The notes beneath the pieces are model-generated. The model was not told where the DNA came from and made no database searches. It saw only the letters and a list, made by a program, of their open reading frames with translations. From the NCBI GenBank assembly GCA_964057225.1, contig OZ059894.1, forward strand, positions 3,658,001 to 3,722,000: a stretch of 64,000 nt of DNA, in the 5' to 3' direction. Every line of letters begins with the position of its first letter. The stretch's first letter is position 1. The DNA is from Auanema rhodensis (lineage: Eukaryota; Animalia; Nematoda). This document shows, piece by piece, positions 1 to 64,000 of this stretch. Position numbers and translations under genes: made by a program.

Positions 1-3000
1 CACGTAAATTTTAAAGTCATGGTTGCCATGCACCAAGATCAATAAAAATTTGTTTTTAGACTAATATGGAAATGGGGAATTTATTTTGAAAACCGCATCT
101 CTTTATCTGTCACGTGAAGCGAGTTACATACCAAGTGCACATCATGTGTACACTTAATTAGCATAAATTAAAGTTCACGTAAATTTCAAAGTCATGGTTA
201 CCATGCACCAATATTAATAAAAATTTGTTTTTAGACTAATATGGATATAGGGAATCTAATTTTGAAAACCGCATCTCTTTATCTTTGACTTGAAGCGAGT
301 TACATACCAAGTGCACATCATGTGTACACTTAATTAGCATAAATTGAAGTTCACGTAAAATTCAAAGTCATGGTTACCATCCACCAATATCAACAAAAAT
401 GTGTTTTTAGACTAATATGGACATGGGGAATCTAATTTTGAAAACCGCATCTCTTCATCTTTCACGTGAAGCGAGTTACATACCAAGTGCACATCACGTG
501 TACACTTAATTAGCATAAATTGAAGTTCACGTAAATTTCAAAGTCATGGTTACCATGCACCAATATCAATAAAAATTTGTTTTTAGACTAATATGGAAAT
601 GGGGAATCTAATTTTGAAAACCGCATCTCTTCATCTTTCACGTGAAGCGAGTTACATACCAAGTGCACATCATGTGTACACTTAATTAGCATAAATTAAA
701 CTTCACGTAAATTTCAAAGTCATGGTTACCATGCACCAATATTAATAAAAATTTGTTTTTAGACTAATATGGACATGGGGAATCTAATTTTGAAAACCGC
801 ATCCCTTTATCTTTCACGTGAAGCGAGTTACATACCAAGTGCACATCACGTGTACACTTAATAAGCATAAATTAAAGTTCACGTAAATTTCAAAGTCATG
901 GTTACCATGCACCAATATCAATAAAAATTTGTTTTTAGACTAATATGGACATGAGGAATCTAATTTTGAAAACCGCATCTCTTCATCTTTCATGTGAAGC
1001 GAGTTACATACCAAGTGCACATCATGTGTACACTTAATTAGCATAAATTAAAGTTCACGTAAATTTCAAAGTCATGGTTACCATGCACCAATATTAATAA
1101 AAATTTGTTTTTAGACTAATATGGACATGGGGAATCTAATTTTGAAAACCGCATCTCTTTATCTTTGACGTGAAGCGAGTTACATACCAAGTGCACATCA
1201 TGTGTACACTTAATTAGCATAAATTAAAGTTCACGTAAATTTCAAAGTCATGGTTACCATGCACCAATATTAATAAAAATTTGTTTTTAGACTAATATGG
1301 ACATAGGGAATCTAATTTTGAAAACCGCATCTCTTTATCTTTGACTTGAAGCGAGTTACATACCAAGTGAACATCATGTGTACACTTAATTAGCATAAAT
1401 TAAAGTTCACGTAAATTTCAAAGTCATGGTTACCATGCACCAATATTAATAAAAATTTGTTTTTAGACTAATATGGACATAGGGAATCTAATTTTGAAAA
1501 CCGCATCTCTTTATCTTTGACGTAAAGCGAGTTACATACCAAGTGCACATCATGTGTACACTTAATTAGCATAAATTAAAGTTCACGTAAATTTCAAAGT
1601 CATGGTTACCATGCACCAATATCAATAAAAATTTGTTTTTAGACTAATATGGAAATGGGGAATCTAATTTTGAAAACCGCATCTCTTCATCTTTCACGTG
1701 AAGCGAGTTACATACCAAGTGCACATCATGTGTACACTTAATTAGCATAAATTAAAGTTCACGTAAATTTCAAAGTCATGGTTACCATGCACCAATAATA
1801 ATAAAAATTTGTTTTTAGACTAATATGGACATGGGGAATCTAATTTTGAAAACCGCATCTCTTTATCTTTGACGTGAAGCGAATTACATACCAAGTGCAC
1901 ATCATGTGTACACTTAATTAGCATAAATTTAAGTTCACGTAAATTTTAAAGTCATGGTTGCCATGCACCAATATCAATAAAAATTTGTTTTTAGACTAAC
2001 ATGGAAATGGGGAATCTAATTTTGAAAACCGCATCTCTTTATCTTTCACGTGAAGCGAGTTACATACCAAGCGCACATCATGTGTACACTTAATTAGCAT
2101 AAATTAAAGTTCACGTAAATTTCAAAGTCATGGTTACCATGCACCAATATTAATAAAAATTTGTTTTTAGACTAATATGGACATGGGGAATCTAATTTTG
2201 AGAACCGCATCTCTTTATCTTAGACGTAAAGCGAGTTACATACCAAGTGCACATCATGTGTACACTTAATTAGCATAAATTAAAGTTCACGTAAATTTTA
2301 AAGTCATGGTTGCCATGCACCAAAATCAATAAAAATTTGTTTTTAGACTAATATGGAAATGGGGAATCTATTTTGAAAACCGCATCTCTTTATCTTTCAC
2401 GTGAAGCGAGTTACATACCAAGTGCACATCATGTGTACACTTAATTAGCATAAATTAAAGTTCACGTAAATTTCAAAGTCATGGTTACCATGCACCAATA
2501 TTAATAAAAATTTGTATTTAGACTAATATGGACATGGGGAATCTAATTTTGAAAACCGCATCTCTTTATCTTTGACGTGAAGCGAGTTACATACCAAGTG
2601 CACATCATGTGTACACTTAATTAGCATAAATTAAAGTTCACGTAAATTTCAAAGTCATGGTTACCATGCACCAATATTAATAAAAATTTGTTTTTAGACT
2701 AATATGGACATAGGGAATCTAATTTTGAAAACCGCATCTCTTTATCTTTGACTTGAAGCGAGTTACATACCAAGTGCACATCATGTGTACACTTAATTAG
2801 CATAAATTAAAGTTCACGTAAATTTCAAAGTCATGGTTACCATGCACCAATATTAATAAAAATTTGTTTTTAGACTAATATGGACATAGGGAATCTAATT
2901 TTGAAAACCGCATCTCTTTATCTTTGACGTAAAGCGAGTTACATACCAAGTGCACATCATGTGTACACTTAATTAGCATAAATTAAAGTTCACGTAAATT

Positions 3001-6000
3001 TCAAAGTCATGGTTACCATGCACCAATATCAATAAAAATTTGTTTTTAGACTAATATGGAAATGGGGAATCTAATTTTGAAAACCGCATCTCTTCATCTT
3101 TCACGTGAAGCGAGTTACATACCAAGTGCACATCATGAGTACACTTAATTAGCATAAATTAAAGTTCACGTAAATTTCAAAGTCATGGTTACCATGCACC
3201 AATATCAATAAAAATTTGTTTTTAGACTAATATGGACATGGGGAATCTAATTTTGAAAACCGCATCCCTTTATCTTTCACGTGAAGCGAGTTACATACCA
3301 AGTGCACATCACGTGTACACTTAATAAGCATAAATTAAAGTTCACGTAAATTTCAAAGTCATGGTTACCATGCACCAATATCAATAAAAATTCGTTTTTA
3401 GACTAATATGGACATGAGGAATCTAATTTTGAAAACCGCATCTCTTTATCTTTGACGTGAAGCGAGTTACATACCAAGTGCACATCATGTGTACACTTAA
3501 TTAGCATAAATTAAAGTTCACGTAAATTTCAAAGTCATGGTTACCATGCACCAATAATAATAAAAATTTGTTTTTAGACTAATATGGACATGGGGAATCT
3601 AATTTTGAAAACCGCATCTCTTTATCTTTGACGTGAAGCGAATTACATACCAAGTGCACATCATGTGTACACTTAATTAGCATAAATTTAAGTTCACGTA
3701 AATTTTAAAGTCATGGTTGCCATGCACCAATATCAATAAAAATTTGTTTTTAGACTAACATGGAAATGGGGAATCTAATTTTGAAAACCGCATCTCTTTA
3801 TCTTTCACGTGAAGCGAGTTACATACCAAGCGCACATCATGTGTACACTTAATTAGCATAAATTAAAGTTCACGTAAATTTCAAAGTCATGGTTACCATG
3901 CACCAATATTAATAAAAATTTGTTTTTAGACTAATATGGACATGGGGAATCTAATTTTGAAAACCGCATCTCTTTATCTTAGACGTAAAGCGAGTTACAT
4001 ACCAAGTGCACATCATGTGTACACTTAATTAGCATAAATTAAAGTTCACGTAAATTTTAAAGTCATGGTTGCCATGCACCAATATCAATAAAAATTTGTT
4101 TTTAGACTAATATGGAAATGGGGAATCTATTTTGAAAACCGCATCTCTTTATCTTTCACGTGAAGCGAGTTACATACCAAGTGCACATCATGTGTACACT
4201 TAATTAGCATAAATTAAAGTTCACGTAAATTTCAAAGTCATGGTTACCATGCACCAATATTAATAAAAATTTGTTTTTAGACTAATATGGACATAGGGAA
4301 TCTAATTTTGAAAACCGCATCTCTTTATCTTTGACTTGAAGCGAGTTACATACCAAGTGCACATCATGTGTACACTTAATTAGCATAAATTAAAGTTCAC
4401 GTAAATTTCAAAGTCATGGTTACCATGCACCAATATTAATAAAAATTTGTTTTTAGACTAATATGGACATAGGGAATCTAATTTTGAAAACCGCATCTCT
4501 TTATCTTTGACGTAAAGCGAGTTACATACCAAGTGCACATCATGTGTACACTTAATTAGCATAAATTAAAGTTCACGTAAATTTCAAAGTCATGGTTACC
4601 ATGCACCAATATCAATAAAAATTTGTTTTTAGACTAATATGGACATGGGGAATCTAATTTTGAAAACCGCATCCCTTTATCTTTCACGTGAAGCGAGTTA
4701 CATACCAAGTGCACATCACGTGTACACTTAATTAGCATAAATTAAAGTTCACGTAAATTTCAAAGTCATGGTTACCATGCACCAATATCAATAAAAATTT
4801 GTTTTTAGACTAATATGGAAATGGGGAATCTAATTTTGAAAACCGCATCTCTTTATCTTTGACGTGAAGCGAATTACATACCAAGTGCACATCATGTGTA
4901 CACTTAATTAGCATAAATTTAAGTTCACGTAAATTTTAAAGTCATGGTTGCCATGCACCAATATCAATAAAAATTTGTTTTTAGACTAACATGGAAATGG
5001 GGGAATCTAATTTTGAAAACCGCATCTCTTTATCTTTCACGTGGAGCGAGTTACATACCAAGCGCACATCATGTGTACACTTAATTAGCATAAATTAAAG
5101 TTCACGTAAATTTTAAAGTCATGGTTGCCATGCACCAATATCAATAAAAATTTGTTTTTAGACTAATATGGAAATGGGGAATCTAATTTTGAAAACCGCA
5201 TCCCTTTATCTTTCACGTGAAGCGAGTTACATACCAAGTGCACATCACGTGTACACTTAATAAGCATAAATTAAAGTTCACGTAAATTTCAAAGTCATGG
5301 TTACCATGCACCAATATCAATAAAAATTTGTTTTTAGACTAATATGGACATGGGGAATCTAATTTTGAAAACCGCATCCTTTTATCTTTCACGTGAAGCG
5401 AGTTACATACCAAGTGCACATCACGTGTACACTTAATAAGCATAAATTAAAGTTCACGTAAATTTCAAAGTCATGGTTACCATGCACCAATATCAATAAA
5501 AATTCGTTTTTAGACTAATATGGACATGAGGAATCTAATTTTGAAAACCGCATCTCTTTATCTTTGACGTGAAGCGAGTTACATACCAAGTGCACATCAT
5601 GTGTACACTTAATTAGCATAAATTAAAGTTCACGTAAATTTCAAAGTCATGGTTACCATGCACCAATAATAATAAAAATTTGTTTTTAGACTAATATGGA
5701 CATGGGGAATCTAATTTTGAAAACCGCATCTCTTTATCTTTGACGTGAAGCGAATTACATACCAAGTGCACATCATGTGTACACTTAATTAGCATAAATT
5801 TAAGTTCACGTAAATTTTAAAGTCATGGTTGCCATGCACCAATATCAATAAAAATTTGTTTTTAGACTAACATGGAAATGGGGAATCTAATTTTGGAAAC
5901 CGCATCTCTTTATCTTTCACGTGAAGCGAGTTACATACCAAGCGCACATCATGTGTACACTTAATTAGCATAAATTAAAGTTCACGTAAATTTCAAAGTC

Positions 6001-9000
6001 ATGGTTACCATGCACCAATATTAATAAAAATTTGTTTTTAGACTAATATGGACATGGGGAATCTAATTTTGAAAACCGCATCTCTTTATCTTAGACGTAA
6101 AGCGAGTTACATACCAAGTGCACATCATGTGTACACTTAATTAGCATAAATTAAAGTTCACGTAAATTTTAAAGTCATGGTTGCCATGCACCAATATCAA
6201 TAAAAATTTGTTTTTAGACTAATATGGAAATGGGGAATCTATTTTGAAAACCGCATCTCTTTATCTTTCACGTGAAGCGAGTTACATACCAAGTGCACAT
6301 CATGTGTACACTTAATTAGCATAAATTAAAGTTCACGTAAATTTCAAAGTCATGGTTACCATTCACCAATATTAATAAAAATTTGTTTTTAGACTAATAT
6401 GGACATAGGGAATCTAATTTTGAAAACCGCATCTCTTTATCTTTCACGTGAAGCGAGTTACATACCAAGTGCACATCATGTGTACACTTAATTAGCATAA
6501 ATTGAAGTTCACGTAAATTTCAAAGTCATGGTTACCATGCACCAATATTAATAAAAATTTGTTTTTAGACTAATATGGACATGGGGAATCTAATTTTGAA
6601 AACCGCATCTCTTTATCTTAGACGTAAAGCGAGTTACATACCAAGTGCACATCATGTGTACACTTAATTAGCATAAATTAAAGTTCACGTAAATTTTAAA
6701 GTCATGGTTGCCATGCACCAATATCAATAAAAATTTGTTTTTAGACTAATATGGAAATGGGGAATCTAATTTTGAAAACCGCATCTCTTCATCTTTCACG
6801 TGAAGCGAGTTACATACCAAGTGCACATCATGTGTACCCTTAATTAGCATAAATTAAAGTTCACGTAAATTTCAAAGTCATGGTTACCATGCACCAATAT
6901 TAATAAAAATTTGTTTTTAGACTAATATGGACATGGGGAATCTAATTTTGAAAACCGCATCCCTTTATCTTTCACGTGAAGCGAGTTACATACCAAGTGC
7001 ACATCACGTGTACACTTAATAAGCATAAATTAAAGTTCACGTAAATTTCAAAGTCATGGTTACCATGCACAAATATCAATAAAAATTCGTTTTTAGACTA
7101 ATATGGACATGAGGAATCTAATTTTGAAAACCGCATCTCTTCATCTTTCATGTGAAGCGAGTTACATACCAAGTGCACATCATGTGTACACTTAATTAGC
7201 ATAAATTAAAGTTCACGTAAATTTCAAAATCATGGTTACCATGCACCAATATTAATAAAAATTTGTTTTTAGACTAATATGGACATGGGGAATCTAATTT
7301 TGAAAACCGCATCTCTTTATCTTTGACGTGAAGCGAGTTACATACCAAGTGCACATCATGTGTACACTTAATGAGCATAAATTAAAGTTCACGTAAATTT
7401 CAAAGTCATGGTTACCATGCACCAATATTAATAAAAATTTGTTTTTAGACTAATATGGACATAGGGAATCTAATTTTGAAAACCGCATCTCTTTATCTTT
7501 CACGTGAAGCGAGTTACATACCAAGCGCACATCATGTGTACACTTAATTAGCATAAATTAAAGTTCACGTAAATTTCAAAGTCATGGTTACCATGCACCA
7601 ATATTAATAAAAATTTGTTTTTAGACTAATATGGACATGGGGAATCTAATTTTGAAAACCGCATCTCTTTATCTTAGACGTAAAGCGAGTTACATACCAA
7701 GTGCACATCATGTGTACACTTAATTAGCATAAATTAAAGTTCACGTAAATTTTAAAGTCATGGTTGCCATGCACCAATATCAATAAAAATTTGTTTTTAG
7801 ACTAATATGGAAATGGGGAATCTATTTTGAAAACCGCATCTCTTTATCTTTCACGTGAAGCGAGTTACATACCAAGTGCACATCATGTGTACACTTAATT
7901 AGCATAAATTAAAGTTCACGTAAATTTCAAAGTCATGGTTACCATTCACCAATATTAATAAAAATTTGTTTTTAGACTAATATGGACATAGGGAATCTAA
8001 TTTTGAAAACCGCATCTCTTTATCTTTGACTTGAAGCGAGTTACATACCAAGTGCACATCATGTGTACACTTAATTAGCATAAATTGAAGTTCACGTAAA
8101 TTTCAAAGTCATGGTTACCATCCACCAATATCAACAAAAATGTGTTTTTAGACTAATATGGACATGGGGAATCTAATTTCGAAAAGCGCATCTCTTCATC
8201 TTTCACGTGAAGCGAGTTACATACCAAGTGCACATCACGTGTACACTTAATAAGCATAAATTAAAGTTCACGTAAATTTCAAAGTCATGGTTACCATGCA
8301 CCAATATCAATAAAAATTTGTTTTTAGACTAATATGGAAATGGGGAATCTAATTTTGAAAACCGCATCCCTTTATCTTTCACGTGAAGCGAGTTACATAC
8401 CAAGTGCACATCACGTGTACACTTAATAAGCATAAATTAAAGTTCACGTAAATTTCAAAGTCATGGTTACCATGCACAAATATCAATAAAAATTCGTTTT
8501 TAGACTAATATGGACATGAGGAATCTAATTTTGAAAACCGCATCTCTTCATCTTTCATGTGAAGCGAGTTACATACCAAGTGCACATCATGTGTACACTT
8601 AATTAGCATAAATTAAAGTTCACGTAAATTTCAAAATCATGGTTACCATGCACCAATATTAATAAAAATTTGTTTTTAGACTAATATGGACATGGGGAAT
8701 CTAATTTTGAAAACCGCATCTCTTTATCTTTGACGTGAAGCGAGTTACATACCAAGTGCACATCATGTGTACACTTAATGAGCATAAATTAAAGTTCACG
8801 TAAATTTCAAAGTCATGGTTACCATGCACCAATATTAATAAAAATTTGTTTTTAGACTAATATGGAAATAGGGAATCTAATTTTGAAAACCGCATCTCTT
8901 TATCTTTGACTTGAAGCGAGTTACATACCAAGTGCACATCATGTGTACACTTAATTAGCATAAATTAAAGTTCACGTAAATTTCAAAGTCATGGTTACCA

Positions 9001-12000
9001 TGCACCAATATTAATAAAAATTTGTTTTTAGACTAATATGGACATGGGGAATCTAATTTTGAAAACCGCATCTCTTCATCTTTCACGTGAAGCGAGTTAC
9101 ATACCAAGTGCACATCACGTTTACACTTAATTAGCATAAATTGAAGTTCACGTAAATTTCAAAGTCATGGTTACCATGCACCAATATCAATAAAAATTTG
9201 TTTTTAGACTAATATGGACATGGGGAATCTAATTTTGAAAACCGCATCTCTTTATCTTTGACGTGAAGCGAATTACATACCAAGTGCACATCATGTGTAC
9301 ACTTAATTAGCATAAATTTAAGTTCACGTAAATTTTAAAGTCATGGTTACCATGCACCAATATTAATAAAAATTTGTTTTTAGACTAATATGGACATGGG
9401 GAATCTAATTTTGAAAACCGCATCTCTTTATCTTTGACGTGAAGCGAGTTACATACCAAGTGCACATCATGTGTACACTTAATTAGCATAAATTAAAGTT
9501 CACGTAAATTTCAAAGTCATGGTTACCATGCACCAATATCAATAAAAATTTGTTTTTAGACTAATATGGACATGAGGAATCTAATTTTGAAAACCGCATC
9601 TCTTCATCTTTCATGTGAAGCGAGTTACATACCAAGGGCACATCATGTGTACACTTAATTAGCATAAATTAAAGTTCACGTAAATTTCAAAGTCATGGTT
9701 ACCATGCACCAATATTAATAAAAATTTGTTTTTAGACTAATATGGACATGGGGAATCTAATTTTGAAAACCGCATCTCTTTATCTTTGACGTGAAGCGAG
9801 TTACATACCAAGTGCACATCATGTGTACACTTAATTAGCATAAATTAAAGTTCACGTAAATTTCAAAGTCATGGTTACCATGCACCAATATTAATAAAAA
9901 TTTGTTTTTAGACTAATATGGACATAGGGAATCTAATTTTGAAAACCGCATCTCTTTATCTTTGACTTGAAGCGAGTTACATACCAAGTGCACATCATGT
10001 GTACACTTAATTAGCATAAATTAAAGTTCACGTAAATTTCAAAGTCATGGTTACCATGCACCAATATTAATAAAAATTTGTTTTTAGACTAATATGGACA
10101 TAGGGAATCTAATTTTGAAAACCGCATCTCTTTATCTTTGACGTAAAGCGAGTTACATACCAAGTGCACATCATGTGTACACTTAATTAGCATAAATTAA
10201 AGTTCACGTAAATTTCAAAGTCATGGTTACCATGCACCAATATCAATAAAAATTTGTTTTTAGACTAATATGGAAATGGGGAATCTAATTTTGAAAACCG
10301 CATCTCTTCATCTTTCACGTGAAGCGAGTTACATACCAAGTGCACATCATGTGTACACTTAATTAGCATAAATTAAAGTTCACGTAAATTTCAAAGTCAT
10401 GGTTACCAAGCACCAATAATAATAAAAATTTGTTTTTAGACTAATATGGACATGGGGAATCTAATTTTGAAAACCGCATCTCTTTATCTTTGACGTGAAG
10501 CGAATTACATACCAAGTGCACATCATGTGTACACTTAATTAGCATAAATTTAAGTTCACGTAAATTTTAAAGTCATGGTTGCCATGCACCAATATCAATA
10601 AAAATTTGTTTTTAGACTAACATGGAAATGGGGAATCTAATTTTGAAAACCGCATCTCTTTATCTTTCACGTGAAGCGAGTTACATACCAAGCGCACATC
10701 ATGTGTACACTTAATTAGCATAAATTAAAGTTCACGTAAATTTCAAAGTCATGGTTACCATGCACCAATATTAATAAAAATTTGTTTTTAGACTAATATG
10801 GACATGGGGAATCTAATTTTGAGAACCGCATCTCTTTATCTTAGACGTAAAGCGAGTTACATACCAAGTGCACATCATGTGTACACTTAATTAGCATAAA
10901 TTAAAGTTCACGTAAATTTTAAAGTCATGGTTGCCATGCACCAATATCAATAAAAATTTGTTTTTAGACTAATATGGAAATGGGGAATCTATTTTGAAAA
11001 CCGCATCTCTTTATCTTTCACGTGAAGCGAGTTACATACCAAGTGCACATCATGTGTACACTTAATTAGCATAAATTAAAGTTCACGTAAATTTCAAAGT
11101 CATGGTTACCATGCACCAATATTAATAAAAATTTGTTTTTAGACTAATATGGACATGGGGAATCTAATTTTGAAAACCGCATCTCTTTATCTTTGACGTG
11201 AAGCGAGTTACATACCAAGTGCACATCATGTGTACACTTAATTAGCATAAATTAAAGTTCACGTAAATTTCAAAGTCATGGTTACCATGCACCAATAGTA
11301 ATAAAAATTTGGTTTTAGACTAATATGGACATAGGGAATCTAATTTTGAAAACCGCATCTCTTTATCTTTGACTTGAAGCGAGTTACATACCAAGTGCAC
11401 ATCATGTGTACACTTAATTAGCATAAATTAAAGTTCACGTAAATTTCAAAGTCATGGTTACCATGCACCAATATTAATAAAAATTTGTTTTTAGACTAAT
11501 ATGGACATAGGGAATCTAATTTTGAAAACCGCATCTCTTTATCTTTGACGTAAAGCGAGTTACATACCAAGTGCACATCATGTGTACACTTAATTAGCAT
11601 AAATTAAAGTTCACGTAAATTTCAAAGTCATGGTTACCATGCACCAATATCAATAAAAATTTGTTTTTAGACTAATATGGAAATGGGGAATCTAATTTTG
11701 AAAACCGCATCTCTTCATCTTTCACGTGAAGCGAGTTACATACCAAGTGCACATCATGAGTACACTTAATTAGCATAAATTAAAGTTCACGTAAATTTCA
11801 AAGTCATGGTTACCATGCACCAATATCAATAAAAATTTGTTTTTAGACTAATATGGACATGGGGAATCTAATTTTGAAAACCGCATCCCTTTATCTTTCA
11901 CGTGAAGCGAGTTACATACCAAGTGCACATCACGTGTACACTTAATAAGCATAAATTAAAGTTCACGTAAATTTCAAAGTCATGGTTACCATGCACCAAT

Positions 12001-15000
12001 ATCAATAAAAATTTGTTTTTAGACTAATATGGACATAGGGAATCTAATTTTGAAAACCGCATCTCTTTATCTTTGACGTGAAGCGAATTACATACCAAGT
12101 GCACATCATGTGTACACTTAATTAGCATAAATTTAAGTTCACGTAAATTTTAAAGTCATGGTTGCCATGCACCAATATCAATAAAAATTTGTTTTTAGAC
12201 TAACATGGAAATGGGGAATCTAATTTTGAAAACCGCATCTCTTTATCTTTCACGTGAAGCGAGTTACATACCAAGCGCACATCATGTGTACACTTAATTA
12301 GCATAAATTAAAGTTCACGTAAATTTCAAAGTCATGGTTACCATGCACCAATATTAATAAAAATTTGTTTTTAGACTAATATGGACATGGGGAATCTAAT
12401 TTTGAAAACCGCATCTCTTTATCTTAGACGTAAAGCGAGTTACATACCAAGTGCACATCATGTGTACACTTAATTAGCATAAATTAAAGTTCACGTAAAT
12501 TTTAAAGTCATGGTTGCCATGCACCAATATCAATAAAAATTTGTTTTTAGACTAATATGGAAATGGGGAATCTATTTTGAAAACCGCATCTCTTTATCTT
12601 TCACGTGAAGCGAGTTACATACCAAGTGCACATCATGTGTACACTTAATTAGCATAAATTAAAGTTCACGTAAATTTCAAAGTCATGGTTACCATGCACC
12701 AATATTAATAAAAATTTGTTTTTAGACTAATATGGACATAGGGAATCTAATTTTGAAAACCGCATCTCTTTATCTTTGACTTGAAGCGAGTTACATACCA
12801 AGTGCACATCATGTGTACACTTAATTAGCATAAATTAAAGTTCACGTAAATTTCAAAGTCATGGTTACCATGCACCAATATTAATAACAATTTGTTTTTA
12901 GACTAATATGGACATAGGGAATCTAATTTTGAAAACCGCATCTCTTTATCTTTGACGTAAAGCGAGTTACATACCAAGTGCACATCATGTGTACACTTAA
13001 TTAGCATAAATTAAAGTTCACGTAAATTTCAAAGTCATGGTTACCATGCACCAATATCAATAAAAATTTGTTTTTAGACTAATATGGAAATGGGGAATCT
13101 AATTTTGAAAACCGCATCTCTTCATCTTTCACGTGAAGCGAGTTACATACCAAGTGCACATCATGAGTACACTTAATTAGCATAAATTAAAGTTCACGTA
13201 AATTTCAAAGTCATGGTTACCATGCACCAATATTAATAAAAATTTGTTTTTAGACTAATATGGACATGGGGAATCTAATTTTGAAAACCGCATCTCTTTA
13301 TCTTTGACGTGAAGCGAGTTACATACCAAGTGCACATCATGTGTACACTTAATTAGCATAAATTAAAGTTCACGTAAATTTCAAAGTCATGGTTACCATG
13401 CACCAATATTAATAAAAATTTGTTTTTAGACTAATATGGACATAGGGAATCTAATTTTGAAAACCGCATCTCTTTATCTTTGACTTGAAGCGAGTTACAT
13501 ACCAAGTGCACATCATGTGTACACTTAATTAGCATAAATTAAAGTTCACGTAAATTTCAAAGTCATGGTTACCATGCACCAATATTAATAAAAATTTGTT
13601 TTTAGACTAATATGGACATAGGGAATCTAATTTTGAAAACCGCATCTCTTTATCTTTGACGTAAAGCGAGTTACATACCAAGTGCACATCATGTGTACAC
13701 TTAATTAGCATAAATTAAAGTTCACGTAAATTTCAAAGTCATGGTTACCATGCACCAATATCAATAAAAATTTGTTTTTAGACTAATATGGAAATGGGGA
13801 ATCTAATTTTGAAAACCGCATCTCTTCATCTTTCACGTGAAGCGAGTTACATACCAAGTGCACATCATGAGTACACTTAATTAGCATAAATTAAAGTTCA
13901 CGTAAATTTCAAAGTCATGGTTACCATGCACCAATATCAATACAAATTTGTTTTTAGACTAATATGGACATGGGAAATCTAATTTTGAAAACCGCATCCC
14001 TTTATCTTTCACGTGAAGCGAGTTACATACCAAGTGCACATCACGTGTACACTTAATAAGCATAAATTAAAGTTCACGTAAATTTCAAAGTCATGGTTAC
14101 CATGCACCAATATCAATAAAAATTCGTTTTTAGACTAATATGGACATGAGGAATCTAATTTTGAAAACCGCATCTCTTTATCTTTGACGTGAAGCGAGTT
14201 ACATACCAAGTGCACATCATGTGTACACTTAATTAGCATAAATTAAAGTTCACGTAAATTTCAAAGTCATGGTTACCATGCACCAATAATAATAAAAATT
14301 TGTTTTTAGACTAATATGGACATGGGGAATCTAATTTTGAAAACCGCATCTCTTTATCTTTGACGTGAAGCGAATTACATACCAAGTGCACATCATGTGT
14401 ACACTTAATTAGCATAAATTTAAGTTCACGTAAATTTTAAAGTCATGGTTGCCATGCACCAATATCAATAAAAATTTGTTTTTAGACTAACATGGAAATG
14501 GGGAATCTAATTTTGAAAACCGCATCTCTTTATCTTTCACGTGAAGCGAGTTACATACCAAGCGCACATCATGTGTATACTTAATTAGCATAAATTAAAG
14601 TTCACGTAAATTTCAAAGTCATGGTTACCATGCACCAATATTAATAAAAATTTGTTTTTAGACTAATATGGACATGGGGAATCTAATTTTGAAAACCGCA
14701 TCTCTTTATCTTTCACGTGAAGCGAGTTACATACCAAGCGCACATCATGTGTATACTTAATTAGCATAAATTAAAGTTCACGTAAATTTCAAAGTCATGG
14801 TTACCATGCACCAATATTAATAAAAATTTGTTTTTAGACTAATATGGACATGGGGAATCTAATTTTGAAAACCGCATCTCTTTATCTTAGACGTAAAGCG
14901 AGTTACATACCAAGTGCACATCATGTGTACACTTAATTAGCATAAATTAAAGTTCACGTAAATTTTAAAGTCATGGTTGCCATGCACCAATATCAATAAA

Positions 15001-18000
15001 AATTTGTTTTTAGACTAATATGGAAATGGGGAATCTATTTTGAAAACCGCATCTCTTTATCTTTCACGTGAAGCGAGTTACATACCAAGTGCACATCATG
15101 TGTACACTTAATTAGCATAAATTAAAGTTCACGTAAATTTCAAAGTCATGGTTACCATGCACAAATATTAATAAAAATTTGTTTTTAGACTAATATGGAC
15201 ATAGGGAATCTAATTTTGAAAACCGCATCTCTTTATCTTTGACTTGAAGCGAGTTACATACCAAGTGCACATCATGTGTACACTTAATTAGCATAAATTA
15301 AAGTTCACGTAAATTTCAAAGTCATGGTTACCATGCACCAATATTAATAAAAATTTGTTTTTAGACTAATATGGACATAGGGAATCTAATTTTGAAAACC
15401 GCATCTCTTTATCTTTGACGTAAAGCGAGTTACATACCAAGTGCACATCATGTGTACACTTAATTAGCATAAATTAAAGTTCACGTAAATTTCAAAGTCA
15501 TGGTTACCATGCACCAATATCAATAAAAATTTGTTTTTAGACTAATATGGAAATGGGGAATCTAATTTTGAAAACCGCATCTCTTCATCTTTCACGTGAA
15601 GCGAGTTACATACCAAGTGCACATCATGAGTACACTTAATTAGCATAAATTAAAGTTCACGTAAATTTCAAAGTCATGGTTACCATGCACCAATATCAAT
15701 AAAAATTTGTTTTTAGACTAATATGGACATGGGGAATCTAATTTTGAAAACCGCATCCCTTTATCTTTCACGTGAAGCGAGTTACATACCAAGTGCACAT
15801 CACGTGTACACTTAATAAGCATAAATTAAAGTTCACGTAAATTTCAAAGTCATGGTTACCATGCACCAATATCAATAAAAATTCGTTTTTAGACTAATAT
15901 GGACATGAGGAATCTAATTTTGAAAACCGCATCTCTTTATCTTTGACGTGAAGCGAGTTACATACCAAGTGCACATCATGTGTACACTTAATTAGCATAA
16001 ATTAAAGTTCACGTAAATTTCAAAGTCATGGTTACCATGCACCAATAATAATAAAAATTTGTTTTTAGACTAATATGGACATGGGGAATCTAATTTTGAA
16101 AACCGCATCTCTTTATCTTTGACGTGAAGCGAATTACATACCAAGTGCACATCATGTGTACACTTAATTAGCATAAATTTAAGTTCACGTAAATTTTAAA
16201 GTCATGGTTGCCATGCACCAATATCAATAAAAATTTGTTTTTAGACTAACATGGAAATGGGGAATCTAATTTTGAAAACCGCATCTCTTTATCTTTCACG
16301 TGAAGCGAGTTACATACCAAGCGCACATCATGTGTACACTTAATTAGCATAAATTAAAGTTCACGTAAATTTCAAAGTCATGGTTACCATGCACCAATAT
16401 TAATAAAAATTTGTTTTTAGACTAATATGGACATGGGGAATCTAATTTTGAAAACCGCATCTCTTCATCTTTCATGTGAAGCGAGTTACATACCAAGTGC
16501 ACATCATGTGTACACTTAATTAGCATAAATTAAAGTTCACGTAAATTTTAAAGTCATGGTTGCCATGCACCAATATCAATAAAAATTTGTTTTTAGACTA
16601 ATATGGAAATGGGGAATCTAATTTTGAAAACCGCATCCCTTTATCTTTCACGTGAAGCGAGTTACATACCAAGTGCACATCACGTGTACACTTAATAAGC
16701 ATAAATTAAAGTTCACGTAAATTTCAAAGTCATGGTTACCATGCACCAATATCAATAAAAATTTGTTTTTAGACTAATATGGACATGGGGAATCTAATTT
16801 TGAAAACCGCATCCCTTTATCTTTCACGTGAAGCGAGTTACATACCAAGTGCACATCACGTGTACACTTAATAAGCATAAATTAAAGTTCACGTAAATTT
16901 CAAAGTCATGGTTACCATGCACCAATATCAATAAAAATGTGTTTTTAGACTAATATGGACATGGGGAATCTAATTTCGAAAAGCGCATCTCTTCATCTTT
17001 CACGTGAAGCGAGTTACATACCAAGTGCACATCACGTGTACACTTAATAAGCATAAATTAAAGTTCACGTAAATTTCAAAGTCATGGTTACCATGCACCA
17101 ATATCAATAAAAATTTGTTTTTAGACTAATATGGAAATGGGGAATCTAATTTTGAAAACCGCATCTCTTCATCTTTCACGTGAAGCGAGTTACATACCAA
17201 GTGCACATCATGTGTACACTTAATTAGCATAAATTAAAGTTCACGTAAATTTCAAAGTCATGGTTACCATGCACCAATATTAATAAAAATTTGTTTTTAG
17301 ACTAATATGGACATGGGGAATCTAATTTTGAAAACCGCATCCCTTTATCTTTCACGTGAAGCGAGTTACATACCAAGTGCACATCACGTGTACACTTAAT
17401 AAGCATAAATTAAAGTTCACGTAAATTTCAAAGTCATGGTTACCATGCACCAATATCAATAAAAATTCGTTTTTAGACTAATATGGACATGAGGAATCTA
17501 ATTTTGAAAACCGCATCTCTTCATCTTTCATGTGAAGCGAGTTACATACCAAGTGCACATCATGTGTACACTTAATTAGCATAAATTAAAGTTCACGTAA
17601 ATTTCAAAGTCATGGTTACCATGCACCAATATTAATAAAAATTTGTTTTTAGACTAATATGGACATGGGGAATCTAATTTTGAAAACCGCATCTCTTTAT
17701 CTTTGACGTGAAGCGAGTTACATACCAAGTGCACATCATGTGTACACTTAATAAGCATAAATTAAAGTTCACGTAAATTTCAAAGTCATGGTTACCATGC
17801 ACCAATATCAATAAAAATTCGTTTTTAGACTAATATGGACATGAGGAATCTAATTTTGAAAACCGCATCTCTTCATCTTTCATGTGAAGCGAGTTACATA
17901 CCAAGTGCACATCATGTGTACACTTAATTAGCATAAATTAAAGTTCACGTAAATTTCAAAGTCATGGTTACCATGCACCAATATTAATAAAAATTTGTTT

Positions 18001-19348
18001 TTAGACTAATATGGACATGGGGAATCTAATTTTGAAAACCGCATCTCTTTATCTTTGACGTGAAGCGAGTTACATACCAAGTGCACATCATGTGTACACT
18101 TAATTAGCATAAATTAAAGTTCACGTAAATTTCAAAGTCATGGTTACCATGCACCAATATTAATAAAAATTTGTTTTTAGACTAATATGGACATAGGGAA
18201 TCTAATTTTGAAAACCGCATCTCTTTATCTTTGACTTGAAGCGAGTTACATACCAAGTGCACATCATGTGTACACTTAATTAGCATAAATTAAAGTTCAC
18301 GTAAATTTCAAAGTCATGGTTACCATGCACCAATATTAATAAAAATTTGTTTTTAGACTAATATGGACATAGGGAATCTAATTTTGAAAACCGCATCTCT
18401 TTATCTTTGACGTAAAGCGAGTTACATACCAAGTGCACATCATGTGTACACTTAATTAGCATAAATTAAAGTTCACGTAAATTTCAAAGTCATGGTTGCC
18501 ATGCACCAATATTAATAAAAATTTGTTTTTAGACTAATATGGACATAGGGAATCTAATTTTGAAAACCGCATCTCTTCATCTTTCATGTGAAGCGAGTTA
18601 CATACCAAGTGCACATCACGTGTACACTTAATAAGCATAAATTAAAGTTCACGTAAATTTCAAAGTCATGGTTACCATGCACCAATATCAATAAAAATTC
18701 GTTTTTAGACTAATATGGACATGAGGAATCTAATTTTGAAAACCGCATCTCTTTATCTTTGACGTGAAGCGAGTTACATACCAAGTGCACATCATGTGTA
18801 CACTTAATTAGCATAAATTAAAGTTCACGTAAATTTCAAAGTCATGGTTACCATGCACCAATAATAATAAAAATTTGTTTTTAGACTAATATGGACATGG
18901 GGAATCTAATTTTGAAAACCGCATCTCTTTATCTTTGACGTGAAGCGAATTACATACCAAGTGCACATCATGTGTACACTTAATTAGCATAAATTTAAGT
19001 TCACGTAAATTTTAAAGTCATGGTTGCCATGCACCAATATCAATAAAAATTTGTTTTTAGACTAACATGGAAATGGGGAATCTAATTTTGAAAACCGCAT
19101 CTCTTTATCTTTCACGTGAAGCGAGTTACATACCAAGCGCACATCATGTGTACACTTAATTAGCATAAATTAAAGTTCACGTAAATTTCAAAGTCATGGT
19201 TACCATGCACCAATATTAATAAAAATTTGTTTTTAGACTAATATGGACATGGGGAATCTAATTTTGAAAACCGCATCTCTTTATCTTAGACGTAAAGCGA
19301 GTTACATACCAAGTGCACATCATGTGTACACTTAATTAGCATAAATTA
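1..19348. repeat. SatA tandem satellite array, 176-bp monomer (recurrent 175-bp variant), left of the LINE; about 110 monomers
   Basis: Consensus CACGTAAATTTCAAAGTCATGGTTACCATGCACCAATATTAATAAAAATTTGTTTTTAGACTAATATGGACATGGGGAATCTAATTTTGAAAACCGCATCTCTTTATCTTTGACGTGAAGCGAGTTACATACCAAGTGCACATCATGTGTACACTTAATTAGCATAAATTAAAGTT. Monomer starts at 1, 176, 352 and so on. All copies are in one orientation and differ by a few recurrent substitutions. Confidence 0.99.
1760..4600. repeat. SatA 10-mer higher-order repeat (1759 bp); boundaries approximate
   Basis: Marker ACCAATAATA recurs at 1791 and 3550, and at 14282 and 16041 (spacing 1759 = 9x176+175). It is followed by the same ordered variants GAATTAC and AACATGG/AAGCGCAC, and usually CTTAGACG and a 175-bp monomer. 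Confidence 0.8.
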
Positions 19349-19887
19349 GTCAAGGTTTATTGTTCTTTATCACAGGTTGTAACATTAGTGGTTTTTAAGA
19401 GAAGAAGTATGAAAAAAGATCCTTACAATACGAACATAATTATAAAAATTAAAAAATGAATAAGCAATAAATGTGCAAAGTTGAGAAGAGTTATTGAATC
19501 AATTTTGTCTTTTAAGATACATACTTTTAGCTAGTCTCTCTATGTATTATGAAATGTTAACCCATTCTCAAAAAACAGGGGAGTTGTTCAAATCAGATAA
19601 GTGATCTGACCTCTTTTTTTACGTTTACCAGGTGCGGTGGAACTTATAATAAAGTCGAGCCCGTTCTGGTAAGAAGAGGTAACTGTCACCTGGTTCGTAT
19701 GGCTAATGCCTATAGAAACTATGGTGAAGTAACAGTGTAGCAAAGAAGGAAGCGAGGATGTGGTTGGAACAAAACAGTGACACATAAAGTAACTTAGCTT
19801 TAAAAAGTTATAAAAAAACATATTGAGACAATAATTCAAAAAAATAGGACGCTAGACAAATATAGTACAAAAATGAGAAAAATAAAT
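19349..19887 (-). other. LINE 3' UTR (about 540 nt), U-rich, with a structured core at 19593-19694
   Basis: Lies between the ORF2 stop and the 3' junction with the satellite; contains several complementary segments. Confidence 0.85.
19356..19361 (-). terminator. AATAAA polyadenylation-like signal 7 nt before the element 3' end
   Basis: Minus strand ...GAACAATAAACCTTGAC|satellite; no poly(A) tail follows. Confidence 0.65.
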
Positions 19888-22749
19888 TTAATGATTCTTA
19901 AGAAAAACTTGAAGATGTTTACGGAAGTTGACAACTTTTTCAAGATTGACAATGTTCTCTGGTATTGAGTTCCAAGTGTCTATGCCTCTGTATTCAATAC
20001 CTCTTCTGGTCTGAGTTTTCCGGAGGTTGGGATGCTCAACATTCCATTCATGTCGCCTCATGAAGTGTGTGTACTTTTTGAGCTTAAGAATATCCAAGCT
20101 ATTATCTGAAGTAGGCGACTTTATTTGGTTAAAATAAAAAATCAAATCAAAAACGAGTCTTCTGAAAAATAACTTTTGACCTCCTAATAAAGAAAGTTGA
20201 TTTTCATAGTTTATTTTAGATCCAGAGCGCATGAAAACTGCGCGCAAAAACTTTTTCTGGACGTATTCGATCTGGTCCTTGTCTTTAGAATCCTGTGGTG
20301 ACCAAATAATAGTAGCATATTCTAGAATCGGTCGTATATAAGTGCAAAAAAGATTATACATTAGAAAAGGTGATTTGGAGTAAAAACAACGTAAAATTAT
20401 TCGACATTTTCGTGCCGCTTCGCTTGTAATTTTGTTTATGTGGTTTGAAAAAGAGAGATTAGAGTTTGTTAAAACTCCTAGATCTTTGTAGCAATCTACT
20501 AAAGATAGGTTACTGTCACCGAAGGTGAAGGCAATATTTTCAGGATGACGGATCGACTTACTTGATATTACCATTATTTTAGATTTAGAAGTGTTGACGG
20601 CCATTCCGTTAGAGTTGCACCATAGTTCTAATTGATCAAGAGCACGTTGTAGACTGGTAGGGTTAGTACTGTACAGTTTCAAATCGTCTGCATAGAGAAT
20701 AGAGTTAACATCAGCAGGAAAACTTGATGTAATATCATTGATGTAATACAAAAACAACAAAGGACCAAGTACTGTACCTTGTGGTACACCACAAGTGAGT
20801 TGTACAGGTGGTGATAAAATATTATTGACCATAACTGAAAAAGACCTACCAGAAATAAAACTTTGGAGAAAATAATAAAGTGGGCCCTTGATTCCTATAG
20901 AGTTGAGCTTTGAAAAAAGAGTAAAGTGGTTTATAAGATCGAAAGCTTTTGAAAAATCAATAAAAGCTACGAAAACCGGAATATTGCAGTCCAATGAAGA
21001 CCTAAAGAAAATGTGGCTACTGAGAATAGCAGAAACAGTGTTTCTTTTAGGAAGAAAGGCGTGTTGATTTGTTGATATGGCACCATTAGAAATACCGAAA
21101 TTCAAAAGTGGAGTACGTATGATACGCTCAAAAACTTTTGAAAGACTGGAAGTGAGTGAAATTGGGCGGTAGTTACCTGGATCGTCAGATTTGCCTGTCT
21201 TGAAAATGGGACGAATCCAGGCTAATTTCCAATCGGAAGGACAAGTAGCGGAAACCAGCAAATTGTGAAAAATAAAAGCTAATGGATTAGCTAAGGAAAA
21301 AGCACACTGTTTGAGAAAATAGTATGGAATGCCATCCGGGGACGTAGAAACTCTGAGTGGTAGATTTTGAAGAGTTTTGTAGACTAAATCAGGTGTTATG
21401 TCTATAAAATCAATGGTATGATTGTGTGTGAAAGAAGGAACGGGTGTGTGAGTTGTTTCTGGATGGACCAGTGGAGAAACAGTGAAAACATTAGCGAATG
21501 CTGACACTTTACCGACATCTGAAGAAACTGTCTCATTATTGACAGTGAGGTTGGGAACGTCCGATGTATTACCATTTAATCGGGATTTACAAAAACGATA
21601 GAAAAGTTTAGGATTTTTTAAAGCAGCGATACGCTCTTCTTCTGAAGCACATTTGATTTTTATGAGTTTGTCCAATTTGATTGAAAGATTTTTACGATGG
21701 ATTTCGTCAGATGAGTATAAAGAACAACTTAGCCTGTTTATATAGTTTCTGAGTTTTATAATGTCACGATCCACTTTTTTATTTTTCCTTGGTTGTTTTT
21801 TAGGAACAAAAGTATTAATGATTGAGTGTAAAATAGAAATGAATCTAGAATAAGATTGGAGTGGACTGAAACCTGAAAGTTCAGAACAGAAATCAATGTT
21901 GGCTAGTTGCCTATTGATGAGCTCATAGTCCGCCAGAAGAAAATTCCGTTCCGTTGAAGTGGAAAGAAGTGTGGATTGAACACTACGTGAATTTTGGATT
22001 TGTAAACTCAGCCCTTTTGAAAGTATCTGGAAAGTTATTGAAAAATGGTCAGAAGCTCCTAGAGGAGCAGAACGGTTGATGTTGTTGATACATTCGACGT
22101 TGTTTGTAATGATATAGTCAAGAGTATTTTCACCTCTTGTAGGGAAATGGATCAGCTGGTTGAGACAGTTGTGATTGAGAAATTTAAGTAAAGTTTTACT
22201 CGAAGGAGTAGGTTGAGAACACATACCAAGATCCCAGTTTATTTTAGGAAAATTAAGGTCACCTGTGAGAACAAGAGTACGATTGGATAAATGATTCTGA
22301 AGATCACAAATGTAATTGGAAAAATCTGAATGTGATGATGATGGGGAACGATAACAAACAGAGAAAATAGAATTAGAAGAAGTAATGAGGATATTTATAA
22401 ATTGAATGGTGGATGAGTTAGGGGAACAAGAAAGGAGAGAAAAAGTAATGTGTTTTTTAACAAAGAGTAAAACACCACCTCCACGTGAGTAACACCTATC
22501 AGCCCTAAGGATATTATAGGTGTCACCTAACGGTAGAAGATTGGTGTTAAACTGAGGGTAAAGCCAAGATTCTGATATAGCAATTATATCAGGAGCTTTA
22601 GGAAAAATGATAATTGGAAGAAGATGGAGTTTGTTAAGGATTGAGCGTGCATTGTAACAGTGAACAGAAATGTGAGTGGAGTGAGAGACGTAGACAGGTG
22701 TTGATATGGACGTTGAATTAACGAAAGGACACGTTATCGGACAAAACAA
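19888..22749 (-). CDS. LINE ORF2: apurinic-like endonuclease plus reverse transcriptase. The listed start is a TTG; the frame is probably entered by a +1 frameshift at about 22723
   Basis: APE motifs CYNARS, ISESWL, RGGGV, YRSP, GDLNFP, PTR..NTLDYI, SDH. RT motifs PDGIP, NYRPISLTS, FIDFSKAFD, GVPQGTVLGPLLF, YADD, KDLGV. CR1-type C-terminus (R...TWNSIPE.IV....F..HL) with no CCHC knuckle. 953 codons without a stop. Confidence 0.97.
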   Translation of the reverse strand: MFCPITCPFVNSTSISTPVYVSHSTHISVHCYNARSILNKLHLLPIIIFPKAPDIIAISESWLYPQFNTNLLPLGDTYNILRADRCYSRGGGVLLFVKKHITFSLLSCSPNSSTIQFINILITSSNSIFSVCYRSPSSSHSDFSNYICDLQNHLSNRTLVLTGDLNFPKINWDLGMCSQPTPSSKTLLKFLNHNCLNQLIHFPTRGENTLDYIITNNVECINNINRSAPLGASDHFSITFQILSKGLSLQIQNSRSVQSTLLSTSTERNFLLADYELINRQLANIDFCSELSGFSPLQSYSRFISILHSIINTFVPKKQPRKNKKVDRDIIKLRNYINRLSCSLYSSDEIHRKNLSIKLDKLIKIKCASEEERIAALKNPKLFYRFCKSRLNGNTSDVPNLTVNNETVSSDVGKVSAFANVFTVSPLVHPETTHTPVPSFTHNHTIDFIDITPDLVYKTLQNLPLRVSTSPDGIPYYFLKQCAFSLANPLAFIFHNLLVSATCPSDWKLAWIRPIFKTGKSDDPGNYRPISLTSSLSKVFERIIRTPLLNFGISNGAISTNQHAFLPKRNTVSAILSSHIFFRSSLDCNIPVFVAFIDFSKAFDLINHFTLFSKLNSIGIKGPLYYFLQSFISGRSFSVMVNNILSPPVQLTCGVPQGTVLGPLLFLYYINDITSSFPADVNSILYADDLKLYSTNPTSLQRALDQLELWCNSNGMAVNTSKSKIMVISSKSIRHPENIAFTFGDSNLSLVDCYKDLGVLTNSNLSFSNHINKITSEAARKCRIILRCFYSKSPFLMYNLFCTYIRPILEYATIIWSPQDSKDKDQIEYVQKKFLRAVFMRSGSKINYENQLSLLGGQKLFFRRLVFDLIFYFNQIKSPTSDNSLDILKLKKYTHFMRRHEWNVEHPNLRKTQTRRGIEYRGIDTWNSIPENIVNLEKVVNFRKHLQVFLKNH
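22718..22729 (-). promoter_or_regulatory. Candidate programmed +1 ribosomal frameshift site UCC_UUU_CGU(_UAA) at the ORF1/ORF2 overlap
   Basis: Minus strand reads GTG TCC TTT CGT TAA in the ORF1 frame. Skipping the C at 22723 gives TTT GTT AAT TCA ACG (F-V-N-S-T), which is the ORF2 frame. Confidence 0.75.
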
Positions 22750-23641
22750 CGGAAGATGGTGCGGAAGGACTACTCATAGATCTGGTATTTGGTCCAGTTG
22801 ATTTAGCTGAGCGAGGCGGATTTTTTCTCCTCCTTGGACTTATAGAATGATTTTTGTTGGTCGATACAGATACCTCTCTCTCATTAGACCGACTGGATCT
22901 ACCAGATTTACGAGGGGGGCTAGAAATAATAGAAGAAACAGGCTTTGAAGTGGTACTGTGGTCAGAATCAACTCCTGAAGGGGTTTCAAGTTGTTGAGTG
23001 TCCGCAGAGACAGAGAGAGTGTTAATGGCATGCAAAGTAGAATCGGTGGATTTACGAAGAACCTCAATAATTTTGAGATCACGCACAAGGAAAATGCTTT
23101 TAGTGTTGTTATCGTTTTTGATCTTAGCTTCATTTCGCAATTGTTTTTCCAGTTCAATCTCGAACGGAAGATAATCTCGCCGTAAAAACGTTTTTGAAAG
23201 AGAGTCAAAGCATTTTGACTTATTAGACTTTATAACTTTGATAATTTCATCACGTAAATCAACCGATGGACATGTAATGATAAGAGGACCAGGGAAATTA
23301 GATTTAAGAGTGGAACGTGCAATGGTGATTTGGTTACTATCGATCAAAGAAGACAAAGTAGTGTTTTGAGACTTTTCAATGATGAGTTTCAATAACAACA
23401 GAGGTTCAGTTGGAAAATCTGTTGACGTTATAGGTACTCGGAACCAAAGAGCTCTTTTGGCACGGTAAAGGTATTTTGTCTCCTCTGATCGTAGTTTTTG
23501 AAAATGGCATGCCACATTTAAATGAGAAGAAGTTGAAGCAGAAATAGAATTAGGGTTAGTAACGGTTTGAAAAGAAGAGATAGTTTGCTCTAATTTATCT
23601 AAACGGGATTTGAAATCCGTTTCAATAAATTTGGTTACCAT
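22718..23641 (-). CDS. LINE ORF1 (RNA-binding/chaperone type), N-terminally truncated; first codons M-V-T come from the satellite
   Basis: Directly upstream of ORF2. Heptad-like segment FKSRLDKLEQTISSFQ, then motifs PGPLIITCPSVDLRDEII and FLRRDYLPFEIELEKQLRNEAKIKN...FLVRDLKI that resemble CR1-type ORF1 cores, then a Ser/Pro/Arg-rich tail. Confidence 0.85.
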   Translation of the reverse strand: MVTKFIETDFKSRLDKLEQTISSFQTVTNPNSISASTSSHLNVACHFQKLRSEETKYLYRAKRALWFRVPITSTDFPTEPLLLLKLIIEKSQNTTLSSLIDSNQITIARSTLKSNFPGPLIITCPSVDLRDEIIKVIKSNKSKCFDSLSKTFLRRDYLPFEIELEKQLRNEAKIKNDNNTKSIFLVRDLKIIEVLRKSTDSTLHAINTLSVSADTQQLETPSGVDSDHSTTSKPVSSIISSPPRKSGRSSRSNEREVSVSTNKNHSISPRRRKNPPRSAKSTGPNTRSMSSPSAPSSVVLSDNVSFR

Positions 23642-26600
23642 GCACCAATATTAATAAAAATTTGTTTTTAGACTAATATGGACATGGGGAATCTAATTTT
23701 GAAAACCGCATCTCTTTATCTTTGACTTGAAGCGAGTTACATACCAAGTGCACATCATGTGTACACTTAATTAGCATAAATTAAAGTTCACGTAAATTTT
23801 AAAGTCATGGTTGCCATGCACCAATATCAATAAAAATTTGTTTTTAGACTAATATGGAAATGGGGAATCTATTTTGAAAACCGCATCTCTTTATCTTTCA
23901 CGTGAAGCGAGTTACATACCAAGTGCACATCATGTGTACACTTAATTAGCATAAATTAAAGTTCACGTAAATTTCAAAGTCATGGTTACCATTCACCAAT
24001 ATTAATAAAAATTTGTTTTTAGACTAATATGGACATAGGGAATCTAATTTTGAAAACCGCATCTCTTTATCTTTGACTTGAAGCGAGTTACATACCAAGT
24101 GCACATCATGTGTACACTTAATTAGCATAAATTGAAGTTCACGTAAATTTCAAAGTCATGGTTACCATCCACCAATATCAACAAAAATGTGTTTTTAGAC
24201 TAATATGGACATGGGGAATCTAATTTCGAAAAGCGCATCTCTTCATCTTTCACGTGAAGCGAGTTACATACCAAGTGCACATCACGTGTACACTTAATAA
24301 GCATAAATTAAAGTTCACGTAAATTTCAAAGTCATGGTTACCATGCACCAATATCAATAAAAATTTGTTTTTAGACTAATATGGAAATGGGGAATCTAAT
24401 TTTGAAAACCGCATCTCTTCATCTTTCACGTGAAGCGAGTTACATACCAAGTGCACATCATGTGTACACTTAATTAGCATAAATTAAAGTTCACGTAAAT
24501 TTCAAAGTCATGGTTACCTTTTATCTTTGACGTGAAGCGAGTTACATACCAAGTGCACATCATGTGTACACTTAATAAGCATAAATTAAAGTTCACGTAA
24601 ATTTCAAAGTCATGGTTACCATGCACCAATATCAATAAAAATTCGTTTTTAGACTAATATGGACATGAGGAATCTAATTTTGAAAACCGCATCTCTTCAT
24701 CTTTCATGTGAAGCGAGTTACATACCAAGTGCACATCATGTGTACACTTAATTAGCATAAATTAAAGTTCACGTAAATTTCAAAGTCATGGTTACCATGC
24801 ACCAATATTAATAAAAATTTGTTTTTAGACTAATATGGACATGGGGAATCTAATTTTGAAAACCGCATCTCTTTATCTTTGACGTGAAGCGAGTTACATA
24901 CCAAGTGCACATCATGTGTACACTTAATTAGCATAAATTAAAGTTCACGTAAATTTCAAAGTCATGGTTACCATGCACCAATATTAATAAAAATTTGTTT
25001 TTAGACTAATATGGACATAGGGAATCTAATTTTGAAAACCGCATCTCTTTATCTTTGACTTGAAGCGAGTTACATACCAAGTGCACATCATGTGTACACT
25101 TAATTAGCATAAATTAAAGTTCACGTAAATTTCAAAGTCATGGTTACCATGCACCAATATTAATAAAAATTTGTTTTTAGACTAATATGGACATAGGGAA
25201 TCTAATTTTGAAAACCGCATCTCTTTATCTTTGACGTAAAGCGAGTTACATACCAAGTGCACATCATGTGTACACTTAATTAGCATAAATTAAAGTTCAC
25301 GTAAATTTCAAAGTCATGGTTGCCATGCACCAATATTAATAAAAATTTGTTTTTAGACTAATATGGACATAGGGAATCTAATTTTGAAAACCGCATCTCT
25401 TCATCTTTCATGTGAAGCGAGTTACATACCAAGTGCACATCACGTGTACACTTAATAAGCATAAATTAAAGTTCACGTAAATTTCAAAGTCATGGTTACC
25501 ATGCACCAATATCAATAAAAATTTGTTTTTAGACTAATATGGACATAGGGAATCTAATTTTGAAAACCGCATCTCTTTATCTTTGACTTGAAGCGAGTCA
25601 CATACCAAGTGCACATCATGTGTACACTTAATTAGCATAAATTGAAGTTCACGTAAATTTCAAAGTCATGGTTACCATCCACCAATATCAACAAAAATGT
25701 GTTTTTAGACTAATATGGACATGGGGAATCTAATTTCGAAAAGCGCATCTCTTCATCTTTCACGTGAAGCGAGTTACATACCAAGTGCACATCACGTGTA
25801 CACTTAATAAGCATAAATTAAAGTTCACGTAAATTTCAAAGTCATGGTTACCATGCACCAATATCAATAAAAATTTGTTTTTAGACTAATATGGAAATGG
25901 GGAATCTAATTTTGAAAACCGCATCTCTTCATCTTTCACGTGAAGCGAGTTACATACCAAGTGCACATCATGTGTACACTTAATTAGCATAAATTAAAGT
26001 TCACGTAAATTTCAAAGTCATGGTTACCATGCACCAATATTAATAAAAATTTGTTTTTAGACTAATATGGACATGGGGAATCTAATTTTGAAAACCGCAT
26101 CCCTTTATCTTTCACGTGAAGCGAGTTACATACCAAGTGCACATCACGTGTACACTTAATAAGCATAAATTAAAGTTCACGTAAATTTCAAAGTCATGGT
26201 TACCATGCACCAATATCAATAAAAATTCGTTTTTAGACTAATATGGACATGAGGAATCTAATTTTGAAAACCGCATCTCTTCATCTTTCATGTGAAGCGA
26301 GTTACATACCAAGTGCACATCATGTGTACACTTAATTAGCATAAATTAAAGTTCACGTAAATTTCAAAGTCATGGTTACCATGCACCAATATTAATAAAA
26401 ATTTGTTTTTAGACTAATATGGACATGGGGAATCTAATTTTGAAAACCGCATCTCTTTATCTTTGACGTGAAGCGAGTTACATACCAAGTGCACATCATG
26501 TGTACACTTAATAAGCATAAATTAAAGTTCACGTAAATTTCAAAGTCATGGTTACCATGCACCAATATCAATAAAAATTCGTTTTTAGACTAATATGGAC

Positions 26601-29600
26601 ATGAGGAATCTAATTTTGAAAACCGCATCTCTTCATCTTTCATGTGAAGCGAGTTACATACCAAGTGCACATCATGTGTACACTTAATTAGCATAAATTA
26701 AAGTTCACGTAAATTTCAAAGTCATGGTTACCATGCACCAATATTAATAAAAATTTGTTTTTAGACTAATATGGACATGGGGAATCTAATTTTGAAAACC
26801 GCATCTCTTTATCTTTGACGTGAAGCGAGTTACATACCAAGTGCACATCATGTGTACACTTAATTAGCATAAATTAAAGTTCACGTAAATTTCAAAGTCA
26901 TGGTTACCATGCACCAATATTAATAAAAATTTGTTTTTAGACTAATATGGACATAGGGAATCTAATTTTGAAAACCGCATCTCTTTATCTTTGACTTGAA
27001 GCGAGTTACATACCAAGTGCACATCATGTGTACACTTAATTAGCATAAATTAAAGTTCACGTAAATTTCAAAGTCATGGTTACCATGCACCAATATTAAT
27101 AAAAATTTGTTTTTAGACTAATATGGACATAGGGAATCTAATTTTGAAAACCGCATCTCTTTATCTTTGACGTAAAGCGAGTTACATACCAAGTGCACAT
27201 CATGTGTACACTTAATTAGCATAAATTAAAGTTCACGTAAATTTCAAAGTCATGGTTGCCATGCACCAATATTAATAAAAATTTGTTTTTAGACTAATAT
27301 GGACATAGGGAATCTAATTTTGAACACCGCATCTCTTTATCTTTGACTTGAAGCGAGTTACATACCAAGTTCACATCATGTGTACACTTAATTAGCATAA
27401 ATTAAAGTTCACGTAAATTTCAAAGTCATGGTTACCATGCACCAATATTAATAAAAATTTGTTTTTAGACTAATATGGACATAGGGAATCTAATTTTGAA
27501 AACCGCATCTCTTTATCTTTGACGTAAAGCGAGTTACATACCAAGTGCACATCATGTGTACACTTAATTAGCATAAATTAAAGTTCACGTAAATTTCAAA
27601 GTCATGGTTACCATGCACCAATATCAATAAAAATTTGTTTTTAGACTAATATGGAAATGGGGAATCTAATTTTGAAAACCGCATCTCTTCATCTTTCACG
27701 TGAAGCGAGTTACATACCAAGTGCACATCATGAGTACACTTAATTAGCATAAATTAAAGTTCACGTAAATTTCAAAGTCATGGTTACCATGCACCAATAT
27801 CAATAAAAATTTGTTTTTAGACTAATATGGACATGGGGAATCTAATTTTGAAAACCGCATCCCTTTATCTTTCACGTGAAGCGAGTTACATACCAAGTGC
27901 ACATCACGTGTACACTTAATAAGCATAAATTAAAGTTCACGTAAATTTCAAAGTCATGGTTACCATGCACCAATATCAATAAAAATTCGTTTTTAGACTA
28001 ATATGGACATGAGGAATCTAATTTTGAAAACCGCATCTCTTTATCTTTGACGTGAAGCGAGTTACATACCAAGTGCACATCATGTGTACACTTAATTAGC
28101 ATAAATTAAAGTTCACGTAAATTTCAAAGTCATGGTTACCATGCACCAATAATAATAAAAATTTGTTTTTAGACTAATATGGACATGGGGAAACTAATTT
28201 TGAAAACCGCATCTCTTTATCTTTGACGTGAAGCGAATTACATACCAAGTGCACATCATGTGTACACTTAATTAGCATAAATTTAAGTTCACGTAAATTT
28301 TAAAGTCATGGTTGCCATGCACCAATATCAATAAAAATTTGTTTTTAGACTAACATGGAAATGGGGAATCTAATTTTGAAAACCGCATCTCTTTATCTTT
28401 CACGTGAAGCGAGTTACATACCAAGCACACATCATGTGTACACTTAATTAGCATAAATTAAAGTTCACGTAAATTTCAAAGTCATGGTTACCATGCACCA
28501 ATATTAATAAAAATTTGTTTTTAGACTAATATGGACATGGGGAATCTAATTTTGAAAACCGCATCCCTTTATCTTTCACGTGAAGCGAGTTACATACCAA
28601 GTGCACATCACGTGTACACTTAATAAGCATAAATTAAAGTTCACGTAAATTTCAAAGTCATGGTTACCATGCACCAATATCAATAAAAATTCGTTTTTAG
28701 ACTAATATGGACATGAGGAATCTAATTTTGAAAACCGCATCTCTTCATCTTTCATGTGAAGCGAGTTACATACCAAGTGCACATCATGTGTACACTTAAT
28801 TAGCATAAATTAAAGTTCACGTAAATTTCAAAGTCATGGTTACCATGCACCAATATTAATAAAAATTTGTTTTTAGACTAATATGGACATGGGGAATCTA
28901 ATTTTGAAAACCGCATCTCTTTATCTTTGACGTGAAGCGAGTTACATACCAAGCGCACATCATGTGTACACTTAATTAGCATAAATTAAAGTTCACGTAA
29001 ATTTCAAAGTCATGGTTACCATGCACCAATATTAATAAAAATTTGTTTTTAGACTAATATGGACATGGGGAATCTAATTTTGAAAACCGCATCTCTTTAT
29101 CTTTGACGTAAAGCGAGTTACATACCAAGTGCACATCATGTGTACACTTAATTAGCATAAATTAAAGTTAACGTAAATTTTAAAGTCATGGTTGCCATGC
29201 ACCAATATCAATAAAAATTTGTTTTTAGACTAATATGGAAATGGGGAATCTATTTTGAAAACCGCATCTCTTTATCTTTCACGTGAAGCGAGTTACATAC
29301 CAAGTGCACATCATGTGTTCACTTAATTAGCATAAATTAAAGTTCACGTAAATTTCAAAGTCATGGTTACCATTCACCAATATTGATAAAAATTTGTTTT
29401 TAGACTAATATGGACATAGGGAATCTAATTTTGAAAACCGCATCTCTTTATCTTTGACTTGAAGCGAGTTACATACCAAGTGCACATCATGTGTACACTT
29501 AATTAGCATAAATTGAAGTTCACGTAAATTTCAAAGTCATGGTTACCATCCACCTATATCAACAAAAATGTGTTTTTAGACTAATATGGACATGGGGAAT

Positions 29601-30599
29601 CTAATTTCGAAAAGCGCATCTCTTCATCTTTCACGTGAAGCGAGTTACATACCAAGTGCACATCACGTGTACACTTAATAAGCATAAATTAAAGTTCACG
29701 TAAATTTCAAAGTCATGGTTACCATGCACCAATATCAATAAAAATTCGTTTTTAGACTAATATTGAAATGGGGAATCTAATTTTGAAAACCGCATCTCTT
29801 CATCTTTCACGTGAAGCGAGTTACATACCAAGTGCACATCATGTGTACACTTAATTAGCATAAATTAAAGTTCACGTAAATTTCAAAGTCATGGTTACCA
29901 TGCACCAATATCAATAAAAATTTGTTTTTAGACTAATATGGACATGGGGAATCTAATTTTGAAAACCGCATCCCTTTATCTTTCACGTGAAGCGAGTTAC
30001 ATACCAAGTGCACATCACGTGTACACTTAATAAGCATAAATTGAAGTTCACGTAAATTTCAAAGTCATGGTTACCATGCACCAATATCAATAAAAATTCG
30101 TTTTTAGACTAATATGGACATGAGGAATCTAATTTTGAAAACCGCATCTCTTCATCTTTCACGTGAAGCGAGTTACATACCAAGTGCACATCATGTGTAC
30201 ACTTAATTAGCATAAATTAAAGTTCACGTAAATTTCAAAGTCATGGTTACCATGCACCAATATTAATAAAAATTTGTTTTTAGACTAATATGGACATGGG
30301 GAATCTAATTTTGAAAACCGCATCTCTTTATCTTTGACGTGAAGCGAGTTACATACCAAGTGCACATCATGTGTACACTTAATTAGCATAAATTAAAGTT
30401 CACGTAAATTTCAAAGTCATGGTTACCATGCACCAATATTAATAAAAATTTGTTTTTAGACTAATATGGACATGAGGAATCTAATTTTGAAAACCGCATC
30501 TCTTCATCTTTCACGTGAAGCGAGTTACATACCAAGTGCACATCATGTGTACACTTAATTAGCATAAATTAAAGTTCACGTAAATTTCAAAGTCATGGT

Positions 30600-33240
30600 T
30601 ACCATGCACCAATATCAATAAAAATTTGTTTTTAGACTAATATGGAAATGGGGAATCTAATTTTGAAAACCGCATCTCTTCATCTTTCACGTGAAGCGAG
30701 TTACATACCAAGTGCACATCATGTGTACACTTAATTAGCATAAATTAAAGTTCACGTAAATTTCAAAGTCATGGTTACCATGCACCAATATTAATAAAAA
30801 TTTGTTTTTAGACTAATATGGACATGGGGAATCTAATTTTGAAAACCGCATCTCTTTATCTTTGACGTGAAGCGAGGTACATACCAAGTGCACATCATGT
30901 GTACACTTAATTAGCATAAATTGAAGTTCACGTAAATTTCAAAGTCATGGTTACCATGCACCAATATTAATAAAAATTTGTTTTTAGACTAATATGGACA
31001 TGGGGAATCTAATTTTGGAAACCGCATCTCTTTATCTTTGACTTGAAGCGAGTTACATACCAAGTGCACATCATGTGTACACTTAATTAGCATAAATTGA
31101 AGTTCACGTAAATTTCAAAGTCATGGTTACCATCCACCTATATCAACAAAAATGTGTTTTTAGACTAATATGGACATGGGGAATCTAATTTCGAAAAGCG
31201 CATCTCTTCATCTTTCACGTGAAGCGAGTTACATACCAAGTGCACATCACGTGTACACTTAATAAGCATAAATTAAAGTTCACGTAAATTTCAAAGTCAT
31301 GGTTACCATGCACCAATATCAATAAAAATTCGTTTTTAGACTAATATTGAAATGGGGAATCTAATTTTGAAAACCGCATCTCTTCATCTTTCACGTGAAG
31401 CGAGTTACATACCAAGTGCACATCATGTGTACACTTAATTAGCATAAATTAAAGTTCACGTAAATTTCAAAGTCATGGTTACCATGCACCAATATCAATC
31501 AAAATTTGTTTTTAGACTAATATGGAAATGGGGAATCTAATTTTGAAAACCGCATCTCTTCATCTTTCACGTGAAGCGAGTTACATACCAAGTGCACATC
31601 ATGTGTACACTTAATTAGCATAAATTAAAGTTCACGTAAATTTCAAAGTCATGGTTACCATGCACCAATATTAATAAAAATTTGTTTTTAGACTAATATG
31701 GACATGGGGAATCTAATTTTGAAAACCGCATCTCTTTATCTTTGACGTGAAGCGAGGTACATACCAAGTGCACATCATGTGTACACTTAATTAGCATAAA
31801 TTGAAGTTCACGTAAATTTCAAAGTCATGGTTACCATGCACCAATATTAATAAAAATTTGTTTTTAGACTAATATGGACATGGGGAATCTAATTTTGGAA
31901 ACCGCATCTCTTTATCTTTGACTTGAAGCGAGTTACATACCAAGTGCACATCATGTGTACACTTAATTAGCATAAATTGAAGTTCACGTAAATTTCAAAG
32001 TCATGGTTACCATCCACCTATATCAACAAAAATGTGTTTTTAGACTAATATGGACATGGGGAATCTAATTTCGAAAAGCGCATCTCTTCATCTTTCACGT
32101 GAAGCGAGTTACATACCAAGTGCACATCACGTGTACACTTAATAAGCATAAATTAAAGTTCACGTAAATTTCAAAGTCATGGTTACCATGCACCAATATC
32201 AATAAAAATTCGTTTTTAGACTAATATTGAAATGGGGAATCTAATTTTGAAAACCGCATCTCTTCATCTTTCACGTGAAGCGAGTTACATACCAAGTGCA
32301 CATCATGTGTACACTTAATTAGCATAAATTAAAGTTCACGTAAATTTCAAAGTCATGGTTACCATGCACCAATATCAATCAAAATTTGTTTTTAGACTAA
32401 TATGGAAATGGGGAATCTAATTTTGAAAACCGCATCTCTTCATCTTTCACGTGAAGCGAGTTACATACCAAGTGCACATCATGTGTACACTTAATTAGCA
32501 TAAATTAAAGTTCACGTAAATTTCAAAGTCATGGTTACCATGCACCAATATTAATAAAAATTTGTTTTTAGACTAATATGGACATGGGGAATCTAATTTT
32601 GAAAACCGCATCTCTTTATCTTTGACGTGAAGCGAGGTACATACCAAGTGCACATCATGTGTACACTTAATTAGCATAAATTGAAGTTCACGTAAATTTC
32701 AAAGTCATGGTTACCATGCACCAATATTAATAAAAATTTGTTTTTAGACTAATATGGACATGGGGAATCTAATTTTGGAAACCGCATCTCTTTATCTTTG
32801 ACTTGAAGCGAGTTACATACCAAGTGCACATCATGTGTACACTTAATTAGCATAAATTGAAGTTCACGTAAATTTCAAAGTCATGGTTACCATCCACCTA
32901 TATCAACAAAAATGTGTTTTTAGACTAATATGGACATGGGGAATCTAATTTCGAAAAGCGCATCTCTTCATCTTTCACGTGAAGCGAGTTACATACCAAG
33001 TGCACATCACGTGTACACTTAATAAGCATAAATTAAAGTTCACGTAAATTTCAAAGTCATGGTTACCATGCACCAATATCAATAAAAATTCGTTTTTAGA
33101 CTAATATTGAAATGGGGAATCTAATTTTGAAAACCGCATCTCTTCATCTTTCACGTGAAGCGAGTTACATACCAAGTGCACATCATGTGTACACTTAATT
33201 AGCATAAATTAAAGTTCACGTAAATTTCAAAGTCATGGTT
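30600..33240. repeat. SatA 5-mer higher-order repeat (880 bp), three copies; boundaries approximate
   Basis: Rare variant AGCGAGGTAC at 30871, 31751 and 32631, co-occurring with TTTGGAAACC, CACCTATATC and ATATTGAAAT at the same spacing. Confidence 0.9.
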
Positions 33241-36200
33241 ACCATGCACCAATATCAATAAAAATTTGTTTTTAGACTAATATGGACATGGGGAATCTAA
33301 TTTTGAAAACCGCATCCCTTTATCTTTCACGTGAAGCGAGTTACATACCAAGTGCACATCACGTGTACACTTAATAAGCATAAATTGAAGTTCACGTAAA
33401 TTTCAAAGTCATGGTTACCATGCACCAATATCAATAAAAATTCGTTTTTAGACTAATATGGACATGAGGAATCTAATTTTGAAAACCGCATCTCTTCATC
33501 TTTCACGTGAAGCGAGTTACATACCAAGTGCACATCATGTGTACACTTAATTAGCATAAATTAAAGTTCACGTAAATTTCAAAGTCATGGTTACCATGCA
33601 CCAATATTAATAAAAATTTGTTTTTAGACTAATATGGACATGGGGAATCTAATTTTGAAAACCGCATCTCTTTATCTTTGACGTGAAGCGAGTTACATAC
33701 CAAGTGCACATCATGTGTACACTTAATTAGCATAAATTAAAGTTCACGTAAATTTCAAAGTCATGGTTACCATGCACCAATATTAATAAAAATTTGTTTT
33801 TAGACTAATATGGACATGAGGAATCTAATTTTGAAAACCGCATCTCTTCATCTTTCACGTGAAGCGAGTTACATACCAAGTGCACATCATGTGTACACTT
33901 AATTAGCATAAATTAAAGTTCACGTAAATTTCAAAGTCATGGTTACCATGCACCAATATCAATAAAAATTTGTTTTTAGACTAATATGGAAATGGGGAAT
34001 CTAATTTTGAAAACCGCATCTCTTCATCTTTCACGTGAAGCGAGTTACATACCAAGTGCACATCATGTGTACACTTAATTAGCATAAATTAAAGTTCACG
34101 TAAATTTCAAAGTCATGGTTACCATGCACCAATATTAATAAAAATTTGTTTTTAGACTAATATGGACATGGGGAATCTAATTTTGAAAACCGCATCTCTT
34201 TATCTTTGACGTGAAGCGAGGTACATACCAAGTGCACATCATGTGTACACTTAATTAGCATAAATTGAAGTTCACGTAAATTTCAAAGTCATGGTTACCA
34301 TGCACCAATATTAATAAAAATTTGTTTTTAGACTAATATGGACATGGGGAATCTAATTTTGAAAACCGCATCTCTTTATCTTTGACGTGAAGCGAGTTAC
34401 ATACCAAGTGCACATCATGTGTACACTCAATTAGCATAAATTTAAGTTCACGTAAATTTTAAAGTCATGGTTGCCATGCACCAATATCAATAAAAATTTG
34501 TTTTTAGACTAACATGGAAATGGGGAATGTAATTTTGAAAACCGCATCTCTTTATCTTTCACGTGAAGCGAGTTACATACCAAGCGCATATCATGTGTAC
34601 ACTTAATTAGCATAAATTAAAGTTCACGTAAATTTCAAAGTCATGGTTACCATGCACCAATATTAATAAAAATTTGTTTTTAGACTAATATGGACATGGG
34701 GAATCTAATTTTGGAAACCGCATCTCTTTATCTTTGACGTAAAGCGAGTTACATACCAAGTGCACATCATGTGTACACTTCATTAGCATAAATTAAAGTT
34801 CACGTAAATTTTAAAGTCATGGTTGCCATGCACCAATATCAATAAAAATTGGTTTTTAGACTAATATGGAAATGGGGAATCTATTTTGAAAACCGCATCT
34901 CTTTATCTTTCACGTGAAGCGAGTTACATACCAAGTGCACATCATGTGTACACTTAATTAGCATAAATTAAAGTTCACGTAAATTTCAAAGTCATGGTTA
35001 CCATTCACCAATATTAATAAAAATTTGTTTTTAGACTAATATGGACATAGGGAATCTAATTGTGAAAACCGCATCTCTTTATCTTTGACTTGAAGCGAGT
35101 TACATACCAAGTGCACATCATGTGTACACTTAATTAGCATAAATTGAAGTTCACGTAAATTTCAAAGTCATGGTTACCATCCACCTATATCAACAAAAAT
35201 GTGTTTTTAGACTAATATGGACATGGGGAATCTAATTTCGAAAAGCGCATCTCTTCATCTTTCACGTGAAGCGAGTTACATACCAAGTGCACATCACGTG
35301 TACACTTAATAAGTATAAATTAAAGTTCACGTAAATTTCAAAGTCATGGTTACCATGCACCAATATTAATAAAAATTTGTTTTTAGACTAATATGGAAAT
35401 GGGGAATCTAATTTTGAAAACCGCATCTCTTTATCTTTCACGTGAAGCGAGTTACATACCAAGCGCATATCATGTGTACACTTAATTAGCATAAATTAAA
35501 GTTCACGTAAATTTCAAAGTCATGGTTACCATGCACCAATATTAATAAAAATTTGTTTTTAGACTAATATGGAAATGGGGAATCTAATTTTGGAAACCGC
35601 ATCTCTTTATCTTTGACGTAAAGCGAGTTACATACCAAGTGCACATCATGTGTACACTTCATTAGCATAAATTAAAGTTCACGTAAATTTTAAAGTCATG
35701 GTTGCCATGCACCAATATCAATAAAAATTGGTTTTTAGACTAATATGGAAATGGGGAATCTATTTTGAGAACCGCATCTCTTTATCTTTCACGTGAAGCG
35801 AGTTACATACCAAGTGCACATCATGTGTACACTTAATTAGCATAAATTGAAGTTCACGTAAATTTCAAAGTCATGGTTACCATGCACCAATATTAATAAA
35901 AATTTGTTTTTAGACTAATATGGACATGGGGAATCTAATTTTGAAAACCGCATCTCTTTATCTTTGACTTGAAGCGAGTTACATACCAAGTGCACATCAT
36001 GTGTACACTTAATTAGCATAAATTGAAGTTCACGTAAATTTCAAAGTCATGGTTACCATGCACCAATATTAATAAAAATTTGTTTTTAGACTAATATGGA
36101 AATGGGGAATCTAATTTTGAAAACCGCATCTCTTTATCTTTCACGTGAAGCGAGTTACATACCAAGTGCATATCATGTGTACACTTAATTAGCATAAATT

Positions 36201-39200
36201 AAAGTTCACGTAAATTTCAAAGTCATGGTTACCATGCACCAATATTAATAAAAATTTGTTTTTAGACTAATATGGAAATGGGGAATCTAATTTTGAAAAC
36301 CGCATCTCTTCATCTTTCACGTGAAGCGAGTTACATACCAAGTGCACATCATGTGTACACTTAATTAGCATAAATTAAAGTTCACGTAAATTTCAAAGTC
36401 ATGGTTACCATGCACCAATATTAATAAAAATTTGTTTTTAGACTAATATGGACATGGGGAATCTAATTTTGAAAACCGCATCTCTTTATCTTTGACGTGA
36501 AGCGAGGTACATACCAAGTGCACATCATGTGTACACTTAATTAGCATAAATTGAAGTTCACGTAAATTTCAAAGTCATGGTTACCATGCACCAATATTAA
36601 TAAAAATTTGTTTTTAGACTAACATGGAAATGGGGAATGTAATTTTGAAAACCGCATCTCTTTATCTTTCACGTGAAGCGAGTTACATACCAAGCGCATA
36701 TCATGTGTACACTTAATTAGCATAAATTAAAGTTCACGTAAATTTCAAAGTCATGGTTACCATGCACCAATATTAATAAAAATTTGTTTTTAGACTAATA
36801 TGGACATGGGGAATCTAATTTTGGAAACCGCATCTCTTTATCTTTGACGTAAAGCGAGTTACATACCAAGTGCACATCATGTGTACACTTCATTAGCATA
36901 AATTAAAGTTCACGTAAATTTTAAAGTCATGGTTGCCATGCACCAATATCAATAAAAATTGGTTTTTAGACTAATATGGAAATGGGGAATCTATTTTGAA
37001 AACCGCATCTCTTTATCTTTCACGTGAAGCGAGTTACATACCAAGTGCACATCATGTGTACACTTAATTAGCATAAATTAAAGTTCACGTAAATTTCAAA
37101 GTCATGGTTACCATTCACCAATATTAATAAAAATTTGTTTTTAGACTAATATGGACATAGGGAATCTAATTGTGAAAACCGCATCTCTTTATCTTTGACT
37201 TGAAGCGAGTTACATACCAAGTGCACATCATGTGTACACTTAATTAGCATAAATTGAAGTTCACGTAAATTTCAAAGTCATGGTTACCATCCACCTATAT
37301 CAACAAAAATGTGTTTTTAGACTAATATGGACATGGGGAATCTAATTTCGAAAAGCGCATCTCTTCATCTTTCACGTGAAGCGAGTTACATACCAAGTGC
37401 ACATCACGTGTACACTTAATAAGTATAAATTAAAGTTCACGTAAATTTCAAAGTCATGGTTACCATGCACCAATATTAATAAAAATTTGTTTTTAGACTA
37501 ATATGGAAATGGGGAATCTAATTTTGAAAACCGCATCTCTTTATCTTTCACGTGAAGCGAGTTACATACCAAGCGCATATCATGTGTACACTTAATTAGC
37601 ATAAATTAAAGTTCACGTAAATTTCAAAGTCATGGTTACCATGCACCAATATTAATAAAAATTTGTTTTTAGACTAATATGGAAATGGGGAATCTAATTT
37701 TGGAAACCGCATCTCTTTATCTTTGACGTAAAGCGAGTTACATACCAAGTGCACATCATGTGTACACTTCATTAGCATAAATTAAAGTTCACGTAAATTT
37801 TAAAGTCATGGTTGCCATGCACCAATATCAATAAAAATTGGTTTTTAGACTAATATGGAAATGGGGAATCTATTTTGAGAACCGCATCTCTTTATCTTTC
37901 ACGTGAAGCGAGTTACATACCAAGTGCACATCATGTGTACACTTAATTAGCATAAATTAAAGTTCACGTAAATTTCAAAGTCATGGTTACCATTCACCAA
38001 TATTAATAAAAATTTGTTTTTAGACTAATATGGACATAGGGAATCTAATTTCGAAAAGCGCATCTCTTCATCTTTCACGTGAAGCGAGTTACATACCAAG
38101 TGCACATCACGTGTACACTTAATAAGCATAAATTAAAGTTCACGTAAATTTCAAAGTCATGGTTACCATGCACCAATATTAATAAAAATTTGTTTTTAGA
38201 CTAATATGGAAATGGGGAATCTAATTTTGAAAACCGCATCTCTTCATCTTTCACGTGAAGCGAGTTACATACCAAGTGCACATCATGTGTACACTTAATT
38301 AGCATAAATTAAAGTTCACGTAAATTTCAAAGTCATGGTTACCATGCACCAATATCAATAAAAATTTGTTTTTAGACTAATATGGACATGGAGAATCTAA
38401 TTTTGAAAACCGCATCCCTTTATCTTTCACGTGAAGCGAGTTACATACCAAGTGCACATCACGTGTACACTTAATAAGCATAAATTAAAGTTCACGTAAA
38501 TTTCAAAGTCATGGTTACCATGCACCAATATCAATAAAAATTCGTTTTTAGACTAATATGAACATGAGGAATCTAATTTTGAAAACCGCATCTCTTCATC
38601 TTTCACCTGAAGCGAGTTACATACCAAGTGCACATCATGTGTACACTTAATTAGCATAAATTAAAGTTCACGTAAATTTCAAAGTCATGGTTACCATGCA
38701 CCAATATTAATAAAAATTTGTTTTTAGACTAATATGGACATGGGGAATCTAATTTTGAAAACCGCATCTCTTTATCTTTGACGTGAAGCGAGTTACATAC
38801 CAAGTGCACATCATGTGTACACTTAATTAGCATAAATTAAAGTTCACGTAAATTTCAAAGTCATGGTTACCATGCACCAATATCAATAAAAATTTGTTTT
38901 TAGACTAATATGGAAATGGGGAATCTAATTTTGAAAACCGCATCTCTTCATCTTTCACGTGAAGCGAGTTACATACCAAGCGCACATCATGTGTACACTT
39001 AATTAGCATAAATTAAAGTTCACGTAAATTTCAAAGTCATGGTTACCATGCACCAATATTAATAAAAATTTGTTTTTAGACTAATATGGACATGGGGAAT
39101 CTAATTTTGAAAACCGCATCTCTTTATCTTAGACGTAAAGCGAGTTACATACCAAGTGCACATCATGTGTACACTTAATTAGCATAAATTGAAGTTCACG

Positions 39201-42200
39201 TAAATTTCAAAGTCATGGTTACCATCCACCTATATCAACAAAAATGTGTTTTTAGACTAATATGGACATGGGGAATCTAATTTCGAAAAGCGCATCTCTT
39301 CATCTTTCACGTGAAGCGAGTTACATACCAAGTGCACATCACGTGTACACTTAATAAGTATAAATTAAAGTTCACGTAAATTTCAAAGTCATGGTTACCA
39401 TGCACCAATATTAATAAAAATTTGTTTTTAGACTAATATGGAAATGGGGAATCTAATTTTGAAAACCGCATCTCTTTATCTTTCACGTGAAGCGAGTTAC
39501 ATACCAAGCGCATATCATGTGTACACTTAATTAGCATAAATTAAAGTTCACGTAAATTTCAAAGTCATGGTTACCATGCACCAATATTAATAAAAATTTG
39601 TTTTTAGACTAATATGGAAATGGGGAATCTAATTTTGGAAACCGCATCTCTTTATCTTTGACGTAAAGCGAGTTACATACCAAGTGCACATCATGTGTAC
39701 ACTTCATTAGCATAAATTAAAGTTCACGTAAATTTTAAAGTCATGGTTGCCATGCACCAATATCAATAAAAATTGGTTTTTAGACTAATATGGAAATGGG
39801 GAATCTATTTTGAGAACCGCATCTCTTTATCTTTCACGTGAAGCGAGTTACATACCAAGTGCACATCATGTGTACACTTAATTAGCATAAATTAAAGTTC
39901 ACGTAAATTTCAAAGTCATGGTTACCATTCACCAATATTAATAAAAATTTGTTTTTAGACTAATATGGACATAGGGAATCTAATTTTGAAAACCGCATCT
40001 CTTTATCTTTGACTTGAAGCGAGTTACATACCAAGTGCACATCATGTGTACACTTAATAAGCATAAATTAAAGTTCACGTAAATTTCAAAGTCATGGTTA
40101 CCATGCACCAATATTAATAAAAATTGGTTTTTAGACTAATATGGAAATGGGGAATCTAATTTTGGAAACCGCATCTCTTTATCTTTGACGTGAAGCGAGT
40201 TACATACCAAGTGCACATCATGTGTACACTTAATTAGCATAAATTAAAGTTCACGTAAATTTCAAAGTCATGGTTACCATGCACCAATATCAATAAAAAT
40301 TTGTTTTTAGACTAATATGGAAATGGAGAATCTAATTTTGAAAACCGCATCCCTTTATCTTTCACGTGAAGCGAGTTACATACCAAGTGCACATCACGTG
40401 TACACTTAATAAGCATAAATTAAAGTTCACGTAAATTTCAAAGTCATGGTTACCATGCACCAATATCAATAAAAATTCGTTTTTAGACTAATATGAACAT
40501 GAGGAATCTAATTTTGAAAACCGCATCTCTTCATCTTTGACGTGAAGCGAGTTACATACCAAGTGCACATCATGTGTACACTTAATTAGCATAAATTAAA
40601 GTTCACGTAAATTTCAAAGTCATGGTTACCATGCACCAATATCAATAAAAATTTGTTTTTAGACTAATATGGAAATGGGGAATCTAATTTTGAAAACCGC
40701 ATCTCTTCATCTTTCACGTGAAGCGAGTTACATACCAAGCGCACATCATGTGTACACTTAATTAGCATAAATTAAAGTTCACGTAAATTTCAAAGTCATG
40801 GTTACCATGCACCAATATTAATAAAAATTTGTTTTTAGACTAATATGGAAATGGGGAATCTAATTTTGAAAACCGCATCTCTTTATCTTTCACGTGAAGC
40901 GAGTTACATACCAAGCGCATATCATGTGTACACTTAATTAGCATAAATTAAAGTTCACGTAAATTTCAAAGTCATGGTTACCATGCACCAATATTAATAA
41001 AAATTTGTTTTTAGACTAATATGGAAATGGGGAATCTAATTTTGGAAACCGCATCTCTTTATCTTTGACGTAAAGCGAGTTACATACCAAGTGCACATCA
41101 TGTGTACACTTCATTAGCATAAATTAAAGTTCACGTAAATTTTAAAGTCATGGTTGCCATGCACCAATATCAATAAAAATTGGTTTTTAGACTAATATGG
41201 AAATGGGGAATCTATTTTGAGAACCGCATCTCTTTATCTTTCACGTGAAGCGAGTTACATACCAAGTGCACATCATGTGTACACTTAATTAGCATAAATT
41301 AAAGTTCACGTAAATTTCAAAGTCATGGTTACCATTCACCAATATTAATAAAAATTTGTTTTTAGACTAATATGGACATAGGGAATCTAATTTTGAAAAC
41401 CGCATCTCTTTATCTTTGACTTGAAGCGAGTTACATACCAAGTGCACATCATGTGTACACTTAATAAGCATAAATTAAAGTTCACGTAAATTTCAAAGTC
41501 ATGGTTACCATGCACCAATATTAATAAAAATTGGTTTTTAGACTAATATGGAAATGGGGAATCTAATTTTGGAAACCGCATCTCTTTATCTTTGACGTAA
41601 AGCGAGTTACATACCAAGTGCACATCATGTGTACACTTCATTAGCATAAATTAAAGTTCACGTAAATTTTAAAGTCATGGTTGCCATGCACCAATATCAA
41701 TAAAAATTGGTTTTTAGACTAATATGGAAATGGGGAATCTATTTTGAGAACCGCATCTCTTTATCTTTCACGTGAAGCGAGTTACATACCAAGTGCACAT
41801 CATGTGTACACTTAATTAGCATAAATTAAAGTTCACGTAAATTTCAAAGTCATGGTTACCATTCACCAATATTAATAAAAATTTGTTTTTAGACTAATAT
41901 GGACATAGGGAATCTAATTTTGAAAACCGCATCTCTTTATCTTTGACTTGAAGCGAGTTACATACCAAGTGCACATCATGTGTACACTTAATTAGCATAA
42001 ATTGAAGTTCACGTAAATTTCAAAGTCATGGTTACCATCCACCTATATCAACAAAAATGTGTTTTTAGACTAATATGGACATGGGGAATCTAATTTCGAA
42101 AAGCGCATCTCTTCATCTTTCACGTGAAGCGAGTTACATACCAAGTGCACATCACGTGTACACTTAATAAGCATAAATTAAAGTTCACGTAAATTTCAAA

Positions 42201-42899
42201 GTCATGGTTACCATGCACCAATATTAATAAAAATTTGTTTTTAGACTAATATGGAAATGGGGAATCTAATTTTGAAAACCGCATCTCTTCATCTTTCACG
42301 TGAAGCGAGTTACATACCAAGTGCACATCATGTGTACACTTAATTAGCATAAATTAAAGTTCACGTAAATTTCAAAGTCATGGTTACCATGCACCAATAT
42401 CAATAAAAATTTGTTTTTAGACTAATATGGACATGGAGAATCTAATTTTGAAAACCGCATCCCTTTATCTTTCACGTGAAGCGAGTTACATACCAAGTGC
42501 ACATCACGTGTACACTTAATAAGCATAAATTAAAGTTCACGTAAATTTCAAAGTCATGGTTACCATGCACCAATATCAATAAAAATTCGTTTTTAGACTA
42601 ATATGAACATGAGGAATCTAATTTTGAAAACCGCATCTCTTCATCTTTCACGTGAAGCGAGTTACATACCAAGTGCACATCATGTGTACACTTAATTAGC
42701 ATAAATTAAAGTTCACGTAAATTTCAAAGTCATGGTTACCATGCACCAATATTAATAAAAATTTGTTTTTAGACTAATATGGACATGGGGAATCTAATTT
42801 TGAAAACCGCATCTCTTTATCTTTGACGTGAAGCGAGTTACATACCAAGTGCACATCATGTGTACACTTAATTAGCATAAATTAAAGTTCACGTAAATT

Positions 42900-45800
42900 T
42901 CAAAGTCATGGTTACCATGCACCAATATTAATAAAAATTTGTTTTTAGACTAATATGGACATGGGGAATCTAATTTTGAAAACCGCATCTCTTTATCTTT
43001 GACGTAAAGCGAGTTACATACCAAGTGCACATCATGTGTACACTTAATTAGCATAAATTAAAGTTCACGTAAATTTTAAAGTCATGGTTGCCATGCACCA
43101 ATATCAATAAAAATTTGTTTTTAGACTAATTTGGAAATGGGGAATCTATTTTGAAAACCGCATCTCTTCATCTTTCACGTGAAGCGAGTTACATACCAAG
43201 TGCACATCACGTGTACACTTAATTAGCATAAATTGAAGTTCACGTAAATTTCAAAGTCATGGTTACCATGCACCAATATCAATAAAAATTTGTTTTTAGA
43301 CTAATATGGAAATGGGGAATCTATTTTGAAAACCGCATTTCTTTATCTTTCACGTGAAGCGAGTTACATACCAAGTGCACATCATGTGTACACTTAATTA
43401 GCATAAATTAAAGTTCACGTAAATTTCAAAGTCATGGTTACCATGCACCAATATCAATAAAAATTTGTTTTTAGACTAATATGGAAATGGGGAATCTAAT
43501 TTTGAAAACCGCATCTCTTCATCTTTCACGTGAAGCGAGTTACATACCAAGCGCACATCATGTGTACACTTAATTAGCATAAATTAAAGTTCACGTAAAT
43601 TTCAAAGTCATGGTTACCATGCACCAATATTAATAAAAATTTGTTTTTAGACTAATATGGACATGGGGAATCTAATTTTGAAAACCGCATCTCTTTATCT
43701 TTGACGTAAAGCGAGTTACATACCAAGTGCACATCATGTGTACACTTAATTAGCATAAATTAAAGTTCACGTAAATTTTAAAGTCATGGTTGCCATGCAC
43801 CAATATCAATAAAAATTTGTTTTTAGACTAATTTGGAAATGGGGAATCTATTTTGAAAACCGCATCTCTTCATCTTTCACGTGAAGCGAGTTACATACCA
43901 AGTGCACATCACGTGTACACTTAATTAGCATAAATTGAAGTTCACGTAAATTTCAAAGTCATGGTTACCATGCACCAATATCAATAAAAATTTGTTTTTA
44001 GACTAATATGGAAATGGGGAATCTATTTTGAAAACCGCATCTCTTTATCTTTCACGTGAAGCGAGTTACATACCAAGCGCACATCATGTGTACACTTAAT
44101 TAGCATAAATTAAAGTTCACGTAAATTTCAAAGTCATGGTTACCATGCACCAATATCAATAAAAATTTGTTTTTAGACTAATATGGAAATGGGGAATCTA
44201 ATTTTGAAAACCGCATCTCTTCATCTTTCACGTGAAGCGAGTTACATACCAAGTGCACATCACGTGTACACTTAATTAGCATAAATTGAAGTTCACGTAA
44301 ATTCCAAAGTCATGGTTACCATGCACCAATATCAATAAAAATTTGTTTTCAGACTAATATGGACATGCGGAATCTAATTTTTAAAACCGCATCTCTTTAT
44401 CTTTCACGTGAAGCGAGTTACATACCAAGTGCACATCACGTGTACACTTAATAAGCATAAATTAAAGTTCACGTAAATTTCAAAGTCATGGTTACCATGC
44501 ACCAATATTAATAAAAATTTGTTTTTAGACTAATATGGACATGGGGAATCTAATTTTGAAAACCGCATCCCTTTATCTTTCACGTGAAGCGAGTTACATA
44601 CCAAGCGCACATCATGTGTACACTTAATTAGCATAAATTAAAGTTCACGTAAATTTCAAAGTCATGGTTACCATGCACCAATATTAATAAAAATTTGTTT
44701 TTAGACTAATATGGACATGGGGAATCTAATTTTGAAAACTGCATCTCTTTATCTTTGACGTAAAGCGAGTTACATACCAAGTGCACATCATGTGTACACT
44801 TAATTAGCATAAATTAAAGTTCACGTAAATTTTAAAGTCATGGTTGCCATGCACCAATATCAATAAAAATTTGTTTTTAGACTAATATGGAAATGGGGAA
44901 TCTATTTTGAAAACGGCATCTCTTTATCTTTCACGTGAAGCGAGTTACATACCAAGTGCACATCATGTGTACACTTAATTAGCATAAATTAAAGTTCACG
45001 TAAATTTCAAAGTCATGGTTACCATGCACCAATATTAATAAAAATTTGTTTTTAGACTAATATGGACATGGGGAATCTAATTTTGAAAACCGCATCTCTT
45101 TATCTTTGACGTAAAGCGAGTTACATACCAAGTGCACATCATGTGTACACTTAATTAGCATAAATTAAAGTTCACGTAAATTTTAAAGTCATGGTTGCCA
45201 TGCACCAATATCAATAAAAATTTGTTTTTAGACTAATTTGGAAATGGGGAATCTATTTTGAAAACCGCATCTCTTCATCTTTCACGTGAAGCGAGTTACA
45301 TACCAAGTGCACATCACGTGTACACTTAATTAGCATAAATTGAAGTTCACGTAAATTTCAAAGTCATGGTTACCATGCACCAATATCAATAAAAATTTGT
45401 TTTTAGACTAATATGGAAATGGGGAATCTATTTTGAAAACCGCATTTCTTTATCTTTCACGTGAAGCGAGTTACATACCAAGTGCACATCATGTGTACAC
45501 TTAATTAGCATAAATTAAAGTTCACGTAAATTTCAAAGTCATGGTTACCATGCACCAATATCAATAAAAATTTGTTTTTAGACTAATATGGAAATGGGGA
45601 ATCTAATTTTGAAAACCGCATCTCTTCATCTTTCACGTGAAGCGAGTTACATACCAAGCGCACATCATGTGTACACTTAATTAGCATAAATTAAAGTTCA
45701 CGTAAATTTCAAAGTCATGGTTACCATGCACCAATATTAATAAAAATTTGTTTTTAGACTAATATGGACATGGGGAATCTAATTTTGAAAACCGCATCTC

Positions 45801-47130
45801 TTTATCTTTGACGTAAAGCGAGTTACATACCAAGTGCACATCATGTGTACACTTAATTAGCATAAATTAAAGTTCACGTAAATTTTAAAGTCATGGTTGC
45901 CATGCACCAATATCAATAAAAATTTGTTTTTAGACTAATTTGGAAATGGGGAATCTATTTTGAAAACCGCATCTCTTCATCTTTCACGTGAAGCGAGTTA
46001 CATACCAAGTGCACATCACGTGTACACTTAATTAGCATAAATTGAAGTTCACGTAAATTTCAAAGTCATGGTTACCATGCACCAATATCAATAAAAATTT
46101 GTTTTTAGACTAATATGGAAATGGGGAATCTATTTTGAAAACCGCATCTCTTTATCTTTCACGTGAAGCGAGTTACATACCAAGTGCACATCATGTGTAC
46201 ACTTAATTAGCATAAATTAAAGTTCACGTAAATTTCAAAGTCATGGTTACCATGCACCAATATCAATAAAAATTTGTTTTTAGACTAATATGGAAATGGG
46301 GAATCTAATTTTGAAAACCGCATCTCTTCATCTTTCACGTGAAGCGAGTTACATACCAAGTGCACATCACGTGTACACTTAATTAGCATAAATTGAAGTT
46401 CACGTAAATTCCAAAGTCATGGTTACCATGCACCAATATCAATAAAAATTTGTTTTCAGACTAATATGGACATGCGGAATCTAATTTTTAAAACCGCATC
46501 TCTTTATCTTTCACGTGAAGCGAGTTACATACCAAGTGCACATCACGTGTACACTTAATAAGCATAAATTAAAGTTCACGTAAATTTCAAAGTCATGGTT
46601 ACCATGCACCAATATTAATAAAAATTTGTTTTTAGACTAATATGGACATGGGGAATCTAATTTTGAAAACCGCATCCCTTTATCTTTCACGTGAAGCGAG
46701 TTACATACCAAGCGCACATCATGTGTACACTTAATTAGCATAAATTAAAGTTCACGTAAATTTCAAAGTCATGGTTACCATGCACCAATATTAATAAAAA
46801 TTTGTTTTTAGACTAATATGGACATGGGGAATCTAATTTTGAAAACTGCATCTCTTTATCTTTGACGTAAAGCGAGTTACATACCAAGTGCACATCATGT
46901 GTACACTTAATTAGCATAAATTAAAGTTCACGTAAATTTTAAAGTCATGGTTGCCATGCACCAATATCAATAAAAATTTGTTTTTAGACTAATATGGAAA
47001 TGGGGAATCTATTTTGAAAACGGCATCTCTTTATCTTTCACGTGAAGCGAGTTACATACCAAGTGCACATCATGTGTACACTTAATTAGCATAAATTAAA
47101 GTTCACGTAAATTTCAAAGTCATGGTTACC
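42900..47130. repeat. SatA 12-mer tandem duplication (2107 bp), two copies; boundaries approximate
   Basis: Private variant CATGCGGAATCTAATTTTTAAAA has its GCGG at 44367 and 46474. GCATTTCT, AACTGCA and AACGGCA repeat at the same offset. Confidence 0.88.
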
Positions 47131-50100
47131 ATTCACCAATATTAATAAAAATTTGTTTTTAGACTAATATGGACATGGGGAATCTAATTTTGAAAACCGC
47201 ATCCCTTTATCTTTCACGTGAAGCGAGTTACATACCGAGTGCACATCACGTGTACACTTAATAAGCATAAATTGAAGTTCACGTAAATTTCAAAGTCATG
47301 GTTACCATGCACCAATATTAATAAAAATTTGTTTTTAGACTAATATGGACATGGGGAATCTAATTTTGGAAACCGCATCTCTTCATCTTTCACGTGAAGC
47401 GAGTTACATACCAAGCGCACATCATGTTTACACTTAATTAGCATAAATTAAAGTTCACGTAAATTTCAAAGTCATGGTTACCATGCACCAATATCAATAA
47501 AAATTTGTTTTTAGACTAATATGGAAATGGGGAATCTAATTTTGAAAACCGCATCTCTTCATCTTTCACGTGAAGCGAGTTACATACCAAGTGCACATCA
47601 CGTGTACACTTAATAAGCATAAATTAAAGTTCACGTAAATTTCAAAGTCATGGTTACCATGCACCAATATCGATAAAAATTCGTTTTTAGACTAATATGG
47701 ACATGAGGAATCTAATTTTGGAAACCGCATCTCTTCATCTTTCACGTGAAGCGAGTTACATACCAAGCGCACATCACGTGTACACTTAATTAGCATAAAT
47801 TGAAGTTCACGTAAATTCCAAAGTCATGGTTACCATGCACCAATATCAATAAAAATTTGTTTTCAGACTAATATGGACATGGGGAATCTAATTTTGAAAA
47901 CCGCATCTCTTCATCTTTCACGTGAAGCGAGTTACATACCAAGTGCACATCATGTGTACACTTAATTAGCATAAATTAAAGTTCACGTAAATTTCAAAGT
48001 CATGGTTACCATGCACCAATATTAATAAAAATTTGTTTTTAGACTAATATGGACATGGGGAATCTAATTTTGAAAACCGCATCTCTTTATCTTTGACGTG
48101 AAGCGAGTTACATACCAAGTGCACATCATGTGTACACTTAATTAGCATAAATTAAAGTTCACGTAAATTTCAAAGTCATGGTTACCATGCACCAATATTA
48201 ATAAAAATTTGTTTTTAGACTATAATGGACATGGGGAATCTAATTTTGAAAACCGCATCTCTTTATCTTTGACGTGAAGCGAGTTACATACCAAGTGCAC
48301 ATCATGTGTACACTTAATTAGCATAAATTTAAGTTCACGTAAATTTTAAAGTCATGGTTGCCATGCACCAATATCAATAAAAATTTGTTTTTAGACTAAC
48401 ATGGAAATGGGAAATCTAATTTTGAAAACCGCATCTCTTTATCTTTCACGTGAAGCGAGTTACATACCAAGCGCACATCATGTGTACACTTAATTAGCAT
48501 AAATTAAAGTTCACGTAAATTTCAAAGTCATGGTTACCATGCACCAATATTAATAAAAATTTGTTTTTAGACTAATATGGACATGGGGAATCTAATTTTG
48601 AAAACTGCATCTCTTTATCTTTGACGTAAAGCGAGTTACATACCAAGTGCACATCATGTGTACACTTAATTAGCATAAATTAAAGTTCACGTAAATTTTA
48701 AAGTCATGGTTGCCATGCACCAATATCAATAAAAATTTGTTTTTAGACTAATATGGAAATGGGGAATCTATTTTGAAAACGGCATCTCTTTATCTTTCAC
48801 GTGAAGCGAGTTACATACCAAGTGCACATCATGTGTACACTTAATTAGCATAAATTAAAGTTCACGTAAATTTCAAAGTCATGGTTACCATTCACCAATA
48901 TTAATAAAAATTTGTTTTTAGACTAATATGGACATAGGGAATCTAATTTTGAAAACCGCATCTCTTTATCTTTGACTTGAAGCGAGTTACATACCAAGTG
49001 CACATCATGTGTACACTTAATTAGCATAAATTGAAGTTCACGTAAATTTCAAAGTCATGGTTACCATCCACCAATATCAACAAAAATGTGTTTTTAGACT
49101 AATATGGACATAGGGAATCTAATTTTGAAAACCGCATCTCTTTATCTTTGACTTGAAGCGAGTTACATACCAAGTGCACATCATGTGTACACTTAATTAG
49201 CATAAATTGAAGTTCACGTAAATTTCAAAGTCATGGTTACCATCCACCAATATCAACAAAAATGTGTTTTTAGACTAATATGGACATGGGGAATCTAATT
49301 TCGAAAAGCGCATCTCTTCATCTTTCACGTGAAGCGAGTTACATACCAAGTGCACATCATGTGTACACTTAATAAGCATAAATTAAAGTTCACGTAAATT
49401 TCAAAGTCATGGTTACCATGCACCAATATCAATAAAAATTTGTTTTTAGACTAATATGGAAATGGGGAATCTAATTTTGAAAACCGCATCTCTTCATCTT
49501 TCACGTGAAGCGAGTTACATACCAAGTGCACATCATGTGTACACTTAATTAGCATAAATTAAAGTTCACGTAAATTTCAAAGTCATGGTTACCATGCACC
49601 AATATCAATAAAAATTTGTTTTTAGACTAATATGGACATGGGGAATCTAATTTTGAAAACCGCATCTCTTTATCTTTCACGTGAAGCGAGTTACATACCA
49701 AGTGCACATCATGTGTACACTTAATTAGCATAAATTAAAGTTCACGTAAATTTCAAAGTCATGGTTACCATTCACCAATATTAATAAAAATTTGTTTTTA
49801 GACTAATATGGACATAGGGAATCTAATTTTGAAAACCGCATCTCTTTATCTTTGACTTGAAGCGAGTTACATACCAAGTGCACATCATGTGTACACTTAA
49901 TTAGCATAAATTGAAGTTCACGTAAATTTCAAAGTCATGGTTACCATCCACCAATATCAACAAAAATGTGTTTTTAGACTAATATGGACATGGGGAATCT
50001 AATTTCGAAAAGCGCATCTCTTCATCTTTCACGTGAAGCGAGTTACATACCAAGTGCACATCACGTGTACACTTAATAAGCATAAATTAAAGTTCACGTA

Positions 50101-50599
50101 AATTTCAAAGTCATGGTTACCATGCACCAATATCAATAAAAATTTGTTTTTAGACTAATATGGAAATGGGGAATCTAATTTTGAGAACCGCATCTCTTCA
50201 TCTTTCACGTGAAGCGAGTTACATACCAAGTGCACATCATGTGTACACTTAATTAGCATAAATTAAAGTTCACGTAAATTTCAAAGTCATGGTTACCATG
50301 CACCAATATCAATAAAAATTTGTTTTTAGACTAATATGGACATGGGGAATCTAATTTTGAAAACCGCATCCCTTTATCTTTCACGTGAAGCGAGTTACAT
50401 ACCAAGTGCACATCACGTGTACACTTAATAAGCATAAATTAAAGTTCACGTAAATTTCAAAGTCATGGTTACCATGCACCAATATCGATAAAAATTCGTT
50501 TTTAGACTAATATGGACATGAGGAATCTAATTTTGAAAACCGCATCTCTTCATCTTTCACGTGAAGCGAGTTACATACCAAGTGCACATCATGTGTACA

Positions 50600-53500
50600 C
50601 TTAATTAGCATAAATTAAAGTTCACGTAAATTTCAAAGTCATGGTTACCATGCACCAATATCAATAAAAATTTGTTTTTAGACTAATATGGAAATGGGGA
50701 ATCTAATTTTGAAAACCGCATCTCTTCATCTTTCACGTGAAGCGAGTTACATACCAAGCGCACATCATGTGTACACTTAATTAGCATAAATTAAAGTTCA
50801 CGTAAATTTCAAAGTCATGGTTACCATGCACCAATATTAATAAAAATTTGTTTTTAGACTAATATGGACATGGGGAATCTAATTTTGAAAACCGCATCTC
50901 TTTATCTTTGACGTAAAGCGAGTTACATACCAAGTGCACATCATGTGTACACTTAATTAGCATAAATTAAAGTTCACGTAAATTTTAAAGTCATGGTTGC
51001 CATGCACCAATATCAATAAAAATTTGTTTTTAGACTAATTTGGAAATGAGGAATCTATTTTGAAAACCGCATCTCTTCATCTTTCACGTGAAGCGAGTTA
51101 CATACCAAGTGCACATCACGTGTACACTTAATTAGCATGAATTGAAGTTCACGTAAATTTCAAAGTCATGGTTACCATGCACCAATATCAATAAAAATTT
51201 GTTTTTAGACTAATATGGACATGGGGAATCTAATTTTGAAAACCGCATCCCTTTATCTTTCACGTGAAGCGAGTTACATACCAAGTGCACATCACGTGTA
51301 CACTTAATAAGCATAAATTAAAGTTCACGTAAATTTCAAAGTCATGGTTACCATGCACCAATATCAATAAAAATTCGTTTTTAGACTAATATGGACATGA
51401 GGAATCTAATTTTGAAAACCGCATCTCTTCATCTTTCACGTGAAGCGAGTTACATACCAAGTGCACATCATGTGTACACTTAATTAGCATAAATTAAAGT
51501 TCACGTAAATTTTAAAGTCATGGTTGCCATGCACCAATATCAATAAAAATTTGTTTTTAGACTAATATGGAAATGAGGAATCTAATTTTGAAAACCGCAT
51601 CTCTTCATCTTTCACGTGAAGCGAGTTACATACCAAGTGCACATCATGTGTACACTTAATTAGCATAAATTAAAGTTCACGTAAATTTCAAAGTCATGGT
51701 TACCATGCACCAATATCAATAAAAATTTGTTTTTAGACTAATATGGAAATGGGGAATCTAATTTTGAAAACCGCATCTCTTCATCTTTCACGTGAAGCGA
51801 GTTACATACCAAGCGCACATCATGTGTACACTTAATTAGCATAAATTAAAGTTCACGTAAATTTCAAAGTCATGGTTACCATGCACCAATATTAATAAAA
51901 ATTTGTTTTTAGACTAATATGGACATGGGGAATCTAATTTTGAAAACCGCATCTCTTTATCTTTGACGTAAAGCGAGTTACATACCAAGTGCACATCATG
52001 TGTACACTTAATTAGCATAAATTAAAGTTCACGTAAATTTTAAAGTCATGGTTGCCATGCACCAATATCAATAAAAATTTGTTTTTAGACTAATTTGGAA
52101 ATGAGGAATCTATTTTGAAAACCGCATCTCTTCATCTTTCACGTGAAGCGAGTTACATACCAAGTGCACATCACGTGTACACTTAATTAGCATGAATTGA
52201 AGTTCACGTAAATTTCAAAGTCATGGTTACCATGCACCAATATCAATAAAAATTTGTTTTTAGACTAATATGAACATGAGGAATCTAATTTTGAAAACCG
52301 CATCTCTTCATCTTTCACGTGAAGCGAGTTACATACCAAGTGCACATCACGTGTACACTTAATAAGCATAAATTAAAGTTCACGTAAATTTCAAAGTCAT
52401 GGTTACCATGCACCAATATCAATAAAAATTCGTTTTTAGACTAATATGGACATGAGGAATCTAATTTTGAAAACCGCATCTCTTCATCTTTCACGTGAAG
52501 CGAGTTACATACCAAGTGCACATCATGTGTACACTTAATTAGCATAAATTAAAGTTCACGTAAATTTTAAAGTCATGGTTGCCATGCACCAATATCAATA
52601 AAAATTTGTTTTTAGACTAATATGGAAATGAGGAATCTAATTTTGAAAACCGCATCTCTTCATCTTTCACGTGAAGCGAGTTACATACCAAGTGCACATC
52701 ATGTGTACACTTAATTAGCATAAATTAAAGTTCACGTAAATTTCAAAGTCATGGTTACCATGCACCAATATCAATAAACATTTGTTTTTAGACTAATATG
52801 GAAATGGGGAATCTAATTTTGAAAACCGCATCTCTTCATCTTTCACGTGAAGCGAGTTACATACCAAGCGCACATCATGTGTACACTTAATTAGCATAAA
52901 TTAAAGTTCACGTAAATTTCAAAGTCATGGTTACCATGCACCAATATTAATAAAAATTTGTTTTTAGACTAATATGGACATGGGGAATCTAATTTTGAAA
53001 ACCGCATCTCTTTATCTTTGACGTAAAGCGAGTTACATACCAAGTGCACATCATGTGTACACTTAATTAGCATAAATTAAAGTTCACGTAAATTTTAAAG
53101 TCATGGTTGCCATGCACCAATATCAATAAAAATTTGTTTTTAGACTAATTTGGAAATGAGGAATCTATTTTGAAAACCGCATCTCTTCATCTTTCACGTG
53201 AAGCGAGTTACATACCAAGTGCACATCACGTGTACACTTAATTAGCATGAATTGAAGTTCACGTAAATTTCAAAGTCATGGTTACCATGCACCAATATCA
53301 ATAAAAATTTGTTTTTAGACTAATATGGACATGGGGAATCTAATTTTGAAAACCGCATCCCTTTATCTTTCACGTGAAGCGAGTTACATACCAAGTGCAC
53401 ATCACGTGTACACTTAATAAGCATAAATTAAAGTTCACGTAAATTTCAAAGTCATGGTTACCATGCACCAATATCAATAAAAATTCGTTTTTAGACTAAT

Positions 53501-53700
53501 ATGGACATGAGGAATCTAATTTTGAAAACCGCATCTCTTCATCTTTCACGTGAAGCGAGTTACATACCAAGTGCACATCATGTGTACACTTAATTAGCAT
53601 AAATTAAAGTTCACGTAAATTTTAAAGTCATGGTTGCCATGCACCAATATCAATAAAAATTTGTTTTTAGACTAATATGGAAATGGGGAATCTAATTTTG
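50600..53700. repeat. SatA 6-mer higher-order repeat (1055 bp), three copies; boundaries approximate
   Basis: Private variant AGCATGAATT has its CATGA at 51136, 52191 and 53246. Confidence 0.9.
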
Positions 53701-56700
53701 AAAACCGCATCTCTTTATCTTTGACGTGAAGCGAGTTACATACGAAGTGCACATCATGTGTACACTTAATTAGCATAAATTAAAGTTCACGTAAATTTTA
53801 AAGTCATGGTTGCCATGCACCAATATCAATAAAAATTTGTTTTTAGACTAATATGGAAATGGGGAATCTAATTTTGAGAACCGCATCTCTTCATCTTTCA
53901 CGTGAAGCGAGTTACATACCAAGTGCACATCACGTGTACACTTAATAAGCATAAATTAAAGTTCACGTAAATTTCAAAGTCATGGTTACCATGCACCAAT
54001 ATCAATAAAAATTTGTTTTTAGACTAATATGGAAATGGGGAATCTAATTTTGAGAACCGCATCTCTTCATCTTTCACGTGAAGCGAGTTACATACCAAGT
54101 GCACATCACGTGTACACTTAATAAACATAAATTAAAGTTCACGTAAATTTCAAAGTCATGGTTACCATGCACCAATATCAATAAAAATTTGTTTTTAGAC
54201 TAATATGGACATGGGGAATCTAATTTTGAAAACCGCATCCCTTTATCTTTCACGTGAAACGAGTTACATACCAAGTGCACATCACGTGTACACTTAATAA
54301 GCATAAATTAAAGTTCACGTAAATTTCAAAGTCATGGTTACCATGCACCAATATCAATAAAAATTTGTTTTTAGACTAATATGGAAATGGGGAATCTAAT
54401 TTTGAAAACCGCATCTCTTTATCTTTCACGTGAAGCGAGTTACATACCAAGCGCACATCATGTGTACACTTAATTAGCATAAATTAAAGTTCACGTAAAT
54501 TTCAAAGTCATGGTTACCATGCACCAATATCAATAAAAATTTGTTTTTAGACTAATATGGAAATGGGGAATCTAATTTTGAAAACCGCATCTCTTTATCT
54601 TTGACGTGAAGCGAGTTACATACCAAGTGCACATCATGTGTACACTTAATTAGCATAAATTAAAGTTCACGTAAATTTTAAAGTCATGGTTGCCATGCAC
54701 CAATATCAATAAAAATTTGTTTTTAGACTAATATGGACATGGGGAATCTAATTTTGAAAACCGCATCTCTTTATCTTTGACGTAAAGCGAGTTACATACC
54801 AAGTGCACATCATGTGTACACTTAATTAGCATAAATTAAAGTTCACGTAAATTTTAAAGTCATGGTTGCCATGCACCAATATCAATAAAAATTTGTTTTT
54901 AGACTAATATGGAAATGGGGAATCTAATTTTGAAAACCGCATCTCTTTATCTTTCACGTGAAGCGAGTTACATACCAAGCGCACATCATGTGTACACTTA
55001 ATTAGCATAAATTAAAGTTCACGTAAATTTCAAAGTCATGGTTACCATGCACCAATATTAATAAAAATTTGTTTTTAGACTAATATGGACATGGGGAATC
55101 TAATTTTGAAAACCGCATCTCTTTATCTTTGACGTAAAGCGAGTTACATACCAAGTGCACATCATGTGTACACTTAATTAGCATAAATTAAAGTTCACGT
55201 AAATTTCAAAGTCATGGTTACCATGCACCAATATTAATAAAAATTTGTTTTTAGACTAATATGGACATGGGGAATCTAATTTTGAAAACCGCATCTCTTT
55301 ATCTTTCACGTGAAGCGAGTTACATACCAAGTGCACATCACGTGTACACTTAATAAGCATAAATTAAAGTTCACGTAAATTTCAAAGTCATGGTTACCAT
55401 GCACCAATATTAATAAAAATTTGTTTTTAGACTAATATGGACATAGGGAATCTAATTTTGAAAACCGCATCTCTTTATCTTTGACTTGAAGCGAGTTACA
55501 TACCAAGTGCACATCATGTGTACACTTAATTAGCATAAATTGAAGTTCACGTAAATTTCAAAGTCATGGTTACCATCCACCTATATCAACAAAAATGTGT
55601 TTTTAGACTAATATGGACATAGGGAATCTAATTTCGAAAAGCGCATCTCTTCATCTTTCACGTGAAGCGAGTTACATACCAAGTGCACATCACGTGTACA
55701 CTTAATTAGCATAAATTGAAGTTCACGTAAATTTCAAAGTCATGGTTACCATGCACCAATATCAATAAAAATTTGTTTTTAGACTAATATGGAAATGGGG
55801 AATCTAATTTTGAAAACCGCATCTCTTCATCTTTCACGTGAAGCGAGTTACATACCAAGTGCACATCATGTGTACACTTAATTAGCATAAATTAAAGTTC
55901 ACGTAAATTTCAAAGTCATAGTTACCATGCACCAATATCAATAAAAATTTGTTTTTAGACTAATATGGACATGGGGAATCTAATTTTGAAAACCGCATCC
56001 CTTTATCTTTCACGTGAAGCGAGTTACATACCAAGTGCACATCACGTGTACACTTAATAAGCATAAATTAAAGTTCACGTAAATTTCAAAGTCATGGTTA
56101 CCATGCACCAATATCAATAAAAATTCGTTTTTAGACTAATATGGACATGAGGAATCTAATTTTGAAAACCGCATCTCTTCATCTTTCACGTGAAGCGAGT
56201 TACATACCAAGTGCACATCATGTGTACACTTAATTAGCATAAATTAAAGTTCACGTAAATTTTAAAGTCATGGTTGCCATGCACCAATATCAATAAAAAT
56301 TTGTTTTTAGACTAATATGGAAATGGGGAATCTAATTTTGAAAACCGCATCTCTTTATCTTTGACGTGAAGCGAGTTACATACCAAGTGCACATCATGTG
56401 TACACTTAATTAGCATAAATTAAAGTTCACGTAAATTTTAAAGTCATGGTTGCCATGCACCAATATCAATAAAAATTTGTTTTTAGACTAATATGGAAAT
56501 GGGGAATCTAATTTTGAAAACCGCATCTCTTTATCTTTCACGTGAAGCGAGTTACATACCAAGCGCACATCATGTGTACACTTAATTAGCATAAATTAAA
56601 GTTCACGTAAATTTCAAAGTCATGGTTACCATGCACCAATATTAATAAAAATTTGTTTTTAGACTAATATGGACATGGGGAATCTAATTTTGAAAACCGC

Positions 56701-57735
56701 ATCTCTTTATCTTTGACGTAAAGCGAGTTACATACCAAGTGCACATCATGTGTACACTTAATTAGCATAAATTAAAGTTCACGTAAATTTCAAAGTCATG
56801 GTTACCATACACCAATATTAATAAAAATTTGTTTTTAGACTAATATGGACATGGGGAATCTAATTTTGAAAACCGCATCTCTTTATCTTTCACGTGAAGC
56901 GAGTTACATACCAAGTGCACATCACGTGTACACTTAATAAGCATAAATTAAAGTTCACGTAAATTTCAAAGTCATGGTTACCATGCACCAATATCAATAA
57001 AAATTCGTTTTTAGACTAATATGGACATGAGGAATCTAATTTTGAAAACCGCATCACTTCATCTTTCACGTGAAGCGAGTTACATACCAAGTGCACATCA
57101 TGTGTACACTTAATTAGCTTAAATTAAAGTTCACGTAAATTTCAAAGTCATGGTTACCATGCACCAATATTAATAAAAATTTGTTTTTAGACTAATATGG
57201 ACATGGGGAATCTAATTTTGAAAACCGCATCTCTTTATCGTTGACGTGAAGCGAGTTACATACCAAGTGCACATCATGTGTACACTTAATTAGCATAAAT
57301 TGAAGTTCATGTAAATTTCAAAGTCATGGTTACCATGCACCAATATCAATAAAAATTTGTTTTCAGACTAATATGGACATGGGGAATCTAATTTTGAAAA
57401 CCGCATCTCTTTATCTTTCACGTGAAGCGAGTTACATACCAAGTGCACATCACGTGTACACTTAATAAGCATAAATTAAAGTTCACGTAAATTTTAAAGT
57501 CATGGTTGCCATGCACCAATATCAATAAAAATTTGTTTTTAGACTAATATGGAAATGGGGAATCTATTTTGAAAACCGCATCTCTTTATCTTTCACGTGA
57601 AGCGAGTTACATACCAAGTGCACATCATGTGTACACTTAATTAGCATAAATTAAAGTTCACGTAAATTTCAAAGTCATGGTTACCATTCACCAATATTAA
57701 TAAAAATTTGTTTTTAGACTAATATGGACATAGGG

Positions 57736-60700
57736 TATCAACTGATATAAGTTCACACTTATATCCTCGATTTTCACCCTGAAGAATTAATTTTTTCGTT
57801 GAATAACATTGTCCATCGTCTTTGCCTTGAAAAAAAAAATCTGAAAACATCTACTTTTTGCTAAATTATTTTGAAATTTTTCGAAAAAATTTTTGTCAAA
57901 ATGTTTTTGGAAGCAATGTTGAGTGTACATGGAAACTCAACATACACTAATGCATCATTTTTCAAACGATCATAACTAATTTTTGTATTAAGCGTTTCTC
58001 AATGTAGTATAGTGCATTCGATGCGGATTTTTAAGCTGCGTTGATCTGTGTTATCAGATTTGCGCTAGCTTAAAAATGCACCGAGATATCAACTGATATA
58101 AGTTCACACTTATATCCTCGATTTTCACCCTGAAGAATTAATTTTTTCGTTGAATAACATTGTCCATCGTCTTTGCCTTGAAAAAAGGAATCTAAAAACA
58201 TCTACTTTTTGCTAAATTATTTTGAAATTTTTCGAAAAAATTTTTGTCAAAATGTTTTTGGAAGCAATGTTGAGTGTACATGGAAACTCAACATACACTA
58301 ATGCATCATTTTTCAAACGATCATAACTAATTTTTGTATTAAGCGTTTCTCAATGTAGTATAGTGCATTCGATGCGGATTTTTAAGCTGCGTCGATCTGT
58401 GTTATCAGATTTGCGCTAGCTTAAAAATGCACCGAGATATCAACTGATATAAGTTCACACTTATATCCTCGATTTTCACCCTGAAGAATTAATTTTTTCG
58501 TTGAATAACAATGTCCATCGTCTTTGCCTTGAAAAAAGGAATCTAAAAACATCTACTTTTTGCTAAATTATTTTGAAATTTTTCGAAAAAATTTTTGTCA
58601 AAATGTTTTTGGAAGCAATGTTGAGTGTACATGGAAACTCAACATACACTAATGCATCATTTTTCAAACGATCATAACTAATTTTTGTATTAAGCGTTTC
58701 TCAATGTAGTATAGTGCATTCGATGCGGATTTTTAAGCTGCGTCGATCTGTGTTATCAGATTTGCGCTAGCTTAAAAATGCACCGAGATATCAACTGATA
58801 TAAGTTCACACTTATATCCTCGATTTTCACCCTGAAGAATTAATTTTTTCGTTGAATAACAATGTCCATCGTCTTCGCCTTGAAAAAAGGAATCTAAAAA
58901 CATCTACTTTTTGCTAAATTATTTTGAAATTTTTCGAAAAAATTTTTGTCAAAATGTTTTTGGAAGCAATGTTGAGTGTACATGGAAACTCAACATACAC
59001 TAATGCATCATTTTTCAAACGATCATAACTAATTTTTGTATCGAGCGTTTCTCAATGTAGTATAGTGCATTCGATGCGGATTTTTAAGCTGCGTCGATCT
59101 GTGTTATCAGATTTGCGCTAGCTTAAAAATGCACCGAGATATCAACTGATATAAGTTCACACTTATATCCTCGATTTTCACCCTGAAGAATTAATTTTTT
59201 CGTTGAATAACATTGTCCATCGTCTTTGCCTTGAAAAAAGGAATCTAAAAACATCTACTTTTTGCTAAATTATTTTGAAATTTTTCGAAAAAATTTTTGT
59301 CAAAATGTTTTTGGAAGCAATGTTGAGTGTACATGGAAACTCAACATACACTAATGCATCATTTTTCAAACGATCATAACTAATTTTTGTATTAAGCGTT
59401 TCTCAATGTAGTATAGTGCATTCGATGCGGATTTTTAAGCTGCGTCGATCTGTGTTATCAGATTTGCGCTAGCTTAAAAATGCACCGAGATATCAACTGA
59501 TATAAGTTCACACTTATATCCTCGATTTTCACCCTGAAGAATTAATTTTTTCGTTGAATAACATTGTCCATCGTCTTTGCCTTGAAAAAAGGAATCTAAA
59601 AACATCTACTTTTTGCTAAATTATTTTGAAATTTTTCGAAAAATTTTTGTCAAAATGTTTTTGGAAGCAATGTTGAGTGTACATGGAAACTCAACATACA
59701 CTAATGCATCATTTTTCAAACGATCATAACTAATTTTTGTATTAAGCGTTTCTCAATGTAGTATAGTGCATTCGATGCGGATTTTTAAGCTGCGTCGATC
59801 TGTGTTATCAGATTTGCGCTAGCTTAAAAATGCACCGAGATATCAACTGATATAAGTTCACACTTATATCCTCGATTTTCACCCTGAAGAATTAATTTTT
59901 TCGTTGAATAACAATGTCCATCGTCTTCGCCTTTAAAAAAGGAATTTAAAAACATCTACTTTTTGCTAAATTATTTTGAAATTTTTCGAAAAAATTTTTG
60001 TCAAAATGTTTTTGGAAGCAATGTTGAGTGTACATGGAAACTCAACATACACTAATGCATCATTTTTCAAACGATCATAACTAATTTTTGTATCGAGCGT
60101 TTCTCAATGTAGTATAGTGCATTCGATGCGGATTTTTAAGCTGCGTCGATCTGTGTTATCAGATTTGCGCTAGCTTAAAAATGCACCGAGATATCAACTG
60201 ATTTAAGTTCACACTTATATCCTCGATTTTGACCCTGAAGAATTAATTTTTTCGTTGAATAACATCGTCCATCGTCTTTGCCTTGAAAAAAGGAATCTAA
60301 AAACATCTACTTTTTGCTAAATTATTTTGAAATTTTTCGAACAAATTTTTGTCAAAATGTTTTTGGAAGCAATGTTGATTGTACATGGAAACTCAACATA
60401 CACTAATGCATCATTTTTCAAACGATCATAACTAATTTTTGTATTGAGCGTTTCTCAATGTAGAATAGTGCATTCGATGCGGATTTTTAAGCTGCGTCGG
60501 TCTGTGTTATCAGATTTGCGCTAGCTTAAAAATGCACCGAGATATCAACTGATATATGTTCACACTTATATCCTCGATTTTCACCCTGAAGAATTAATTT
60601 TTTCGTTGAATAACAATGTCCATCGTCTTTGCCTTGAAAAAAGGAATCTAAAAACATCTACTTTTTGCTAAATTATTTTGAAATTTTTCGAAAAAATTTT

Positions 60701-63700
60701 TGTCAAAATGTTTTTGGAAGCAATGTTGAGTGTACATGGAAACTCAACATACACTAATGCATCATTTTTCAAACGATCATAACTAATTTTTGTATTAAGC
60801 GTTTCTCAATGTAGTATAGTGCATTCGATGCGGATTTTTAAGCTGCATCGATCTGTGTTATCAGATTTGCGCTAGCTTAAAAATGCACCGAGATATCAAC
60901 TGATATAAGTTCACACTTATATCCTCGATTTTCACCCTGAAAAATTAATTTTTTTGTTGAATAACATCGTCCATCGTCTTTGCCTTGAAAAAAGGAATCT
61001 AAAAACATCTACTTTTTGCTAAATTATTTTGAAATTTTTTGAAAAAATTTTTGTCAAAATGTTTTTGGAAGCAATGTTGAGTGTACATGGAAACTCAACA
61101 TACACTAATGCTTCATTTTTCAAACGATCATAACTAATTTTTGTATTGAGCGTTTCTCAATGTAGTATAGTGCATTCGATGCGGATTTTTAAGCTGCGTC
61201 GATCTGTGTTATCAGATTTGCGCTAGCTTAAAAATGCACCGAGATATCAACTGATATAAGTTCACACTTATATCCTCGATTTTGACCCTGAAGAATTAAT
61301 TTTTTCGTTGAATAACATCGTCCATCGTCTTTGCCTTGAAAAAAGGAATGTAAAAACATCTACTTTTTGCTAAATTATTTTGAAATTTTTCGAAAAAATT
61401 TTTGTCAAAATGTTTTTGGAAGCAATGTTGATTGTACATGGAAACTCAACATACACTAACGCATCATTTTTCAAACGATCATAACTAATTTTTGTATTAA
61501 GCGTTTCTCAATGTAGTATAGTGCATTCGATGCGGATTTTTAAGCTGCGTCGGTCTGTGTTATCAGATTTGCGCTAGCTTAAAAATGCACCGAGATATCA
61601 ACTGATATAAGTTCACACTTATATCCTCGATTTTGACCCTGAAGAATTAATTTTTTCGTTGAATAACAATGTCCATCGTCTTTGCCTTGAAAAAAGGAAT
61701 CTAAAAACTTCTACTTTTTGCTAAATTATTTTGAAATTTTTCGAAAAAATTTTTGTCAAAATGTTTTTGGAAGCAATGTTGAGTGTACATGGAAACTCAA
61801 CATACACTAATGCATCATTTTTCAAACGATCATAACTAATTTTTGTATTGAGCGTTTCTCAATGTAGTATAGTGCATTCGATGCGGATTTTTAAGCTGCG
61901 TCGGTCTGTGTTATCAGATTTGCGCTAGCTTAAAAATGCACCGAGATATCAACTGATATAAGTTCACACTTATATCCTCGATTTTCACCCTGAAGAATTA
62001 ATTTTTTCGTTGAATAACAATGTCCATCGTCTTTGCCTTGAAAAAAGGAATCTAAAAACTTCTACTTTTTGCTAAATTATTTTGAAATTTTTCGAAAAAA
62101 TTTTTGTCAAAATGTTTTTGGAAGCAATGTTGAGTGTACATGGAAACTCAACATACACTAATGCATCATTTTTCAAACGATCATAACTAATTTTTGTATT
62201 AAGCGTTTCTCAATGTAGTATAGTGCATTCGATGCGGATTTTTAAGCTGCATCGATCTGTGTTATCAGATTTGCGCTAGCTTAAAAATGCACCGAGATAT
62301 CAACTGATATAAGTTCACACTTCTATCCTCGATTTTCACCCTGAAAAATTAATTTTTTTGTTGAATAACATCGTCCATCGTCTTTGCCTTGAAAAAAGGA
62401 ATGTAAAAACATCTACTTTTTGCTAAATTATTTTGAAATTTTTCGAAAAAATTTTTGTCAAAATGTTTTTGGAAGCAATGTTGATTGTACATGGAAACTC
62501 AACATACACTAACGCATCATTTTTCAAACGATCATAACTAATTTTTGTATTAAGCGTTTCTCAATGTAGTATAGTGCATTCGATGCGGATTTTTAAGCTG
62601 CGTCGGTCTGTGTTATCAGATTTGCGCTAGCTTAAAAATGCACCGAGATATCAACTGATATAAGTTCACACTTATATCCTCGATTTTGACCCTGAAGAAT
62701 TAATTTTTTCGTTGAATAACAATGTCCATCGTCTTTGCCTTGAAAAAAGGAATCTAAAAACTTCTACTTTTTGCTAAATTATTTTGAAATTTTTCGAAAA
62801 AATTTTTGTCAAAATGTTTTTGGAAGCAATGTTGAGTGTACATGGAAACTCAACATACACTAATGCATCATTTTTCAAACGATCATAACTAATTTTTGTA
62901 TTGAGCGTTTCTCAATGTAGTATAGTGCATTCGATGCGGATTTTTAAGCTGCGTCGGTCTGTGTTATCAGATTTGCGCTAGCTTAAAAATGCACCGAGAT
63001 ATCAACTGATATAAGTTCACACTTATATCCTCGATTTTCACCCTGAAGAATTAATTTTTTCGTTGAATAACAATGTCCATCGTCTTTGCCTTGAAAAAAG
63101 GAATCTAAAAACTTCTACTTTTTGCTAAATTATTTTGAAATTTTTCGAAAAAATTTTTGTCAAAATGTTTTTGGAAGCAATGTTGAGTGTACATGGAAAC
63201 TCAACATACACTAATGCATCATTTTTCAAACGATCATAACTAATTTTTGTATTAAGCGTTTCTCAATGTAGTATAGTGCATTCGATGCGGATTTTTAAGC
63301 TGCATCGATCTGTGTTATCAGATTTGCGCTAGCTTAAAAATGCACCGAGATATCAACTGATATAAGTTCACACTTCTATCCTCGATTTTCACCCTGAAAA
63401 ATTAATTTTTTTGTTGAATAACATCGTCCATCGTCTTTGCCTTGAAAAAAGGAATCTAAAAACATCTACTTTTTGCTAAATTATTTTGAAATTTTTTGAA
63501 AAAATTTTTGTCAAAATGTTTTTGGAAGCAATGTTGAGTGTACATGGAAACTCAACATACACTAATGCTTCATTTTTCAAACGATCATAACTAATTTTTG
63601 TATTGAGCGTTTCTCAATGTAGTATAGTGCATTCGATGCGGATTTTTAAGCTGCGTCGATCTGTGTTATCAGATTTGCGCTAGCTTAAAAATGCACCGAG

Positions 63701-64000
63701 ATATCAACTGATATAAGTTCACACTTATATCCTCGATTTTCACCCTGAAGAATTAATTTTTTCGTTGAATAACAATGTCCATCGTCTTTGCCTTGAAAAA
63801 AGGAATCTAAAAACTTCTACTTTTTGCTAAATTATTTTGAAATTTTTCGAAAAAATTTTTGTCAAAATGTTTTTGGAAGCAATGTTGAGTGTACATGGAA
63901 ACTCAACATACACTAATGCATCATTTTTCAAACGATCATAACTAATTTTTGTATTAAGCGTTTCTCAATGTAGTATAGTGCATTCGATGCGGATTTTTAA
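57736..64000. repeat. SatB tandem satellite array, 351-bp monomer, about 17.8 copies, runs off the window
   Basis: TATCAACTGATATAAGTTCACAC... starts at 57736, 58087, 58438, 58789, 59140, 59491 and 59841 (one 350-bp copy). Copies are highly similar and each has several inverted repeats. Confidence 0.99.

Follow-up and report, generated by a model that had tools for sequence, protein, structure and literature searches.

The window, a 64,000-nucleotide stretch of Auanema rhodensis DNA, carries an APE-type LINE on its minus strand at positions 19613 to 23629, as judged from the sequence and a domain search. The element is truncated at its 5′ end and has satellite on both sides: a 176-bp array occupies 23632 to 57739 on the 5′ side, and the same array is found 3′ of the element at 1 to 19348. 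The source of the element is likely a nematode. It contains two open reading frames, both on the minus strand, the second of which (ORF2; 19888 to 22773) runs for 961 codons without a stop and encodes an APE endonuclease domain (22045 to 22671; Pfam PF03372 and PF14529) followed by a reverse transcriptase (RT) domain (20563 to 21192; PF00078, E value of 8.4e-33), the order seen in APE-type non-LTR retrotransposons. The APE residues N, E, GD.N, and D are invariant in our alignment (A3). The best named RT matches are Caenorhabditis and bird proteins; the element may belong with CR1, and our trees contained no named CR1 reference. A probable 3′ untranslated region (19613 to 19887) follows, with its end placed by a short A run and by the point at which contigs of a sister element cease to align (19616 to 19624).

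The first reading frame (ORF1; 22718 to 23629) is likewise truncated at its 5′ end, having lost about 50 to 55 codons relative to its homologues (query residue 8 pairs with residue 62 of the homologue P0133). Its sequence, homologues, and predicted structure point to a coiled coil, an L1-ORF1p-like RRM/CTD at about residues 34 to 195, and a disordered, Ser-rich tail at residues 197 to 303 that ends in S-F-R. ORF1 matched no Pfam family, had no hit in a word-based search, and found no atlas match of at least 0.9 (best, 0.89). The structural model (overall pLDDT of 66.8) returned L1 ORF1p as its top Foldseek matches, the best being human 2ykq (E value of 6.2e-5).

The last three sense codons of ORF1 are TCC TTT CGT (22729 to 22721), directly followed by its TAA stop (22720 to 22718). 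ORF2 lies in the +1 frame, which is closed upstream by a TGA at 22776 to 22774 and open from 22773, giving an overlap of 56 nt (22773 to 22718). The first ATG in this frame, at 22224, is codon 184 of the open frame (codon 176 counted from a TTG at 22749) and comes after the catalytic GDLN motif at codon 171. Thus, the ORF1 ending, the +1 overlap, and the AUG-less endonuclease that the sequence-only reading had described are all present. The TCC TTT CGT motif occurs once in the element and sits 45 nt from the overlap's 5′ end, at its 3′ end. It is a candidate +1 slip site: in the ORF1 frame it would place UCC, UUU_C, and CGN in the E, P, and A sites, respectively, and the downstream ORF is open in +1 at this point without a start of its own. 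Over the 17 codons of the overlap, the chance of the exact 9-mer is 2.7e-4, that of TTT CGN is 0.019, and that of TTT-C is 0.076, as calculated post hoc from ORF1 codon use.

UCC_UUU_CGU is described as the +1 site of influenza A PA-X, mapped by mass spectrometry (PMC3498833). Because ORF1 ends on the sequence of this influenza slip site and ORF2 continues one base forward without a start codon, a fusion made by slippage is likely, and we consider it probable that a small share of ribosomes shifts +1 at TCC TTT CGT to yield an ORF1-APE-RT protein. The P-site tRNA-Phe would re-pair from UUU to UUC while UCC occupies the E site and the A-site codon CGU is pending; reading would then resume at GUU of ORF2. 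If the level of PA-X is any guide, about 1% of ribosomes would shift, so that a single RNA could supply plenty of ORF1p together with very little fusion, as happens for Gag and Gag-Pol. The linker in such a fusion would consist of the disordered ORF1 tail plus the 24 codons between the candidate site and the first catalytic Asn of the APE domain (22653), and the coiled coil could hold the enzyme in an ORF1p particle on its own RNA. The fusion had been put at 1,250 amino acids; this figure needs correcting, as the ATG at 23641 belongs to the flanking satellite (array from 23632), and the element-derived fusion would be 1,246 amino acids long.

If this reading is true, the PA-X class of +1 sites extends from RNA viruses to retrotransposons, and a fused ORF1-APE-RT would be relevant to the way in which the enzyme is kept on the RNA that encodes it. 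Many AUG-less LINE ORF2s would then be misannotated at their starts, and some intact elements would have been scored as broken. A defined nine-base site makes ORF2 translation testable by one synonymous change.

Several known systems invite comparison. The UUU_CGN class is reported for amalgaviruses, fijiviruses, and chronic bee paralysis virus (PMC3498833, PMC5052127). Like PA-X, the window has the identical UCC_UUU_CGU in the zero frame with the downstream ORF in +1; a 3′ stimulatory structure is absent from PA-X, and we rejected one at the window junction, where the fold after the ORF1 stop has a z score of −0.24. As described for amalgaviruses, the shift would yield an ORF1-polymerase fusion (PMC3498833, PMC5052127). 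Unlike the viral sites, which are said to lie near the 5′ ends of their overlaps (287 to 968 nt in amalgaviruses), the candidate site in the window belongs to a LINE, and its CGU runs directly into a stop where the 56-nt overlap has its 3′ end. In the yeast elements Ty1 and Ty3, a gag-pol fusion arises in fixed proportion through a +1 shift close to where the structural ORF ends (PMC5911963), as proposed here, but these are LTR elements with another site that is driven by a scarce tRNA. The same source states that ORF2 of the Dictyostelium APE-type non-LTR elements TRE5-A and TRE3-A, which likewise have two ORFs, needs a frameshift, although this shift is −1 rather than +1 and those elements target tRNA genes. 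Frameshifting in APE-type LINEs is thus not entirely new (PMC5911963).

We compared ORF1 as a protein with its three closest homologues, all from Auanema (CAI4220742.1, CAI4221027.1, and CAI4220829.1; 30 to 32% identical, E values of ≤1e-10). All three C termini (SFRK, SFR, and STFRK) contain (S/T)-F-R, the peptide of the candidate motif, even though only 12 to 15 of their last 60 residues are shared with the window ORF1. Such an ending has a chance of about 0.005 per protein and was seen in 0 of 40 other ORF1 candidates; four of four weaker ORF1 matches also lack it. The three homologues share 21 to 28 of the last 60 residues with one another and so count as about one observation. As they are known as protein only, the F-R ending might serve as a motif of the protein itself, and codons other than TTT CGN may encode it.

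The chief rival reading is that a separate ORF2 protein arises by AUG-independent termination-reinitiation, as in mammalian L1: ribosomes would terminate on TAA and, a few bases on, begin again at a near-cognate codon of the ORF2 frame. Candidates lie 5 to 50 nt past the ORF1 stop, namely ACG at 22713, ATA at 22707, and ATT at 22671 (together spanning 22713 to 22669), and the S-F-R end would then belong to a reinitiation signal or simply be a motif of the protein. Mammalian L1 and silkworm SART1 resemble the window in having a bicistronic LINE RNA from which little ORF2 product is made, in a manner tied to the translation of ORF1, and the L1 ORF1p fold resembles that predicted for the window ORF1. 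Both differ from a frameshift in making a separate ORF2p by reinitiation, for which SART1 is described as using UAAUG plus a downstream structure and L1 as AUG independent. The AUG-less ORF2 had been taken to favor frameshifting over reinitiation; the absence of an AUG stands, but since L1 ORF2 is reported to tolerate AUG loss (PMC1965478, PMC5009743), it leaves room for reinitiation too. Among intact relatives, 25 of 65 have no ATG ahead of the catalytic Asn, and close relatives differ in frame (22 same-frame, 15 +1, and 23 −1 junctions in our survey), as a frame-blind mechanism allows. Against this, reinitiation does not predict the exact in-register PA-X 9-mer, the F-R ends of the homologues, or the frame-specific stop use described below, and the junction has neither a UAAUG stop-start overlap, with no AUG at the ORF1 stop, nor a SART1-like downstream structure. 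We regard reinitiation here as rather unlikely.

Another reading is that other members of the family possess an AUG or a single uninterrupted ORF, that a one-base indel, a mutation, or an assembly error has altered the copy in the window, and that the motif is present by chance. One of the weaker ORF1 matches, Pristionchus P0137, is in keeping with this, being a single gene model that joins the homologous ORF1 to APE. We aligned contigs from four sequencing runs across the junction. Contigs from two of the four match 22671 to 23101 and 22671 to 23288 with one differing letter and no gap, and a sister element, 83% identical, keeps the ORF1/ORF2 register in two of four runs; the junction is thus not an assembly error. 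The near-identical contigs may represent the same insertion rather than independent ones, given the shared depth of their 3′ flank. Three homologues also end at the same S/T-F-R. This reading is already largely refuted and very improbable. One of the four runs lacks coverage at 22622 to 22923.

The four listed gaps of the sister element compensate each other pairwise, and the stretch from 22709 to 22942 is free of them. Read literally, the pair at 22704/22708 creates an ORF2-frame stop 13 nt past the ORF1 stop, so ORF2 of the sister may be interrupted shortly beyond the candidate site; this reading takes in the listed indels, and substitutions could alter it. Reinitiation would tolerate such a stop. 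The frameshift reading is partly supported: it keeps its layout, the lack of a continuous ORF or splice acceptor, and the peptide in three of three homologues, and is weakened by the possible sister stop and by the fit of reinitiation.

Nematodes trans-splice, and access to ORF2 could in principle come from cis- or trans-splicing or from ribosomes entering internally. However, no AG dinucleotide occurs within 22770 to 22640, so there is no splice acceptor there; no TTTCAG-like acceptor or GTRAG donor occurs within 22900 to 22600, and with no ATG before GDLN a trans-spliced message would have no AUG. Internal entry, which has been considered for ORF2 of non-LTR elements (PMC3894237), meets no predicted structure past the ORF1 stop, and we give this whole group of routes hardly any credence. 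Two joints, 22595-22898 and 22634-22671, were rejected as introns, having no GT..AG ends.

One review describes LINE ORF2 translation as unsettled (PMC3894237). Beyond the window, we tentatively suggest, at somewhat short of even confidence, that invertebrate CR1-like LINEs generally make ORF1-ORF2 fusions by recoding (+1 at UUU_C(GN), −1 at slippery heptamers, and in the same frame through leaky UAG-G or stop-CA), that the nematode-type lineage may be the first retroelement with an exact PA-X site, and that LINE ORF2 translation may resemble Gag-Pol more than the L1 model would suggest. We also surveyed distant LINE junctions, none inside the window's own clade in FastTree trees; clades were assigned by tree, and a blast-ratio screen was dropped as confounded by match length. 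Viral contigs gave one partial RT match, and the ORF1 alignment was too variable for use in scanning.

Of 15 +1 overlaps, 8 contain in-frame TTT-C where 1.0 would be expected; of 23 −1 overlaps, 5 do, against an expectation of 2.5 (P = 0.049). For TTT-CG the counts are 3 and 0, respectively (P = 0.054). The TTT-C difference was not replicated in a held-out set (0/2 versus 3/7) and falls to 4/10 versus 5/23 (P = 0.25) after one related ORF1 group is collapsed. CCA-G was as enriched in the first set (5/10 versus 0/23), and in six of the eight +1 loci with TTT-C the catalytic Asn is also preceded by an ATG in frame. A −1 heptamer in −1 junctions was not significant (4/17 versus 0/16, P = 0.058; held-out, 1/7), and a stop-CAR association in the first set (3/6 versus 2/27, P = 0.03) was absent from the held-out set (0/8). 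At 46 of 52 junctions (5.4 expected), no stop interrupts the ORF2 frame as far back as the stop of ORF1, which stop-coupled reinitiation predicts equally. ORF1 terminates with TAA at 1 of the 22 same-frame junctions but at 23 of the 38 shifted junctions (P = 2e-5), and this frame-specific use is the pattern predicted by recoding.

The window is nearly all satellite DNA, and a single LINE on the minus strand, lying between satellite arrays, contains all three of its ORFs of at least 100 codons. As the sequence-only reading had claimed, ORF1, which encodes the RNA-binding protein, ends on TCC TTT CGT followed by TAA (22729-22718, minus strand), and ORF2 is in the +1 frame, closed upstream by a TGA (22776-22774, minus strand) and open for 961 codons. 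ORF2 carries both the APE and RT domains, and its first ATG (22224) is downstream of the endonuclease catalytic motif GDLN. The ORF1 start behind that reading's 1250-aa fusion, the ATG at 23641, needs correction: it sits in flanking satellite (23641-23630), in frame with ORF1 probably by chance, and ORF1 is about 50 to 55 N-terminal codons shorter than its homologues. In the predicted ORF1 structure, a coiled coil and a folded core are accompanied by a disordered tail (197-303), and all five Foldseek matches to this model at E<=0.001 are human L1 ORF1p. Named ORF1 homologues come from Auanema, Gnathostoma and Pristionchus, and the top RT match is from Caenorhabditis brenneri, which suggests that a nematode is the likely host. 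The element may be CR1-like, a label used alongside trees built without a named CR1 reference.

The reading we moderately favor is that a candidate PA-X-type +1 slip yields a rare ORF1-APE-RT fusion. P-site tRNA re-pairing from UUU to UUC at TCC TTT CGT would move the ribosome into the +1 frame, and the ribosomes that slipped would make the fusion at a rate that we infer to be low; for PA-X, PMC3498833 puts the shift at about 1%. No stimulatory RNA structure is predicted 3' of the site (fold z -0.24), and PA-X, as described in PMC5009743, likewise does without one. Within the 17 overlap codons, the post hoc chance probability under ORF1 codon use is 2.7e-4 for the exact 9-mer, 0.019 for TTT CGN and 0.076 for TTT-C (in-frame TTT followed by C).

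Nine of the 13 runs listed, from three studies, contain at least half of the words, and four runs were compared by contig alignment. Across 22671-23101 and 22671-23288, contigs of two runs show one differing letter and zero gaps. Because they bridge the junction gap-free, the frame offset is not the assembly error that the sequence-only reading had allowed for. These near-identical contigs may be copies of one same insertion; in three of the four runs such copies have lost 36 nt in frame (22635-22670), and with them the first catalytic Asn. The junction is also crossed, in two runs, by a sister element with about 83% identity, which differs by 117 letters in 707 nt and 165 in 984 nt. Its four gaps, at 22704/22708 and 22943/22950, cancel within each pair, and the ORF1/ORF2 register therefore predates the window copy. 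Taken literally, and with substitutions set aside, the 22704/22708 pair places an ORF2-frame stop 13 nt past the ORF1 stop. This implied stop is the main open counter-evidence to the frameshift reading; the sister element may be a damaged copy, place its junction differently or use another mechanism.

A HMMER scan with ORF1 over 1.84 billion representatives returned seven matches, three of them at E<=1e-10. These three, Auanema gene models 30-32% identical to the window ORF1, end in SFRK, SFR and STFRK, compared with SFR in the window, and each has 12-15 of its last 60 residues in common with it. The chance of F-R within the last four residues is about 0.005 per protein; of 40 other ORF1 candidates, none has it. 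The three homologues are not independent, since 21-28 of the 60 tail residues are common among them. Compared as protein, with codons a separate matter, the S/T-F-R ending appears to be kept in these closest homologues; it is absent from all four weaker matches. Among the weaker homologues, P0137 is a single gene model combining ORF1 and APE, and the nearest ORF2 relative may have P0138 as its ORF1.

We also surveyed distant LINE loci from metagenomes and bacterial bins, none of which falls in the window element's clade in our trees. Their true hosts are presumably animals. Contigs with long open APE-RT frames are numerous in four bacterial bins (G011, G012, G013, G001), with 121 APE-profile matches from G011, and probably reflect contamination from a eukaryotic host. 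In a first set of 161 loci, the APE start was located in 75, including the window, and the junction in 41; leaving out the window, two near-duplicates and five with short or no overlap gave 33 junctions. TTT-C occurred in the last 12 codons of 5/10 +1 junctions versus 1/23 others (p=0.005), and anywhere within the overlap in 8/10 +1 versus 2/17 -1 junctions; among 256 in-frame 4-mers scored, CCA-G equals TTT-C. Another 111 loci, held out, added 20 junctions, of which 17 were usable, and the association was not replicated, with TTT-C in 0/2 +1 versus 3/7 -1 junctions. A uniform pipeline over all 272 loci located 144 APE starts, and removal of 26 duplicates and 49 loci without a homology-validated ORF1 left 69 junctions (22 same-frame and single-stop, 15 +1, 23 -1, 9 gapped or short). 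Here TTT-C was present in 8/15 +1 versus 5/23 -1 junctions (p=0.049; p=0.012 per codon), TTT-CG in 3/15 (L030, L084, L236) versus 0/23 (p=0.054) and, post hoc, YCN-TTT-C in 6/15 versus 0/23 (p=0.002). With one related ORF1 group collapsed, TTT-C stood at 4/10 versus 5/23 (p=0.25). The survey lends modest support to TTT-C at +1 junctions. At two loci with ORF2 in +1 (L221, and L155, whose candidate lacks ORF1 validation), the ORF candidate ends TTT TAG, which may represent a variant of the shifty-stop type (UUU to UUU). Five -1 junctions (L019, L134, L151, L152, L159) have a T TTT TTA or T TTA AAC heptamer immediately before the ORF1 stop; heptamer enrichment among -1 junctions was not significant (p=0.058).

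Stronger than the TTT-C survey are the patterns of open frame and stop use. Where the spacer is at least 10 codons, the ORF2 frame is open back to the ORF1 stop in 46/52 junctions (5.4 expected from shuffles), versus 8/104 for the other frames; the same holds for 33/35 junctions without a usable ATG. Entry into ORF2 is thereby linked to the end of ORF1, a pattern that fits fusion and stop-coupled reinitiation equally well. TAA ends ORF1 in 1/22 same-frame versus 23/38 shifted junctions (p=2e-5, uncorrected for kinship). The 22 same-frame, single-stop junctions of the 69 (L021, L039, L072, L089, L119, L206, L216, L235, L237, L242, L245-L248, L254, L255, L257, L262, L272 and three more) include 13 TAG-G, 5 stop-CA and 1 TAA. 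TAG-G and stop-CA are leaky stop contexts, and these junctions look like stop-codon readthrough in LINEs.

Recoding, unlike frame-blind reinitiation, would be expected to show such stop preferences by frame, and this weighs against the main alternative, a less likely one, in which ribosomes reinitiate without AUG after the ORF1 stop, at ACG, ATA or ATT. All three codons lie past that stop, and L1 provides a precedent (PMC1965478 and PMC5009743). Entry into ORF2 through splicing is unlikely: the acceptor raised as a possible refutation is missing, 22770-22640 containing no AG.

There are older proposals that overlapping ORFs of insect non-LTR elements use frameshifting. According to PMC5911963, TRE5-A and TRE3-A use a -1 shift. 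In a collection that omits most subscription papers, none of the titles and abstract openings found reports that a LINE shifts +1 or at UUU_CGN. We regard the junction feature as genuine and the +1 shift as a well-posed hypothesis, not proven.

The insertion is flanked by a 176-bp satellite array (1-19348 and 23632-57739). About 260 bp of non-satellite DNA (19349-19612) separates satellite from the probable LINE 3' end, no target-site duplication was seen at the insertion, and across it the satellite unit lacks about 25 bp. At 57736 the array switches abruptly to a 351-bp satellite (57736-64000) with 98% matches between copies.
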